A DNA stretch of 64,000 nucleotides, taken from positions 1 to 64,000 of the IMG/VR virus record IMGVR_UViG_3300047546_000864. One strand, written 5' to 3'. The DNA comes from an uncultured virus (IMG/VR IMGVR_UViG_3300047546_000864). Lineage: Duplodnaviria > Heunggongvirae > Uroviricota > Caudoviricetes > Kyanoviridae. The notes below the pieces were generated by a model. It did not search any database, was not told the origin of the DNA, and worked only from the letters and a program-made list of their open reading frames with translations. The position numbers were made by a program, and so were the translations under genes. Each line of letters opens with the position of its first letter. Position 1 is the first letter of the stretch. Shown here piece after piece: positions 1-64,000 of this stretch.

Positions 1-1080
1 GTATCTGGTATTGCTACTTATGCTAATACATCAGGTGTTTCTACTTTCTCAGGATACGCTAACGTATCTGGTATTGCTACTTATGCTAATACATCAGGTG
101 TTTCTACTTTCTCTGGATACGCTAACGTATCTGGATTCTCTACCTTCTCTGGGTACGCTAATGTATCTGGATTCTCTACGTTCTCTGGGTATTCTAATGT
201 AGCAGGTGTAGCAACTTATTCTAATGTATCTGGATTCTCTACGTTCTCTGGATACGCTAATACATCAGGTGTTTCTACTTTCTCTGGATACGCTAACGTA
301 TCTGGATTCTCTACCTTCTCTGGGTACGCTAATGTATCTGGATTCTCTACGTTCTCTGGGTATTCTAATGTAGCAGGTGTAGCAACTTATTCTAATGTAT
401 CTGGATTCTCTACGTTCTCTGGATACGCTAACGTATCTGGATTCTCTACCTTCTCTGGGTACGCTAATGTATCTGGTATTGCTACTTATGCTAATACATC
501 AGGTGTTTCTACTTTCTCAGGATACGCTAACGTATCTGGTATTGCTACTTATGCTAATACATCAGGTGTTTCTACTTTCTCTGGATACGCTAACGTATCT
601 GGATTCTCTACCTTCTCTGGGTACGCTAATACATCAGGTGTTTCTACTTATGCAGTAACGGCTGGAGTATCAACCTACTCTGGTGTTTCTGGGTTCTCTA
701 CCTTCTCTGGATACGCTAACGTATCTGGTATTGCTACTTATGCAGTAACGGCTGGAGTATCAACCTACTCTGGTGTTTCTGGGTTCTCTACTTTCTCAGG
801 ATACTCAAATACATCAGGATTCTCTACGTTCTCAGGATACGCTAATACATCAGGTGTTTCTACTTTCTCTGGATACGCTAATACATCAGGATTCTCTACC
901 TTCTCTGGATACTCAAATACATCAGGTGTTTCTACTTATGCAGTAACGGCTGGAGTATCAACCTACTCTGGTGTTTCTGGGTTCTCTACGTTCTCAGGAT
1001 ACTCAAATACATCAGGATTCTCTACGTTCTCAGGATATTCTAATGTAGCAGGCATAGCAACTTTCGCTACTAGTGCTGGT
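1..1080 (+). repeat. Coding tandem repeat array of mixed 27-nt (9-aa) and 36-nt (12-aa) units
   Basis: Units such as ANVSGFSTFSGY, ANTSGVSTFSGY, ANVSGIATY and SNVAGVATY recur near-identically at DNA level. Confidence 0.95.
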
Positions 1081-1974
1081 ATATCAACAAACCTCAAAGG
1101 TGGATCTGGTGGAACAATTGTTTACCAATCTGCTGCTGACACAACGGCATTCTTAGCAAACGGTTCTTCTGGACAAATATTACAGTCTAATGGAGGAACT
1201 AGTGCTCCTTCTTGGGTTAATGCGGCACCATCCAATGCTATTACTGGTTTAACAGTTAGAGATGAAGGTACAATCATTGGTGCTGCTAATAGTATATCTC
1301 AGTTAAACTTCGTTGGTTCTAATGTAATTGCTACTGCTACTGCTGCTACAGGTATTGCAACAATCACAATCTCAGATAACATTGTTGGTACTGGACTTTC
1401 AATTTCTGGTATTTCAACGATTGGAAACTTCCGCATCACACCAGTTGGAACAGGTGCAACAGTAGGTGGTATTGGTGTTACTTATTTTGGAGATGGTTCA
1501 AGCTTAACTGGTATTAGTGCTGGTCTAACGGTTACTGATGATACTTCAACAAACGCAACACGTTATGTTTTATTTGATGATGCTACAAGTGGGACAGTTA
1601 CATCTATTAATGTATCATCTACAAAACTCACATTCAACCCATCAACAGGAAACTTAGTTGCTGGTGGTACAGTCACAGCAAACTCCGATAAAAAACTGAA
1701 GACAGATGTTCAAACAATTGAAAATGCTCTTGAAAAAGTTCTATCTCTCAGAGGAGTTGAATTTACTCGTATAGATAATGGAGATAAACAAATTGGTGTG
1801 ATTGCACAAGAAGTTGAAGAGATTATTCCTGAGGTTGTATATCCAAAACAACCAGCACCAAATAATGAAACTAAATCAGTTGCTTATGGAAACATTGTAG
1901 GTCTCTTGATTGAAGCAATCAAAGAACAAAACAAAGAGATACAAGAACTGAAGAGAAGACTGGAGGAGGGTTGA
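1..1974 (+). CDS. Tail fibre protein, 5'-truncated; Ser/Thr/Gly/Ala repeat shaft and C-terminal peptidase S74-type intramolecular chaperone
   Basis: Frame +1 is open from base 1 to TGA at 1972-1974 (absent from the ORF track because it has no start). It translates as VSGIATYANTSGVSTFSGYANVSG... and ends NSDKKLKTDVQTIENALEKVLSLRGVEF...IGVIAQEVEEIIPEVV...VAYGNIVGLLIEAIKEQ, a typical S74 chaperone signature. Confidence 0.85.
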   Translation, partial: VSGIATYANTSGVSTFSGYANVSGIATYANTSGVSTFSGYANVSGFSTFSGYANVSGFSTFSGYSNVAGVATYSNVSGFSTFSGYANTSGVSTFSGYANVSGFSTFSGYANVSGFSTFSGYSNVAGVATYSNVSGFSTFSGYANVSGFSTFSGYANVSGIATYANTSGVSTFSGYANVSGIATYANTSGVSTFSGYANVSGFSTFSGYANTSGVSTYAVTAGVSTYSGVSGFSTFSGYANVSGIATYAVTAGVSTYSGVSGFSTFSGYSNTSGFSTFSGYANTSGVSTFSGYANTSGFSTFSGYSNTSGVSTYAVTAGVSTYSGVSGFSTFSGYSNTSGFSTFSGYSNVAGIATFATSAGISTNLKGGSGGTIVYQSAADTTAFLANGSSGQILQSNGGTSAPSWVNAAPSNAITGLTVRDEGTIIGAANSISQLNFVGSNVIATATAATGIATITISDNIVGTGLSISGISTIGNFRITPVGTGATVGGIGVTYFGDGSSLTGISAGLTVTDDTSTNATRYVLFDDATSGTVTSINVSSTKLTFNPSTGNLVAGGTVTANSDKKLKTDVQTIENALEKVLSLRGVEFTRIDNGDKQIGVIAQEVEEIIPEVVYPKQPAPNNETKSVAYGNIVGLLIEAIKEQNKEIQELKRRLEEG

Positions 1975-1975
1975 T

Positions 1976-4900
1976 ATGCCTGTTGTTGTAGGTCTAAGTT
2001 CAATCACTGGAGTTTCCACAGCAACAAGTGGTACTGATGCTGCTTACAAAGAGTATGTTGATAATAGATTAGGAGCAGCACTTCCAACCATTTACGGTAA
2101 TGAGAATGAGTTTCTCTTTACGGATGGAAGCACAGTATCGTGGGAACCAATACAGGCAAGTCAAGAATATACTGCAGCAGGGTCTTATACTTTTAACTTT
2201 CCAACACAAGCAAAGAAATTTACGATTGAAGCAACGGGTGCTGGTGGTGGTGGAGAAAGTGGAAATGCAATGTTGTCTGCATATGTTCCTGGTTCTTTGT
2301 GGTCACTAAGAACTGCGGGAACAACTACACAACTGAATGCGCTTGGATTTAGAAATAATTCATTCCTTTTAGGTGGAACTGGAGCAGGAATTTTTTATTG
2401 GACTTTAAGGACTTCTGGTACTACTTCTCCCCTTAATGGTCTTACTTATGAAAATAATACTTATTTTGTTGTTGGTAATGGTGGAAACTTAAGAACTTCA
2501 ACGGATGCAATCGTTTGGATAGCAAGGACTTCAGGTAATACTAATGTTAATTGGGTAATTTCTTATGCAAATAATCTTTACATAATTGCAGGTCTTTTTG
2601 CTGGCGGTGTAAATGAATTTTTAACTACATCAACAGATGCAATCACTTGGAGTACAAGAACTACTGGGTTTGGTACTGGTCAAATTAATGCACTTACTTT
2701 TGCAAACAACACTTATGTTGCTGGTGGTCAAACTGGAAAATTAATAACCTCAACAGACGCAATCATCTGGACTTTAAGAACCTCTGGATTTGGTAGCAAT
2801 GCTGTTAATTCTTTTGGTTATGGTGGTGGTCTTTATGTTGCTGGTGGTGCTGCTGGAGTATTAAACACTTCAACAGACGCAATCATCTGGACTTTAAGAA
2901 CTTCTGGTTCTGCGAGTCAAATTAATACTCTTATTTTTGCAAATAGTTTATATTTGTATTGTGGTGGTGCTGCTGGAAGAGTAAGCACCTCAACAGATGC
3001 AATCACTTGGGTACTGAGAACTACTAGTGGTACTACTATTTTTAATGCTCTCACCTACGCAAACAATCTTTATGTTGCTGGTGGTGGGAGTGGAATATTA
3101 ACTACCTCAACAGACACAATCACTTGGACCTTAAGAACTTCTCTTTCTAATGCTCAAGTGAATGCACTTACCTTTGGAAATGATATTTATCTTGCTGGTG
3201 GTGCTTCTGGAGTATTACACACCTCAAATTATTCTACATTAACGAATGATGAAGGATTCGGTGCATATTTCTCCACTTCTACAGACACCATATATTGGAT
3301 ACTTCGCACAACTACTCTAAGTCAAACAATTAATAGTATAGGAACCAGTAACGATTATATTGTTGCGGGAGGTAGTGATATACTTGGTAATGGTGGTAGA
3401 ATTTCAGTAACTACAGATGGAATCAATTGGTTATTGAGAACTACAGGGTTTGGTAATGCAACGATTAACAGTGTTGTTTATGGTAATGTTTATGTTGCTG
3501 GGGGTAATTTAGGAACTCCTACGGTTCAGTGGACTGCAAGAACTTCTGGTTTAGGTCTTGGTGGTATTAATACTATTAGTTATGCCTCAGACCAAACAAA
3601 TTCTTATCTTATTACTAGTAGTAATAATACGATAGCAACCTCAACAGACGCAATCACTTGGACTTTAAGAACTTTTGCATTTAATGGTTCGGCTATTCTA
3701 CTTGCAAGTTCTTACGGAAACAATACTTATCTTGCTGGTGGTAGTTTTGGAGTACTAAACACTTCAACAGATGCAATCACTTGGATTTTAAGAACTTCTG
3801 GTATAACACAAACTCTTAATGCTCTTACTTTTGTAAACAATACTTATGTTGCTGGTGCTAATATTGGAACATTAAGTACCTCAACAGATGCAATTACTTG
3901 GACTTTAAGAACCTCTGGATTTGGTAGCAATGCTGTTAATTCTTTTGGTTATGGTGGTGGTCTTTATGTTGCTGGTGGTGCTGCTGGAGTATTAAACACT
4001 TCAACAGACGCAATCATCTGGACTTTAAGAACTTCTAATAATAACAATGCTACTGTTTTTGTAATTACTTATGCAAATAATACTTATGTTGCTGGTCATG
4101 GTGGTGGGAGAATAACTGCATCAACAGATGCAATTGTTTGGACCATAAGAACTTCTGGGTTTGGTACTACTCAAATTAATGCTCTTACATTTGCAAATAA
4201 TCTCTATGTTGTAGGGGGTAATTCTGGAGTAATAAGTATTTCAACAGACACAATTATTTGGACTGCAAGAACTTCAAACACTATACAAAATCTTACTGCT
4301 CTTACTTTTGGAAACAATCTTTATGTTGCTGGTGGTGCTAATGGAGTATTAAACACTGCTACTTATTCAAGTCTTACAGACCTAGTACAAAACGGTGTTC
4401 TTCAAACATCCACAGACACAATTACTTGGTCTTTTAGAACTACAACAGATACATCAAATTCAATTAATGGTTTAGTATATACTGCAACACCTTCAAGTAA
4501 TTATGTTGCGGTTCGTAATAGTGGAGCAATTAATACTTCTACTGATGCAATTATTTGGACTGCAAGTGGTGCAATAGTATCAAATACCACACAAAACCTA
4601 AATGCAGTTGTTTATGGAAACAATCTTTATGTTGCTGCTGGTGGTTCTGGTGCAATTGTAACTTCTACGGATTCTAATACTTGGACTCTAAGAACTTCAG
4701 GTACAACATCAATTCTTCGTGGTCTTTCTTTCAGTGGTTCCACTTATGTAGCAAATGGAGACTCTGGACGTATTTTATCCTCAACAGATGCAATTACTTG
4801 GATTGCAAGAACTTCTGGTACTACCGCAAACTTAATTGGTGATGTTGGTGTCGGTAATACCTTTATAACTGCTGGTGCTTCTGGTGCTCTTTCTGCTTCT

Positions 4901-7276
4901 CCAGTTCGTCTTGGTTCTGGTGGTCCTGGTGGTGGGGGTGGAGCATCAGTGACTTGGGAACTTGATAGAACTCAAATCACAGGGTCTTCATTTAATGTAA
5001 GTGTTGGTGCTGGTGGAACTGGTGGTGGGCAAAACATATCTAATAGTTGGACTTTAAGAACTTCTGGTACTACATCAATTTATCTATCAGCAATTTATGC
5101 AAGTAATCTTTATGTTGTTGGTGGTCTTAGTGGAAGATTAATTACGTCAACAGACACAATCACTTGGACCTTAAGAACTGCTGGTTCTGGTGCTATTGCT
5201 TCTGTTCGTACTCTCCTCTATACATCATTCTATATTCTTGGTGGTAGTTTTCCTAGTCCATTAAACACTTCAACAGACGCAATCACTTGGATCTTAAGAA
5301 CTTCTGGGTTTGGTACTACTCAAATTAATGTTCTTACTTTCGCAAACAATACTTATGTTGTTGGTGGTGATAATGGAAAAATTAATACTTCAACAGACGC
5401 AATCACTTGGACTTTAAGAACTGCTGGTATTGGTTTAGATACAATTTATTCTATTACTTTTGGAAATAATACTTATGTTGCTGGATGTCTTAATGGAATA
5501 ATAATCACTTCAACAAATGCAATTGAATGGACTTTAAGAACTTCTTCATTAGTAACTAATCAAGTTAAAAGTGTTTTTTATGCAAATAATCTATATCTTG
5601 CAGGTTCAGTTCCTTCTGGTGGAGGAACTGCTAGTTTAGTAACATCAACAGATGCAATTGTTTGGACTTTAAGAACCTCTGGATTTGGTACTAATGGAAT
5701 TTATAGTAATTTCATTTACCAAAACGGTAATTACTTTGTTGCTGGTAGTGGAGGAGTATTAAACACTTCAACAAATGCAATTGTTTGGACTTTAAGAACT
5801 TCTGGATTTGGTACTAATTTCATTTATGCTCTTACTTTTGGAAACAATACTTATCTTGCTGGAGGAGAATCAGGAACTCTCACAGCACTAGACCTATCAG
5901 CACAAGCAGGTTCAAACACTACAGTATCCTGGACTGGACCTGCTGGAACTTATACAGTCACTGCGAATGGTGGTTCTGGTGCTACTGCTTATGGTGCTGG
6001 TGCTGGTGGTACAGTTCCAAATAGAAACTTTAATTACTTAAGAGCAAGTGCAGGTGCTGCTGGTGCATCTTCTCTTTATCCAGGTACAACACCAACGGCA
6101 GCAGCAACATCAACACTTTCATATCAAACAACTGGTGGTGGTTCTGGTTCTCATTCAATTGTTTATAATGTAAATGCTGGTGTTCTTGGTGGTGGTGCAG
6201 GAACGATTAATTATTATGCAAACACAGCAGCAAATACATCAATTGAAGTGAATGGAAGTTTAGGACCTAATGTTACTGGACTTTCTTATGGTGGTGGTGG
6301 AAGTGGTGGAGGTGCTGCAAGTGATAATGCACTTTTATGGACTACAAGAACTTCTAATACTGGTGGTAATAATCTTTATGCTCTCACTTTTGGAAATAAT
6401 ACTTATGTTGCTGGTGGTGTTTCTGGAACATTAAATACTTCAACAGACGCAATCACTTGGACTTTAAGAACTTCTAGTGCTACTACTCAACTTAATGTTC
6501 TTATTTACACAACTTTTTATGTTGCTGGTGGTTCTTCTGGAGTATTAAACACTTCAACAGACGCAATCACTTGGACTTTAAGAACTTCTGGATTACCTTT
6601 GGGTATTAATGCTCTTACTTTTGGAAATAATACTTATGTTGCTGGTGGTGTTTCTGGAACATTAAATACTTCAACAGACGCAATCACTTGGACTTTAAGA
6701 ACTTCTAGTGCTACTACTCAACTTAATGTTCTTATTTACACAACTTTTTATGTTGCTGGTGGTTCTTCTGGAGTATTAAACACTTCAACAGACGCAATCA
6801 CTTGGACTTTAAGAACTTCTGGGTTTGCTACTAATAATATTAATGCATTTACTTTTGGAAATAATATTTATGTTTCTGCTGGTGCTTCTGGAGTATTAAC
6901 TACTTCAACAGACGCAATCACTTGGACTTTAAGAACTTCTAGTGAGAGTTCTGGTATTAATGCCCTTATCTATCAAAATAATTTATATCTTTATGGTGGA
7001 ACATTTAGATTACATGCATCTACAGACGCAATTGTTTGGACTGCAAGAACTGTAGGGTCTAATCCTACTCCGTATGCTTTCACATACGGAAATAATACTT
7101 ATGTTGCTGCTGGTCTAACTGGAGCATTATATACTTCACCAACAATTACCGCAGGAGCAGGAGGTGCTGGTTCTAAAGGTGGTGGAGGTGGTGGAGGTGG
7201 ATATGAAGAAACCACAAACACCGCAGGTACTGGAGGAACTGGTGGTGATGGATATGTTCGTATCAGTTGGTACTAA
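1976..7276 (+). CDS. Large virion adhesin/fibre-associated protein: glycine-rich scaffold with five 7-repeat Asp-box (BNR-like) beta-propeller modules
   Basis: 35 repeats of about 40 aa (YVAGG..G.L.TSTDAITWTLRTS). Scaffold motifs QEYT..G.YTF..IEATGAGGGG and C-terminal GGDGYVRISWY. Confidence 0.75.
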   Translation: MPVVVGLSSITGVSTATSGTDAAYKEYVDNRLGAALPTIYGNENEFLFTDGSTVSWEPIQASQEYTAAGSYTFNFPTQAKKFTIEATGAGGGGESGNAMLSAYVPGSLWSLRTAGTTTQLNALGFRNNSFLLGGTGAGIFYWTLRTSGTTSPLNGLTYENNTYFVVGNGGNLRTSTDAIVWIARTSGNTNVNWVISYANNLYIIAGLFAGGVNEFLTTSTDAITWSTRTTGFGTGQINALTFANNTYVAGGQTGKLITSTDAIIWTLRTSGFGSNAVNSFGYGGGLYVAGGAAGVLNTSTDAIIWTLRTSGSASQINTLIFANSLYLYCGGAAGRVSTSTDAITWVLRTTSGTTIFNALTYANNLYVAGGGSGILTTSTDTITWTLRTSLSNAQVNALTFGNDIYLAGGASGVLHTSNYSTLTNDEGFGAYFSTSTDTIYWILRTTTLSQTINSIGTSNDYIVAGGSDILGNGGRISVTTDGINWLLRTTGFGNATINSVVYGNVYVAGGNLGTPTVQWTARTSGLGLGGINTISYASDQTNSYLITSSNNTIATSTDAITWTLRTFAFNGSAILLASSYGNNTYLAGGSFGVLNTSTDAITWILRTSGITQTLNALTFVNNTYVAGANIGTLSTSTDAITWTLRTSGFGSNAVNSFGYGGGLYVAGGAAGVLNTSTDAIIWTLRTSNNNNATVFVITYANNTYVAGHGGGRITASTDAIVWTIRTSGFGTTQINALTFANNLYVVGGNSGVISISTDTIIWTARTSNTIQNLTALTFGNNLYVAGGANGVLNTATYSSLTDLVQNGVLQTSTDTITWSFRTTTDTSNSINGLVYTATPSSNYVAVRNSGAINTSTDAIIWTASGAIVSNTTQNLNAVVYGNNLYVAAGGSGAIVTSTDSNTWTLRTSGTTSILRGLSFSGSTYVANGDSGRILSSTDAITWIARTSGTTANLIGDVGVGNTFITAGASGALSASPVRLGSGGPGGGGGASVTWELDRTQITGSSFNVSVGAGGTGGGQNISNSWTLRTSGTTSIYLSAIYASNLYVVGGLSGRLITSTDTITWTLRTAGSGAIASVRTLLYTSFYILGGSFPSPLNTSTDAITWILRTSGFGTTQINVLTFANNTYVVGGDNGKINTSTDAITWTLRTAGIGLDTIYSITFGNNTYVAGCLNGIIITSTNAIEWTLRTSSLVTNQVKSVFYANNLYLAGSVPSGGGTASLVTSTDAIVWTLRTSGFGTNGIYSNFIYQNGNYFVAGSGGVLNTSTNAIVWTLRTSGFGTNFIYALTFGNNTYLAGGESGTLTALDLSAQAGSNTTVSWTGPAGTYTVTANGGSGATAYGAGAGGTVPNRNFNYLRASAGAAGASSLYPGTTPTAAATSTLSYQTTGGGSGSHSIVYNVNAGVLGGGAGTINYYANTAANTSIEVNGSLGPNVTGLSYGGGGSGGGAASDNALLWTTRTSNTGGNNLYALTFGNNTYVAGGVSGTLNTSTDAITWTLRTSSATTQLNVLIYTTFYVAGGSSGVLNTSTDAITWTLRTSGLPLGINALTFGNNTYVAGGVSGTLNTSTDAITWTLRTSSATTQLNVLIYTTFYVAGGSSGVLNTSTDAITWTLRTSGFATNNINAFTFGNNIYVSAGASGVLTTSTDAITWTLRTSSESSGINALIYQNNLYLYGGTFRLHASTDAIVWTARTVGSNPTPYAFTYGNNTYVAAGLTGALYTSPTITAGAGGAGSKGGGGGGGGYEETTNTAGTGGTGGDGYVRISWY

Positions 7277-10200
7277 AGGAGGATAACTAAATGACTACCG
7301 CAGGTTCTAATTTTATTTCTGGTATTACTACAACAGTCTTTGCTTCAACTGATGTAGTCAATAAGGATTATGTAGATGCTAATGCACAACCCTTACCATC
7401 ACAAACTGGTAATGCTGGTAAGTTTTTACTTACAACTGATGGAACAAGTCTTTCTTGGGATTATGTTTCTAACTATCAGGAATTTACATCAACTGGAGCA
7501 CAGACTTTTACAGTTCCAAGTTATACAAACCTTTTGTTTATTGAAGCAGTTGGTGCTGGCGGTGGAGGAAGTGCGGGGCAGACAACAGCACAGGCAGGAG
7601 TTACTTGGACAATTAGAACTGCTATAAACATATCTAGTTCTGGTGGTGGTAATGTTACTTTTGGAAATTCTCTGTTTATTTCTGGAGTAAATTCTAACAC
7701 AATAGTCGTATCAACAGATGCAATTTCTTGGATTTTGAGAACTGCTGTATTCAATACTAGTCCATCTTCTGCAGAGTATCTTAATGGTAATTATTTTGTT
7801 GGTGGAAATGTATTTTTAACTACATCGACAGATACAATCACTTGGATATTGAGAACTACTGCAGGTATGGTAACTGGAATTACCTTTGGAAATAGTATTT
7901 ACCTCGCCACTGGTACTGGTCTACCTTTAGAATCATCAACCGATACCATAAATTGGACTCTGAGAACTGGTGGAGGTATTGGAGGTTCGTCTTCTGTTGG
8001 TTTTGGAAATGGTATTTTTCTTGCTGGTGGTTTTTCTGGTATCTTAAACACTTCAACAGACGCAATCACTTGGACCTTAAGAACTTCTGGGTTTAATACT
8101 ACTATTAATGTTTTTACTTATACAACTTTTTATGTTGCTGGTGGTAATAGTGGAGTCTTAAATACCTCAACAGACGCAATCACTTGGACTCTGAGAACTT
8201 CTGGTTTTGGTGCTAATAATATTCGTACTCTTACCTTTGGAAACAACATTTATGTTGCTGGTGGTGATTCGGGAAGACTCAATACTTCAACAGACGCAAT
8301 CACTTGGACCTTAAGAACTTTTGTTAGTACGACATTATTAATAAGTTCTACTTATGGAAACAATACATTCCTTTTTTCAGGTTCAGGTGGTCCAACTTCA
8401 TTACACACCTCATACTCCCAAGCATCAGGAGCAGGAGGAGGTGCAGGTTCTTATACTTCCTGGTATATTCCAAAAGCAATTGTATCATCAAACCTCACAA
8501 TCAATCCTGGTGTTGGTGGAGCAGGAGCAACCACAGACGCAGCAACAGGTTCAGCAGGAGCAGGAACCACAGTATCCTGGACTGGACCTGGAGGAACTTA
8601 TACAATCACAGCATCTGGTGGTTCTGGAACAGCAGCAGGAGCAGCACAACTCACAAGTCAATCAAGTTCTTTTTATACCACTGCAGGACTTTCTGGGGCA
8701 AATCAATCTCCAGGAATAGGTATCACAGCAACAGCACAAACTAATCAATTCCAACCAACAGGTGGTGGAAGTGGTGCTGGTTCTACTTCAAGTGCTGGTG
8801 GTTCTGGTGGAGTAATCAACGTATATGGAATCACAACATCAGCATCTGGTGGAGACTCTACAGGAACAAATGGAACTAATGCTATTGTAATCTCTGGACT
8901 TCCTTATGGTTCTGGTGGAGGTGGTGGAGGTGCAAGTGTTTCTATTGCAGCAACTGGTGGAAATGGTGCTCGTGGTGGTGGTGGAGGTGGTGGTGCTTCT
9001 ATCGGTTCTACTTTTGGTTCTGGTGGAAATGGTGGTGATGGTTACGTGAAGATTACCTGGTGGTAAATAAATACCCTTATGGAAGATAGAAGACAATGGC
9101 AACATTAGACAGCAATAAGGTTACTAGTGTAAGTGTAGTATCTGGTACGACTGATGCTGTAAATCGTCAATATCTTGATGATAATGCTCTTCCAAGTTTA
9201 ACTGGAAATGCTGGAAGATTTTTAGCAGTTTATCCTGGTGCTCAGTATTGGGTGTTGAGGACTTCTGGTTCTGTGTCAGGTTTAGGTGCTAATGTTTACA
9301 CAACTTTTTATGTTGCTGGTGGTGTTTCTGGAAGATTGAATACCTCAACAGACGCAGTTACCTGGACTTCAAGAACTTCTGGATTTGGTCTCTCTAATAT
9401 CAATGCTCTTACTTATTCAACTTTTTATGTTGCTGGTGGTTTTTCTGGTATCTTAAACACTTCAACAGACGCAATCACTTGGACCTTAAGAACTTCTGGT
9501 TTTGCTACTACTATCATTTATGCTCTTACTTTTGCTAATAATCTTTATATTGCTGCTGGTGATAGTGGAGTATTAAACACTTCAACAGATGCTATTACTT
9601 GGACCTTAAGAACTTCTAACTTTGGTGGTTCTCAATATATTCAAAGTGTTACTTTTGCAAATAATACTTATGTTGCTGGTGGTGTTGCTGGAATTATAAA
9701 GACTTCAATAAATGGAATTGTATGGGTCGCAAGAACTTCTGGTTTTGGTGGTGATGCTATTATCGTTCTCAATTTTCTTAATAACGCTTATGTTGCTGGT
9801 GGTGGTTCTGGAAAATTAAGTACCTCAACCGATGCAATCACTTGGACCTTAAGAACTACTGGTACTGGTCAAAATATAAGAAATCTTACTTATGGAAATA
9901 ATACTTACGTTGCTGGTGGTTCTAATGGAACATTAATTACTTCAACAGATACTATTATTTGGTCCATAAGAACTTCTTTAGTTACTAATTCTATTAATGG
10001 AATAGTTTTTGCAAACAATGCTTATACTGCATTTGTTGGTGGTGGTGAAATAATAACTTCCCAAGCAACTCAAAAAATCTGGGAACCCATAAATGCTACA
10101 ACAACCACACCACAAGACCCAGTATCATACAAAGGTTCTCAAGAATTCACAAGTTCTGGAACATTCTTTATTCCTCCAACAGCAACCCAGTTTTACATTG

Positions 10201-12495
10201 AAGCAATCGGTGGTGGTGGAGGCGGAGCATCAGGAAGAGTTACGGGAACATTAGGTTCTGGTGGTGGTGGTGGTTCTGGTGCTTATAATTCTTGGTTAAT
10301 TCGTCGTGGAGAACTTGGAAGTGCTTCTACGATGACCGTGACTGTTGGTGCTGGTGGTCGTGGTGGAAACAATCGTGGAATGAGTACGAGTACTGATGGA
10401 ATTGTATGGGAGACTGTTCCTGGTGGATCTGGTCTTACTTATTCAGTTCAAAAACTATTGTATAATAATCCATACTATGTTGCACTTTTTACGGCATCTG
10501 GAATTACAGTATCTACTGATAATGGAGTTACTTGGAGAATTAGAACAACTGGTTATTCTTCAATTACAACTTTTTCATCGTTAACTTATGGTAATAGTCC
10601 TACTGATACTTATGTTGCAGGTGATAATGCTGGTAGACTGATAACTTCAACGGACACAATTATTTGGACTTTAAGAACTGCTGGTACTACTGTATCTCAT
10701 AATGCTCTTGTTTTTGCAAATAATACTTACGTTGCTGGTTGCCCTGCTGGAAGATTACTTACTTCAACAGACGCAATCACCTGGACTTTAAGAACTTCAA
10801 ATACTGCACAAACTTTTTATGCTCTCACTTTTGCAAATAATACTTATGTTGTTGCTGGTGATTCTGGAGTATTAAACACTTCAACAAACGCAATTCAATG
10901 GACTTTAAGAACTTCTGGAATAATTAATACTATATTAGGATTAATATTTGGAAATAATCTTTATGTTGCTGGTAGTACTCTTGGAGTCATAGTAACCTCA
11001 ACAGATACAATTGTTTGGACTTTAAGAACTTCAGGAACCACCACACAATTAAATGCCCTCTCATACACAAACAATCTCTACATAACAGCAGGTGCTTCTG
11101 GAGTTCTTGCATCATCTACAGACACAATCACTTGGACGCAAAGAACCTCACTCTTTAAGGCACAAAACATCAACGCACTCACATACGGAACAGTCTTTGT
11201 TGCTGGTGGTGTTAGTTCTGGTGGTGGAAGTTCTGGTAGTGGATCAAGTGTTACTTGGATTGGAAATACTCCAACAGGTACTGCGACTTATCAATTAACT
11301 GCTGCTACTGGTGGTGGAGCAAGTGATACAGCAACCACAGCAGGAACCCAAGGTTCATCTTTAGTTGCAACAACAAATAATCTTTATACTACTGCTGGTG
11401 GTGCTGGTGGTGCTGGATTATCAGCATTAGCAACTTCAAACTCTTCTACACAAGCAAGTGCATTCCAAGTTTCTGGTGGTGGAGGAGGAGCATATAATAC
11501 CAATACAGGAGGTAATTCAGTTTCTTATTATTATGGAAATACTGCTACAACGAGTGGTGGAAGTAATACTGGTGGTAATGGTGCTGATGGTATTCCTGGA
11601 AGTTATACTGGGTCTTATGGTTCTGGTGGAGGTGGTGGAGGTGCTTTGAGCACTGGAATTAATAGTTGGTATGCAAGAACTGCTGGTTTTGGTGGTAATG
11701 CTATTAATAATATCACTTTTGGAAACAATACTTATGTTGCTGCTGGTGCTAATGGTACATTAAATACTTCAACAGACGCAATCACTTGGACCTTAAGAAC
11801 TTCTGGGAATTCTACTGCGAGTATTAATGCTATTATTTTTGCAAACAATACTTATATCACTGCAGATAATGGTGGAACATTAAACACTTCAACAGACGCA
11901 ATCACTTGGGAGTTAAGAACTTCTGGGTATGGTGGTACTTGGTATACTCTTACTTTTGGTAATGGTATTCATATTGTTGGTGGTATTAGTGGAAGGTTAA
12001 GTACATCAACAGACACAATTACTTGGACCTTAAGAACTTCTGGTTTTGGTGGTAATGCTATTAATAATATCACTTTTGGAAACAATACTTATGTTGCTGG
12101 TGGTGCTTCTGGAGTATTAAACACCTCAACAGATACAATCACCTGGACCTTAAGAACTGCTAGTTTTGGTTCTAATGGTATTACTGCGATCACCTACGCA
12201 AACAATCTCTATGTTGCTGGTGGTGGTACTTTCCCCATGACTGTAAATATCTCAACTGATGCAATCACTTGGCAATTAAGAACTGTTGGATTTTCTGGAA
12301 ATACTTTAAGGGGACTTACATATGGGAATAATATCTATGTTTTATGTGGTGATTCTTCTCAATTGAGAACTTCAACTGATACTATTGTGTGGATTGCTAG
12401 AACTACTGGGGTTTCTTTTGTTTTAAATAATATTATTTTTGGTAATAATCTTTTTGTATCTGGTGGTACTAGTGGTGGACTTATAACAGCATCAG
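2300..12495 (+). repeat. Dispersed coding repeat, about 63 blades of ~115-125 nt, with conserved core TCAACAGACGCAATCACTTGGAC(T/C)TTAAGAACT
   Basis: The core recurs dozens of times in frame, encodes STDAITWTLRT and is followed by a hypervariable segment. Confidence 0.95.
7291..9066 (+). CDS. Paralogous glycine-rich protein with one 7-repeat Asp-box propeller module
   Basis: Same N-terminus type (TDVVNKDYVD..LPSQTGNAGKFL), QEFT..IEAVGAGGGG, 7 repeats, C-terminal GGDGYVKITWW. Strong RBS AAGGAGG upstream. Confidence 0.75.
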   Translation: MTTAGSNFISGITTTVFASTDVVNKDYVDANAQPLPSQTGNAGKFLLTTDGTSLSWDYVSNYQEFTSTGAQTFTVPSYTNLLFIEAVGAGGGGSAGQTTAQAGVTWTIRTAINISSSGGGNVTFGNSLFISGVNSNTIVVSTDAISWILRTAVFNTSPSSAEYLNGNYFVGGNVFLTTSTDTITWILRTTAGMVTGITFGNSIYLATGTGLPLESSTDTINWTLRTGGGIGGSSSVGFGNGIFLAGGFSGILNTSTDAITWTLRTSGFNTTINVFTYTTFYVAGGNSGVLNTSTDAITWTLRTSGFGANNIRTLTFGNNIYVAGGDSGRLNTSTDAITWTLRTFVSTTLLISSTYGNNTFLFSGSGGPTSLHTSYSQASGAGGGAGSYTSWYIPKAIVSSNLTINPGVGGAGATTDAATGSAGAGTTVSWTGPGGTYTITASGGSGTAAGAAQLTSQSSSFYTTAGLSGANQSPGIGITATAQTNQFQPTGGGSGAGSTSSAGGSGGVINVYGITTSASGGDSTGTNGTNAIVISGLPYGSGGGGGGASVSIAATGGNGARGGGGGGGASIGSTFGSGGNGGDGYVKITWW

Positions 12496-12638
12496 ACACC
12501 ACAGCATCAGCAGCAGGACACGGAGGAAATGGAACTCGTGGTGGTGGTGGAGGTGGAGGTGGATACTCCATAGAACAAAACAAATTTGGTGTTGGTGGTG
12601 ATGGTGGAAATGGATACGTAAAAATTACCTGGTGGTAA
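9096..12638 (+). CDS. Paralogous glycine-rich protein with three 7-repeat Asp-box propeller modules
   Basis: Same scaffold, 21 repeats, C-terminal GGNGYVKITWW. Late-promoter-like ATAAATA near 9067-9073. Confidence 0.75.
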   Translation: MATLDSNKVTSVSVVSGTTDAVNRQYLDDNALPSLTGNAGRFLAVYPGAQYWVLRTSGSVSGLGANVYTTFYVAGGVSGRLNTSTDAVTWTSRTSGFGLSNINALTYSTFYVAGGFSGILNTSTDAITWTLRTSGFATTIIYALTFANNLYIAAGDSGVLNTSTDAITWTLRTSNFGGSQYIQSVTFANNTYVAGGVAGIIKTSINGIVWVARTSGFGGDAIIVLNFLNNAYVAGGGSGKLSTSTDAITWTLRTTGTGQNIRNLTYGNNTYVAGGSNGTLITSTDTIIWSIRTSLVTNSINGIVFANNAYTAFVGGGEIITSQATQKIWEPINATTTTPQDPVSYKGSQEFTSSGTFFIPPTATQFYIEAIGGGGGGASGRVTGTLGSGGGGGSGAYNSWLIRRGELGSASTMTVTVGAGGRGGNNRGMSTSTDGIVWETVPGGSGLTYSVQKLLYNNPYYVALFTASGITVSTDNGVTWRIRTTGYSSITTFSSLTYGNSPTDTYVAGDNAGRLITSTDTIIWTLRTAGTTVSHNALVFANNTYVAGCPAGRLLTSTDAITWTLRTSNTAQTFYALTFANNTYVVAGDSGVLNTSTNAIQWTLRTSGIINTILGLIFGNNLYVAGSTLGVIVTSTDTIVWTLRTSGTTTQLNALSYTNNLYITAGASGVLASSTDTITWTQRTSLFKAQNINALTYGTVFVAGGVSSGGGSSGSGSSVTWIGNTPTGTATYQLTAATGGGASDTATTAGTQGSSLVATTNNLYTTAGGAGGAGLSALATSNSSTQASAFQVSGGGGGAYNTNTGGNSVSYYYGNTATTSGGSNTGGNGADGIPGSYTGSYGSGGGGGGALSTGINSWYARTAGFGGNAINNITFGNNTYVAAGANGTLNTSTDAITWTLRTSGNSTASINAIIFANNTYITADNGGTLNTSTDAITWELRTSGYGGTWYTLTFGNGIHIVGGISGRLSTSTDTITWTLRTSGFGGNAINNITFGNNTYVAGGASGVLNTSTDTITWTLRTASFGSNGITAITYANNLYVAGGGTFPMTVNISTDAITWQLRTVGFSGNTLRGLTYGNNIYVLCGDSSQLRTSTDTIVWIARTTGVSFVLNNIIFGNNLFVSGGTSGGLITASDTTASAAGHGGNGTRGGGGGGGGYSIEQNKFGVGGDGGNGYVKITWW

Positions 12639-12683
12639 AACTTGCCTAGATATGATAGAATGAATTCAATATGACTTTATTGT

Positions 12684-13406
12684 ATGCCCCTGAATTATAC
12701 AAATCAAACGACAAGTACAAGTCTTAAAGGAAAAACCATTGCTTTCTGTCTTCCAGGATTGATGTATTCTGGAACTTTTATGACTCAGTTCATAAGATTA
12801 CTGTTTGACCTGAATCAACAAGGAATTAATTTTTATATCTCCCAACAATACAGTTCAATGGTGAATCACGCACGAACTGATTGTTTGCAGGCAGATAATT
12901 ATGCAGGAACGATGCTCACTCCTTTTAGAGGACAGGTTCCTTATGATTATATTATGTGGATTGATAGTGATATTATCTTCAAGACAGAAGACCTGATTGA
13001 ACTTCTTAAAATGAATAAGGATATTGCTGCTGGTTGGTATGTTCAATCAAATGGTGGGATTCTTTCCAATCAATCTACTGTTGTAGAAAGAATGAATCAA
13101 CAAGAACTTTATGAGAAAGGTTCTAATAAGTATGAGACTGTTGAAGATATGTCTCGCAGAACAGAACCTTTTAAAGTAGATTATTGTGGTTTTGGTTGGA
13201 TGTTGATTAAGAAAGGTGTCTATGAAAAAATTCCTTATCCTTGGTTTGTTCCGAGAGTGATTCAACTCAAGAAACCAGATGGGACTATTCTTGAAGATGT
13301 CTGCTCTGAAGACATCTCTATGTGTGAAGACTTCCGCAAGTATGGGTTTGATATTTGGGTTCATCCAAAAGTTCGTGTCGGTCACCAGAAAATGATTACT
13401 ATTTAA
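12684..13406 (+). CDS. GT-A fold (GT2-like) glycosyltransferase, cyanophage type
   Basis: YDYIMWIDSDI (DxD motif), VDYCGFGWMLIKKGVYE..YPWF, SEDISMC, VGHQK. Confidence 0.8.
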   Translation: MPLNYTNQTTSTSLKGKTIAFCLPGLMYSGTFMTQFIRLLFDLNQQGINFYISQQYSSMVNHARTDCLQADNYAGTMLTPFRGQVPYDYIMWIDSDIIFKTEDLIELLKMNKDIAAGWYVQSNGGILSNQSTVVERMNQQELYEKGSNKYETVEDMSRRTEPFKVDYCGFGWMLIKKGVYEKIPYPWFVPRVIQLKKPDGTILEDVCSEDISMCEDFRKYGFDIWVHPKVRVGHQKMITI

Positions 13407-13411
13407 ATCTT

Positions 13412-14107
13412 ATGCTAAATTATTCTAATTCACAGCAACAAGAGACAAAACCACATTTTAATGTGGTGATTACAACTCCAGGTAATTCAATGTGTGCGGA
13501 CTATGTAAAGTGTCTGCTCGCAACGATTCATACACTTCAAGCAAATAATATTTCTTGGTTATACCAGAACGAGTATGCTTCTATTATTACAAATGCAAGA
13601 GAAGCAACGATTACAGGTTCAAGAAATCTAGAAGTCTTTAATTCTGCACCAGGTAAAGGTCAATACACTTATGATAAAATCTTCTGTATTGATAGTGATA
13701 TTGTCTGGAATCCAGAGCAGTTTCTAAGACTTTATGCAAGTGATAAGTCAGTTATTTCTGCTGTGTACTTTGAGGCACAGGGAAATGATGCAATGATACA
13801 CAAACAAAAAAATGATTTTAAACCAACCACAAGAGAAGAACTTCAACTTCTTCAACAACTAGGAGAACCGATTGAAGTTTATGGTGTTGGTATGGGATTT
13901 ATGTGCATCAAGTCTGGTGTCTTTGAATCACTCAAAAGACCCTGGTTTGGTCTTGGGAAGGTCATTCAAGAGGTAGATGGAGTAACTTATGAACTTCCAC
14001 TTGGAGAAGACTTATACTTCTGTGAGAGGGTCGCAGAGCAGGGTCATAAGGTTTATGTAGACCCCAACATTATTGTTGGACACATTAAGAGTAATATTGT
14101 ATGTTGA
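13412..14107 (+). CDS. GT-A fold glycosyltransferase, paralogue of the preceding gene
   Basis: YDKIFCIDSDI, GMGFMCIKSGVFE..RPWF, GEDLYFC, VGHIK. Start placed at ATG 13412 (MLNYSN). Confidence 0.8.
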   Translation: MLNYSNSQQQETKPHFNVVITTPGNSMCADYVKCLLATIHTLQANNISWLYQNEYASIITNAREATITGSRNLEVFNSAPGKGQYTYDKIFCIDSDIVWNPEQFLRLYASDKSVISAVYFEAQGNDAMIHKQKNDFKPTTREELQLLQQLGEPIEVYGVGMGFMCIKSGVFESLKRPWFGLGKVIQEVDGVTYELPLGEDLYFCERVAEQGHKVYVDPNIIVGHIKSNIVC

Positions 14108-15534
14108 ATTATACTAACGAAAAGAAAAATCCAAAAACTATCGCAGTTTTCTATCATCTTTATATTCCAGACACCAACAATATGTGGATTTGGTGGGTGG
14201 ATGAACAGATGAGTCTGTTGAAGTCCACTGGTCTTGCTGATAAGGCAACCATTAATATGTGTATTACCCTACCTCTTGGTCTTTATAATTCCAAAACAGG
14301 ACATTCATATGACCAAATGGTGACTGGATATATCAAAGACAGATTCCCATTTGTAAACATCATTGATATGAGAGGTGTGGGGGAACAACCAAATCTTTAT
14401 GAAGGTCAAACACTTGCAAAGATTTATGAGCATTGTCTTCAAGAGGATGGTTATGTCTTCTACTTCCATAATAAAGGAATGAGTTCTTATTCAACCCATA
14501 TTCCTGGTGCGATCAAGGACTGGAGACACTATATGCAGTATTATAATATTGAAAAGTGGGAAGACTGTATTGCAAAACTAGACGAAGGTTATGATTGTTG
14601 TGGTGTTGACTGGGTAGAAAGACACGACATCAAACTTGATTTTGTTGTTCAACATTATGCAGGAAACTTCTGGTGGGCACGAAATGATTACATCCGCAAA
14701 CTGAAGCATCCACTCAAAATTGAAGAGTATATGGATGTAGAAGCAATGATGAGAGAGTTACAGAACTATCGTTATTGTTTTGAATTATGGATGGCTACAG
14801 GACTTCCAAAGCAACATTGTTTCCATTATCGTCGTCATCATCAATACGATAATCAAGGTCTTGAAAGATACTTCACTTATTATCCTCCAGAAATGTATCG
14901 TGATGATGTTGAAAAAGATGAGACGAAATATAATAGGAATAAGTTAGATGTATTAATGGAAGTTGGAAGTAAAAACTTATTCAACTGGAGAGACCATAGA
15001 CAGTTTGCAGATTGGTTAGTTCGTAGAAAGCAACCAGAAACAATTGTTGATTTGGGTGTGGATTATGGATACTCAACATTCTGTTTTGCACTTCCAGAAA
15101 TCGGTCAAGTTTATGGTATTGATAGTTTTGAAGGAGATATTTGTGCTGGAGAAAGAGATACTTATGAATATGTGAGAGATAAAGTTAAAGAACTTGAATT
15201 GAATAATGTTACAATTATCAAAGGGTTCTTTGACGATGTTGTTAAAACTTGGAATAAACCAATTGATATTTTGCATATTGATGGTCTTCATACTTATGAA
15301 GCAGTCAGAAATGATTTTGAAAAGTGGATTCCATTTGTAAAAGAAAATGGTATAATATTAATGCATGATACTATGGTTGATGACCCTAAGTTTGGTGTGA
15401 GTAGATTCTTTAAAGAAATTAATTTACCTAAAACAAACTTTGGGCATTGTAATGGATTGGGTGTAGTTGCTGGAGATATAAATCTCATTAATGAAATTAA
15501 AAAGAATTTTGGAGAGTTTATCCGTGAAATTTAA
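14101..15534 (+). CDS. Putative glycosyltransferase-like domain fused to a class I SAM methyltransferase (Methyltransf_24-like)
   Basis: N-terminal YFHNKG/HYAGNFWWA motif. C-terminal IVDLGVDYGYS, YGIDSF, IDILHIDGLHTYE, ILMHD. Confidence 0.7.
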   Translation: MLNYTNEKKNPKTIAVFYHLYIPDTNNMWIWWVDEQMSLLKSTGLADKATINMCITLPLGLYNSKTGHSYDQMVTGYIKDRFPFVNIIDMRGVGEQPNLYEGQTLAKIYEHCLQEDGYVFYFHNKGMSSYSTHIPGAIKDWRHYMQYYNIEKWEDCIAKLDEGYDCCGVDWVERHDIKLDFVVQHYAGNFWWARNDYIRKLKHPLKIEEYMDVEAMMRELQNYRYCFELWMATGLPKQHCFHYRRHHQYDNQGLERYFTYYPPEMYRDDVEKDETKYNRNKLDVLMEVGSKNLFNWRDHRQFADWLVRRKQPETIVDLGVDYGYSTFCFALPEIGQVYGIDSFEGDICAGERDTYEYVRDKVKELELNNVTIIKGFFDDVVKTWNKPIDILHIDGLHTYEAVRNDFEKWIPFVKENGIILMHDTMVDDPKFGVSRFFKEINLPKTNFGHCNGLGVVAGDINLINEIKKNFGEFIREI

Positions 15535-16366
15535 TTTAGTAAGAATTGTTCCTGATAATGGATTTGATGTTCACGCACAAGTCTTTCATGAGATTGAAGC
15601 AGCAATGTTTTTTTCTCTACAACGATTGGGACATGATGTAACAAATAGCACAAATCAATTTGCATCAGACCGAAGAAATATCGTGTTTGGAATGCATCAC
15701 TGTCCTGTTGATGTGGTAAGACATGATATTCCAAAAGGAACAATTGTTTATTCTCTGGAACAAATGAAAGACCAACCAGAGTGTATGCGTTGGTGTCGTA
15801 AGTATCGTGGTCTTGAAGTATGGGATTATTCTCTTCGTAATGTAGAGGTTCTTCAAAAGGCAGGTGTGGAGAATATTAAGTACTGTAAGATTGGTTATGT
15901 TCCAGAGATTTCATACTTTGAAAGAAATAAACCACAAGACCGTGATATTGATATTCTGTTTTATGGATGCCCTTCACCACGAAGAGTTCATATTATGGAG
16001 CAGTTTTCAAACAATCCAAAACTGAACTTTGTTCATATTCAATCAACTTATGGTGATGAACGAGATGAATATATCAAGAGAGCAAAGTTAGTCATCAACC
16101 TTCATAATCACGATAATCAAATCTTTGAAATGGTTCGTGTATCTCATTTGATTCAAAACAAAGTTCCAGTTCTTGCAGAAAGAAACCCTGATACAGACTT
16201 CCCTGATTATATGGAAGACACGGTATTCACTTCAACTTACAATCGTTTTGTGGATACTGCTTACAGACTTCTCAAGAAACCAGAAGAACTTGACGCACAA
16301 GCAGAAAAAGGTCTTGAAATCTTTAAGAAGTCTCCAATGGAAAACTTCTTAAAGGAGGTTTTATGA
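15524..16366 (+). CDS. Putative glycosyltransferase (GT-B-like)
   Basis: DIDILFYG..SPRR, YGDERD..IKRAKLVINLH, FEMVRVS. GTG start with GGAG RBS. Lies within the glycosylation cluster. Confidence 0.6.
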   Translation: MKFNLVRIVPDNGFDVHAQVFHEIEAAMFFSLQRLGHDVTNSTNQFASDRRNIVFGMHHCPVDVVRHDIPKGTIVYSLEQMKDQPECMRWCRKYRGLEVWDYSLRNVEVLQKAGVENIKYCKIGYVPEISYFERNKPQDRDIDILFYGCPSPRRVHIMEQFSNNPKLNFVHIQSTYGDERDEYIKRAKLVINLHNHDNQIFEMVRVSHLIQNKVPVLAERNPDTDFPDYMEDTVFTSTYNRFVDTAYRLLKKPEELDAQAEKGLEIFKKSPMENFLKEVL

Positions 16367-16992
16367 TCCCTCATATTTACCATCAACCTGAGTTTGGTGA
16401 AGACTGGTTTACTTATCCAGAACTTTATAAGGATATGGTAAACAGGTTTCCTTCTGGTAGTAAATTTGTTGAAATTGGGTCATGGAAAGGTAAGTCTTCT
16501 GCTTTTATGTGTGTTGAGATTGCTAATTCTGGAAAGCAAATTGACTTCTATTGTGTAGATACTTTTGAAGGAAGTGTAGAACATCAAAACAATCCAGAAC
16601 TACCACGTCTTTATAATATCTTTAAAGATAATATGAAATCTGTTGAAGGTTATTACCAAGATATGAGAATGTCTTCTATGGAAGCAGTTCAAAAGTTTCA
16701 GGATGAAAGTCTTGATTTTGTTTTTATTGATGGTTCTCACGAATATGAGGACATTAAAGATGATATTATTTCTTGGTTGCCTAAAGTAAAAAGAGGTGGT
16801 GTTCTTGCGGGACACGATTATTATTTTCCACCTCAACCCACTTCTTGGGGTATGAGACCAACTGGAAATAGTTATGAACTAGATCATTATTATAATTCAA
16901 ATGCAAGTAGTGCTTATCGTGCGGTGAGAGAAACACTGGGAAATCAAAATGTACTTGCTGGTTATGATTGTTACGTCTACGAGAAGAAATAA
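16363..16992 (+). CDS. Class I SAM-dependent methyltransferase (Methyltransf_24-like)
   Basis: FVEIGSWKGKS, CVDTF, LDFVFIDGSHEYE, GGVLAGHDY. Confidence 0.85.
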   Translation: MIPHIYHQPEFGEDWFTYPELYKDMVNRFPSGSKFVEIGSWKGKSSAFMCVEIANSGKQIDFYCVDTFEGSVEHQNNPELPRLYNIFKDNMKSVEGYYQDMRMSSMEAVQKFQDESLDFVFIDGSHEYEDIKDDIISWLPKVKRGGVLAGHDYYFPPQPTSWGMRPTGNSYELDHYYNSNASSAYRAVRETLGNQNVLAGYDCYVYEKK

Positions 16993-18840
16993 ATGAAAGT
17001 CATTGATAGTTTTTTATTCTTTAATGAGTTTGATATAGTCAAACTGCGATTGAATTATCTTAAGAATGTTGTTGATTACTTTGTAATTAGTGAGTGCAAC
17101 TATACTCACGCAGGTAATCCAAAACCTTATTATCTTGATGAGGTTCTTGGTGAGTTTGATGAAGATATTCGTAGAAAGATTATTCGTCTGAAGTATGAAC
17201 CAGATATTACTGATTATGACTTTTCAAATCGTGATGAATGTAATTTTGAATCTGGATTTTGGAAGATTGAGAGGGGTCAACGAGCACATATCATAGAAGG
17301 TTTGAAACAGTTTTCACCAGATGATTTGTTTATGGTGAGTGATGCTGATGAGATTCCAAGGGCAGAAGCAATTCAGTATTTGAGTCAACAAAGACTTGAA
17401 AGAGATTTTGTTGCAACCGCAAAGTGTGATTTGTTTTATTATAACTTTAAGACCTTTCACGATAGTCTTTGGGGAGGAACTGTCTTCACTACAGTTTCAA
17501 ATGCGACTGAGAAGGGATGTGATTTCTTAAGATACAAAGCATATGAGTTTCCTTTTGTTGAACAAGGTGGGTGGCACTTCTCATATTTTGGTGACACCGA
17601 AAGAATTAGAACCAAATTACAATCATTTGCACACCAAGAATTCAATAAAGATGCTATAATTAATGATAGTAATATTTTGAATGCGATTGAATCTAAAAAA
17701 GATTTGTTCGGTAGGAATGAAAACTTTAAAGACTACAACTTTAGTAACTTTCCAGAAGAATTAAGAAGTCTGATTACAAAAATATTTCCAAAGGAGTTTT
17801 ATGAAATGATGCAACCAGAAGTAATTACAAAACCAGAATATCTTCATAATAATATGCCTCCACTTCTGGAAGCAGTTCTCAACCCTGATGGTGTAGGTGG
17901 CACCGAACTTATGGGTCGCTCCTGGCAAGACTATGTTCTTCCTGCTGCTCCTGACCTTGCTGACTGGCACTGGGCAGTCATTCCAGGTGATAATACTTTG
18001 TCTCCCGATAGTTCTAATATCGTGTGGTTACACCCTCACCATATGGAAGAGGGTATTGAACGACTATTAGATAAGGAATTCCAGAAACACTTTAAGGCAT
18101 ACGTGTTTGTCTCTAACTGGCAGTATGAGAGGTTTGGTGAAAGACTTCAACTGCCGATGGAGAAGTGTTATGTTCTGAAAAATGCAACGCAACCATTCCC
18201 AGTTCATAAGAAACCAGAAGGAAAACTGCAACTGATGTTCCATTCAAATCCAATTCGTGGATTGGATATTCTTCTTGAAAGTATTAAACTCATTCCAGAA
18301 GAAGACTTTGAACTTCACATTTTCCATGAACTTGACCCTGATGAAAGGAAAAAACAATTCCAACAGGGTCTTCAAACTTACGAATACTCACATATTAATC
18401 CACAAGAAGAACAGTTTCTTCGGTATTGTTTAAGTCTTGCAAATCAGGATAAGAGAGTTGTTCGTCACACACGCACAAATAATTCTAAGATTCGTGAGCA
18501 ACTGATGAATACTCACATCTTTGCTTATCCAACTTACTTTATGGAAACATCTTGTATTTGTATGATTGAAGCATTGTGTGCTGGATGCTCTGTGCTTTCT
18601 TCTAACCTTGCTGCACTTCCTGAGACTGGTCTTGGGTTTGCAAGACACTATGGTTTTATTCCAGACCGTCAAAAACATATTGAACGATTTACTAGAGAAC
18701 TCAAGAGAACCATTACTGAGTATCGTAATGGTGAGTTTGATAATACAAGACAGGTTGAAATTTGTAATGAGTATTATAGTTGGGAAACCAGAGTGAAAGA
18801 CTGGGTTCAATTCTCTAAGGAGTTGTGGAGGAAAGGATAA
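16993..18840 (+). CDS. Two-domain glycosyltransferase: GT17-like N-terminus plus GT-B (GT4-like) C-terminus
   Basis: IDSFLFFNEFD..VDYFVISE, SDADEIP, GGWHFSYFG..KLQSFAHQE (GT17-like). GGTE, RGLDILL, YPTYFMETSCICMIEA..G, LAALPET (GT-B). Confidence 0.8.
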   Translation: MKVIDSFLFFNEFDIVKLRLNYLKNVVDYFVISECNYTHAGNPKPYYLDEVLGEFDEDIRRKIIRLKYEPDITDYDFSNRDECNFESGFWKIERGQRAHIIEGLKQFSPDDLFMVSDADEIPRAEAIQYLSQQRLERDFVATAKCDLFYYNFKTFHDSLWGGTVFTTVSNATEKGCDFLRYKAYEFPFVEQGGWHFSYFGDTERIRTKLQSFAHQEFNKDAIINDSNILNAIESKKDLFGRNENFKDYNFSNFPEELRSLITKIFPKEFYEMMQPEVITKPEYLHNNMPPLLEAVLNPDGVGGTELMGRSWQDYVLPAAPDLADWHWAVIPGDNTLSPDSSNIVWLHPHHMEEGIERLLDKEFQKHFKAYVFVSNWQYERFGERLQLPMEKCYVLKNATQPFPVHKKPEGKLQLMFHSNPIRGLDILLESIKLIPEEDFELHIFHELDPDERKKQFQQGLQTYEYSHINPQEEQFLRYCLSLANQDKRVVRHTRTNNSKIREQLMNTHIFAYPTYFMETSCICMIEALCAGCSVLSSNLAALPETGLGFARHYGFIPDRQKHIERFTRELKRTITEYRNGEFDNTRQVEICNEYYSWETRVKDWVQFSKELWRKG

Positions 18841-19926
18841 TTGTATGATTATCTAATTGTTGGTGCTGGTTTATTCGGTGCAACATTCGCAAGACTTGCT
18901 GCTGATAGTGGTAAGTCTTGTTTAGTCATTGATAAAAGGTCTCATATTGGTGGTAATTGTTATACAGAAAAGATAGAAGACATTCATATACACAAATACG
19001 GAGCACATATTTTTCATACAAGTAATGAAAAAGTATGGAACTTTGTAAATCGTTTTGCGTCTTTTAATTCTTTTATCAATTCACCCAAAGCATTTTCAAA
19101 GGGGAAGTTATATTCACTTCCTTTTAATATGAATACTTTTTATGAGTTATGGGGAGTTACAAATCCACAAGAAGCAAAAAAAATTATTGAAAAACAGACA
19201 CTTCAAATTAATCCAACCAATTTAGAAGAGCAAGCATTATATTTGGTTGGGTCTGATATTTACAACACTTTGATTAAAGAATATACAGAAAAGCAATGGG
19301 GTAAATCAGCAATAGAACTTCCCGCATTTATTATTAAAAGACTTCCATTGAGATTTACTTTTAACAATAATTACTTCAACGATAAGTATCAAGGTATTCC
19401 AACGGATGGATATACTCAAATGATAAACAAGATGTTGGATAATATTGAAGTCAAACTTAATACTGATTATTTTTCTAACAAAGAATACTTTAACTCAATT
19501 TCAAATCAAGTTGTTTATACTGGTTGTATTGATGAATTTTTTGATTATGAGTATGGAAGTCTTGAGTATCGTTCTTTAGACTTCAAAGAAGAATATCATT
19601 CTGTGGATAATTTTCAAGGCAATGCAGTCATTAATTACTGTGATAAATCATTTAATCATACCCGAATTATAGAGCATAAACATTTTCAATCTATTAATAC
19701 ACCTCATACAATAATTTCTTATGAGTATCCACAAGATTATCAAAAAGGAATGATTCCATATTACCCAATTAATAATGAAGATAATCAAAAGTTATATCAA
19801 TTATACAAAGACAAGTCCAAAATATTGACCAATTTTATATTTGGTGGTAGACTTTGTGAGTATAAGTATATGGACATGGACGCAACTATTAAGTCAGCAA
19901 TGAATAAGTTTGGAGATATTGAATGA
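18841..19926 (+). CDS. glf: UDP-galactopyranose mutase
   Basis: YDYLIVGAGLFG, HIGGNCY, HKYGAHIFHT, YTEKQWG, YQGIP..GYT, LEYRSL, PYYP, GGRL.EYKYMDMD. Confidence 0.95.
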   Translation: MYDYLIVGAGLFGATFARLAADSGKSCLVIDKRSHIGGNCYTEKIEDIHIHKYGAHIFHTSNEKVWNFVNRFASFNSFINSPKAFSKGKLYSLPFNMNTFYELWGVTNPQEAKKIIEKQTLQINPTNLEEQALYLVGSDIYNTLIKEYTEKQWGKSAIELPAFIIKRLPLRFTFNNNYFNDKYQGIPTDGYTQMINKMLDNIEVKLNTDYFSNKEYFNSISNQVVYTGCIDEFFDYEYGSLEYRSLDFKEEYHSVDNFQGNAVINYCDKSFNHTRIIEHKHFQSINTPHTIISYEYPQDYQKGMIPYYPINNEDNQKLYQLYKDKSKILTNFIFGGRLCEYKYMDMDATIKSAMNKFGDIE

Positions 19927-20675
19927 AAAAGAAGTGTGCCGTATTTACAACAGTAAAAAATGAAAGTATTTTTTTACCGATTTGGTTAAGGCATTATCAG
20001 CAGTATTTTAATAATCAAGACATTTATGTTCTAGACCATCATTCCACAGATGGGTCTACTTCAAATCTTCCAGTCAATGTAAGAACTGTTGCAAATGATT
20101 ATGTAAATGACCATGAGTGGTTAGTTAAAATTGCACAAGACTTTCAAAAAGAACTTTTGAAAGATTATGAGTGTGTGATTTTTGCAGAGAGTGATGAGAT
20201 TTTATACTCTCTTGAAAAACCATTCAATCAAACAATAGATGAGTTTATTGCTGGTGATGACTTATACCTAACCTTCAGTGGTTATAGTGTAATTCAAGAT
20301 ATTCAAAATGAACCTGCGCTTCAAACTGGAGATTTTATTTTTGAAAAAAGAAACATCTGGTATAAAGATGCTGCTGAAGATAAAACATTGATGTCTAAAA
20401 TTTCTCTTGAATGGAACTGGGGATTTCACTCACTGAAAGGTAAAAACAATAACTATCATCGTGATTGTTACATTGCACACCTTCATCGTTTTGATTTTGA
20501 GACGATGGTGAAAAGACATCAAGACCGCACAAGTTTTAAGCAAAAACAAGATGGCGGTGGAACTCATTGGAAATCAAATCAAAATGATATCTTTGAAGTT
20601 TTTCAACAAGTTGCATCTCAACCATTTTTAATTGCACAAGAGCATAAAAACTCTCTTAGGCACTTAACATATTGA
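19923..20675 (+). CDS. GT2-like glycosyltransferase
   Basis: TTVKNESIFLPIWLRHY, IYVLDHHSTDGS, FAESDE, WGFH. Confidence 0.7.
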   Translation: MKKKCAVFTTVKNESIFLPIWLRHYQQYFNNQDIYVLDHHSTDGSTSNLPVNVRTVANDYVNDHEWLVKIAQDFQKELLKDYECVIFAESDEILYSLEKPFNQTIDEFIAGDDLYLTFSGYSVIQDIQNEPALQTGDFIFEKRNIWYKDAAEDKTLMSKISLEWNWGFHSLKGKNNNYHRDCYIAHLHRFDFETMVKRHQDRTSFKQKQDGGGTHWKSNQNDIFEVFQQVASQPFLIAQEHKNSLRHLTY

Positions 20676-20704
20676 TAAATAAAAAAAAAACAAAATATAA
20701 AACT

Positions 20705-21073
20705 ATGGCAACTGAAACGACAACGCTTACTCTACCTTTAAATCATCTTTACTATTTGACTGCTGATGGTAATAATGATACTGGATATACTCTAGAAGAA
20801 GTCCAGGCTCTTATTGATGAGAAGGGTGGAGAATTTGAAATTGAAGCAACGATTACTCATCCAGTTCCACCTCCTTATACTGTAGAAGGGGATATCGCAG
20901 CTCATCAAGAAAGAATTACAAATAATGAACAATACTTAACCACTCTTAGAGAAGAACTTTCTGGTCTTGAAGAAGGGACTGATGAATATACTCGTCTTGA
21001 AGAGCAAATTGCTGCTGTTGAGGCAGATATTCAAAATTCCAAAGACTATATTCAGTCTTTACAAACCACTTGA
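20705..21073 (+). CDS. Hypothetical acidic protein with C-terminal coiled coil
   Basis: Open frame preceded by ATAAATA. Start placed at ATG 20705. Confidence 0.6.
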   Translation: MATETTTLTLPLNHLYYLTADGNNDTGYTLEEVQALIDEKGGEFEIEATITHPVPPPYTVEGDIAAHQERITNNEQYLTTLREELSGLEEGTDEYTRLEEQIAAVEADIQNSKDYIQSLQTT

Positions 21074-21098
21074 CTTTTTTGTGAAAATACCTTATAAT
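21070..21098 (+). promoter_or_regulatory. Sigma70-type promoter
   Basis: TTGACT-N17-TATAAT. Confidence 0.8.
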
Positions 21099-21103
21099 AT
21101 TCA

Positions 21104-21204
21104 AGTCTTCAATATCCTTGTAACTTTGGGAATGAAGACCCTCTCTGTGGTGGGAGAGGTGAGTTGGTGGTATAATGAGAGGAGGATTTTACCTCCTCTT
21201 TTTT
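21104..21204 (+). ncRNA. Candidate ~100-nt small RNA with three hairpins
   Basis: Starts just after the promoter. Stems GTCTTCA/TGAAGAC (21105-21139) and CCTCTC/GAGAGG (21140-21159), then a terminator. No credible ORF. Confidence 0.55.
21177..21204 (+). terminator. Intrinsic terminator
   Basis: GAGAGGAGG-atttta-CCTCCTCTT followed by a T run. Confidence 0.8.
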
Positions 21205-21244
21205 CTTATAAATTATATTAAATCTTATTTTGTCTTGTTCAGAT

Positions 21245-21481
21245 ATGAATTTCACTGTATATTCAAAAGATAATTGTCCTTATTGTTACAAGGTCAAACA
21301 AGTATTAGAGTTGACGGGAAGCAACTTTGTAGTGTATAATCTTGATGAGCACTTCACCAAAGATGAATTTTATGCTGAGTTTGGTGAAGGAACTACATTC
21401 CCTCAAGTTATCTGTGATAATCAAAAATTGGGTGGGTGTACGGACACTGTAAAATTCCTGAAAGAAAAACAAATTGTCTGA
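21245..21481 (+). CDS. nrdC: Glutaredoxin
   Basis: VYSKDNCPYC, TFPQV, LGGCTD. Confidence 0.92.
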   Translation: MNFTVYSKDNCPYCYKVKQVLELTGSNFVVYNLDEHFTKDEFYAEFGEGTTFPQVICDNQKLGGCTDTVKFLKEKQIV

Positions 21482-21689
21482 TACGAACATAAATAAGTTT
21501 AACCACAGGAATCGTGGTGTTGAAATTTTTCTAAATGGAGGGAAAAGAAAGCAACCCAAATACTTCCACATTATTTTTCAGAAATTGGTTTGCTTTCTCC
21601 ATCGGGAAGTAACCATCTATTTTGAATTTTCTTTAGATGTAAAGAAAAAAACAGTAGTTTCCCGGAGAAAGAAAAATGCTCGCAGTTAG
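21474..21689 (+). CDS. Hypothetical protein
   Basis: ORF bridging nrdC and the next gene with overlapping start/stop; TTG start. Confidence 0.45.
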   Translation: MSDTNINKFNHRNRGVEIFLNGGKRKQPKYFHIIFQKLVCFLHREVTIYFEFSLDVKKKTVVSRRKKNARS

Positions 21690-21903
21690 CCTAGTTTTCG
21701 GTTCATTTTTAACCGTTTTGTTTCTTATAGTGGGACTTGTAACTGGTTGGGTAGCAAGAGAATATATGATGAACTATCGGGAAATTCCTAGACCTCATCC
21801 TGAGATGTTCGACCAACAAGGTAATCTTATACCTGACGAAGTAATTGCATTTAATTTTGAAAACTATTATGACTACGACACAGAAGAAGACGACGACGCC
21901 TAA
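21676..21903 (+). CDS. Small membrane protein, cyanophage-type hypothetical
   Basis: N-terminal hydrophobic helix, HPEMFD..GN.IPDE motif, acidic tail. Confidence 0.7.
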   Translation: MLAVSLVFGSFLTVLFLIVGLVTGWVAREYMMNYREIPRPHPEMFDQQGNLIPDEVIAFNFENYYDYDTEEDDDA

Positions 21904-22483
21904 AGCAAAGGTAGTTCAGACAAAAAAACCCACAACTCCAGCAGTTGTAGATAATCTCCCATCAAATCCTTTTACATTTGAGATTTTTGATCTTGTATCA
22001 AGGCAAAGGTCAAATGCTAAAAAGGTGGAGATCCTTAAAAAGTATGAGCATCCATCGTTGAAAGCAGTTCTCATTTGGAACTTTGATGAGACTGTAATTT
22101 CAATGCTTCCTGAAGGACCAGTTCCTTACTCAGGATACTCGGATCAAACTTCCTACAATGGAACCTTAAGCACTAAAATCACTGAGGAAGTCCGTAAGAT
22201 GCACGAGACTGGATCCTTCTCTCTTGGATCTAGTGATAATCAGGGACGTACAACAATCCGTAAAGAGTTCAAGAACTTCTATCACTTTGTAAAAGGTGGT
22301 AATGATGGACTGAATAATATTCGTAGAGAATCAATGTTCATTTCAATCCTTGAAGGGCTTCATCCTCTTGAAGCAGAAATTGTTTGCCTTGTAAAGGATA
22401 AAAAACTTGGTGATAAGTATAAGATCACAAAAGAGATCGTTGCTGAAGCTTATCCAGATATTCATTGGGGAGGTCGTTCGTGA
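21869..22483 (+). CDS. Conserved T4-like phage hypothetical protein
   Basis: WNFD..LPEG.VPY, RRESMFISILEGLHPLEAE, YKITK motifs. Confidence 0.7.
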   Translation: MTTTQKKTTTPKAKVVQTKKPTTPAVVDNLPSNPFTFEIFDLVSRQRSNAKKVEILKKYEHPSLKAVLIWNFDETVISMLPEGPVPYSGYSDQTSYNGTLSTKITEEVRKMHETGSFSLGSSDNQGRTTIRKEFKNFYHFVKGGNDGLNNIRRESMFISILEGLHPLEAEIVCLVKDKKLGDKYKITKEIVAEAYPDIHWGGRS

Positions 22484-22833
22484 GTCAAGTTCGTGATGTA
22501 ACTCAAACACCACAAAATATAGAAAAGCATATGGACCACTGGACATCAGCAGAAAAAGAAACCTGTAAGTCACGCTACGGATGTGATATTCTAATTGAAA
22601 ACAGTTCTTATGCTGAAGTCTGTACGAAAGATGCACCCAACGATGCTTATATCATCAAGTATTCTGTGGATGATAAAATTTGTTTTGATCTTACAAGAGG
22701 AACAAGAGTTCGTTTGTTTGATATGTACTGGGACAAGTTTCGTGGGAATCTGAAGAGTATTGACTTTGGATATGGGCGAGTCAATCCAAAACTGTGGGGT
22801 TACAAGTCACCCGAAAAGAAAAAGCGAAAGTGA
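22480..22833 (+). CDS. Hypothetical protein
   Basis: Open frame overlapping the previous stop; GYGRVNPKLWG motif. Confidence 0.6.
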   Translation: MSQVRDVTQTPQNIEKHMDHWTSAEKETCKSRYGCDILIENSSYAEVCTKDAPNDAYIIKYSVDDKICFDLTRGTRVRLFDMYWDKFRGNLKSIDFGYGRVNPKLWGYKSPEKKKRK

Positions 22834-22842
22834 TTTACCAAA

Positions 22843-22871
22843 TGCTGGGAAAAATTCCCGGCAATTTTTTT
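22843..22871 (+). terminator. Intrinsic terminator
   Basis: TGCTGGGAA-aaa-TTCCCGGCA then ATTTTTTT. Confidence 0.75.
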
Positions 22872-22893
22872 GTCCCTTAAGATTTTATAAAAT

Positions 22894-22909
22894 TGTAACA
22901 AATATTACA
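22894..22909. promoter_or_regulatory. NtcA-box-like palindrome
   Basis: TGTA-acaaatat-TACA matches GTA-N8-TAC. Confidence 0.45.
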
Positions 22910-22932
22910 AAAAAACTTATATAATTATAGGG

Positions 22933-22961
22933 TTGATCCCCTCCTTTTTTTATGCTAAAAT
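22933..22961 (+). promoter_or_regulatory. Sigma70-type promoter
   Basis: TTGATC-N17-TAAAAT with extended TG. Confidence 0.6.
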
Positions 22962-22982
22962 CCTGAGAGAGAATGGTATCTT

Positions 22983-23156
22983 ATGGACAAGGACAAACTA
23001 AAACTGATTGTCCGTAATCTTGAATTATTGGTTGATTCTCTGAAAGCAGAAGTTTATTCTGATACATCTGCATACAAATACACAGAACCAGATGTGAGAA
23101 AAAGACCGATTTTAGATTACGACGAAATTTTTGAGGACTCTGATTTAGATGACTAG
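22983..23156 (+). CDS. Small hypothetical protein (57 aa)
   Basis: Read by hand: MDKDKLKLIVRNLELLVDSLKAEVYSD...FEDSDLDD. Confidence 0.7.
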   Translation: MDKDKLKLIVRNLELLVDSLKAEVYSDTSAYKYTEPDVRKRPILDYDEIFEDSDLDD

Positions 23157-23316
23157 TAGAGCACGGAAACTTATAAAGTTGCTTGAACGCCTTGTGAAGC
23201 AAGAGCATCTTTATACAGATGAAAAAATTTTAGAAATGAAACAACAACTGCGAGCACTAAAAGAAGAACTCGCAGAACTCGAAGCAAAAACATCAAAAGG
23301 ATTTGGAAAGAAATGA
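23149..23316 (+). CDS. Small coiled-coil hypothetical protein (55 aa)
   Basis: Read by hand: MTSRARKLIKLLERL...SKGFGKK. Stop overlaps the thyX ATG (ATGA). Confidence 0.7.
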   Translation: MTSRARKLIKLLERLVKQEHLYTDEKILEMKQQLRALKEELAELEAKTSKGFGKK

Positions 23317-23948
23317 CTGTAAAACTTATTTCGGTGACTCCCGATGCAGAAAAAACAATGGCGTATATTGCGCGAGTTTCTAATCCTGCGAATCAAGACA
23401 ACGAAAACTATGCCAAGTTGCTTGCTTATTGTATTAATCACAATCATTGGTCTGTTTTTGAACAGTCTTCTATGACTCTTGAGATTGAAACAAATCGTGG
23501 AATCGCAGCTCAAATCCTTCGTCACCGTTCATTTACATATCAAGAATTTTCGCAACGGTATGCTGATACTTCTCTGATTTCCGAATACATTCCTGTACCA
23601 GAACTTCGTCGTCAGGATACTAAGAATCGTCAGAACTCAATTGATGATATTCCTGAGTATGAGAAACTGACTTTGCAGAGTAAAATTCAAGAGCATTTTG
23701 CACAGTCTATGCGCCTCTACAAGGAACTTCTTGCTCACGGAGTAGCAAAGGAGTGTTCAAGGTTTGTATTGCCCTTGGCGACGCCCACACGCATCTATAT
23801 GACCGGTTCTTGCCGTTCGTGGATACATTATATCAATCTGCGTTCTGCAAACGGTACTCAGAAAGAGCATATGGATATTGCACTTGCTTGCAAAGAAGTT
23901 TTTAAGGAGCAATTCCCCTCAGTGTCTGAAGCTCTAGAGTGGATCTAA
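23313..23948 (+). CDS. thyX: Flavin-dependent thymidylate synthase
   Basis: HWSVFEQ, QILRHRSFTYQEFSQRY (RHRxxxxxxxSxR motif), GVAKECSRFVLP. Confidence 0.95.
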   Translation: MTVKLISVTPDAEKTMAYIARVSNPANQDNENYAKLLAYCINHNHWSVFEQSSMTLEIETNRGIAAQILRHRSFTYQEFSQRYADTSLISEYIPVPELRRQDTKNRQNSIDDIPEYEKLTLQSKIQEHFAQSMRLYKELLAHGVAKECSRFVLPLATPTRIYMTGSCRSWIHYINLRSANGTQKEHMDIALACKEVFKEQFPSVSEALEWI

Positions 23949-23974
23949 ATAAATTATCTTGAATTCGTAACTTT

Positions 23975-24214
23975 ATGCCGACCTATAGATTTGAAAATAC
24001 AGAAACTGGTGAAATCTTTGAAAAATGGATGCTTATGGCAGAAAAGGAACCATATCTTAAAGAAAATCCTCACCTTAAACCACTTATTCCAACACAAATG
24101 AATGTTGGTGAAGTGGGTGATTGGAGGAATAAACTCACCTCCAAACATCCTTCCTGGAACACTGTCCTTGAAAAAGCCAGCAGAGCTCCAGGATCAACAG
24201 TAAAAAAATTATAA
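23975..24214 (+). CDS. Conserved T4-like small protein (MPTY-type, FmdB-like N-terminus)
   Basis: MPTYRFENTETGEIFE...YLKENPHL; TAAATA motif upstream. Confidence 0.7.
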   Translation: MPTYRFENTETGEIFEKWMLMAEKEPYLKENPHLKPLIPTQMNVGEVGDWRNKLTSKHPSWNTVLEKASRAPGSTVKKL

Positions 24215-24262
24215 ACCAGGTTATAATATAAATAATTTAAACATTCCAACCTGGTTTATAAT
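24208..24262 (+). promoter_or_regulatory. 15-bp perfect inverted repeat enclosing late promoter TATAAATA, ending directly before the endonuclease ATG
   Basis: ATTATAAACCAGGTT (24208-24222) / AACCTGGTTTATAAT (24248-24262); TATAAATA at 24227-24234. Confidence 0.85.
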
Positions 24263-24862
24263 ATGACTAGAGAATATAAAAAACACCCTGAGATAAAGGT
24301 GGGCGATAAATTTTATCATCTTGAAGTTATATCTAATCCTTTTTATGAAACTTATTCAAATGGCAGAAAAAGAAAAAAACTTTTGTGTAGATGTGTTTGT
24401 GGAACAGAAAAAGTTTTTAGATATGATAGTTTTGTGTGTAAAAATGAACTAGACAGAGCAAAAAGTTGTGGTTGCAAACATACTTACAGAAACAACTTTA
24501 ATGCTCAAAAAAGAAGAAAACCAGAAAGTGTCTATAGATACATTTACGAACAATATCAATCTGGAGCAAAAACTAGAAATATAAATTTTGATTTATCAAA
24601 AGAAGAATATCTTGAAATTATTAAACGAAATTGTTATTATTGTGGTTCAGAACCAGAGTTAAAGCAACCTCACAGAGGTAGGGGGAAATATGTAGGTGTT
24701 CCTGTTCCTTACAATGGAATTGACCGAATAGATAGTATGAGAGGATATGAAAAAGAAAATTGTGTCCCCTGTTGTACTAAATGTAACTATATGAAAAGTG
24801 ATATGAATGTTTCTTCATTTATGAACCATATTTTAAAAATAGCAAATCATCAAAAACTCTAA
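24263..24862 (+). mobile_element. Free-standing HNH-type homing endonuclease
   Basis: CRCVCG..KSCGC N-terminus; CYYCG, NGIDRIDS..GY..NCVPCC..CN..K nuclease motif; AT-rich; sits between core genes. Confidence 0.8.
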
Positions 24863-24863
24863 T

Positions 24864-25619
24864 ATGGCTAGAAGAAAAAGGACGAACGACCAACCAATAG
24901 GGGTTGGTTTAACAACCCGTCAAATGAAGCGTAGAAAACCATTAAGTTCTGAATATCTTGTAGATATTGAACCACTCACAGATAATCAAAAAAGATTATT
25001 TGATTCTTATAAAGACCAAAAGCATATCGTCGCTTATGGGTGCGCTGGAACTGGTAAGACTTTTATCACACTCTATAATGCTATTCAAGATGTATTGAAC
25101 GAAAGAAGTCCTTACGAAAAAGTCTACATTGTTCGTTCTTTAGTTGCTACTCGTGAAATTGGATTTCTTCCTGGTTCTCACGATGATAAGGCAGACATCT
25201 ACCAGATTCCCTATAAGAATATGGTGAAGTATATGTTCCAAATGCCTAGCGACAGCGAGTTTGAAATGCTTTATGGAAATCTTAAAGCACAAGAAACGAT
25301 TAAGTTCTGGTCAACTTCATTCCTTCGTGGAACAACTTTGGATAATTCCATTATCATTGTAGATGAATTCCAAAACCTCAATTTCCACGAATTAGATTCA
25401 ATCATCACTCGTGTTGGTGAAAATACTAAAATTTGTTTCTGTGGTGATGCTTCTCAGTCTGACTTGCAGAAAACAAATGAACGCAATGGTATTGTAGACT
25501 TTATGACGGTATTGCGTAAAATGCCTTCCTTTGATATAATTGAATTTGGTGTAGATGATATTGTCCGCTCTGGACTTGTTAAAGAATACATCCTTGCAAA
25601 AATGGAAGCTGGTTTTTGA
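24864..25619 (+). CDS. phoH: PhoH family ATPase
   Basis: G.AGTGKT, IGFLPG, SFLRGTT, IIVDEFQN, GDASQSDL, DIVRSGLV. Confidence 0.95.
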   Translation: MARRKRTNDQPIGVGLTTRQMKRRKPLSSEYLVDIEPLTDNQKRLFDSYKDQKHIVAYGCAGTGKTFITLYNAIQDVLNERSPYEKVYIVRSLVATREIGFLPGSHDDKADIYQIPYKNMVKYMFQMPSDSEFEMLYGNLKAQETIKFWSTSFLRGTTLDNSIIIVDEFQNLNFHELDSIITRVGENTKICFCGDASQSDLQKTNERNGIVDFMTVLRKMPSFDIIEFGVDDIVRSGLVKEYILAKMEAGF

Positions 25620-26299
25620 TGTTCAAACATATTGATATTGACCTCCCCGACCTTGAAAGGGAGACTATTGATGGTGTAAGGTATTACAAAGTTCCCACAG
25701 AAGAAGAACTTCTCCGACTGGTCTCCATCACTTCGGTGACCAGTCATTTTAATAAAGAAATTTTTGTTAATTGGAGAAAGAAAGTTGGGAATGAAGAGGC
25801 AGAGCGTATCACAAAAGCGGCAACAAGTCGTGGAACTGATATGCATACTCTTGTAGAGAATTATCTTTACAATAAAAATCTGCCCCCCGTTCAACCAATA
25901 TCTGACTTTCTGTTTAAGATTGCAAAGACAGATTTAAATCGTATAAATAATATTTACGCCCTTGAAGGGTCTTTATATAGTAAACAACTAGGCATTGCTG
26001 GAACTGTTGACTGCATTGCCGAATACGATGGTGAACTAGCAATAATCGACTTTAAGACTTCTAAAAAACCAAAACCACGAGAGTGGATCGAACATTATTT
26101 TGTTCAATGTATGGCTTACGGATGTATGCTATACGAACTGACTGGTATTTCAGTCAAAAAACTTGTAATCATTATGGCTTGTGAAAATGGAGAATGCGTC
26201 GTCTATGAAGAACGAAACAAATCAAAATACATCAAACTTCTCACAGAATACATTAGAAAGTTTGTTAGAGATAAACTGGAACTCTATGGAAACGAATAA
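25619..26299 (+). CDS. PD-(D/E)XK exonuclease (Cas4-like fold, T4-like phage)
   Basis: SITSV, RGTDMH, AGTVDCIAE...IIDFKTS, YFVQ..AY. Confidence 0.85.
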   Translation: MFKHIDIDLPDLERETIDGVRYYKVPTEEELLRLVSITSVTSHFNKEIFVNWRKKVGNEEAERITKAATSRGTDMHTLVENYLYNKNLPPVQPISDFLFKIAKTDLNRINNIYALEGSLYSKQLGIAGTVDCIAEYDGELAIIDFKTSKKPKPREWIEHYFVQCMAYGCMLYELTGISVKKLVIIMACENGECVVYEERNKSKYIKLLTEYIRKFVRDKLELYGNE

Positions 26300-26546
26300 A
26301 GAACTAGAACAAGTTATTGAGAACAAGTTTCTAACTCCTTCCAAGTTTGCTCTTGAGATTGAAAAGATTGTTGTTGAAGAAAACCTCAATTATATTGATG
26401 CGATTGTTCATTATTGCGAAATCAATAATCTTGAAGTAGAATCAGTAACAAAACTCATTTCAAAACCTTTAAAGGAACGGTTAAAGTGGGACGCTATTCG
26501 TCTTAACTTTATGAAGAAAACATCGCGTGCGAAGTTGCCCCTATGA
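26286..26546 (+). CDS. gp33: Late-transcription coactivator gp33
   Basis: FALEIE, YIDAIVHYCE, LISKPLKE.L..A..LNF; synteny with gp59/gp32. Confidence 0.85.
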   Translation: METNKELEQVIENKFLTPSKFALEIEKIVVEENLNYIDAIVHYCEINNLEVESVTKLISKPLKERLKWDAIRLNFMKKTSRAKLPL

Positions 26547-26752
26547 TTTCTCGTGATGAACTAATGCACCATCGCCTTCAAGCTTGGTTGCGTGAAAATA
26601 AATCGAATGACTTAGAATATCTTGGTTATTATCCAGATACTTTGGGTCTCAATCAACACTGGTATCGTATTGGTGAACACCAAGTCACAGTTGATTGTAT
26701 TGAAGATATTGAATTTGCTGGATTTGTAGATGCTGAAAGTGACACCCTTTGA
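26543..26752 (+). CDS. Hypothetical protein
   Basis: ORF overlapping both neighbours. Confidence 0.55.
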   Translation: MISRDELMHHRLQAWLRENKSNDLEYLGYYPDTLGLNQHWYRIGEHQVTVDCIEDIEFAGFVDAESDTL

Positions 26753-27326
26753 AACCTATCAACATTATTTGTCTTTAAAAAATCATTTCACAAACCCCAA
26801 ATACGACTTCTTTAAGTATGGTGCGAAGACTCGTGCGAGTATGACTTCGTTTAATCGACGCAAAGATAAATATTTTTTCGAACGCACAAGTCGCAAATTT
26901 TCAGATAAAGAAATTATAGATTTTCTAGTATCAAACTTTGTATCAGCAGATAACCCACAGAACTTATGGATTGGAGAAATTATCAATTCTGGAGAAAGAA
27001 CATACTCAGAGTGGATGCGAAGACAACAGAGTTTGAGTTACTTATTCAAAGAACAAAGCAGCGAATTGTTCTTGGGGACAAAATTAGAGGATGCTTTGAA
27101 TTGTTCAAAGGGGCATCCAATAGTCCTCAAAAAGTTTCTAAGCGGGCAGTTATCGCTAGAAACTTTAACAATCTACGAAAAAATATTCCGTTTCTCCGTA
27201 GATTTTGATAAGAAACTTTTGGACCCAGTGTGGGAGTGTGTTTCCTTAAAGATTAAGAAGTATTCTCCTTTCATTCAAGTAGATATTTCTAGTTATAAAA
27301 AAATACTCAAAGAAATAATTTTATAA
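26730..27326 (+). CDS. gp59: Helicase loader gp59
   Basis: YLSLKNHF..YDFFKY, F..RKDKYFF; position upstream of gp32. Confidence 0.85.
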   Translation: MLKVTPFETYQHYLSLKNHFTNPKYDFFKYGAKTRASMTSFNRRKDKYFFERTSRKFSDKEIIDFLVSNFVSADNPQNLWIGEIINSGERTYSEWMRRQQSLSYLFKEQSSELFLGTKLEDALNCSKGHPIVLKKFLSGQLSLETLTIYEKIFRFSVDFDKKLLDPVWECVSLKIKKYSPFIQVDISSYKKILKEIIL

Positions 27327-27328
27327 TT

Positions 27329-27405
27329 GGCGGGCAGCAAAGTCGGGTAGGGGTATTTGACTTGTGTAAGTCCCGCCTTTACAATATAAATAGTATTACC
27401 CCTAC
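27329..27405 (+). promoter_or_regulatory. Structured leader with alternative pairing around a late promoter
   Basis: GGCGGG/CCCGCC outer stem; AAGTCGGGTA-GGGG-TATTTGACTT inner stem; GTAGGGGTA (27347-27355) complementary to TACCCCTAC (27397-27405); TATAAATA at 27385-27392. Confidence 0.7.
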
Positions 27406-27414
27406 TAAAAGAAT

Positions 27415-27720
27415 ATGTTAAATGTATCAGGTATTAACCGTGCCCTTAATATTGATGGTCCTGACTTTATAGAAGACATATCAATTACAGATTCTGAAAA
27501 ATTTCCATCTAGAGAAGTTCAAAGAGAACAATCTCGTCAAAAATGGAGAGAAAAAAATCCAGATTATGAAAAGAAAAGGTGGGCAAAGGGATTAACTGAA
27601 GAACAAGTTTTAGCTAGACGGGCTAGAGAAAAAAAGAGGTATTGGGAAAATAATAAAGATAGGGAAACCCGTAAAAAACGGGCAAGAGAAAGAAAACAAA
27701 GGATAAAAAACAGTTTCTAA
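27415..27720 (+). mobile_element. Highly basic ORF within an insertion at the gp59 3' end; possible nuclease-less homing-endonuclease derivative
   Basis: R/K-rich helical stretches (KWREKNPDY); no HNH or GIY-YIG motif; flanked by duplicated gp59 C-termini. Confidence 0.5.
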
Positions 27721-27773
27721 ATATTGATGTGTTCAATTATAAGAAAATTTTACGGGAAATCATAGATGAGTAA
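27714..27773 (+). pseudogene. Orphaned second copy of the gp59 C-terminus
   Basis: Translates FLNIDVFNYKKILREIIDE*, versus FIQVDISSYKKILKEIIL* at 27270-27326. Confidence 0.75.
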
Positions 27774-28098
27774 CTTTTTTGACTCAGATATCATTCAGGA
27801 AGAACTGAAAGAAATTAATAAGTTACAAGAAGAAATCTACGGAAGTATTTTAACTTTCGGTGGAATGCCCCGTGAGACCAAATTGAAACACATTGAGAAA
27901 CTTGAGCTCTTGCTAGAAAAGCAGAGAGTGATGTATACTAGGTTATCCCTTTCAGACGACCCTCAAGCGGTTGAAATGAAAGAGAACCTACGCAAGTCAG
28001 TTGCCCTGATGGGTTTCCCACCAGAGACTGATATGCAAGTTTTATTCAGTAGTATGAACAAGACGATTGAATCTCTCAAGCAATACATTGACCGCTGA
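27766..28098 (+). CDS. Conserved cyanophage hypothetical protein
   Basis: FFDSDIIQEE, LLEKQRVMYTRLSLSDDPQA. Confidence 0.75.
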   Translation: MSNFFDSDIIQEELKEINKLQEEIYGSILTFGGMPRETKLKHIEKLELLLEKQRVMYTRLSLSDDPQAVEMKENLRKSVALMGFPPETDMQVLFSSMNKTIESLKQYIDR

Positions 28099-28116
28099 GA
28101 GAAACCCTGTTATACT
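28088..28116 (+). promoter_or_regulatory. Sigma70-type promoter for gp32
   Basis: TTGACC-N17-TATACT. Confidence 0.75.
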
Positions 28117-28158
28117 ATCCGAGTAATCCCCCGAATCCAAACTATCCGAGGTATCTAA

Positions 28159-29082
28159 ATGGGCTTTGCCGATCTTAAGAAACAGTCTAAACTTGGTTCC
28201 CTGACCGCCAAACTGGTCAAGGAAGTTGAAAAAATGAATACTAACAGCGGTTCTAGTGATGACCGTCTGTGGAAACTGGATGTAGATAAAAGCGGCAATG
28301 GTTATGCCGTTATCCGTTTCCTTCCCGCTCCCGAAGGTGAAGACCTGCCCTTCGTGAAACTCTACAGTCACGCATTCCAAGGTCCTGGTGGTTGGTATAT
28401 TGAGAATTCTCTGACTACTCTGGGTCAGAAGGATCCCGTGTCGGAACTGAACTCCGAACTGTGGAACAACGGTACTGATGCTGGTAAAGAACTTGCCCGT
28501 AAGCAGAAGCGTAAACTCACCTATGTGTCCAACATCTATGTGGTGAAGGATCCTGCTAATCCTGCAAACGAAGGTAAGGTCTTCCTGTTCAAGTATGGTA
28601 AGAAGATCTTTGATAAACTCACTGCTGCAATGCAACCTGAGTTTGAAGATGAGGAAGCAATTGATCCCTTTGACTTCTGGAAGGGTGCTAACTTCAAACT
28701 GAAGGCGAAGAACGTTGCTGGTTATCGTAACTATGATTCCAGTGAGTTTGCTAATCCTTCTCCTCTTCTAGACGATGATGAGGCTCTGGAAGCAGTATGG
28801 CGTAAGCAATATTCTCTTGCTGAGCATATTGCTGCTGATCAGTTCAAATCTTATGATGAACTGAAAAAGCGTCTGGACTATGTGCTGGGTAATAAAGGTA
28901 CTCCCCGTTATCAGGATCCTGAAGAGTTTGATGAGGATAACACCCGTGGTCCTGTGAAAGATCTTGATGAAGATCTTCGCACTGAACTCAACAATCTTCA
29001 ACCTACCCGCCGTGCTGCGGCAGTAGAAGAGGATGAAGATGATGATGCACTCAGTTATTTCGCACGTCTTGCTGAGGAGTGA
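28159..29082 (+). CDS. gp32: Single-stranded DNA-binding protein gp32
   Basis: DDRLWK..DKSGNGYAVIRFLP, WYIENS, NEGKVFLFKYGKKIFDK, NYDSSEF, acidic tail. Confidence 0.95.
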   Translation: MGFADLKKQSKLGSLTAKLVKEVEKMNTNSGSSDDRLWKLDVDKSGNGYAVIRFLPAPEGEDLPFVKLYSHAFQGPGGWYIENSLTTLGQKDPVSELNSELWNNGTDAGKELARKQKRKLTYVSNIYVVKDPANPANEGKVFLFKYGKKIFDKLTAAMQPEFEDEEAIDPFDFWKGANFKLKAKNVAGYRNYDSSEFANPSPLLDDDEALEAVWRKQYSLAEHIAADQFKSYDELKKRLDYVLGNKGTPRYQDPEEFDEDNTRGPVKDLDEDLRTELNNLQPTRRAAAVEEDEDDDALSYFARLAEE

Positions 29083-29669
29083 AATCCGATTACTACATTG
29101 ACCGTGTAAGTAAATCCGAAGCCGCAGAGTTACTTCTGCGGTTTCATTATCTCAAAGATATTTCAAAAGATTTTAAATCAGGATATAACTACGGTCTTTT
29201 CAAGAAAAATGAGTTCTGTCCGTTAAATATAGGTGGTATCCAGGGAGTTTGTATTTTTACTGGACTCCCTGTTCCAGAAATAGCACAAGGAGCGTTTGGG
29301 TTAGAAAGAAATGAACAACAAGGACTCTTTGAACTCTCCAGACTTTGTATCCATCCAGATGTCCAGTCACAAGAGTACAACATTACTTCTTGGTTCGTTG
29401 CAAAAGCGATTAAACAGTTTCGGAAGGACACAAAAGTATCAGCAATTATATCTTATGCTGATAGCAGTTTGCATAGTGGTACAATCTATCGGGCTTGTAA
29501 CTTTAAGTATGCAGGTCTCACAGATCCAAAAAAAGATTTCTACTTTGCAGACGGAACTAAACACTCTCGCGGAAAAGTAAAAGGTGCTGAAGGAGAGTGG
29601 AAAGAACGCTCCCGCAAGCACCGATATGTAATGATCTTTGATAAGAACTTAAATCTAAAATGGGTTTGA
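29079..29669 (+). CDS. Mom-like (GNAT fold) DNA modification protein
   Basis: HYL, FELSRLC, SWFVAKAIK, IISYAD..HSGTIYRACNF.Y.G, KHRY. Confidence 0.75.
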   Translation: MKSDYYIDRVSKSEAAELLLRFHYLKDISKDFKSGYNYGLFKKNEFCPLNIGGIQGVCIFTGLPVPEIAQGAFGLERNEQQGLFELSRLCIHPDVQSQEYNITSWFVAKAIKQFRKDTKVSAIISYADSSLHSGTIYRACNFKYAGLTDPKKDFYFADGTKHSRGKVKGAEGEWKERSRKHRYVMIFDKNLNLKWV

Positions 29670-30305
29670 TGATTTAGTATTTTCAGTCTTAATTACGTTA
29701 TTACTTACATATTGAGATGACTGGTCGTAAGTCATCTCTCTTCTTGTATCTAAAAGAACTTGCTGTAAGTATTGTGGTTTTAGAATATAGATAGATCTTT
29801 TTTTATTATTTCTTAGAACTTCATATTCATAGTTACTTATTCCAACCACAGGGTTTAATGTCGTTGTTGGAACTGCAGGATCAGAAATTGTAAAAGTTGG
29901 ATCAACTACTTTCCCAGCAGGTAGGATGAGTCTTCCTTTCGAATCTTTTACTTCTGTTGTTTCATAATGATGAATGCTATTTAAATCATCACCATATAAT
30001 TCGACAGCATAATCATAAAGTTCTTTATCACTTAGAGGCCATTCATCTCTGACTCGTGTAATACCAGCACCAATGATAACAACCCAATCATATTGGGAAC
30101 TACCATAAACTTCTTCTGCAACTGTGTCTGGGCGAGCACCATCAACAATTTCATACTTATCAAACACGGTAAAGACATTCTGAAGATCATCACGAAGTTT
30201 TACGCGACGAAATAGATTTTTAATCAGAATGTAATCATCTGACGATTGACTATCTGGAAGAAATGATTGGTATTGTAAGTTTGGAAGTTCTCTGAAGTAA
30301 GACAT
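29655..30305 (-). CDS. gp53: Baseplate wedge protein gp53
   Basis: YFRELP, RPDTVAEEVYG..YDWVV, EWPL, IHHYET, NYEYE..N..KR.I.ILKP. Confidence 0.9.
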   Translation of the reverse strand: MSYFRELPNLQYQSFLPDSQSSDDYILIKNLFRRVKLRDDLQNVFTVFDKYEIVDGARPDTVAEEVYGSSQYDWVVIIGAGITRVRDEWPLSDKELYDYAVELYGDDLNSIHHYETTEVKDSKGRLILPAGKVVDPTFTISDPAVPTTTLNPVVGISNYEYEVLRNNKKRSIYILKPQYLQQVLLDTRREMTYDQSSQYVSNNVIKTENTKSSNPF

Positions 30306-31345
30306 TAGTAACCAACTCCTTGTTGACCCTCTGCAGTATCATAATCTTCAGCATAAATTGGTGTGAGTTCTTGGAATGCTAAAGTTAATTTCATATTAAC
30401 TGGCGTAGAATCTGAGTAAGTAGCATAAGTTCCAGATCCTGTATAGTCAACACCAACTCCTTGAAGAGCGCATATTTTAAATTTATTTAAGTATGGGTGT
30501 GGTCTACCTCCACTCATATATTGAATCTTAAATACATTTGGTGCTTTTAAGAACAATCCAGCAGCTCCTGCTCCCGTAACTCCTTTTTTAGCAGCACTTG
30601 CTTGTTTGAAAGTTTTGATAATTTTTTTAACTTCGTCTGATTCTTTCTTGGAACGAGGAACGATATCAAAAGTAAAAACAAATCCATCTCTCAGTTTAAC
30701 GCCAGTAAAGACTAGTTCAACGTTAGAGTTAACGACTACACCAGCATAACGGGATGCTACTTCATTTATGTTCCCTACACTTCCACGACCAAGAACAATG
30801 TTTGAAGCAAAACTAATTCCAAGTGCTTGTAAATATTTTTGAGTTGTTCCAGATTTTGCTGCTTTAAAAACTCTATCAACTTCTCCAGTCATTGTATTGA
30901 GTGCATCTTGCGCTGTTTTCGCGTCAATTACACCACCAGCAACTCTAGCAGCTGCTGCTTGAAGTGGATTAAATTCACTTGTTCCCCAATTAGTATAATT
31001 ATTATCTCCGATACTTTCTGGAACTGGAAGCATAATCGTTCCTATAGGATTATTATATCCCACAGTATCTGAAGATGGCAATGCAAAATTTCCTTCTGCA
31101 GATTCAAATCCTGGAGGAATATATTCAAATATATCAATCTTTAAATAATCGTCTGCTGATGTAAGTTTTGTGAGTGGATATCTATAATTAAAATAACTCG
31201 TTTTTGTATTTCCAGGAGATTGAAAAGATCCAAACTCACTAATACTTTGTCCAGAAGTAATAGTAGTAGAATTAGAAGTAGGCGAAGTGGTTCCAAATGA
31301 ACCGTATGAACTAATACTTTGTCCAGTTGTATATGAGTCCGCCAT
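30305..31345 (-). CDS. gp48: Baseplate tail-tube cap gp48
   Basis: I.LPVP, NSNVELVF.G..LR..F.F...P.S..E, P..F.I.Y, L.FQEL; synteny with gp53. Confidence 0.8.
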   Translation of the reverse strand: MADSYTTGQSISSYGSFGTTSPTSNSTTITSGQSISEFGSFQSPGNTKTSYFNYRYPLTKLTSADDYLKIDIFEYIPPGFESAEGNFALPSSDTVGYNNPIGTIMLPVPESIGDNNYTNWGTSEFNPLQAAAARVAGGVIDAKTAQDALNTMTGEVDRVFKAAKSGTTQKYLQALGISFASNIVLGRGSVGNINEVASRYAGVVVNSNVELVFTGVKLRDGFVFTFDIVPRSKKESDEVKKIIKTFKQASAAKKGVTGAGAAGLFLKAPNVFKIQYMSGGRPHPYLNKFKICALQGVGVDYTGSGTYATYSDSTPVNMKLTLAFQELTPIYAEDYDTAEGQQGVGY

Positions 31346-31354
31346 TTATGTTTT

Positions 31355-31732
31355 CTAACTATTTAGACGGATATTTCCAAATGGTATCCTTCTTAGATCA
31401 CCCACTTCTTCCTTATACACTTCATACATTCCCCCAGCAATCTCATCCCAAGTATATTGCCTTTCTTCACCCCAGTGATAGTTAATTCCTCTAAATCCCC
31501 ATCCATAAACTGCAGTTACGACAACAAATGGATTCTGATCATATCTTATACTGGTAGTCTTAGCATTATAAACAAAAATATAAAATCTACCAACTCTAGG
31601 TGGTTCGCTTGTTTCTGTTAGTACACTTAACAGTTGAAGCATTAAATCATCAGGATTCTCTGTTCCAATCAGTTTTTTAACAAGAGGAGCAACGCGATTT
31701 ATTTTTCTTTGTTGAAGTGTCTTTCTAGGCAT
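31355..31732 (-). CDS. gp2: DNA end protector gp2-like
   Basis: Y.FVYNAKT..YDQNP, GFRGINYHW; synteny with gp4. Confidence 0.65.
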   Translation of the reverse strand: MPRKTLQQRKINRVAPLVKKLIGTENPDDLMLQLLSVLTETSEPPRVGRFYIFVYNAKTTSIRYDQNPFVVVTAVYGWGFRGINYHWGEERQYTWDEIAGGMYEVYKEEVGDLRRIPFGNIRLNS

Positions 31733-32391
31733 TATTTGATATCTTCTTTATTAAGGAACATTCCACCATTTTTTAAGATAAGATAACGAGATAGTTTTGT
31801 CTTTTCTATGGCTTCAGTCATAGATGCATATATTTTTCTATCATAAATGACAGGTTTTCTATTGGCACTTGGTCTGCCTTTCATCATTTCACTATGTTTT
31901 CTATGCTTTTTTTTATCATTACGATTTCTTTCTGCCATTTTTTTTAAATTTTCAGTATAATATGATATTGGTCTTGGATTATTTTTTAATTTCTCTTTCC
32001 AAGTATTTGATTGCTTTTTTCTTACCTCTTCTGGAATTTTTCTTCCCTTCAAACTTACTTTATTTGCAGCACCAATTTTTGCTCTAACTTCAGACCTTTT
32101 TGTTGGACTATCTTCTCCATAGTATGTTGGAGGAGCATTTCCACCATCTGCAATATTCATTAAAATGCCTGTATTATCACATTTTTTTCCAAATAAAGCA
32201 ATCATATAAATTTCGTGCTTAAACGCTTCTTCTTCAGTTATATTTTGTTTTAATTTTATTATTCTACTTTTATCTTTTGGTGGATTGCAATTTTTACCTC
32301 TATGATCATATAATCTATTTCCTTTGCCTTTTCCAATATAATATGGAAACCCATTATTTTGCAAATAGGCATATGTATAATATTCACTCAT
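31732..32391 (-). mobile_element. Free-standing GIY-YIG-like (Seg-type) homing endonuclease with NUMOD3-like repeats
   Basis: YYTYAYL..PYYIGKGKGNR, EAFKHEIYMI, ILMNIADGG; late promoter TATAAATA on the minus strand at 32417-32424. Confidence 0.8.
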
Positions 32392-32425
32392 TTTTTATAT
32401 TTTAATAATATACTATTATTTATAA

Positions 32426-32860
32426 TTAAAATAATTCATTCTCAGTAATTACTTTAAATTCATATCCACGATCAGCACACCATTCTCTTGCAGCTTCCCA
32501 TTTTGATTGGTTTTTAGCATACTCATAGACTTCACTAATGTATCTTTTAGTTTGTCTTTGTGGTTTGGGTGGGGGGACAGTTTGCTTCTGAGGTTTGATT
32601 TCAATTAAATATTTTTTTATACTTCCATTTCCTTCTTGGACTTTAATGTAGAAATCTGGAAAATAACGATGAGGTTTTCCATCAATGGGGGATTTATACC
32701 AGACATACATCTCTTCACTACCCCATTCTAATATTTTTTGATTCGTATCACAATAAACCATAAATTTTCTTTCCCACAAAGATCTGTATACAATGTTTGT
32801 TGGATCTCCTTTATATTTTTGTGGGTAAGATGGTTTATATTTTCCTTTGTAAGAAGCCAT
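32426..32860 (-). CDS. gp4: Head completion nuclease gp4
   Basis: YKGDPTNIVYRSLWE, WGSEE, HRYFPDF, IEIKP, N.SKWEAA, FKVITE. Confidence 0.92.
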   Translation of the reverse strand: MASYKGKYKPSYPQKYKGDPTNIVYRSLWERKFMVYCDTNQKILEWGSEEMYVWYKSPIDGKPHRYFPDFYIKVQEGNGSIKKYLIEIKPQKQTVPPPKPQRQTKRYISEVYEYAKNQSKWEAAREWCADRGYEFKVITENELF

Positions 32861-32900
32861 CTAAATACTTATACTATAAAAGTCATATAGGGTATTTAGA

Positions 32901-33695
32901 GTGCCTGCAAAACCCCGTAAAATATCGGATATTAAACCCCTATTTACAAATCTAGCCCAAACATCACACTATCAAGTATTGTTTGGTGGATTGCCTGTTG
33001 AATTGAGAAATTATGTGAGTCGCAAGGGTATTTCTCCACTCTTTATTGGTGAGGATGCTGGACTATTGTGTTTTAATGCATCTTTACCAACATCTACATT
33101 TAGTTCAAAACAAGTTGATGGAAACTTTACTGGAGTCCAAGAGAACTTTGCTGTTGCTAGACTTTACAATGAGATAGATTTACAGTTTTATGTTGATAGT
33201 AATTATAAAACTTTGAAATTCATAGAGTCTTGGATGGAGTTTATTGCTAGTGGATCTTATAATCCAATTGATGGTGTAGCAGGATCGGTTAGTCAGGCTA
33301 ACTATGGATATTTTGCGAGGATGCAATATCCAGAATACTATAAGTCAAACTATACTAGAATTATTAAGTTTGATAGGGATTATAATGCTGAGATTGAATA
33401 TCGTTTTATTGGTCTTTGGCCAGTAGCGATGAGTTCTCCACAAATTTCGTATGTTCAATCTGATGTTCTAAAAGTTTCAATATCTTTCCGATATGATCGT
33501 TATATTGCTGGTAGAGCAATGAGTATAAACATCTTCAATGGTGATGGATTTAATCTTGATCCAACAATTCCGCAACTTCCAAATGAAAATCAAGATCGTC
33601 TTATTCCCAGAACGGGACAATCTCTTGGAAATGAGCCTGGTGTAAGAAGAACTTATACTCCTGCTGGATCTGTAATCCCAACCATCATTGAATAA
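32901..33695 (+). CDS. Tail tube-fold baseplate protein (gp54/gp19-like)
   Basis: LLC..ASLP, R.Y..IDLQFYVD, F.E.W..FI, Y.F.GLWP, V...F.YDRY; divergent from gp4 with overlapping CTAAATA motifs. Confidence 0.65.
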   Translation: MPAKPRKISDIKPLFTNLAQTSHYQVLFGGLPVELRNYVSRKGISPLFIGEDAGLLCFNASLPTSTFSSKQVDGNFTGVQENFAVARLYNEIDLQFYVDSNYKTLKFIESWMEFIASGSYNPIDGVAGSVSQANYGYFARMQYPEYYKSNYTRIIKFDRDYNAEIEYRFIGLWPVAMSSPQISYVQSDVLKVSISFRYDRYIAGRAMSINIFNGDGFNLDPTIPQLPNENQDRLIPRTGQSLGNEPGVRRTYTPAGSVIPTIIE

Positions 33696-33735
33696 TACCC
33701 ACTAAATATTTTTATCTGACTATCATTATCTTGAT

Positions 33736-34455
33736 ATGCCTTTACCAAAAATTGCTACGCCAACTTATGAGTTGGAAATTCCTTCATTAAAGAAAACAGT
33801 TAAGTATCGCCCCTTTCTAGTTAAAGAAGAAAAGATCCTCATCATTGCGATGGAGAGTGAGGATCCTAAACAAATTTCGGAAGCAATTAAAACAGTTATC
33901 GGAAATTGTATTCTTACTAGAGGAGTTAAGATTGACGAACTATCAACGTTTGATATTGAATATTTGTTCCTTAATATTCGTGGAAAATCTGTTGGGGAAG
34001 ATGTTGATGTTCTGATTACTTGTCCTGATGATGGAGTCACTCAGGTTCCTGTAAGTATTAATTTAGATGATATCCAAGTCGTTGTAAGTCCAGAGCATTC
34101 TAGAGATATTCAGTTGGATGCTGATCTTACATTAAGAATGAAGTATCCATCAATGCAAGAGTTTGTGAAGAATAACTTTTCAAGTCAAAATGATATGAGT
34201 GTTGATGATACATTTGGAATGGTTTCTTCTTGCATAGAGCAAATTTATAATCAGGAAGAATCTTGGACTGCATCAGATGTAACTAAGAAAGAACTTAATG
34301 AATTCTTAGAGCAATTGAGTTCAAAACAATTTAAACAGATTGAGAAGTTTTTCCAAACTATGCCTAAACTTTCTCATACAATCAATGTTACGAATCCAAA
34401 TACTGGTGTTGAAAGTGAAGTTGTTTTGGAGGGATTAGCGTCTTTTTTCGTCTAG
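33736..34455 (+). CDS. gp26: Baseplate hub assembly protein gp26
   Basis: MPLPKI..PTYEL, YRPFLVKEEK, FDIEYLFL.IRGKSVGE, MKYP, FF.TMPKL, LEGL.SFF. Confidence 0.9.
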   Translation: MPLPKIATPTYELEIPSLKKTVKYRPFLVKEEKILIIAMESEDPKQISEAIKTVIGNCILTRGVKIDELSTFDIEYLFLNIRGKSVGEDVDVLITCPDDGVTQVPVSINLDDIQVVVSPEHSRDIQLDADLTLRMKYPSMQEFVKNNFSSQNDMSVDDTFGMVSSCIEQIYNQEESWTASDVTKKELNEFLEQLSSKQFKQIEKFFQTMPKLSHTINVTNPNTGVESEVVLEGLASFFV

Positions 34456-34457
34456 GG

Positions 34458-34631
34458 ATGGCGCACGTTGATCTTGCGTCATACTATAAGACTAATTTTG
34501 CCCTCGTTCAGCATCATAAATATTCTTTGACTGAACTAGAAAATATGATCCCGTGGGAGAGAGAAATTTACATAGGTCTCCTACAGCAATATATTGAAGA
34601 GGAAAACCAAAGGAATTCATCTAATGGATAA
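34458..34631 (+). CDS. gp51: Baseplate hub assembly catalyst gp51-like (57 aa)
   Basis: Read by hand: MAHVDLASYYKTNFALVQHHKYSLTELENMIPWEREIYIGLL. Confidence 0.85.
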   Translation: MAHVDLASYYKTNFALVQHHKYSLTELENMIPWEREIYIGLLQQYIEEENQRNSSNG

Positions 34632-35850
34632 AGAGAATGCTACAGCTCTTGTAGGTCTCCAAGAACAATTAAATACAATTCGTTCAGAAGTTTTTACGGT
34701 TAACTCTGGACTTCAAAATATTGCGGGTTTAATTCAAACAGATTCTTTTCTAGATCAACAAAGACTTCGTGAAGAAAGAGAGCAAGAAAGAATACTTGCT
34801 GAAAGAGAAATTAGAATTGGGCAGGAAGAACAATTACAGCAAAGAATTTCCTCTTCTCTAATTCGACCTGTTAAAAATTTAGAGAATAAATTAACTTCAA
34901 CTTTTGAAGGAATTACAAGTTCTTTAAAATACTTATTTACATCTGTTTTAGGATTTCAACTCCTAAGATCAATAAAATTTAGTGCCCTCAAAACTGGACA
35001 AGCACTTTCCAATATTGGAACTGTAGTCAGAAATTCATTAGGATTTATTACAGGGGCATTTTCGAATTTAAGAAGTGGTATTGGATCTATTATTACTTCA
35101 GTTACTAATGTAACTCAAAGAGTTTCTAAAAGTGCTGTTGAACTTACAAAGTCTCCATTTAAAGCAATATCTGAAATATTTAAGAATTTATTCAAGGGTG
35201 GTAAACCTTCTGCACAAGCAGCATCATCTGCAGTATCTTCTGCAGCAGATGATGCTATGGAAGGTTTATCTGGGTTGTTGCGTGGTGTTGGTGGAACAGC
35301 TTTAAGAGTTGGGGGTACTGCATTGGGTGCAGTAGCAACAGCACAAAATATTCAAGAGGGAGATATTCCTGGAGCGATATTGAGTGGTGCCGCCACAATT
35401 CCATCACCATTACAAATTCCAGCAGCAATTGGAAGTGTTGGATATGAAATGATGACTGGTGGTGGAATAAAGTCAGGGAATATTTCACTACCAGAAAGTT
35501 TTAAACTTCCGAACTTTGATTTCTCTTCAATGAAGGATAACATTATGGGTGCTGCAAATCTTGATGTTCCCGCAGAGAGAACATTTGTTGCAAAGGTGGA
35601 GGAAACAAAGACTACCAAGATGGATGCTTTTGTTTCTCAAGTGCAGACTCCAAAATTACAAACACCAAACATTGGACCTGTTCCGGAGGCAGCACCAGAC
35701 TTAATTTATTTACAATCTGGGCAAAAAGGGCAGCAATCGGTAGCATCTGTTTCTACTCCACAAACACTAACTGATGTTCCTTTGATTTCTTCAAAAAATA
35801 CTGATAATTTTTATACATTATATTCCCAACTCAACTATAATGTAGTATAA
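34624..35850 (+). CDS. Helical hub/tape-measure-like virion protein
   Basis: Coiled-coil N-terminus, amphipathic Gly/Ala-rich middle, located after gp26/gp51. Confidence 0.5.
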   Translation: MDKENATALVGLQEQLNTIRSEVFTVNSGLQNIAGLIQTDSFLDQQRLREEREQERILAEREIRIGQEEQLQQRISSSLIRPVKNLENKLTSTFEGITSSLKYLFTSVLGFQLLRSIKFSALKTGQALSNIGTVVRNSLGFITGAFSNLRSGIGSIITSVTNVTQRVSKSAVELTKSPFKAISEIFKNLFKGGKPSAQAASSAVSSAADDAMEGLSGLLRGVGGTALRVGGTALGAVATAQNIQEGDIPGAILSGAATIPSPLQIPAAIGSVGYEMMTGGGIKSGNISLPESFKLPNFDFSSMKDNIMGAANLDVPAERTFVAKVEETKTTKMDAFVSQVQTPKLQTPNIGPVPEAAPDLIYLQSGQKGQQSVASVSTPQTLTDVPLISSKNTDNFYTLYSQLNYNVV

Positions 35851-35851
35851 G

Positions 35852-37840
35852 ATGGCTATATCTCCCTCTATCTCATTTAAAAAAATTTCTGATTCAGTGT
35901 CTTCCACAAAAAGGCAGACGAAGGAAACTAAAAATACAGCTATTAATCTATCAAAGTTACTGAATAAGAATATATCCACTAAAAGAAATCTATCATCTAA
36001 TATTAGAAGTATAAAACAAAAAAGAATTGAAAGAGAAAATAGAAATGTTTTAAGAGATCGTTTAGCAGCTCCACTCATTGCTGTTAAACCAAAAGGTCCA
36101 AGACTATTAGCAGCATCTGATAGAAGTACAAGTATTACTGATAGATTACTTGGATTTGTTGGTTATCTTTCTGCTGGATGGATATTAAGTAATCTACCAA
36201 CTTGGATTTCCTTGGGAGAACAATTTTCACAAAGAATTGTAGCGGCTGGAAGTATTCTAAGTGGATATGGAGATGAACTGGTTGAAGTTATATCTAGCAT
36301 TGGAAATGTTTTTAGTGCAGGATTGGTTAATATTTCCAAGTTTGATTTTTCTGATAGTTCATATCTTGTAAGAAGTTCTCTGAATGATTTAAAACTATCA
36401 ATTGATGAGCTTGGTGGAGGAATTAGTGATGCTTTTGCTGTTCTCATACAACCATTTAAAGAGTTAGAAAAGATTCCTGATGCTTTTGGTCAATTACCAT
36501 CAACAATACCTGGGATTCCTGGAACTCCACCATCTGCACAACCTTCAGTATCTGGTAGTAAGTTAAAACCAATTCATAAACAGGCTCTTGATATTATTTC
36601 TGGACCAGAAAGTGGAGGAGATTATAATGCAATCAATAATGGACAGTCTGGTGATAGACCAGGAGGATCAAAAAAATGGCTTGGAAAAAATCTTACTGAT
36701 ATGACCATTGGTGAAGTTAAAAATTATCAAAATGTTAAAAAAACTTTATGGGCTGCTGGAAGATATCAGATTGTACCAGGTACTTTACCTTCAGCACAAT
36801 CTGCTGCTGGATTAAAAGATACTGATATGTTTGATCAAAATAATCAAGATCTATTGGCGATTGGAATATTAAAAACTCAAGGTCCTAGTGCTTGGACGAA
36901 ATATTCAAAATATTCTAGAAAAGAGATAGAAATAATGTATAGGGCGAAGGATACTCCTCTAGGAAAGTCAACTGCTACACCAACATCTCAAACACCATCC
37001 CCCGCTCAAGTTTTATCTCAATTTGGATCGCCTGCAGCAGCACTACTTGCATTACTCACCGGTGGAGCAGCAGGACAAAGAAGATTGAGGGAGGGTGATG
37101 TCTTTACAAAGTCTCTAGGTAGAGGTGTTGATTATATTGAGGTATCGAGTCTTGTTGGAGATGGTAGAGGTCACGGAGGAATTGATATTGCAGCACCTAC
37201 TGGAACTTATATTTCCTTGAGAGTTGATTGTGAGGTTGTAGCACAAGGAACATACGGTGATTATGGTTTATTGATAGATGTTTGGGTTCCAAGTTTGGGC
37301 ATTCAATTAAGAATGGCTCACTTGAGTTCGGTAATCATCAAATCTGGAAAAATACCAGCAGGAACTTCTTTTGCAAGAGTAGGAAAGTCTGGAAGAGTTA
37401 CTGGACCACATATTCACTTAGAGTATGATACTAAAAAGGGTAGTCGTGGTGGTGGTGCTATCAATGATGATCCTAATTATGCTGCTAAGTTGGATCAATA
37501 CGTTCGCCTTCTATTCCTCACAAATAAACCAATTGGTAAAGGATTCGCACAACCCTCTCAACCATTAGTCTCAATGAGACCAGCAGGTGCAAGTATTGCT
37601 ACACAGACTGCTGCTGAGGTAGATATGGAGGGACAATCTTACTTAGCTGGTGTTCTTGAAGGCGTAAAGCAAGAGAGAACTGGTAGAAAAGTTATTGTGA
37701 TTGATGATAGACAACCAGCGACTCAGCAAGTTGTAGCAGCATCTGGTGGATCTCTTGATCTTGACCTTTCAACTGACGAATCTTTCTTGGTAAATAACTT
37801 TATGAAAAACAAATTACTCTCCGATTTAAGTTACGTCTAA
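35852..37840 (+). CDS. Hub/tape-measure-like protein with lysozyme-like and M23 peptidase domains
   Basis: ESGGDYNAIN..AAGRYQI (lysozyme-like); HGGIDI, MAHL, TGPHIHLE (M23). Confidence 0.75.
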   Translation: MAISPSISFKKISDSVSSTKRQTKETKNTAINLSKLLNKNISTKRNLSSNIRSIKQKRIERENRNVLRDRLAAPLIAVKPKGPRLLAASDRSTSITDRLLGFVGYLSAGWILSNLPTWISLGEQFSQRIVAAGSILSGYGDELVEVISSIGNVFSAGLVNISKFDFSDSSYLVRSSLNDLKLSIDELGGGISDAFAVLIQPFKELEKIPDAFGQLPSTIPGIPGTPPSAQPSVSGSKLKPIHKQALDIISGPESGGDYNAINNGQSGDRPGGSKKWLGKNLTDMTIGEVKNYQNVKKTLWAAGRYQIVPGTLPSAQSAAGLKDTDMFDQNNQDLLAIGILKTQGPSAWTKYSKYSRKEIEIMYRAKDTPLGKSTATPTSQTPSPAQVLSQFGSPAAALLALLTGGAAGQRRLREGDVFTKSLGRGVDYIEVSSLVGDGRGHGGIDIAAPTGTYISLRVDCEVVAQGTYGDYGLLIDVWVPSLGIQLRMAHLSSVIIKSGKIPAGTSFARVGKSGRVTGPHIHLEYDTKKGSRGGGAINDDPNYAAKLDQYVRLLFLTNKPIGKGFAQPSQPLVSMRPAGASIATQTAAEVDMEGQSYLAGVLEGVKQERTGRKVIVIDDRQPATQQVVAASGGSLDLDLSTDESFLVNNFMKNKLLSDLSYV

Positions 37841-39198
37841 TGTCTATTCAAAGGTCTATATTTCAACAGATAGTTATAGAATCAAACGACGGAAGTAGAG
37901 CAGTAGACATTACTTCTGGTTCAATTATGATTGATTATTATGAAGATGTATTTTCTCCAACAATTACTGCTAAAATAAGAGTTGTAAACACAGGAAATAC
38001 TGTTGCTTCTCCAGACAGTAAGGATGGTAAACTCCAATCAATATATAATGGTTTACCTTTGAGGGGTGGAGAAAGAATTGCGATCAAAATTGCAGGTAAC
38101 ACAGATAAAAACCCTGGATTAGATTTTTCAACTGATCCTAAAAATTATTTGTATGTTTCTAGCATTAGTGATGTAATTGCGGAGAACAATAAAGAAAGCT
38201 TTACATTAAATCTTGTTTCTAGAGATGCTATCTCAAATGAAACCACAAGAGTTGCAACAAAATTTGATCCCTCATTGCCTATTAATGAATCTGTAAGTCG
38301 GATTCTTACTAATGTTCTAAAGACAGACAAACCTACGACAATTGATAAAACATCAAACAAATATGGATTTATTGGTAACCTGAGAAAACCATTTACAGTT
38401 TTGACTTGGTTAGCATCTAAGAGTGTTCCTATAGTTTCAAGTGATGGTTCCACATCTGTAAATTCACAAGAAGGAACTGCAGGATTCTTCTTCTACCAAA
38501 CTGTGGATGGATTTCAATTCAGATCTATTGACTTGTTAAATCAACAGGCACCAAAAGCAACATATATCTATAGTGAAGCAACACAGTCTTATACTACTGA
38601 TGGCGCAAGAATTAACAATAACTTTAAAATTCTGAACTATAATATTGAGAGAAACCAAAATTTACTTGAAAAATTAAGATTAGGAACTTATTCTAACTAT
38701 AGAATATTCTTCAATCCACTTGATGGTACTATTACCCCACCAGATAAAGCCCATTTCAGACTAGAAAATTACATAGATAAGACAAAAACCCTAGGACAAG
38801 AACAAATTAGATTACCAAGAGTTTCTCAAAATTCTGATCAAACTCTTGGCGATCTTCCTTCTAGAATTATGACTGGAATTCTTGATGTTGGGACAATGGA
38901 TAAAGGAATTTCAACCGCAAAGAATGCAAATCCATTAGAGTACCAATCTCAAGCACTAATGAGATATAATAATCTATTTGTTCAAACCCTCAATGTAATG
39001 ATTCCATCAAATACAAATTTGAGAGCAGGTGATGTTATAGAGTGTTTATTCCCTAAAATTACACGAGATCCTGCTAGAGAATATGACATTGATCAAAGTG
39101 GTCTATATATGATTAAAGAGTTGTGTCATCATTTTGACGCTAAAAATTCATATACTTCTTTAAAACTAGTTAGAGATACATTTGGTATTAAGAAATAA
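37840..39198 (+). CDS. Baseplate hub protein (gp27-like)
   Basis: YYEDVFSPTIT, FFFYQT.DGFQFRSID, L.AGD, SGLYMI..L.H; directly before gp5. Confidence 0.65.
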   Translation: MSIQRSIFQQIVIESNDGSRAVDITSGSIMIDYYEDVFSPTITAKIRVVNTGNTVASPDSKDGKLQSIYNGLPLRGGERIAIKIAGNTDKNPGLDFSTDPKNYLYVSSISDVIAENNKESFTLNLVSRDAISNETTRVATKFDPSLPINESVSRILTNVLKTDKPTTIDKTSNKYGFIGNLRKPFTVLTWLASKSVPIVSSDGSTSVNSQEGTAGFFFYQTVDGFQFRSIDLLNQQAPKATYIYSEATQSYTTDGARINNNFKILNYNIERNQNLLEKLRLGTYSNYRIFFNPLDGTITPPDKAHFRLENYIDKTKTLGQEQIRLPRVSQNSDQTLGDLPSRIMTGILDVGTMDKGISTAKNANPLEYQSQALMRYNNLFVQTLNVMIPSNTNLRAGDVIECLFPKITRDPAREYDIDQSGLYMIKELCHHFDAKNSYTSLKLVRDTFGIKK

Positions 39199-41247
39199 AT
39201 GTTAGATCAATCATTACTACAGAGTCATTTTATAGGAAGGGATGGTTTCCGTTGGTGGATCGGACAGATTGCTCCTAAAAAAGATTGGGCAGATCAAGCA
39301 AATAAAGAAGGGTGGGGAAATAGAGTTAAGGTTAGAATTCTTGGATATCATCCATTAGATGATAAGTTATTACCAAATCAAGATTTACCTTGGGCCCAAG
39401 TATTATTAGATCCAATTGCTGGAACTGGAGCTGCTAATTATGCTATTAATCATAAGTTACAGCAAGGTGATACTGTTATTGGATTCTTTTTAGATGGTGA
39501 TAATGCACAAATACCCATTGTTATGGGAGCACTTGGAAGAACAAGTCAATATTCCACTGCGGGATATACTAATCCATTTGTTCCATTTACAGGTTATACT
39601 GATAATATTGTTAATCCAAGTTCTAGTGGTAGAAATTATCCAAATCAAACAAACGAAGCAACACCTACTGCTCAACAAAATCCAAGACAAGTTCCTCCTG
39701 AAGTTGCTAGGCGATTAGGGGAAATTGGTATTCCTGGAATTGGTGATGAGGTTGTTTTTGCCGATACTTGCGAAAATACAACTGTTAAAACAATCAAGGC
39801 AGAAGTTAATAATTTATTAAAATTTTTAAAAGATGCTCAAGGAAAGATAGATCAATACAAACAAAAAATTAAAGATACTGCTGAAGTTATTAAAACTGCT
39901 TTAAACTGGTTAGTTGGTCAGATAATTGATGCAATTTATAATTTTTTAGTTGGAACTGAAGAAAAACCAGGCATTATTCCAAGAGCTTTAAGTGCATTAT
40001 ATGTTAGTGTTTATGGAGCAACTTTTGCAGCAACACGAAATCCAGCAGCTGCCCATACTGCAGGATATAAATCAAATGAAGTCTTTGTGATTCCAATTAA
40101 AATTTTAGAGGAAGCAATCTCGTGTGTTGCGAATAAAATTGTAGAAGGATTAAAAGATTTAATTGTAGAGTTGTTAGAATCTCTTCTACAAAATGTTAAA
40201 AATTTTACAACCTGTGCCGCTGAACAATTTATTGGTGCTCTTCTTAGCACTATCGTAGATAGTGTTGCTGATGGACTATCTTCAGCTTTAGATGGTGTAT
40301 CTGGATTAATCGGTGGAGTTTTTGATGTTGTTGAATTTGTAACAAGCACCATCGATGCAATTCAAGGTTTAGGTGGATTGTTTGACTGTAATCAAACCAA
40401 TACAAAATGTGATGGAGTTAAAGAATGGAAAGTTGGAATTGGACCTAAACAAGATTTAGACGTTGATAGTGCTTTTAAAAATATTCAAACTATTGCCTCT
40501 AATATTAACGCTCTTGTTGAAAATGCAAAATCAGTTCCATCTCAGTTGCAACAAATACAAAATAGTGCTACGGGAGTAGTTAATGTTTTCAGTGGAGATT
40601 CTTTAAATGAGTCCTTACAAAGCGCCCTGGATGCTGCAGGGGCATGTTTTACTGGAACTCCAACCTCTTGTGGTCCACCTAAACTAAACATCTTTGGTGG
40701 TGGAGGAATTGGTGGAGCAGCAGTTCCTATTCTTGGAGCAGCAGTCCAGAGCACTTCAATTTATAATAACGTAACTGAAACTGCTAGTATTATAGGAGCA
40801 GTTGTTACTAACGCTGGATCTGGTTATCGTTTTCCACCATTTGTTGAAATTGTTGATGATTGTGGATTAGGATATGGTGCTAGAGCAAGAGCAACAATTA
40901 ATGATAAAGGTGAGATTAGTTCAATTTATATAACTTCTCCTGGAGAAGGATATCCATACTTACCAGAACAACAAGGTTCATATGGAGTTGTTGATGTTGT
41001 AGTTCAAACTCCAGGATTGGAGTATTCAAATGGTGATATTGCTGTGGACAACTTGGGAAATTCATATCAACTAACAGTTGATAATGGACTGATACTTTCT
41101 GCAAAACCTCTAAATACTGTAGAAGCGACTGGTATACCAGTAATTACAATTAATTCAAACACTGGATTTGGTGCAGTCCTAAAACCAATTCTTGGACCGA
41201 TTACACAAACTGGAAAAGAACAACGTCAAGTAGATTGTATTATATAA
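39199..41247 (+). CDS. gp5: Baseplate hub/spike gp5 (OB-fold N-terminus)
   Basis: FRWWIGQ, RVKVRILGYH, DLPWA, V.GFFLDG..AQ.P..MG. Confidence 0.85.
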   Translation: MLDQSLLQSHFIGRDGFRWWIGQIAPKKDWADQANKEGWGNRVKVRILGYHPLDDKLLPNQDLPWAQVLLDPIAGTGAANYAINHKLQQGDTVIGFFLDGDNAQIPIVMGALGRTSQYSTAGYTNPFVPFTGYTDNIVNPSSSGRNYPNQTNEATPTAQQNPRQVPPEVARRLGEIGIPGIGDEVVFADTCENTTVKTIKAEVNNLLKFLKDAQGKIDQYKQKIKDTAEVIKTALNWLVGQIIDAIYNFLVGTEEKPGIIPRALSALYVSVYGATFAATRNPAAAHTAGYKSNEVFVIPIKILEEAISCVANKIVEGLKDLIVELLESLLQNVKNFTTCAAEQFIGALLSTIVDSVADGLSSALDGVSGLIGGVFDVVEFVTSTIDAIQGLGGLFDCNQTNTKCDGVKEWKVGIGPKQDLDVDSAFKNIQTIASNINALVENAKSVPSQLQQIQNSATGVVNVFSGDSLNESLQSALDAAGACFTGTPTSCGPPKLNIFGGGGIGGAAVPILGAAVQSTSIYNNVTETASIIGAVVTNAGSGYRFPPFVEIVDDCGLGYGARARATINDKGEISSIYITSPGEGYPYLPEQQGSYGVVDVVVQTPGLEYSNGDIAVDNLGNSYQLTVDNGLILSAKPLNTVEATGIPVITINSNTGFGAVLKPILGPITQTGKEQRQVDCII

Positions 41248-41248
41248 G

Positions 41249-41815
41249 ATGACTCACAGAAATTACGAAGCAAGAGATTACATCAGTGTTGGTCCAAAAT
41301 TTAGAATTACCACAAACGATCCTATGATTGGAGCGGATGGATCATCAGTATATAACATGTATGCTTATACAAATGATAATGATATTCATCTACAAACTTT
41401 TAATGAATCTGGTGCCTACAAAATAATTAATAGTAAAGGTATTGAAATTGTTGCAGGTCAAAATGGATCTGAAGGTGATGTAGATATATGTATTACCGGA
41501 AAAGGCGGAGACATTTGTATTACTGCTACATCTAATGGAACAGTGAAGATCAAAGGAAAAACAATTATGATTGAAGCTTTAGAAGATCTAGATCTTAAAG
41601 CAGGTAGAAATATCAATGCAATATCTGGATCTGGTAGAATCATTATGAAAGCAAATAAAATAGATCAGGTTGCTCTTACTGGTAATGCAATTCTTAATAC
41701 ATTTGGTAAGAGAGCATTTGCACTTTCACCTGTTGGAAATGAATACATTGATGATGTATTTCTTGGTGGGTTTAATGTCTTTGGTGCAATTAGTAGTATT
41801 GTAGGAGTAGCTTAA
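41249..41815 (+). CDS. gp5 C-terminal-like beta-helix spike protein
   Basis: Short beta-repeat pattern (I.I.A..G.V.I.GK.I.I.A) directly after gp5. Confidence 0.5.
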   Translation: MTHRNYEARDYISVGPKFRITTNDPMIGADGSSVYNMYAYTNDNDIHLQTFNESGAYKIINSKGIEIVAGQNGSEGDVDICITGKGGDICITATSNGTVKIKGKTIMIEALEDLDLKAGRNINAISGSGRIIMKANKIDQVALTGNAILNTFGKRAFALSPVGNEYIDDVFLGGFNVFGAISSIVGVA

Positions 41816-42486
41816 TGTCTATACAATCACTATTCAGTCTTATTGGTTTCCCAACTCTTCCTGTAAAGGGTAAGGAAACGTTTTATCATGACAATAGTAC
41901 TTTTAATCAGAATGTAAAAGTCACTGGAGAGTTAGTAGCACAAAGCAATTCCTTAACTCTTGGTGAAAAAGGTATTTGTGGAAATTTATGGATGCTTAAG
42001 AATCCATTTAATCCAAAAACACCACCTAATATCATAGGAACCAGAGGAAAAATTCTTAATTTTTCTGGAGTTTATCTATTTGGAACAAGTTACATATCTG
42101 GAAGATTAACTGTTATTGGTAGAACTAATTTTTTTGGAAAGGTTAGAATTAATAATAAAGATTTAGAAGCAGAAATTGCATTAGCGAAGAGACTTCCATC
42201 ATCTGACGAAAGACTCAAAGAAAATATTCATACGATTGAAAATGCATTAGATAAAGTTTCTGCTCTTCGTGGAGTATCTTTTGACTTTAAAGAAAACAAA
42301 CAACCACAAATTGGAGTTATTGCACAAGAAGTTGAAAAAATTATACCAGAAGTTGTCGGAGAAAACCCTGATGGATACAAGGGCGTCCAATATGGAAACA
42401 TTGTTGGTCTCTTAATTGAAGCAATTAAAGAACAACAAAAACAGATTGAAGAACTGAAGGAGAAGATAAATGAAATTTCTAACTGA
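41815..42486 (+). CDS. Short fibre/spike protein with peptidase S74 chaperone domain
   Basis: SDERLKENI..IENALDKV..LRGV.F, IGVIAQEVE, YGNIVGLLIEAIKE. Confidence 0.8.
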   Translation: MSIQSLFSLIGFPTLPVKGKETFYHDNSTFNQNVKVTGELVAQSNSLTLGEKGICGNLWMLKNPFNPKTPPNIIGTRGKILNFSGVYLFGTSYISGRLTVIGRTNFFGKVRINNKDLEAEIALAKRLPSSDERLKENIHTIENALDKVSALRGVSFDFKENKQPQIGVIAQEVEKIIPEVVGENPDGYKGVQYGNIVGLLIEAIKEQQKQIEELKEKINEISN

Positions 42487-43147
42487 AGTATTAAATGAAA
42501 AATTAGTTTCAAACAATGATGCAATCTCTTTTCTTAATGAGAGTAAAAGTGAGTCTCAAGAAAATATTGATCTATTTTCATCTCCTTCCATAAATGTTGA
42601 TAGAAAGATAGTTTCTATTGCGGCATCAATTATCGCTCTTCAAACAGAAATAGTATCTCTTTCGCAGAATGCTTATGCTGTTGGATGTGGAACAACCGTT
42701 GGAGTTGCAACTGTTTTCCCTGATGTTGTGAGAGTTTATAGTGAAAATATGTCCTCTCCAACTTATAATGGTGAAGATCCTTTTGATAGTTCTAATACAC
42801 TTTTGATTTCAGCAAATGTTGGAATAGGTACGTGGCTAGTTTATACGCAAAATGATTCTACACAGACCGGAATAGGAAGTTTATATGGTGACTTGTCTAC
42901 TTGTTATGGAATACCCTGCACATCTTCAGTTTGTGTTTCACACGCATCGTCCATTACATCAAAGCAAGCACAAATTGTATCTTTGAGAAGTCAATTAACA
43001 AGTTTAGTTACTGGATCAAATCAGATTAAAACTGAAAGAAGAGAATATGAGTTTGAAAGATATGGGCAGAATTTTACAATTAAAGAACTTCAAGAAGAAA
43101 ATACAAGAATCATTGGGTCCATTGAGGTGGTCAAAAATTATCCTTAA
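42470..43147 (+). CDS. Hypothetical (probably structural) protein
   Basis: Long ORF closing the baseplate operon. Confidence 0.6.
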   Translation: MKFLTEVLNEKLVSNNDAISFLNESKSESQENIDLFSSPSINVDRKIVSIAASIIALQTEIVSLSQNAYAVGCGTTVGVATVFPDVVRVYSENMSSPTYNGEDPFDSSNTLLISANVGIGTWLVYTQNDSTQTGIGSLYGDLSTCYGIPCTSSVCVSHASSITSKQAQIVSLRSQLTSLVTGSNQIKTERREYEFERYGQNFTIKELQEENTRIIGSIEVVKNYP

Positions 43148-43153
43148 GACCCC

Positions 43154-43182
43154 TTGACGCCAGGACCCATCTACCCTATAAT
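43154..43182 (+). promoter_or_regulatory. Sigma70-type promoter
   Basis: TTGACG-N17-TATAAT. Confidence 0.8.
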
Positions 43183-43207
43183 ATGGGGGTAATCAACGGA
43201 ACACCGA

Positions 43208-43408
43208 ATGAGCACTGCACAAGAAACCGTACAAGGTATTGTGATTGACGTATGCACCCGTACCTTCCTGCTTTTGAGTGATCGAGGTAGTGAACGTCTG
43301 GTAGAGTGTGATACTGTAGACGAATTTATGAACGTTCTGGAAGTTGTTACTGCAAATCTTCAACCTGAGCAGATTGAGTATGCAGATCTTGCAATTTATG
43401 GGCAGTGA
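43208..43408 (+). CDS. Small hypothetical protein
   Basis: ORF downstream of the promoter. Confidence 0.7.
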   Translation: MSTAQETVQGIVIDVCTRTFLLLSDRGSERLVECDTVDEFMNVLEVVTANLQPEQIEYADLAIYGQ

Positions 43409-43430
43409 TGCTATAATATAAATATCGAAA

Positions 43431-43604
43431 ATGGAAATTTTCACAGTGGAAGAGTTTCAAGAGAGGTTTGATGAACTGATGGAACGAGTTGAAAATGGAG
43501 AGCGTTTAGGAATCATCAACGAAGACGGGCAGGCAGCAGTTATGATGCCCGCAGATGATGACCTCATACGAATACACACTGAGTTAAATAACGAAGCACC
43601 CTGA
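43431..43604 (+). CDS. Phd/YefM antitoxin-like small protein (57 aa)
   Basis: Read by hand: MEIFTVEEFQERFDELMERVENGERLGIINEDGQAAVMMPADD..., matching the Phd pattern. TATAAATA just upstream. Confidence 0.55.
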   Translation: MEIFTVEEFQERFDELMERVENGERLGIINEDGQAAVMMPADDDLIRIHTELNNEAP

Positions 43605-43620
43605 TACTTAGGGTTTTTAT

Positions 43621-43708
43621 GCGAGTGAGACTTGGTAGTCAGAGGAGTCTTATAAACTCTTTCCGCCAGATTAGCGGCTTTGACCTGGTTCGAATCCAGG
43701 CACTCGTA
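43621..43708 (+). tRNA. Atypical tRNA with anticodon UAU (Ile) and a long variable arm
   Basis: Acceptor GCGAGTG/CACTCGT+A; T arm CCTGG-TTCGAAT-CCAGG; anticodon arm GGAGT-CT-TAT-AA-ACTCT; extra arm CCGC-CAGATTA-GCGG; short D arm. Confidence 0.7.
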
Positions 43709-43712
43709 CCTT

Positions 43713-43785
43713 GCTCCTTTAGCAATCTGGTGAATGCAGCGAACTCATAATTCGCCTGAGGCGTGTTCGATCCACGCAAGGAGCA
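43713..43785 (+). tRNA. tRNA with anticodon CAU (Met, or lysidine Ile2)
   Basis: GCTCCTT/AAGGAGC acceptor, GCGAA-CT-CAT-AA-TTCGC, GCGTG-TTCGATC-CACGC. Confidence 0.9.
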
Positions 43786-43786
43786 C

Positions 43787-43815
43787 TTGACCATTCAGAC
43801 TCAAAGAGTTATAAT
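43787..43815 (+). promoter_or_regulatory. Sigma70-type promoter for tRNA-Leu
   Basis: TTGACC-N17-TATAAT. Confidence 0.75.
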
Positions 43816-43828
43816 GGTCTCACATCAC

Positions 43829-43910
43829 GGGGCGGTGATGAAATCGGTAAACATTCCGGTCTTAAAAACCGGTGGCGCAAGCCTTGCGGGTTCAAGTCCC
43901 GCTCGCCCTA
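43829..43910 (+). tRNA. tRNA-Leu(UAA)
   Basis: CCGGT-CT-TAA-AA-ACCGG, variable arm GGC-GCAA-GCC, GCGGG-TTCAAGT-CCCGC. Confidence 0.92.
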
Positions 43911-43943
43911 CTTAAAATAAATAAGAGATATGGGAAAATCCCT

Positions 43944-44246
43944 ATGTCTTATCGTATCGATCACGCATATTGTTGGTACAATGACGGCAGTATGATTGTG
44001 AAAATGTATTTCATCAATCACGTTCCTTTTACATTTGATGAATTACCAGAGGGACATTTATATGACCAAGATTTGTGTAGAGAAGCAGATAAAAACCGTA
44101 CATTTGATCCAGAAGACTTATATAAATCTTCGTTTTACCTTATAGATGAAGAAGCACATCCAATGTTGTTTCCAATAGAACTGGAAAATCCAGAGGATCT
44201 TCCAGATGACTTTGAACTTGAATATGGGGAAGATTTGACTTCATAA
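43944..44246 (+). CDS. Conserved cyanophage hypothetical protein
   Basis: Start moved to ATG 43944 to avoid the tRNA; YCWY..IVKMYFIN.VPFTFDE, S.YLI.EEAHP. Confidence 0.7.
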   Translation: MSYRIDHAYCWYNDGSMIVKMYFINHVPFTFDELPEGHLYDQDLCREADKNRTFDPEDLYKSSFYLIDEEAHPMLFPIELENPEDLPDDFELEYGEDLTS

Positions 44247-44339
44247 ATATTAGTGCTTAATCGTGGTTGTTTAAGCAAAGAGTAGGAGCAGAAATGCTCC
44301 TTTTCTCATATAAATATTCATAACCACGATTAAAGCAGA
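44242..44339 (+). promoter_or_regulatory. Tandem late promoters with hairpin, terminator and antisense segment upstream of an endonuclease
   Basis: CATAAATA 44242-44249; hairpin 44254-44277; AGGAGCA-GAAA-TGCTCCT-TTT terminator 44284-44304; TATAAATA 44309-44316; 44322-44333 complementary to 44257-44268. Confidence 0.8.
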
Positions 44340-44879
44340 ATGAATTATTATACTTACGCTTACTTGCGTGAAGATGGAACTCCATACTACATTGGTAAGG
44401 GAAAGGCAGGTAGAATTAACAATAAACTGCACGCAATACATCTGCCCCCAGAAGAAGATAGAAGAATATTCTTAAAGCAAAACCTTACAGACGAAGAAGC
44501 ACGAAAGCACGAGGTTTATATGATTGCCGTGCTTGGTAGAAAAGATTTAGGTACAGGTATTTTGAGAAATATGACTGATGGTGGTGAAGGATGTGCCGGT
44601 AGGGTTTTGAGTGAGGAAACTAAAAGGAAGTTAAGTGAGGCACATAAAGGCAGAAAGAAAAGTGAGGCACATAGAAAAGCATTGAGTAAAGCAGCAAAGA
44701 AAAGAAAGGCAAGTGATAAATGGAGGGAGAGTGTGAGTGCTGTTATGGTGGGTATTATGTCAAAGGAAAAGAATCCTTCTTGGGGCAAAAAATGGTGGAA
44801 TAATGGAGTAGAATGTAAGTTTTCAAAAGAGTGTCCGGGTAAAGATTATAAATTGGGAAGAATAATAAATAAAGCATAG
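44340..44879 (+). mobile_element. Free-standing GIY-YIG-like (Seg-type) homing endonuclease with NUMOD3-like repeats
   Basis: YYTYAYLREDGTPYYIGKG, HEVYMI..GRKD.GTGILRNMTDGGEG, SEETKRKLSEAHKG, KWWNNG. Confidence 0.85.
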
Positions 44880-44901
44880 AAGTAGTAATTGGTGCGGAAA
44901 A

Positions 44902-47900
44902 TTGCCATTAAACAAATTAGATAATTTTATTAAGAACACTGAGGGTCGCATTCTATATGTAAATCCCAATGATCTAGATGCTACCGACTCAATTACAAAT
45001 CAGGGAAATTCCCTTGCCCGTCCGTTCAAAACGATTCAGAGAGCTCTTATAGAAGCAGCGAGGTTCTCTTACGTTAAGGGTGATAATAACGATTTAGTAG
45101 AAAAAACTACAATTCTGTTATTCCCTGGAGAGCACTTAGTTGATAATAGACCTGGATTTGCGATCTATGATAATGGTGGATCTGCTTATGCAGTTTCCAG
45201 AGCAGGCGGCGCTGGTGTTTTAGCATCCTCAGTATTATCGTTAGGTCTTGATTCTGTTTTTGACCTAACACAAGAAGACAATATTCTTTATAAGTTTAAC
45301 AGTTATTATGGTGGTGTTGTAGTTCCAAGAGGAACTTCTATTGTTGGTCTTGACCTTCGTAAGACAAAAATCAGACCAAAGTACGTACCAAATCCAACAG
45401 ATTCTTCTGTTAGCAAGTCTGCTATCTTCAGAATTACTGGTGCTTGCTATTTCTGGCAGTTCTCAATTTTTGATGGTGATGATAATGGTCTTGTTTATAC
45501 AAACCCTGATAACTTCGGAACTACATATCAATCAATTCCATCATTCTCACACCACAAACTCACTTGTTTTGAATTCTGTGATGGTGTAAACAAGATTGGT
45601 AATTATGGAATTACTGATCTTGATATGTACTATAGCAAGGTCTCTAACGCATATAATGCGATTCGTGATATAGACCAGAAGTTCCCTGTTGATGGGGAAG
45701 GATTTGCAAAGCAACGTTCAGAATGGGAAATTGTTGGTGCTTTTGCTCCAGATCCTATTACAATTTCTTCCATCATTTCTGGAAATGGAAGCACTGCAAG
45801 TGCAGTTGTAACGGTAACAACTTCAGCAAATCACGGATTAAATGCAGGAACTCCAATTAAGATCAGAGGAGTTAGTGGATCTGGTGTAACAGCACCATAT
45901 AATATTTCAACAAAGGTTCAGAATGTACTTAGCGATACATCATTTACCTACTTGCTGCCTGGATTAGCATCTTATCCAAATATCAATCCAAGCCCAAGTG
46001 CTGCATCTGCGACAGTAACAATTGAAACTGATACAGTGTCTGGCGCATCGCCATACATTTTCAATATTTCTATGCGCTCCGTTTGGGGTATGAACGGTCT
46101 TCACGCCGATGGTAGTAAAGCATCTGGATTTAGAAGTACCGTTGTTGCACAGTTTACTGCTGTTTCACTACAAAAAGACGACCGTGCGTTTGTAAAATAT
46201 AACAAGACATCTAGAACTTATCAGGGTGTAAACCCAATCACTCCTGTTTATGGATCCACTCTTACGGAAGGTGCTTCACAGACAGACTCAAATCAAGTCT
46301 ATCACTTAGATCCAGATGCAGTTTATAGATCTGGATGGGAAACAAGTCATATTAAGATCAGTAATGATGCATTCATTCAGATTGTTTCGGTGTTTGCAAT
46401 TGGATTTACAAAACACTTTGATGCAGAAAGTGGTGGAGATGCTTCTATTACCAACTCCAACTCCAACTTTGGTCAGATATCTCTAAACTCTGTAGGATTT
46501 AGAAAGGCGGCATTTGATAAGGACAATAATGCCTTCATTACTGCTGTTATTCCTCCAAGAGCAGTTAATACTACTAATGAAGATAATATTGAATGGTTAT
46601 CTTTAGATGTAGGTCTTACTACTTCTGTCGGTATTTCAAGTCATTTATACATAGCTGGATTTACAGCATCAGATAGTGCTCCTTCTTCTCAAACACAGGG
46701 ATATAGAATTGGTGCTAGATTAAATGATAAACTATATTTTGTTGGTGCAGGAAGCACATTCTCAGCTGATATCTATATGTGCGATAATATTATCGCAAGC
46801 AGTGGATTTACAACAGCGATTGGAACAATTAGTGCTATTAAGTCATACACAGTATCTTCATTAACATCTAGTGTCTTTACTCTTGGAAATCACAAGATTC
46901 AGACTGGAGAAAGAGTTATTCTCATAAGTGATGATGGAGATTATCCAGAGAATATTGAACCACATCGTATCTATTATGCTGTTCGTACTAGTGCGACTGA
47001 AATCAAACTTGCTACTTCATATACTAACTCAATCTCCAATCAGACTCTTACAGTCTATGGTGGAACCAGCCTTAGCATTTTAAGCAGAGTATCTGATAAA
47101 GAATCTGGAGACATTGGATCACCAGTACAATATGATCCAGTTAGATCAAACTGGTTTATTCACACTAATGCAAATAACCAAATTTATAATGCATTTGCGT
47201 CTGGTGGAACAGAAACTTATGGAACTACAACAGATCTTATCTATGTAAAGAGAATTTCTGACGAAAGAAGTTTGGATGAAAAACTCTACAAGATGAGAGT
47301 TGTAATTCCAAAAGAACTTGTAAACGCAAAAGATCCTGAGACTGGATTTATTATTCAAACTTCAAGTTCAACTGGTGCTAGAAATAATGCTGATTTCACA
47401 AGAGTAAGCATTGCGACCACTGATTATGGATACAATAAGAATCCAAGATTCATTAGCACTTGCTCTGTAGCTTCAAATACAGTAACCGTTATTTCTGAAC
47501 TCCCACATAATCTTCAAACTGGAGATCTTGTAGCGATTAAGAGTGTTAAGAGTACAACCAATACAACTGGTGAGAATAATCTTGGATATAATGGTGTATT
47601 CCAGGTTTCTGTTTCTGATGATGTAACATTTAAGTATTCTACAACTGACGTTTTTGGAGTTGCACATACTCCAGGAACATTCACTAGTGATGTAAATGTT
47701 AGAGACATTGATCTACCAAGATTTGAAAGAAATGATATGCAGGGTAACCTGTATGTTTATAGAAATGAGATTATTTCTCCATATGTTTATAATGTTCAGG
47801 ATGGTATTTACCACCTATATGTTCTTGATGCAAACAATGCAATACCATCAGAATTTACAAATCTTAAGTTCAGTCAGTCACCTGTAGATCTTTATCCTCA

Positions 47901-50589
47901 GCTGGATAGAGATAATGTAGACGCAAACCCAAGAGCTGCGAAGTCCTTTGCGAAGCGTTCTCCAATTGGTGATGTTATAACAAACGATCTGAAGAAGAGT
48001 ATTACAAGAGAAGCATCCGACTTGATGCTGAAGAATATTGGTATTGGTCTTACAATATCTTCAGTTGTATCTAACAGTGGAATTGCAACGATCACCTTTG
48101 GAAGAAATCACGGTCTTGCAGGAATCGCAACATATAGTTCACTGACTGGTGGAACTGGACATACAAATGGAACGTTCTACAATGTTAAACTTTATAATGA
48201 AGCAGGACTTGTAAACTGGGATGGTGCTACTGCTAAGGTTGTAGTTTCTGGTGGATCTGTTGTTGGTGTTGATATTCAAGCAGGTGGTTCTGGATATGTA
48301 AGCGGAGAGACTCTGTACTTTGATACTGCTAAGATTGGTGGAACTGCAGATGCATCTATTGCAATTAACAATGCAGGTATTTCTACAAATATTGGTGATG
48401 TAATTCAATTTACTGGTGCTGGAACAACCGCTGACGGATATTACAGAATCACTTCAGTTGGATCTGCAACAACTATTTCAGTTGCTAAGACTTCTGGAGA
48501 TCCAACGATTCTCAGCAGTCAGTATGGATTCTTAGTCGGACCTTCAGTTTTAATTACTGGAACTTCTTACGGTTCAGCAACAGGAATTTCCACATTTACT
48601 ACATCAGATGCTCACGGATTGGTTGCTGGTAACCAGTTTAGAGTCATTGATTCTAGCAATAATAATCTTGGAGATTACTTAGTCTATGAAAGAGTTGGCG
48701 TAAACACATTCAGTGCGATAACCAACCAATCAATTTCGGCAACAAACGGTTATATCCTGAAGCACGGTTTATCAGCAAACCAGGGCATTTCTGATGCAAA
48801 TGGAGAGAATATCGGGACAAGATCTGTTCCATTCTATGCTAGTGAAACATTTACACTCTCTGCTTCAATTACAACTGAGTCAACATTCGCAATTGCTGGT
48901 GTAGGTGCTACATCAAACAGATTGCCTCTTGGATCTTATATCCAAATTGATAATGAGATTATGAGAGTGACGACCAGTGATAATGCTGCTCAGATTAGCG
49001 TTATTCGTGGTGCTCTCGGTACACGTCAAGAAAATCACGATGGTGGATCACTAATTCGTAAGATTGATCCAGTCGCTATTGAATTCCGTAGACCATCTAT
49101 TCTTCGTGCTTCTGGACACACATTTGAATATCTTGGATATGGTCCTGGTAACTATTCAACTGGTTTACCACAGATTCAAGTCAAGACTCTCACCGAAAGA
49201 GAGGACTTCCTAGCACAATCTCAGGAACGTTCTGGTGGTGTTGTTGTCTACACTGCTATGAATAGTGATGGTGATGTATTCAATGGAAATACAAAAACTT
49301 CTGCAGCAAGTGGAGAAACTGTTTCCTACGATATTCCAAATCCAACCATCACTGGTGAAGATCCTTCAAGACTCAGTGTAGTATATGATGAGGTTACAAT
49401 TAAGGAAAGACTTCTTGTTGAGGGTGGTGATTCTGGACAAGTTCTTTCTCAGTTTGATGGTCCTGTAACCTTCAACAAAGATCTTAGAATTAAAGCACAA
49501 TCTACTTTTAGTGGAAAAGTAAGATTTACTAACACAGCATCAGATTCTATCAATATTTTTGGTGGAACAAATGCCTTTAATAATGTAAACATCAAAGGAA
49601 CTAATAAGATAATCTTTGGTGATAGTGTTAATCTATCAATCTACACTAATGGTACTGGTAGCTTTGTTGATAACGCTGTTGGAAACCTTTCCCTGAGAAC
49701 AACCAGTGGTTCTATTACTCTAGAATCAATAGGTGGAGAAATACTAAGTAAGTTTAGTGTAGATGGATCTTCTGAACTCTATCATAATAATTCTAAGAAA
49801 ATTGAAACAACATCAACTGGTGCTATTGTTACTGGTGTTACTACTACAACAGATCTAAGTGTTTCAAATAATGCTTCAATTTCTGGAATTGCTACAATTG
49901 GTCAAATTTTCTCTCAGAGCATTGCACCAATTGGATCTGTTGTAATGTGGGCTGGAAATGTGACCAGTGTTCCAACTGGATGGTTACTATGTAATGGATC
50001 TGCTGTTTCTAGAACTACATTTAGTGCTCTATTTGCAATCACCGGAACAACTTTTGGTGCTGGAAACGGATCAACAACCTTCAACCTTCCAAATCTAACT
50101 GATAGATTCATTATTGGATCAAGTGCAAACGGTGGAACAACTGTTACAGGAGCTGTAACTAGAACGGGTGGTACAAAGGATGCTGTAGTTGTCTCTCACA
50201 ACCATACAGGAACAACTGATGGTAATAATAGAGGACATAACCACGGAATCAGTGGAGATGGAAACCATAACCACCTTGTTGTTAACAGTGGTGAAAGATC
50301 TGATACAAATAGATTTACTAATTTAGTTGATAATGGTGGGGTTCCATTCTTATTAAGAACTGCGATACTCAATAACAATAATGATTATAGATATGCCCTT
50401 AAAGGTACAGGAAATGGACCAGATGCTGGTAGAAGTAATGACGCAGGATCCCACTCTCACGGTGGAGGAACTGGTGGAGAGAGTCAAAACCATACACATA
50501 CCTTCACAACCGCCGATAAGGGAGTTTCTGGAACTGATGCAAACCTACCTCCATATATTGCTCTTGGATACATTATTCGTTATGCGTGA
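44902..50589 (+). CDS. Very large virion structural (baseplate/fibre) protein with C-terminal tail-collar domain
   Basis: N-terminal GNSLARPFKTIQRA; C-terminal PIGSVVMWAG..PTGWLLCNG.AVSRT..ALF..GTTFG.GNGSTTFNLP and NLPPY.AL.YI; TTG start. Confidence 0.8.
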   Translation: MPLNKLDNFIKNTEGRILYVNPNDLDATDSITNQGNSLARPFKTIQRALIEAARFSYVKGDNNDLVEKTTILLFPGEHLVDNRPGFAIYDNGGSAYAVSRAGGAGVLASSVLSLGLDSVFDLTQEDNILYKFNSYYGGVVVPRGTSIVGLDLRKTKIRPKYVPNPTDSSVSKSAIFRITGACYFWQFSIFDGDDNGLVYTNPDNFGTTYQSIPSFSHHKLTCFEFCDGVNKIGNYGITDLDMYYSKVSNAYNAIRDIDQKFPVDGEGFAKQRSEWEIVGAFAPDPITISSIISGNGSTASAVVTVTTSANHGLNAGTPIKIRGVSGSGVTAPYNISTKVQNVLSDTSFTYLLPGLASYPNINPSPSAASATVTIETDTVSGASPYIFNISMRSVWGMNGLHADGSKASGFRSTVVAQFTAVSLQKDDRAFVKYNKTSRTYQGVNPITPVYGSTLTEGASQTDSNQVYHLDPDAVYRSGWETSHIKISNDAFIQIVSVFAIGFTKHFDAESGGDASITNSNSNFGQISLNSVGFRKAAFDKDNNAFITAVIPPRAVNTTNEDNIEWLSLDVGLTTSVGISSHLYIAGFTASDSAPSSQTQGYRIGARLNDKLYFVGAGSTFSADIYMCDNIIASSGFTTAIGTISAIKSYTVSSLTSSVFTLGNHKIQTGERVILISDDGDYPENIEPHRIYYAVRTSATEIKLATSYTNSISNQTLTVYGGTSLSILSRVSDKESGDIGSPVQYDPVRSNWFIHTNANNQIYNAFASGGTETYGTTTDLIYVKRISDERSLDEKLYKMRVVIPKELVNAKDPETGFIIQTSSSTGARNNADFTRVSIATTDYGYNKNPRFISTCSVASNTVTVISELPHNLQTGDLVAIKSVKSTTNTTGENNLGYNGVFQVSVSDDVTFKYSTTDVFGVAHTPGTFTSDVNVRDIDLPRFERNDMQGNLYVYRNEIISPYVYNVQDGIYHLYVLDANNAIPSEFTNLKFSQSPVDLYPQLDRDNVDANPRAAKSFAKRSPIGDVITNDLKKSITREASDLMLKNIGIGLTISSVVSNSGIATITFGRNHGLAGIATYSSLTGGTGHTNGTFYNVKLYNEAGLVNWDGATAKVVVSGGSVVGVDIQAGGSGYVSGETLYFDTAKIGGTADASIAINNAGISTNIGDVIQFTGAGTTADGYYRITSVGSATTISVAKTSGDPTILSSQYGFLVGPSVLITGTSYGSATGISTFTTSDAHGLVAGNQFRVIDSSNNNLGDYLVYERVGVNTFSAITNQSISATNGYILKHGLSANQGISDANGENIGTRSVPFYASETFTLSASITTESTFAIAGVGATSNRLPLGSYIQIDNEIMRVTTSDNAAQISVIRGALGTRQENHDGGSLIRKIDPVAIEFRRPSILRASGHTFEYLGYGPGNYSTGLPQIQVKTLTEREDFLAQSQERSGGVVVYTAMNSDGDVFNGNTKTSAASGETVSYDIPNPTITGEDPSRLSVVYDEVTIKERLLVEGGDSGQVLSQFDGPVTFNKDLRIKAQSTFSGKVRFTNTASDSINIFGGTNAFNNVNIKGTNKIIFGDSVNLSIYTNGTGSFVDNAVGNLSLRTTSGSITLESIGGEILSKFSVDGSSELYHNNSKKIETTSTGAIVTGVTTTTDLSVSNNASISGIATIGQIFSQSIAPIGSVVMWAGNVTSVPTGWLLCNGSAVSRTTFSALFAITGTTFGAGNGSTTFNLPNLTDRFIIGSSANGGTTVTGAVTRTGGTKDAVVVSHNHTGTTDGNNRGHNHGISGDGNHNHLVVNSGERSDTNRFTNLVDNGGVPFLLRTAILNNNNDYRYALKGTGNGPDAGRSNDAGSHSHGGGTGGESQNHTHTFTTADKGVSGTDANLPPYIALGYIIRYA

Positions 50590-50625
50590 TTTTAAAAATA
50601 AATACTTCAAATAAAGCAGCTACAA

Positions 50626-52344
50626 ATGGCAAATTATAGAAAGTCATTTAATCTTAGGAATGGTGTTCAGGTTGATGATGATAATTTTATTGTAAATTCA
50701 AATGGTTTGGTTGGTGTTGGAACTTCCTCACCAACTGAACTATTAGATATTAGAGGAACGGCAAAGGTTGTTGGTCTTATTACTGCATCAAGTGCTACAA
50801 TCTCTAATTTACTTGTAACTGGAATTGGAACATTTGTCTCTCTGACTGATGGAACAGTTAGAATTAGTTCAGGTATTATTACATCATCAGTTGGTGTAGC
50901 GACTTTCTATGGTGATGGATCTGGTCTTATTAATATTCCAACATCACAATGGGTTGATGTTAATACTGGAATAGGAATAACAAGCATTTATGCCGCAGGT
51001 GCTGTTGGAGTAGCAACAAACTATCCTTACTACTATTTCCAAATTGGTGGAAATCCAGACGCTGCTTCTGGTGTTGGATTTAATTCAACTGGTGACGCTA
51101 AAATTACTGGTATTGTTACAGCAAATGCTTTTGTTGGTGATGGTGGAAACATCACTGCTTTAAATGCTAGCAATATCATTACAGGAACATTAGATACTGC
51201 AAGACTCCCATCAAATATTGTTGTATCTGGTATCGTTACTGCAGGATCATTTGTTGGTAATCTAACTGGAACTGCTTCCACTGCGAGTGGAATTACAACG
51301 ACTGCATTTATTTCTGTATCTGGTGCTTCCATTGGAGTTGCAACAGTTACGAACAATATAAATGTAAATGGAAAAATTGGATTAGGAACAGATAATCCAG
51401 TTACTCAAGTAGAAATCAGACAGTCTGGAATATCTTCAATTCATATTAGAAGTACAAGTAATGAAGCAAGTGTTTCCGTAGCTAGATCTGATAGTTCTGG
51501 TAAGGGATTAGGTAAAATAAGATTTGGAAATGCTAACCTATCTTACAATTACAGTACAGATCAATCTCTTGATATCATAAACTATGATGATGGTAATATT
51601 AACTCTTATCTACAATATGGAAGTGCTGGTGTAGGTACAGGAAACTTCAATTGGATTTATGGGCAGAATCCAAATACATCATTAATGACTCTGACTTATG
51701 ATGGTAAATTAGGAATCAATCAGGCAAATCCAACTAATACACTTCACGTTGTTGGAACATCTACCGTAACTGGAAATTCATTTGTTGGTGGTTCTTCAAC
51801 AATCTCAGGTAATTTGAATATTGGTGGAACACTCTCAGTTACTGGAGCATTTTCACTTAATTCTCAACTAGTTGGAACTTTAGGAGTATCTACCAGCAGT
51901 TTACCAACAACTTATAATCTTCAGGTTGGTGCTAATCCAGATTCTGGATCAAATGGTGTTGGTATTAGTTCCTTAGGAAATCTAAGAGTAAGTGGTATTG
52001 TTACTGCTGCTACAGTTTCAGCAACAACGGTTTCAGCAACTACAGTTTCGGCAACAAACGTTAGCGTCAGTTCAACAATTACTGCGAATAATTTTGGAAA
52101 TGGATCTGGAGCTGTAAATGTAGCTGGTGTTACTGCAGTATCAATAGCTTCATCAACGTTATCTCTTACAGATGCACTTGATTTAAGTTCTATTACTACT
52201 TCGGCATTCTATCCACCAATCATGACAACTGCAGAAAGAGATACTTATACCTCAGGAGGAATTACAGCTGGAGCAGTCATTTATAACTCAAGTTTAAATA
52301 GACACCAGGGATATGATGGTACAAACTGGAATAGCTTCTGGTAA
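50626..52344 (+). CDS. Tail fibre-like structural protein
   Basis: VGVGTSSP/IGLGTDNP repeats, SGIVTA motifs, C-terminal GA.IYN...QGYDGTNW; AATAAATA upstream. Confidence 0.75.
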   Translation: MANYRKSFNLRNGVQVDDDNFIVNSNGLVGVGTSSPTELLDIRGTAKVVGLITASSATISNLLVTGIGTFVSLTDGTVRISSGIITSSVGVATFYGDGSGLINIPTSQWVDVNTGIGITSIYAAGAVGVATNYPYYYFQIGGNPDAASGVGFNSTGDAKITGIVTANAFVGDGGNITALNASNIITGTLDTARLPSNIVVSGIVTAGSFVGNLTGTASTASGITTTAFISVSGASIGVATVTNNINVNGKIGLGTDNPVTQVEIRQSGISSIHIRSTSNEASVSVARSDSSGKGLGKIRFGNANLSYNYSTDQSLDIINYDDGNINSYLQYGSAGVGTGNFNWIYGQNPNTSLMTLTYDGKLGINQANPTNTLHVVGTSTVTGNSFVGGSSTISGNLNIGGTLSVTGAFSLNSQLVGTLGVSTSSLPTTYNLQVGANPDSGSNGVGISSLGNLRVSGIVTAATVSATTVSATTVSATNVSVSSTITANNFGNGSGAVNVAGVTAVSIASSTLSLTDALDLSSITTSAFYPPIMTTAERDTYTSGGITAGAVIYNSSLNRHQGYDGTNWNSFW

Positions 52345-52347
52345 CAC

Positions 52348-52376
52348 TTGACTCATACTCATAATACTGCTAGACT
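52348..52376 (+). promoter_or_regulatory. Sigma70-type promoter
   Basis: TTGACT-N17-TAGACT. Confidence 0.55.
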
Positions 52377-52416
52377 ACCTTTGTCTGGGTTGAAGATGGG
52401 AGTCTGAGCTTCTATA

Positions 52417-52471
52417 GGACACTTTGAGAACCGCCCACTGGGTCGCACCAGGGGCGGTTTTCTGCTATAAT
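52417..52471 (+). promoter_or_regulatory. Repeated early-promoter cassette, copy 1
   Basis: GGACACTTTGAGAACCG, GC-rich hairpin, TGC-TATAAT. Confidence 0.65.
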
Positions 52472-52484
52472 AGTTTCATACGCG

Positions 52485-53720
52485 ATGGGACCTGTGATTC
52501 AACTCCGACCTCACCAGCAACGTGCCCTTGACGCCCTTGCTAAGTACCTGAAGGGTCAAGTGATTATCCCTACTGGTGGTGGTAAGACCCTTGTGGGCAT
52601 CTGTGATGCAATGCGTGAGTTTCTGAAAGAGACTCCTCAGACGATTGTAGTTGTTGCTCCCCGCATTCTGCTTGCCGAGCAACTGTCTTCTGAGTATCTT
52701 GAGTTTATCACCAATGCTCAGGTGCTGCACGTCCACAGTGGTGAAACGCATCACCAAAGCACGACTCGCCCGAATGAGATCCGTAACTGGGTCGATCAAA
52801 CTCGCGGCAACAAACTAATCTTTACCACCTACAACTCCCTGCAACGTCTTCAGCAGGCAGATATTCACGTCAACACCATTTACTTTGATGAAGCGCACAA
52901 TTCGGTTCAGCGTAACTTTTTTCCAGCAACCGAGCACTTTGCTGCTACTGCTGACCGCTGCTATTTCTTCACTGCTACTCCTAAGCATTCTGCTACTATT
53001 TCCAAACCTGGGATGAACGATGGTGCTGTCTACGGGCAGGTCATCTGCAACGTTCCCGCTCCCGAACTGGTGGAGGGTGGTTTCATCGTTCCTCCTAAGG
53101 TTGTGGTGCAGCAGTTTGAGATGCTCTCTAAGGGTCAGATCGTTGCTGATGTTGACTGTGAGAACCTGATTCAGACTATTGATGCTCAGGAAGTGGGCAA
53201 GGTTCTTGTTTGCTCCAAGGCAACCAAACAGATTCAGAATCTGGTTTCCCAGACTGATTTCTGCAAGCAACTGGAGGATCGTGGTTTCTCTTGGATGTAT
53301 ATTACTTCTAAGACTGGTGCCGTGATTGATGGTCAGAAGGTTAACCGTGAGGTTTTCTTTGATACCCTGAGTGCCTGGGGTAAGGACAACGACAAGAAAT
53401 TCGTTGTGCTTCACCACAGCATTCTCTCTGAGGGAATCAACGTTTCTGGTCTGGAAGCGGTGCTGTTTATGCGCTCTATGGACTACATCGGGATCTCTCA
53501 GACCATCGGGCGCGTGATCCGCCTGCACAAGGACGACGCAGAGGCGCTCAGGAGCGGCAGGATTGCCCCTGGTGCCCTTGGAGACTACACCAAGTCCTTT
53601 GGACTGGTCTGCATCCCTGTGTACTCTTCTGTGGGCATCAGCACCGCTAAAAAGGTGCAGGCGGTGGTGGACACCGTGTTCGAGCAGGGTCAGCCCGCCA
53701 TCAGTGTTGTAAAACGCTGA
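52485..53720 (+). CDS. Superfamily 2 helicase (ResIII/DEAH-like)
   Basis: LRPHQ, PTGGGKT, FDEAH, FTATP, ILSEGINV, QTIGRVIR. Confidence 0.9.
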   Translation: MGPVIQLRPHQQRALDALAKYLKGQVIIPTGGGKTLVGICDAMREFLKETPQTIVVVAPRILLAEQLSSEYLEFITNAQVLHVHSGETHHQSTTRPNEIRNWVDQTRGNKLIFTTYNSLQRLQQADIHVNTIYFDEAHNSVQRNFFPATEHFAATADRCYFFTATPKHSATISKPGMNDGAVYGQVICNVPAPELVEGGFIVPPKVVVQQFEMLSKGQIVADVDCENLIQTIDAQEVGKVLVCSKATKQIQNLVSQTDFCKQLEDRGFSWMYITSKTGAVIDGQKVNREVFFDTLSAWGKDNDKKFVVLHHSILSEGINVSGLEAVLFMRSMDYIGISQTIGRVIRLHKDDAEALRSGRIAPGALGDYTKSFGLVCIPVYSSVGISTAKKVQAVVDTVFEQGQPAISVVKR

Positions 53721-53760
53721 GTTTTCTGCTACAATATCCAAACACACAAGGAGAAATCCA

Positions 53761-53904
53761 ATGCGCTGCAAAGTCCAACTCTACGTCGCTGGTAAGGTCT
53801 TTTATGAGGAAGTGGAAGCACGGGACTATCAGGATGCTAGGAAAACTGCTCTCGCCCGCAATCCAAGTGCTAAGGTCATTTCTGTGAACGCTGTGATGAA
53901 ATGA
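53761..53904 (+). CDS. Small hypothetical protein (47 aa)
   Basis: Read by hand: MRCKVQLYVAGKVFYEEVEARDYQDARKTALARNPSAKV; RBS AAGGAG. Confidence 0.7.
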   Translation: MRCKVQLYVAGKVFYEEVEARDYQDARKTALARNPSAKVISVNAVMK

Positions 53905-55883
53905 ACGTTCAAAACGAAGGTATTTTGAATGCAAAACCAGGCAATCCAAATGGTTATGTGACTAAAGATGGTATGTGGGCTGCTGTTCCGTTTGGTAAAA
54001 AGTTTATGATTCTTCACAACGGGCAGCAGGTTCATACTGCAAACAATTACAATTCTGCTAGGTCTTACATTGCAAAAGAGGTTAAATCCTCAAAGAAAAA
54101 GAAAACTGCTACCCTAGAGGCATTCATTCATTAAAAAATTATAAACACAGTTAAATAATAGAAGAATAGGAAAAAACCTATGGTTGTTCTACTTGCATCA
54201 ACCATTATCTCCTGCAGCGATGCATTGAATATTATTCATCGCGTCACAAAAATTGTCGGATTGACCGAATCTCAAAAAACTGAGATTGTTCGGGAGATTC
54301 GTAAAGTTATCCCCTCTTGCCCTGTTAGAGTAACCAAAGATGACCCAAGAAGACCAAGTAGATAAGTGGAATCGTGGTTTGACCTTGTTTGAAGAGAGTG
54401 TATTGAAACCTGATGCTGAGCTTCGCAATTGTGCTCATAATCAGAAATGTTACAATGAACTCATGGCAGTGCGTGAGAATGTGCTAGAATACCTCAAAAC
54501 TCTAAGACAATGAGTGTATCATACATTTACTTTGTTATATTTTTTTGTATTGCTTACCTGATTATTACAGATCAATCAGTAGCGAGGGCATTTTATATGC
54601 TGTCTCAACTTGCACAAGTTCAATACGAAAAAACAAAGTGGTGGATACTTCACAACCCTGCAAATCCAATTGTAAAGTATTTGATATGGCGTAGGTCTAT
54701 GAAACTCGCAAAAGAGTTAATGGACGAATATCAAAATAAATAATCTTATATCTGGTAATACATATGCTCTCTACACAATATCGCCTGCGTCTTGAAGCAA
54801 TCTGCGAAAAGATTGTAAAAGGTGAAGAGGTGAGTTTAGAAGATATGATTTGGGCAGAAAAACTTGCAAAATCAAACCGCTCTGCCGCCACAATACTCCG
54901 TCAGGCAAGGAGAAAAGCAGAAAATCCTGATATGGATGAGATGGATGACTTTCTCAACCAATTAGATCTTGGTGGAATGGGTCACGAAAGATTTGGTAAA
55001 AGATGTTTTGAAAGTGTAGATGATATGATAGACTGGTGGACAGAAGACAAACCAGATGATTGGAGACAGCGTGACTGAAACATTCAAACAAACATCAGAC
55101 AAACTGTATGACCGACATATCTACAAGTTGGTCTATAGTAATGGGCAAGAAGTGATTTACGATAACTATCAGGATGTGCAGGAGTCTTGGTGGAACACTC
55201 CATCAGACTTTGTGAGTCATATTGAAGTTCTGGATAAAAAAGACAAAAAAGGATTTGGTTGATTATGAAAATCTTTCAAGTTGCAAAATGGGGTGTGAGA
55301 GAAGATTATGGTAAAGAGTGGTATCTAGCACTTTTTCTTACAGAACGATACTCACTTCTTCAGGTTGCAATTGATTATGGTGAGTATGGGAAGTGGATTG
55401 AGTTTCCTTATCTTCAAATCTCTATGGGATATGGTAAGTTGTTCTCCTGCTTATTTTCTATTGGTAGGGTAGGTTTCACTTTTGATATTGCTGGTAGAAA
55501 CTGGCGGGATGAATTGTTCTATGTCCAAAAAGATGAACTGGTTTGAGTATTACATTGGTCACTGCTTTCAAACAGGGTGGCGTGAGATGTGGAATAATTT
55601 CAAGATGTGGAGAGACCTCATCAGTGGAAATTATGCAGATTATGCCCTACTTCCAACCGATGACCCTTATGAAGAATGTTATCAATGGTTCTGGACAAGT
55701 ATCAACCTTGATGAGACTTATCCAAAAGAGTTTCTTGAACATCTGATGGAAATGTGTGATAGAATTGATAGAGGAGAAGAGAAACTCATTCCATTAGATG
55801 AAGATTTCTTTGAACGAATAAAAGAACTCACTGATGGAATTGATGTGGATTTAGATGAAGAACTACCCGACGAGGACACTTGA
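53901..55883 (+). other. Run of small overlapping hypothetical ORFs (53901-54134, 54180-54365, 54340-54513, 54510-54743, 54764-55078, ~55071-55262, ~55265-55546, ~55533-55883)
   Basis: Tightly packed plus-strand ORFs with overlapping starts and stops; no recognisable function. Confidence 0.6.
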
Positions 55884-55931
55884 AGAACCGTCACAAGGGC
55901 ACTTGATTTCAGGTGCCCTTTCTGGTATTAT
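55874..55931 (+). promoter_or_regulatory. Repeated early-promoter cassette, copy 2
   Basis: GGACACTTGAAGAACCG, hairpin AAGGGCAC../..GTGCCCTT containing TTGATT-N17-TATTAT. Confidence 0.7.
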
Positions 55932-55952
55932 ACTCTCATAAGCAACAAACCA

Positions 55953-58900
55953 ATGACTTACAAGGCAAAACTTCGTGTGCATTTTGACGCTGAATGGACT
56001 CCTACCTATGGTGGGTCTGGAATTTATGATGATGAAAGTCTTCCAGAAGAGCATTATACTTTTGAGATTTCTACCGAAGACATTAACAGCATTCAATTGT
56101 TCCGTTTCTTTGGAACGATTGCTCGCACAATGGGTCATAGTGAGCAAGGTATTATGAAAGGTGCCTGTGCCCTTGCCTTCAATGATATGCGAAGTCCTGA
56201 AGAAATGCGTAAGGTTGCTGATGAATTTGACCTGACTGTGAATGAGGACTTGGAGAAAAAGTTTCAAGACTGGAAACAGCGTGATGAAGACTGGGCACGA
56301 TTGAAAAAGGGTCCGATGGGAACTGTCCTGACTGATGAGGAAGATGAAGAAACTACCTGATAAAAGAGAACTTGATATTATGTGGGCAGTGGCGACCAGT
56401 ACCAGTATTGAAACTGGTACAAGACCCCACTACGGGTTTGCCCAGATGCTGTATGATGAACTTATGGACATCAAACCTCCTGTGAATCTTGGAGAACTAA
56501 AATGAACTACCTTTGTTTTGTTGATGGTCTGCTAGAATTTGCTAGTTCAGACCCTTCTTCTTTCGCACACTACCAGTTAGTGTATGCCGAAGAGCACAAG
56601 AATGCTGATGTTCAGTATCTTACTCTCACTGACGAAGAGTATGATGAAATGTTTCCTTATGAGGAGGATGAAGAGTGAGGTTTCGTGATGTAGAGTTCCG
56701 TTGGAGTGAATTCAACAAAAAGTATGAACTCGTAAAGTGGTATAAGGACAGCAACGACAAAGAGTTATGTTATGTTGTTGCTTTCTTTGATGAAACCAAA
56801 GAAGGTTATGATATGAGAACTGTTGGTGATAGATTCTTTGAGGATAAAGATGCTTGGTTTGTTGGAAAACACGCACTTGCATTTTTGAATGATATGTTTT
56901 ATGAACTCCAAAGAGAAGAGGAACTGAAATGACTTACCAACTCAATCCAGAAGCAAAAGCATTCTCATACACTCGTGAGGAACTCTTTGAGTGTATCACT
57001 AAAATTGTAGCACATCCCCATAAGACCATCACAGAACACGACCAATCCCGTGCCCTTGCTATTATGGTAGTATTTGATGATTACTTCACCAATTACACAG
57101 AAAGTGATAATAATGGTGGGTATTGTGTGTATGAACGGGATGCTACTGACCTCACTGATTTCGTAAGGTTCAAACTTGGTATTGATGATTATGATGGTGT
57201 TGATGTTGATGAGGTATTGAAATGAAACTTACAGCACACGAACTCGCAGTTATTATTGATACACTCAACCATTCTCTAACAGTATCAAACTGGAATGGAT
57301 ACTATACTGCTAAATCAAGGGAGAATGTAAGGAATGTGATTGCTGGGATTATGGGTAGTATGAGTGTAGAGGTCATCATAGACAAACCAAACTTCACTAT
57401 TGATGCCGACGCAGGTATTTGAAATGACTAAAAACTACCGCATCAAAAAAGTAACAGACGGACACTCAACCAGATACTATCCACAACACAAAAGATTTGG
57501 ATTGTTTTGGTATAATCTATTTGTAGACGAATATAGGGATGGTGATTATTCTACATTTGAAGAAGCACAGTGGCACCTTTGTAACTATTTGAGGAAACCT
57601 GTGATTGAGTATTTGTCCTTTGATTGTGATTATGGAGAATCCCAGTGACTGATCTAAAGCTCTGTAAAGATTGTAAGTGGTATAAGAAAGATTGGTTTGA
57701 ACATCTTACTGGTGGTGGAGACCGATTTGACTTATGCTTCAATCCAGTATTGAGTGAAAATCTGGTGACTGGAAAAGTCAAAGGTGGTCGTTTTTGTGAT
57801 TTGATGAGACGAACTTATGGTAAATGTAGTGAAGAAGGTAAGTATTGGGAGGCACGGAAATAATGAAAGTATATGATTACCGAATTGTAGAAGACCTCAA
57901 TTTAAAAACTTTGAAACCTTATTTTTTTATTCAAAGATATAGTATTAAAGACCAAAAGTATTTTCTTTATTCAGATGCTATATTCCAAACACTTGAAGAA
58001 GCACAAGATGCAATACGACTACTGAGAAAATACAAAGAACCTTTATATCATTATGTGGAGTGATTGAAAATGATTGAAGTTGAAAAGCAGTATAAACTCA
58101 CACTCACAGAAGACCAAGCACGACAACTTTATGATCTTCTAAAATTAGAAAAAGATCGTGGTCATATGACTACTGACCACGACATTATATTGGTGTATAA
58201 TGAACTGAGAAAACTCTTTGATACTGGAATACGATGATTGAACCACAAGGAACACTAAAAATAGGGACATCGGGGTATAAACTCAATCCAGAGAAACTCA
58301 AAGGAGCATCTCAAAGTATTCTTCCTTATTTGCTTGGGTTTATTTACTTCAACAAAGATTATGAGCATTTTGATGTAATTAAACCATACTTGGATATTCC
58401 AGAACCTCCTAAAACTCTGGATGAAATCCAACAAGAGTTTGATGAGAAGATTGGTGCTCAGATAGAGAAGTTCAAAATGTGCTCTAAATGGTCAAGAGAA
58501 CATGCCGAGGAGAGATACAACCGAAAGTTTGATAGGATTTTTGAGAAATTTGAATACGCAAAGGAGCACGGACATTTTCCACCTGAACTAAAACTTGCTT
58601 ATACAACAACTGGATTGACTGCTTATACTAGTCCTTATACTGAAACCTCTTTTGTAATCAAACAGGGAAATACTCATAAAGGTTATTATACGATTGGTAA
58701 TCAACGATATTTCAGGTATTATATGCCTGATAAACCTAATCGTTTGGTGAGGTTCTTTATGAAAACTTGTTTGGGCTTTGTGTGGATTGATGAGGCATTA
58801 TGAAAATCTACGCACTTTATTACAAAGACACTTTTGTTGTTGCTTTCCCCAATCGTGAGGATTGTGTGGAATATGGTAAGAAACATTATGATGGATGGGA

Positions 58901-59447
58901 TTGCAACATTCTGGAACGATGGATTTATGAGACCAAACAATACTCATTCTCTCAACCACTTACTCAACCAATCGCAGTTCCTTATACTCCTCCAATTCCT
59001 TTGAAAACTACACCCCATGAACCCAATATTTGGTGTGATGTAAAAGCACCAAAGGAAACTTATAGCAGCAGTCCTTTTGCACCAGGAACAAAATGACTGA
59101 CGAACAACCAACCACCGCAAAAGTATCCGAAGAAGACTTTGAAAAGGTTATGGATGCAGCAGCACGACAAGAACTCGCAAAGAAATCATTTGAAGACCTC
59201 ACCAGAGATGAAAGAATTAAACTTGCTCTGGAAGAAGTTGATTGGATTGTAATTGGTGGACAGGATGGTCAAGAGTTTTATGGTTCTATTCAGTTTATTC
59301 GTAAAGTATTGAAGAGTTTCCGATGAACACTTTAGACATTATCAAGTTTTTTGTTCCATATGCGGATAGAAACGACAAGGGAGAAGTCATTAGTTTGAAT
59401 ATTCCTTGGGGATTTTTTATTCTTGTAATTATTGCTTCTTTAATCTA
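55953..59447 (+). other. Array of small hypothetical ORFs (e.g. 55953-56360, 56675-56932, 56929-57225, 57222-57422, 57645-57863, 58234-58803, 58800-59096, 59093-59326)
   Basis: Densely packed plus-strand ORFs typical of T4-like hypervariable early regions. Confidence 0.6.
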
Positions 59448-59810
59448 ATGATTGATAAACACATAGATTATGTAAAAGTATCACAATACCTCAAAGAATT
59501 TTATGAGTGTGATAGAATACTGATTGATTTTCTTGAACTTGAAGGAAAAATGGTAGTTCATAAACATTCTTTTCTTCCTGGTGGAAAAATAGGAGGAAAA
59601 ACATCTTATGAAAAAGGTGTTGGATTTTTTGCTTTATCAACAGAAGAACTTTATAATATAAGAAAAAATGCTGGAAAACAAGGTTCAAAAATAACTAATT
59701 CTCAAAAATGGATGTGTCTTGAAACTGGGTTTATAACTACATCAGGGGCACTTACACGATACCAACAAAAAAGAAATATAGATACTTCTAAAAGAAAAAG
59801 AATATCATAA
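59448..59810 (+). CDS. Protein resembling the DNA-binding C-terminus of phage homing endonucleases, with no nuclease motif
   Basis: GGKIGGK..GVGFFALS.EE, NSQKWMCLETGFITTSGALTRYQ; AT-rich. Confidence 0.45.
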   Translation: MIDKHIDYVKVSQYLKEFYECDRILIDFLELEGKMVVHKHSFLPGGKIGGKTSYEKGVGFFALSTEELYNIRKNAGKQGSKITNSQKWMCLETGFITTSGALTRYQQKRNIDTSKRKRIS

Positions 59811-59868
59811 AGACACTTTGAGAACTGGAATAAGGGCAGTTGATTTTGGATGCCCTTTCTGATATGAT
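59811..59868 (+). promoter_or_regulatory. Repeated early-promoter cassette, copy 3
   Basis: AGACACTTTGAGAACTG, hairpin AAGGGCA/TGCCCTT containing TTGATT-N17-TATGAT. Confidence 0.7.
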
Positions 59869-59893
59869 ACTTTTATAAATTGAGAAAACTCTA

Positions 59894-61297
59894 ATGTCCC
59901 GAAAATGGACTGAAAACCCAGACGAAATCGTACTCCAAGACATTCAAATGTTTCACCTGGAAAGTATGAATGAACGCACACTTTGGATTGGTGTGTATAC
60001 TGAGGATGATAAAATCTATCACTTGAATATTTCTGCCGATGGTGATAAACTGCGTTACTATTGGAGTGATGAAACGCCGTGAGATTTGATAATCCAACAA
60101 AATGGGAAATCTTCCTTGAGGGTTTCCATAACTTCTGGAATTGTCTGGATTGTTATAATGATGGTGATACTTGGGGATATGATGAGTTCTGGGAAGGTTT
60201 ATCTTTGGGATGGTATATGGAATACATCTATCCTTATGATGACCCTTACAATATCATTATTTCAGATGAACGCAAGTTGAGGATAGGTCAATGAATGATA
60301 AATCTAAAATCTACTATAATGTCTGGTGTTGTGCTTATCAACGCAGAGGGATATATAAAGGAACAGATAGAGAACACAGAGAGCACGAAACTGTGCGTAT
60401 GTGTCTTGATATGAAGGATGTAAAGTTCTATCAATTTGATACTGAAAAACCAAAGCACTTGAAATGATGAAAGTAACCGAGCACAACATTACTGAATGGA
60501 AACTTACTGATGTTGAGATTAGTGAGTTAATTCGTCTTACAAAAGATCAAATGAAAAATGCCGATGATAAGGTAAGTGAACTTTTTTATGGTATGATTGT
60601 GGGAAAATTACTGATTATGAAAAATGAATGATGAACATTATGGGTGGGTCGTGAACAAACACTATGACTGGATTAATATGCTGAACAAAATGAAAGAAGG
60701 AAATCCGCAACGATTTGAAGAGTTTCGGTATTCAGAGCAGACGATTTATCATTACCTAGATAGATTGCAGCACGAGCAGAATCTTTACGACTAATGAAAT
60801 TTGAAGATTGGTTTGAAGAAATGGAAGGGTACTCATTCCGCTCTGAAAGATTCTATGATGACTTTGATTTTGCAGCAAAAACAAATGATTATGGAGCAAT
60901 CATCAAGTGGTTGCAGGCAGCATATCAAGTGGGTTATGAAGATGGGCAAAGAATTTATGGAGGAACGGAATGAACTTTACACCTGAACATTACAAACTCA
61001 TTCACACTGCTGTTCGTCGATATCAGATTGAGAAGGCTATTCTGAATAGTGACGAGTATCAGCAGTGCAATGAGATACTTGACGGACTCTTTGATATCGT
61101 GTATACTCAACGTGTTGAGCAACCTACCTGATGGACTACACTGAAGAATTTCCCTTTGATCAGTTTCCTTGGAAGTTGGTTTACAAAGAAGGAAAAGAAA
61201 CCCGCAAGTGTTATTTTGATAGCGAACACAATCGTCAAAAGCACATTGACCGATACAATCTTAAAAAGAAAGACATTCAACTGAGTTACAAGTATGA
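59894..61297 (+). other. Array of very small hypothetical ORFs (59894-60082, 60079-60294 and several under 60 aa)
   Basis: Contiguous short plus-strand ORFs with overlapping ATGA-type junctions. Confidence 0.5.
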
Positions 61298-62319
61298 CTA
61301 AGAGAGCATTGATTACTGGTGGTGCTGGATTTATTGCACACCATCTGATTGGTCAAATTTTGAAGACAACTGATTGGGAGGTTATTACTCTTGATCGTCT
61401 TGATTACAGTGGAAATTTGAATCGACTTCACGATCTAATGCTCTCATTCGATCCTGAAGTTCGTAAGCGTGTTCGTGTTGTTCATCATGACCTCAAAGCT
61501 GAACTTAATCCTCTTGTCCGTTCTGAAATCGGTCAAGTTGATTACATTCTCCATCTTGCTGCTGGTTCTCACGTTGACCGTAGTATTGAATATCCTATGG
61601 AGTTTGTACTTGATAATGTAGTAGGAACCTGCAACATTCTTGAGTTTGCCCGTACTCAAACTAATCTTGAAAGGTTTGTTTACTTTAGCACTGATGAAGT
61701 ATTCGGTCCTGCTCCTGATGGAATCAAGTATGAGGAGAACGACCGTTATAACTCCACGAATCCTTATAGTGCATCTAAAGCAGGTGGTGAAGAACTTTCT
61801 GTTGCTTATGAGAACACCTACGGTCTTCCAGTATACATTACCCACACGATGAACGTCTTTGGTGAGCGTCAGCATCCAGAGAAGTTTATTCCTATGTGTA
61901 TTCGTAAAATTCGTGACGGTGAAACTGTAACCATTCATAGTGATAGTACCTGTACGATTCCTGGGTCACGCCATTACATTCATGCCGAAGATGTTTCATC
62001 TGCTGTCCTATTTCTGTTGAACTATGAGGGTAAGTTTGAACCTACTTGGGGCAACGCTAAGTGTCCTAAGTTCAACATTGTTGGTTCAGAAGAACTCAAC
62101 AACCTAGAACTTGCTGAGATTATTGCAGAAGCACAAGGTCAAGAACTCAAGTATGAACTTGTGGATTTCCACTCATCCCGCCCTGGACATGACTTGCGTT
62201 ATGCTCTATCTGGTGATAAAATGAAAGAGTTGGGATGGGTCCCCCAAAAGTCAGTTCGTGAGCGTATCGCAGAAGTGACTCAATGGACTCTTTCAAACGA
62301 ACGCTGGATTACTCTATGA
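61294..62319 (+). CDS. rfbB: dTDP-glucose 4,6-dehydratase (NAD-dependent epimerase/dehydratase)
   Basis: LITGGAGFI, LDRLDYSGN, HLAA.SHVDRSI, FSTDEVFG, PYSASKA, Q.PEKFIP, RPGHDLRY. Confidence 0.9.
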   Translation: MTKRALITGGAGFIAHHLIGQILKTTDWEVITLDRLDYSGNLNRLHDLMLSFDPEVRKRVRVVHHDLKAELNPLVRSEIGQVDYILHLAAGSHVDRSIEYPMEFVLDNVVGTCNILEFARTQTNLERFVYFSTDEVFGPAPDGIKYEENDRYNSTNPYSASKAGGEELSVAYENTYGLPVYITHTMNVFGERQHPEKFIPMCIRKIRDGETVTIHSDSTCTIPGSRHYIHAEDVSSAVLFLLNYEGKFEPTWGNAKCPKFNIVGSEELNNLELAEIIAEAQGQELKYELVDFHSSRPGHDLRYALSGDKMKELGWVPQKSVRERIAEVTQWTLSNERWITL

Positions 62320-62424
62320 CTGAACGTACTTTTGTAGATAAGAATGGTAATTCGTGGTTTTGGGAAGAAACTCCAGAAACCATTGAGGCACTGAAACAAC
62401 TTCATAAAACTGTAAAGGAAGTAA

Positions 62425-63413
62425 ATGACAAAAAAGAAACTAATTGACGACTGCTTTTACATTGAACAAAAAAAGTATGGACTCTGGGATTCAACCGACA
62501 AAGATGGTAAGGGACTGGTCACGTCTCTCACTGAAGAGCAATGTATATCAGCAACCCGTTACATTCTTAAAGGACGGCAGGAAGGTTTCCCTGAATCCAA
62601 AATTTATGAGGGTCAAGTAGGAGGTAAATTGTGAGTGATACAGACCCAACAGCACCTTGGTATGAATTCATTTCATATTGTAGGTGCTGTGAAAGTCTTG
62701 GAGTAACACCATCCATTCAACGTTATATGGCTTATCGAAATTATCTTAAATCTGTTGGTATATTATGAGTTGGTTTAGCAAATGGTCTTTTTCTGATGAT
62801 GTTCCAATGGATGATGTCTACAAGAGACTTTATGAGTTGGAAGCAAAAGTAGAAAGACTTGAAGAAGAAAACGTAGAGTTGATTAACGAATTGTATAGGA
62901 TGGAAAATTCTCTGGATTCGCGTATAGATATTCTTGCTGAGCGTTGTAGGATCAATTACGATGTATGATTTAGATGATTTTGAAAAAGCACTTGCACACT
63001 TTGGAACAAGAGTTGATGTTATCATAGCAATGGAGATGGGAGGAAAGTTTGATGCTGAAACTGCTTACAAAAATATTAAAATGGAACTCAAAGAGCTCAA
63101 ACGTCTCCGAAAGTCCATCAAAAAAGACAAGGATATGTGATAAGTGTGGTGTAGAAAAACCACTTAATAAAGACCATTATGAAGTTGTGAAATACTTTCG
63201 TGACGGATTTTCATATTATTGTCATGAATGTTCTAAACCAAAACCAAGAGATTGATGGAAGATACGCTTAAAATAACACAAAATGAAGATGGGTCTTTTT
63301 CTATGGACTGGGATCCAGAAGACCCAAATTGGAAGTGGTTGAATGGCTTGACTTCCAAAGAGATTCAGGTTATAGTAGAGCAAGCAATCAAGGACTTTAC
63401 CGATGGACTTTGA
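62425..63413 (+). other. Small hypothetical ORFs (62425-62634, 62765-62968, ~62961-63140, CxxC..CxxC ORF ending 63255, 63255-63413)
   Basis: Contiguous short plus-strand ORFs. Confidence 0.5.
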
Positions 63414-64000
63414 CTACAAGAAGTATTCTCTTGAACAACTTGATAACTGGATGCACGATGCTTTGTCTTGTGCAGAGGCAACTCCCCAAGAAATCTATGA
63501 TGTAATCAAGGGTGTAGTAGAAGAACAATATGTTTACTTCAAAGAGCAAGCAAATCGTTGTTATCAATTACTTGCTCTTCTGAATGATGATCGTAAGCAT
63601 CGCATTCCTGTATATGATGAATTCAGGGGTTCAACGGTAAGTAGCGTCCAATATACTGAAGAAGAACTGAATGCGATGTGCGACAAGGCAGCATCGGATC
63701 AAGAAAAAGAACAATGCCGCGAGTATAACCTGCGTGAAGCAGAATACTATGATAAGCGAGCAGAACTTGACGCGAAGCACTCTAAACATTATTACGATTA
63801 TACTCGTAATGATTTTAATCGCCTAAATCCTTTCCTCACATATGATGAAGCAGTTGCTGCTGGTTGGGAAATGACTGCCGATGGCTTCTGGATTCCATCT
63901 CAAAAAGAAGATAAAGTAAAGAAATGGGTTCTTCCTGTCGAAGAAGCGAAAGATACTGATACCGATGAAACAGAATATTTTGTTTCTTTCCCCGATGATC
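63403..64000 (+). CDS. Hypothetical protein, 3'-truncated; may end in an AbrB-like domain
   Basis: Open from ATG 63403 (MDFDYKKYSLEQL...) to the window end (...WVLPVEE...EYFVSFPDD). Confidence 0.6.
   Translation, partial: MDFDYKKYSLEQLDNWMHDALSCAEATPQEIYDVIKGVVEEQYVYFKEQANRCYQLLALLNDDRKHRIPVYDEFRGSTVSSVQYTEEELNAMCDKAASDQEKEQCREYNLREAEYYDKRAELDAKHSKHYYDYTRNDFNRLNPFLTYDEAVAAGWEMTADGFWIPSQKEDKVKKWVLPVEEAKDTDTDETEYFVSFPDD

Follow-up and report, generated by a model that had tools for sequence, protein, structure and literature searches.

Seven-bladed beta-propellers inserted in the loops of a glycine-rich head, and most probably in one another, in three paralogous proteins of an uncultured T4-like phage

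The host range of a phage is set by its receptor-binding proteins, which for uncultured freshwater and marine T4-like phages are largely unknown. Three adjacent plus strand open reading frames of an uncultured T4-like phage, A, B and C (1766, 591 and 1180 aa, Table 1), encode arrays of repeated blades, and they raise the question of how such arrays are built, how they change and whether they serve in attachment to the host. The stretch of DNA analyzed (the window, 64,000 nucleotides) is part of a near-complete genome of 211 kb (CheckV completeness 100%), in which the three genes occupy 196,633-207,280; the source is probably a freshwater cyanophage, a T4-like myovirus with a genome of approx. 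211 kb. On balance we favor the view that A, B and C are paralogous structural proteins of fibre-tip or adhesin type, made of socketed and nested seven-bladed rings, which evolve by ectopic gene conversion.

Strict W-x-x-R-T anchors number 34 in A, 7 in B and 20 in C (61 in all), and two further anchors are degenerate with the Asp-box kept (W861 'WTASG' in A, W438 'WETVP' in C). Including these, the counts become 35, 7 and 21, that is 63 anchors or nine units of exactly seven. A preliminary description of this DNA had counted nine modules (5, 1 and 3) of seven blades, 63 in total, and this count was confirmed with 2 of the 63 anchors degenerate. Six runs isolated by scaffold contain seven anchors each; the other 21 anchors form one unbroken run in A. 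A serine was found six places before the anchor tryptophan in 55 of 63 blades and an aspartate four places before it in 50 of 63, in agreement with the one Asp-box hairpin per blade (S-x-D-x-G-x-T-W or a close variant) expected of an Asp-box beta-propeller. Most hairpins read S-T-D-A-I-T-W, one residue shorter than the canonical S-x-D-x-G-x-T-W, and C anchor W480 carries the canonical T-D-N-G-V-T-W. The constant blade framework consists of GNN-YVAGG and S-T-D-x-I-x-W-x-x-R-T. The segment following R-T, described earlier as hypervariable, is the most variable part of the blade (2.2-3.3 bits vs 0-0.8 bits in S-T-D / W / R-T) but often opens with a recurring SGFG; the three loop peptides given as examples are all present in the sequence. 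A Pfam search of A, B and C gave no match to the BNR, PSII_BNR or sortilin (Sortilin-Vps10) models, while DUF6242 scored 31.2 bits in A (cut-off 29) and below cut-off in B and C, and Kelch was sub-threshold only.

The fold was assessed on an AF2 model of B (mean pLDDT 80), the minimal form, and the closed ring of four-stranded blades described here is that of the B model. Each repeat is predicted to form four strands, and residues 99-378 superimposed on seven-bladed structures in VIA comparisons with Z scores of 26-30 and an rmsd of 2.4-2.9 A over approx. 270 residues. Foldseek matches of the model included seven-bladed WD40 propellers and Ycf48 (5oj3). Structure prediction, which had been proposed as a check, thus indicates a closed seven-bladed propeller for B. 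The W-x-x-R-T motif had been read as the start of a blade, whereas the secondary structure of the model places it in the fourth strand. Variable positions, from entropy among blades and among orthologues, fall in the strand4-strand1 and strand2-strand3 loops, which lie on one face because of propeller topology; the variable segments would therefore share a single face, as had been anticipated. Among 20 orthologues of B the entropy was 1.05-1.15 bits in the scaffold and 1.88 bits in the propeller, and within the propeller 0-0.7 bits in the Asp-box and 2.2-3.0 bits in the loops.

The part of the proteins outside the propellers is a glycine-rich head. Pfam Gly_rich_2 (PF21722, cut-off 24.3 bits) matched C with 34.9 bits and B with 20.2 bits, which is below the cut-off, and A gave no match to this family at E <= 0.01. 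An Atlas model of B 375-591 aligned with Gly_rich_2 clusters at TM 0.83-0.84 over 200-207 residues, a comparison in which both sides are predicted models, indicating that the head probably has the fold of the Gly_rich_2 family members. The Gly_rich_2 domain is split by inserted propellers. Alignments of B with A and of B with C mapped four insertion points (sockets 0 to 3) in the head, which hold seven propellers; for socket 0, B 1-51 aligns with C 1-48 and B 63-103 with C 349-387. The statement that all modules plug into a shared glycine-rich scaffold therefore applies to seven of them, at these four points, while the remaining two most probably lie within another propeller.

These two belong to the 21-anchor run of A, where blades 1 and 3 of the socket-1 propeller most probably hold one each in the strand2-strand3 loop, nesting being one level deep with two inserts in a single outer ring. 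This reading combines sequence grammar, the pattern of one orthologue and modeling of split chains. The number 21 is also three times seven, and the run might instead consist of three seven-bladed propellers in tandem, with all nine modules as independent beads. Tandem propellers are common, for example the two seven-bladed ones of 1nr0 (among the structural matches of B), and a direct AlphaFold model of A 95-985 gave no confident fold (mean pLDDT 37). A tandem order nevertheless predicts that the anchors without an Asp-box are numbers 1, 8 and 15, and they are numbers 1, 2 and 11 (W109, W142 and W519). The units before anchors 2 and 11 are short (33 and 34 aa), and those after anchors 8 and 17, with which the two inner propellers end, are long (57 and 56 aa), exactly as nesting predicts; cutting at the long, linker-bearing units gives 8 + 9 + 4 anchors. 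The two inner propellers compared in register had a similarity of 0.59 against 0.49-0.52. When the three outer pieces were modeled as separate chains they formed one assembly with an ipSAE of 0.83, the best of three controls reaching 0.00, a result which could also reflect a general likeness of any propeller pieces to solved propellers. Among solved complexes 116 of 157 attained the 0.83 mark, and among mismatched pairs 2 of 215; these counts apply only roughly here, as alignments of our own were used for the model. Contact agreement between the split-chain runs was at least 89% and partner pLDDT at least 77, and in the model the partial blades pair as predicted and the last blade contacts the first, from which we infer that the nested outer ring closes. 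We therefore consider the tandem arrangement quite unlikely. Literature searches found no description of nested propellers of this kind.

Table 1. Positions in the window of the genes, propellers, head and exact tracts (outer and inner propellers of A as most probably nested; strands and blades as predicted)
Feature	Position	Strand	Remarks
Upstream tail-fibre gene P0004, 3' part	1..1974	+	Long Ser/Gly/Thr-rich repeat array, C-terminal Peptidase_S74 intramolecular chaperone domain
Gene A (P0001, 1766 aa)	1976..7276	+	N-terminal adaptor, Gly_rich_2-type head, sockets 1, 2, 3 filled; 35 blades = 5 propellers
A outer propeller, piece 1	2294..2383	+	aa ~107-136; closing strand 4 + strands 1-2 of blade 1; anchor W109, no Asp-box; 33-aa unit
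A inner propeller 1	2390..3226	+	aa ~139-417; 7 anchors W142-W384, the first without Asp-box; in strand2-strand3 loop of outer blade 1; 57-aa unit at end
A outer propeller, piece 2	3263..3514	+	aa ~430-513; strands 3-4 of blade 1, blade 2, strands 1-2 of blade 3
A inner propeller 2	3521..4360	+	aa ~516-795; 7 anchors W519-W762, the first without Asp-box, after 34-aa unit; in strand2-strand3 loop of outer blade 3; 56-aa unit at end
A outer propeller, piece 3	4397..4900	+	aa ~808-975; strands 3-4 of blade 3, blades 4-6, strands 1-3 of blade 7
A propeller, socket 2	5042..5875	+	aa ~1023-1300; 7 anchors
A propeller, socket 3	6332..7141	+	aa ~1453-1722; 7 anchors; contains 206-nt exact internal repeat
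Gene B (P0002, 591 aa)	7291..9066	+	Minimal form: head + one propeller in socket 1
B propeller	7600..8406	+	aa ~104-372; modeled as closed 7-bladed ring
B glycine-rich head, C-terminal half	8407..9063	+	aa 373-591, ends GGDGYVKITWW; pLDDT mostly 85-95
Gene C (P0003, 1180 aa)	9096..12638	+	Head, sockets 0, 2, 3 filled; 21 blades = 3 propellers
C propeller, socket 0	9243..10061	+	aa ~50-322; N-terminal region, between B residues 51 and 63
C propeller, socket 2	10386..11225	+	aa ~431-710
C propeller, socket 3	11661..12491	+	aa ~856-1132
Exact direct repeat, 206 nt	6386-6591 = 6617-6822	+	Two blades copied within one propeller (A socket 3); flanks 35-42% identical
Exact tract, 138 nt	2768..2905 = 3899-4036	+	Exactly one blade, core to core, common to A inner propellers 1 and 2
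Exact tract, 70 nt	8021..8090 (gene B) = 9430-9499 (gene C)	+	
Exact tract, 60 nt	11683..11742 = 12040-12099	+	Blades 1 and 4, C socket 3

Related phages keep the three-gene cluster with 1-10 propellers per gene. The related loci, L009 left out, gave 46 distinct complete ORFs with 96 runs, of which 85 were multiples of seven (1-10 modules per ORF). In this comparison of related genomes, a kind of check suggested earlier, relatives differ by whole modules. The anchor and unit pattern of A recurs in P0125, and the orthologue at L016 has one level of nesting more. All 14 long runs of relatives contain short and long units, and 8 of the 14 parse as nested sevens from unit lengths alone, the strict length-only parse failing in the other 6. 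Among distant database homologues a crude parse resolved 79 of 221 proteins entirely into sevens. The building rule is simple and countable: rings occur only as complete seven-blade units, either at a small number of set loops or, most probably, one within another. It explains proteins of 600 to more than 3300 residues in related phages.

At the DNA level each blade had been said to carry a near-invariant core. This was overstated, since 11 of the 63 blades match the 33-nt core without change and 26 match it with at most 3 mismatches (0.00 expected from 100 shuffles), so that the core marks some blades and not all of them. Codon use in the core is nevertheless far more uniform than codon bias predicts (TCA 82% vs 24%, GAC 56% vs 20%, ATC 58% vs 18%, TTA 77% vs 26%), and conservation beyond amino-acid constraint and codon bias, the lack of which had been named as a refutation, is therefore present. 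When core and loop codons were compared, the excess of sharing spanned the whole blade: codon identity at shared residues exceeded the codon-bias expectation in 33 of 38 scored blade columns and was no lower in the variable part than in the core, indicating that the core is not specially protected. Four exact tracts of 206, 138, 70 and 60 nt have sharp borders with flanks of approx. 35-57% identity, the core lying immediately before the end of three of them. These tracts show recent gene conversion between blades, modules and genes, and in this respect the earlier claim that blades had swapped sequence was correct. Blade identity was 0.451 within and 0.446 between propellers (median per ring 0.33-0.55).

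The preliminary description went further and proposed that recombination between constant cores diversifies the host-recognition surfaces, loosely like lamprey VLR assembly. In full this would be an active system with the DNA cores as crossover sites and with loop cassettes swapped at high frequency, comparable also to antigenic variation. Besides the uniform core codons and the tract borders, the 138-nt tract in the size of one blade would suit such a system, as would the potent recombination of T4-like phages (gp32, gp59 and a helicase are encoded within the window). However, no silent cassette store was found in the 211-kb genome, where 28 of 28 matches to B fell within the three genes. The window had been noted to be free of reverse transcriptase and invertase, and profile searches of the whole genome agreed: RVT_1 gave 0 matches in 2 records, of which one is rated 100% complete by CheckV (control search, 3 of 14 genomes), Resolvase for serine recombinases in 0 of 1 record (control, 12 of 14) and Phage_integrase for tyrosine recombinases in 0 of 1 record (control, 14 of 14). 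A second assembly was 100% identical over 19,692 nt, which is weak evidence as it may be the source sample, and contig pieces from runs X1 and X3, possibly source samples as well, showed 0 differences, although these short contigs break at repeats and cannot show blade order. The tracts moreover homogenize, yielding duplicate blades, and codon sharing is not concentrated in the core. With neither donor cassettes nor a diversification enzyme in the genome the VLR-like programmed system is unsupported, and we regard it as highly improbable. The recombination observed agrees with what ordinary ectopic gene conversion would produce in a T4-like phage proficient in recombination, and this process homogenizes blades as much as it diversifies them.

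What the propellers do was considered from their variable face and from their neighbors. The propellers probably grip the host surface, the variable face being a putative binding site. Were they instead enzymes, the rings would be glycoside hydrolases or sialidase-like depolymerases which cut host polysaccharide. Depolymerases are often carried by phage fibres, and BFVD neighbors include proteins named xyloglucan hydrolase and galactose oxidase. Several families of glycoside hydrolases typically have Asp-box propellers (Quistgaard and Thirup 2009, PMC2716378). The Pfam search of A, B and C matched no glycoside hydrolase family, however, variability among blades and among orthologues is highest at the residues of the putative active face, and nine different rings without common non-framework residues argue against one catalytic site. 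An enzymatic role thus appears very unlikely.

A place in the virion is suggested by the neighborhood. The three genes lie directly downstream of the tail-fibre gene P0004 and on the same strand; its S74 domain matched Pfam PF13884 with E 5.3e-16, and P0004 matched 25+ PHROG tail-fibre families. Other BFVD neighbors are S74-chaperone fibre proteins, a cyanophage baseplate wedge protein and BNR-repeat proteins. PHROG tail matches on B itself are weak (E 1.5e-06 and 2.8e-04). The genes just downstream of C are glycosyl- and methyltransferase-like and not structural, and tblastn found no close homologue in cultured phages, only two weak records, one match being annotated as a photosystem II assembly factor. 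Both points would suit secreted or cell-surface infection proteins, such as decoys or superinfection-exclusion factors, a reading we hold to be rather unlikely. Against it stand the tail-fibre gene upstream, the recurrence of the Gly_rich_2 head and of this propeller type in proteins of fibre, Dit and Mtd type (in homologues the propellers are joined to Mtd_N, Sipho_tail/Dit and Laminin_G_3), and the short N-terminal adaptor conserved among paralogues and orthologues.

Taking A, B and C as adhesin-type virion proteins, each would consist of the short N-terminal adaptor and one Gly_rich_2 head, with surface loops (the four sockets) that carry complete, self-closing seven-bladed propellers of Asp-box type, the socket-1 propeller of A bearing two more, one in the strand2-strand3 loop of blade 1 and the other in that of blade 3. 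The face formed by the strand4-strand1 and strand2-strand3 loops may bind host surface ligands, most likely glycans, and nine different propellers could provide multivalent, multi-specific attachment. The blades would belong to a common pool, in which ectopic gene conversion would maintain their similarity and also move loop cassettes between blades, propellers and genes, while whole seven-blade units would be gained or lost at the sockets. A tentative extension, possible but rather doubtful at present, is a recursively extensible adhesin, in which a ring can be spliced into a head loop or into any other ring, T4-type recombination keeps blades exchangeable and host range shifts by reshuffling of blades and rings. 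If true, nature would here have a protein growing by recursion, and receptor diversity would have a distinct route without a dedicated diversification enzyme. For protein evolution the nested propellers would offer a natural example of domain self-insertion, and for phage biology the three proteins represent a candidate multivalent adhesin family; they also illustrate that striking nucleotide-level repeat conservation can come from ordinary gene conversion without dedicated diversity machinery.

Lamprey VLRs and diversity-generating retroelements (DGRs) likewise combine repeat units, constant frameworks and variable ligand-facing residues, and some homologues of the A, B and C propellers carry Mtd_N, a domain of a DGR target protein. 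They differ from the present genes, where the 211-kb genome holds no donor cassette store, reverse transcriptase or recombinase, and where the assemblies compared, possibly source samples, gave no evidence of within-population variation. Asp-box (BNR-type) propellers, especially Ycf48/HCF136, likewise carry a single S-x-D...W hairpin in each four-stranded blade, where it links strands 3 and 4, and Ycf48/HCF136 also has seven blades. The hairpin of A, B and C is mostly the shorter form and lacks a BNR/PSII_BNR Pfam match, and unlike Ycf48/HCF136 these propellers are multi-copy inserts in another domain or in each other. According to Pereira and Lupas (2022, PMC9218822), highly repetitive beta-propellers are amplified from single blades, with the Asp-box lineage and viruses among the carriers, and have blades highly similar to each other, as here; the words 'nested' and 'insert' are absent from the text of that paper. 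The median blade identity per ring found here is below their 60% mark, and similarity between rings and genes as high as within rings, together with the patchy exact tracts, fits continuing exchange and not one recent amplification.

The head of A, B and C probably belongs with the Gly_rich_2 (PF21722) phage proteins (C by its Pfam score, B 375-591 by a TM of 0.84). This domain is common in tailed phages, where it is combined with Mtd_N, DUF5907 and Ig domains, and PF21722 was mentioned in no paper of the literature searched. Typical members have 170-560 aa and an uninterrupted domain, whereas here up to three loops per domain each hold a propeller of approx. 270 aa. In the gp38-type adhesins of T-even phages glycine-rich motifs frame hypervariable loops at the fibre tip. 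B 373-591 gave 0 matches to PDB sequences at E <= 10, and no sequence similarity to gp38-type adhesins was found. The resemblance is one of layout, a conserved glycine-rich framework presenting variable host-recognition elements, at the fibre tip in gp38-type adhesins and putatively so here; in gp38-type adhesins these elements are short loops, whereas in A, B and C they would be entire propeller domains.

Strict matches to W-x-x-R-T, the strand which occurs once per blade and serves here as its anchor, numbered 34, 7 and 20 (61 in sum) in the products of the three neighbouring paralogous fibre-like genes A, B and C. With A W861 'WTASG' and C W438 'WETVP' included, two repeats in which the tryptophan and its Asp-box persist without R-T, the counts rose to 35, 7 and 21. 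The preliminary description had proposed 63 blades arranged in sevens and this total was borne out by the 61 strict and two degenerate anchors. Six groups of exactly 7 anchors each were set apart by long scaffold stretches, and the remaining 21 anchors formed a single unbroken run in A. The blade consensus is approximately 40 aa in length, SGFG-xx-IN-LTF-GNN-TYVAGG-xSG-L-TSTDAITWTLRT. Coordinates of the genes, sockets, rings and repeats are presented in the table.

Positions of genes, exact repeats, ring insertion points and ring anchors
Feature	Position	Strand	Basis or remark
Tail-fibre gene, 3' end, Peptidase_S74 chaperone domain	1-1974	same strand as A, B and C	profile matches; adjoins A
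Gene A, 1766 aa	1976-7276	+	ORF
Gene B, 591 aa	7291-9066	+	ORF
Gene C, 1180 aa	9096-12638	+	ORF
206-nt exact repeat	6386-6591 = 6617-6822		two blades within A socket 3
138-nt exact repeat	2768-2905 = 3899-4036		one blade, core to core; inner rings 1 and 2
70-nt exact repeat	8021-8090 = 9430-9499		gene B; gene C
60-nt exact repeat	11683-11742 = 12040-12099		within C socket 3
Socket 0	N-terminal region		occupied in C
Socket 1	after IEA-GAGGGG-SG		occupied in A, B
Socket 2	after V-VGAGG-GG		occupied in A, C
Socket 3	before last glycine run		occupied in A, C
Outer ring anchors of A	W109, 441, 485, 818, 861, 903, 942		stack parse
Inner ring 1 anchors of A	W142-W384		stack parse
Inner ring 2 anchors of A	W519-W762		stack parse
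C-type gene, related locus L027	11642-21625
C-type gene, related locus L020	11834-21796
C-type gene, related locus L040	2894-11851

Structure prediction, which the preliminary description had proposed as a check on the propeller fold, was run on B with 20 aligned orthologues, each about 600 aa long. The resulting model (mean pLDDT 80) matched seven-bladed propellers over residues 99-378 with Z of 26-30 and rmsd of 2.4-2.9 Å across about 270 residues. Foldseek returned mostly seven-bladed WD40 rings, together with eight-bladed designer propellers and Ycf48. W-x-x-R-T forms strand 4 of the modelled blade, the module opens with a tryptophan strand that has no preceding Asp-box, and the final repeat gives strands 1-3 only; the predicted ring closure is of the usual 'velcro' type.

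Outside the ring, B is a glycine-rich domain. The Pfam family Gly_rich_2 (PF21722) scored 34.9 bits against C and 20.2 bits against B (cut-off 24.3), with no match to A, while an Atlas model of B 375-591 gave a TM of 0.84 to Gly_rich_2 clusters, nearly all of them from tailed phages. Residues 373-591 of B matched 0 families in the PHROGs search and 0 PDB sequences at E <= 10; the fold search with the whole B model was dominated by the propeller (residues 99-378). Alignment of the B scaffold pieces to A and C mapped four insertion points, sockets 0-3. The counting in the preliminary description stands. The architecture is richer than it allowed, with four sockets plus probable self-nesting.

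The 21-blade run of A very probably consists of nested rings. An arrangement of three rings in series is unlikely, as cutting the run at its two linker-bearing long units gave 8 + 9 + 4 anchors, no sensible division. Anchors lacking an Asp-box were numbers 1, 2 and 11, where a series arrangement predicts 1, 8 and 15. Just before anchors 2 and 11 stand short units (33 and 34 aa) that contain strands 1-2 only. The units after anchors 8 and 17 are long (57 and 56 aa), and each is made up of closing strands 1-3, a linker of 12 aa and a further strand 3 with Asp-box and strand 4. Parsed with a simple stack, the run resolved into three rings of seven anchors apiece, the inserts falling between strands 2 and 3 (the strand2-strand3 loop) in blades 1 and 3 of the outer ring. 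The same pattern was observed in P0125, the closest database homologue (51% identity), and in the orthologue of A from the related locus L016 the nested triple is enclosed by one further ring. Among the long runs of relatives, 8 of 14 parsed to nested sevens by unit length alone and all 14 contained short and long units. BLASTP of two-ring orthologues against A, asking if the first ring follows the outer pieces of A, returned long gapped alignments that gave no clear answer, since any two rings are 35-48% alike.

A direct AlphaFold2 model of A 95-985 from a 6-row alignment had a mean pLDDT of 37 and was unusable. As a substitute, the three discontiguous outer pieces of A were input as separate chains to a complex predictor. 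They assembled with an ipSAE of 0.83, whereas none of 3 controls exceeded 0.00. Of 157 solved complexes 116 attained the mark of the outer pieces, as did 2 of 215 mismatched pairs; these calibration counts apply only roughly, as the alignments were our own. Contact agreement between runs was at least 89% and partner pLDDT at least 77, and in the confident contacts the half-blades were paired as predicted and the last blade contacted the first. We regard this assembly as support for nesting and not as proof, as it may merely reflect likeness to solved propellers.

Among 8000 candidates scored, at least 311 database homologues of B and at least 412 of A were found at E <= 0.001, all of them unnamed or 'hypothetical'; the six NCBI-sourced homologues in the cluster look-up were annotated only as 'hypothetical protein'. 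A Megablast search of cultured phages with the region gave no match and tblastn of B against the same set gave just 2 weak records. The cluster was found in 33 IMG/VR loci, one of which (L009), part of a 211-kb contig rated complete, was 100% identical to the window across 19,692 nt. A census of anchor runs covered 46 distinct complete ORFs, the own-genome loci and L009 having been left out along with 26 duplicates and 9 truncated ORFs. Run length was a multiple of seven in 85 of 96 cases (71 runs of 7, 6 of 14, 3 of 21, 3 of 28, 1 of 35 and 1 of 42), the other lengths being 5, 6, 8, 20, 40 and 48, and 36 of the 46 ORFs were clean and bore 1 to 10 rings. With relatives added, counting in sevens is more regular than had been claimed. 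A crude parser applied to distant homologues was clean in 79 of 221, and most of the failures are probably missed degenerate anchors.

Ring number varied among relatives: A orthologues contained 2, 4 or 5 rings, proteins of the B type 1 or 2 and those of the C type 2 to 10. In L027, L020 and L040 the C-type genes code for proteins of about 3000-3300 aa, which carry 62-72 blade anchors and about ten rings and show signatures of deep nesting. In the 20 B orthologues the scaffold, at 1.05-1.15 bits, was conserved and the ring, at 1.88 bits, was variable; the Asp-box hardly varied, and variation was highest in the strand4-strand1 and strand2-strand3 loops. By propeller topology these loops lie on one face, opposite the Asp-boxes, as do the nested inserts.

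Each blade had been described as having a near-invariant DNA core. A 33-nt core is real and far above chance, with 26 matches within 3 mismatches compared with 0.00 expected, but it is exact in only 11 of 63 blades and within 3 mismatches in 26 of 63. The core codons are far more uniform than phage codon usage (core and background shares: TCA, 82% and 24%; ACA, 80% and 37%; GAC, 56% and 20%; ATC, 58% and 18%; TTA, 77% and 26%), and GAC and ATC tend to co-occur (Fisher p 0.015). Amino-acid constraint with codon bias, which the preliminary description had named among the explanations that would count against it, is therefore insufficient for the core. The excess is not, however, limited to the core. 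Codon sharing between blades at shared residues was above expectation in 33 of 38 scored columns, including the variable segment (0.70 observed, 0.44-0.48 expected) and YVAGG (0.87 observed, 0.38 expected). Such an excess along the entire blade is the mark of blades that, as complete units, share descent or evolve in concert.

Four exact repeats mark recent exchange of blade sequence within and between genes. At their borders identity mostly falls sharply to about 35-57%, the exceptions (0.66-0.80) being the upstream border of the 138-nt tract and the downstream border of the 60-nt one. Three of the four stop right after AGAACTTCT, at the start of the variable loop, as would be expected of conversion tracts terminating inside shared cores. 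A two-blade tandem duplication would upset the sevens, and replacement therefore fits better than insertion. Blade identity was 0.451 inside rings and 0.446 between rings or genes, so the blades act as one pool. Best partners were spread across rings and genes, with a few consensus-like blades as hubs. In a register test between rings only the inner ring pair of A peaked at shift 0 (0.59 vs 0.49-0.52) while the other 35 ring pairs had no favoured shift; whole-ring copying is therefore unsupported except for this pair.

The proposal of recombination-driven diversification is thus upheld as evolutionary history, through gene conversion and ring gain or loss, but is unsupported as a programmed system comparable to lamprey VLR assembly. 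No silent cassette store was found, all 28 matches to B in the complete genome lying inside A, B and C, and RVT_1, Resolvase and Phage_integrase profiles gave no match to the complete genome while matching control genomes. Four public sequencing runs (X1, X3, X4 and X5) placed on 1500-13100 consisted of short-read contigs ending at repeats, in which blade order was unreadable. Contigs of two studies, which may derive from the source samples, matched the window exactly wherever placeable and also broke at repeats. The listed contig joints had sides of just 20-22 nt in glycine-rich DNA and were read as cross-matches. Public runs contained 353 single-letter differences; the 40 listed comprised 18 non-synonymous and 22 synonymous changes, with non-synonymous:synonymous ratios of 5:2 in the strand4-strand1 loop and 2:4 in the core, numbers too low for interpretation.

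The viral contig measures 71.9 kb, and its first 64 kb, the window, encode the T4-type gp32, gp59 loader, baseplate and tail-tube proteins, thyX and phoH. At the nucleotide level its matches among cultured phages were Synechococcus myoviruses only (15 of 15 records, the top being 82% identity over thyX), and the sequence was present in runs labelled freshwater, river, estuary or marine. The phage is probably a freshwater T4-like cyanophage.

The fibre gene upstream of A, which runs 1,934 nt farther 5' in L009, encodes a protein made up largely of dozens of near-identical short SG(V/F/I)(S/A)T(F/Y)SGYANV units (1-1400), followed by a globular end and the S74 chaperone domain. A second large fibre (phrog_529, 1895 aa, with a Collar domain) and, after it, a tail protein of 572 aa were observed at 44902-52344, and the window therefore encodes at least three distinct fibre-type systems. 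Directly 3' of gene C is a stretch of glycan-related genes (12684-20675) encoding two phrog_1574 paralogues with weak glycosyltransferase likeness, two Methyltransf_24 proteins, a family-17 glycosyltransferase, UDP-galactopyranose mutase and a family-2 glycosyltransferase; their products may act on A, B and C, on the Ser/Thr-rich fibre encoded upstream or on the surface of the host. An NAD-dependent sugar epimerase/dehydratase of the GDP-mannose 4,6-dehydratase family (61294-62319) is distant from these genes. A Mom-family DNA modification protein (29079-29669, E 1.1e-24) directly follows gp32. Amid the baseplate and fibre genes are a protein with a TnsA-like endonuclease N-terminal domain (32426-32860, minus strand) and an ORF with a NUMOD3 motif (44340-44879, plus strand), both of which may be homing-endonuclease-type selfish elements. 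G+C content reaches 0.477 at 52000-54000, compared with about 0.33-0.41 elsewhere, in a stretch covering a DEAD/ResIII helicase gene (52485-53720) and a 318-aa antisense ORF (52815-53771).

Context suggests that A, B and C are virion adhesins. The tail-fibre gene directly adjoins them on the 5' side and on their strand. B had weak PHROG tail matches, Mtd_N is carried by Gly_rich_2-family phage proteins and by some homologues of A, B and C, and propellers of this type are also fused to Sipho_tail/Dit and Laminin_G_3 domains. BFVD neighbours included S74-chaperone fibre proteins, a cyanophage baseplate wedge protein and BNR-repeat proteins. A conserved anchor combined with variable exposed loops, as in these proteins, is characteristic of receptor-binding proteins. 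That the rings are enzymes is less likely because the putative active face is their most variable part. In the literature searched (subscription journals lay outside it) we found no account of proteins of this type or of propellers nested in propellers, nor any description of the socketed, self-nested arrangement, the parts of which are all of known kinds, namely Asp-box propellers, a Gly_rich_2 head and modular phage fibres.
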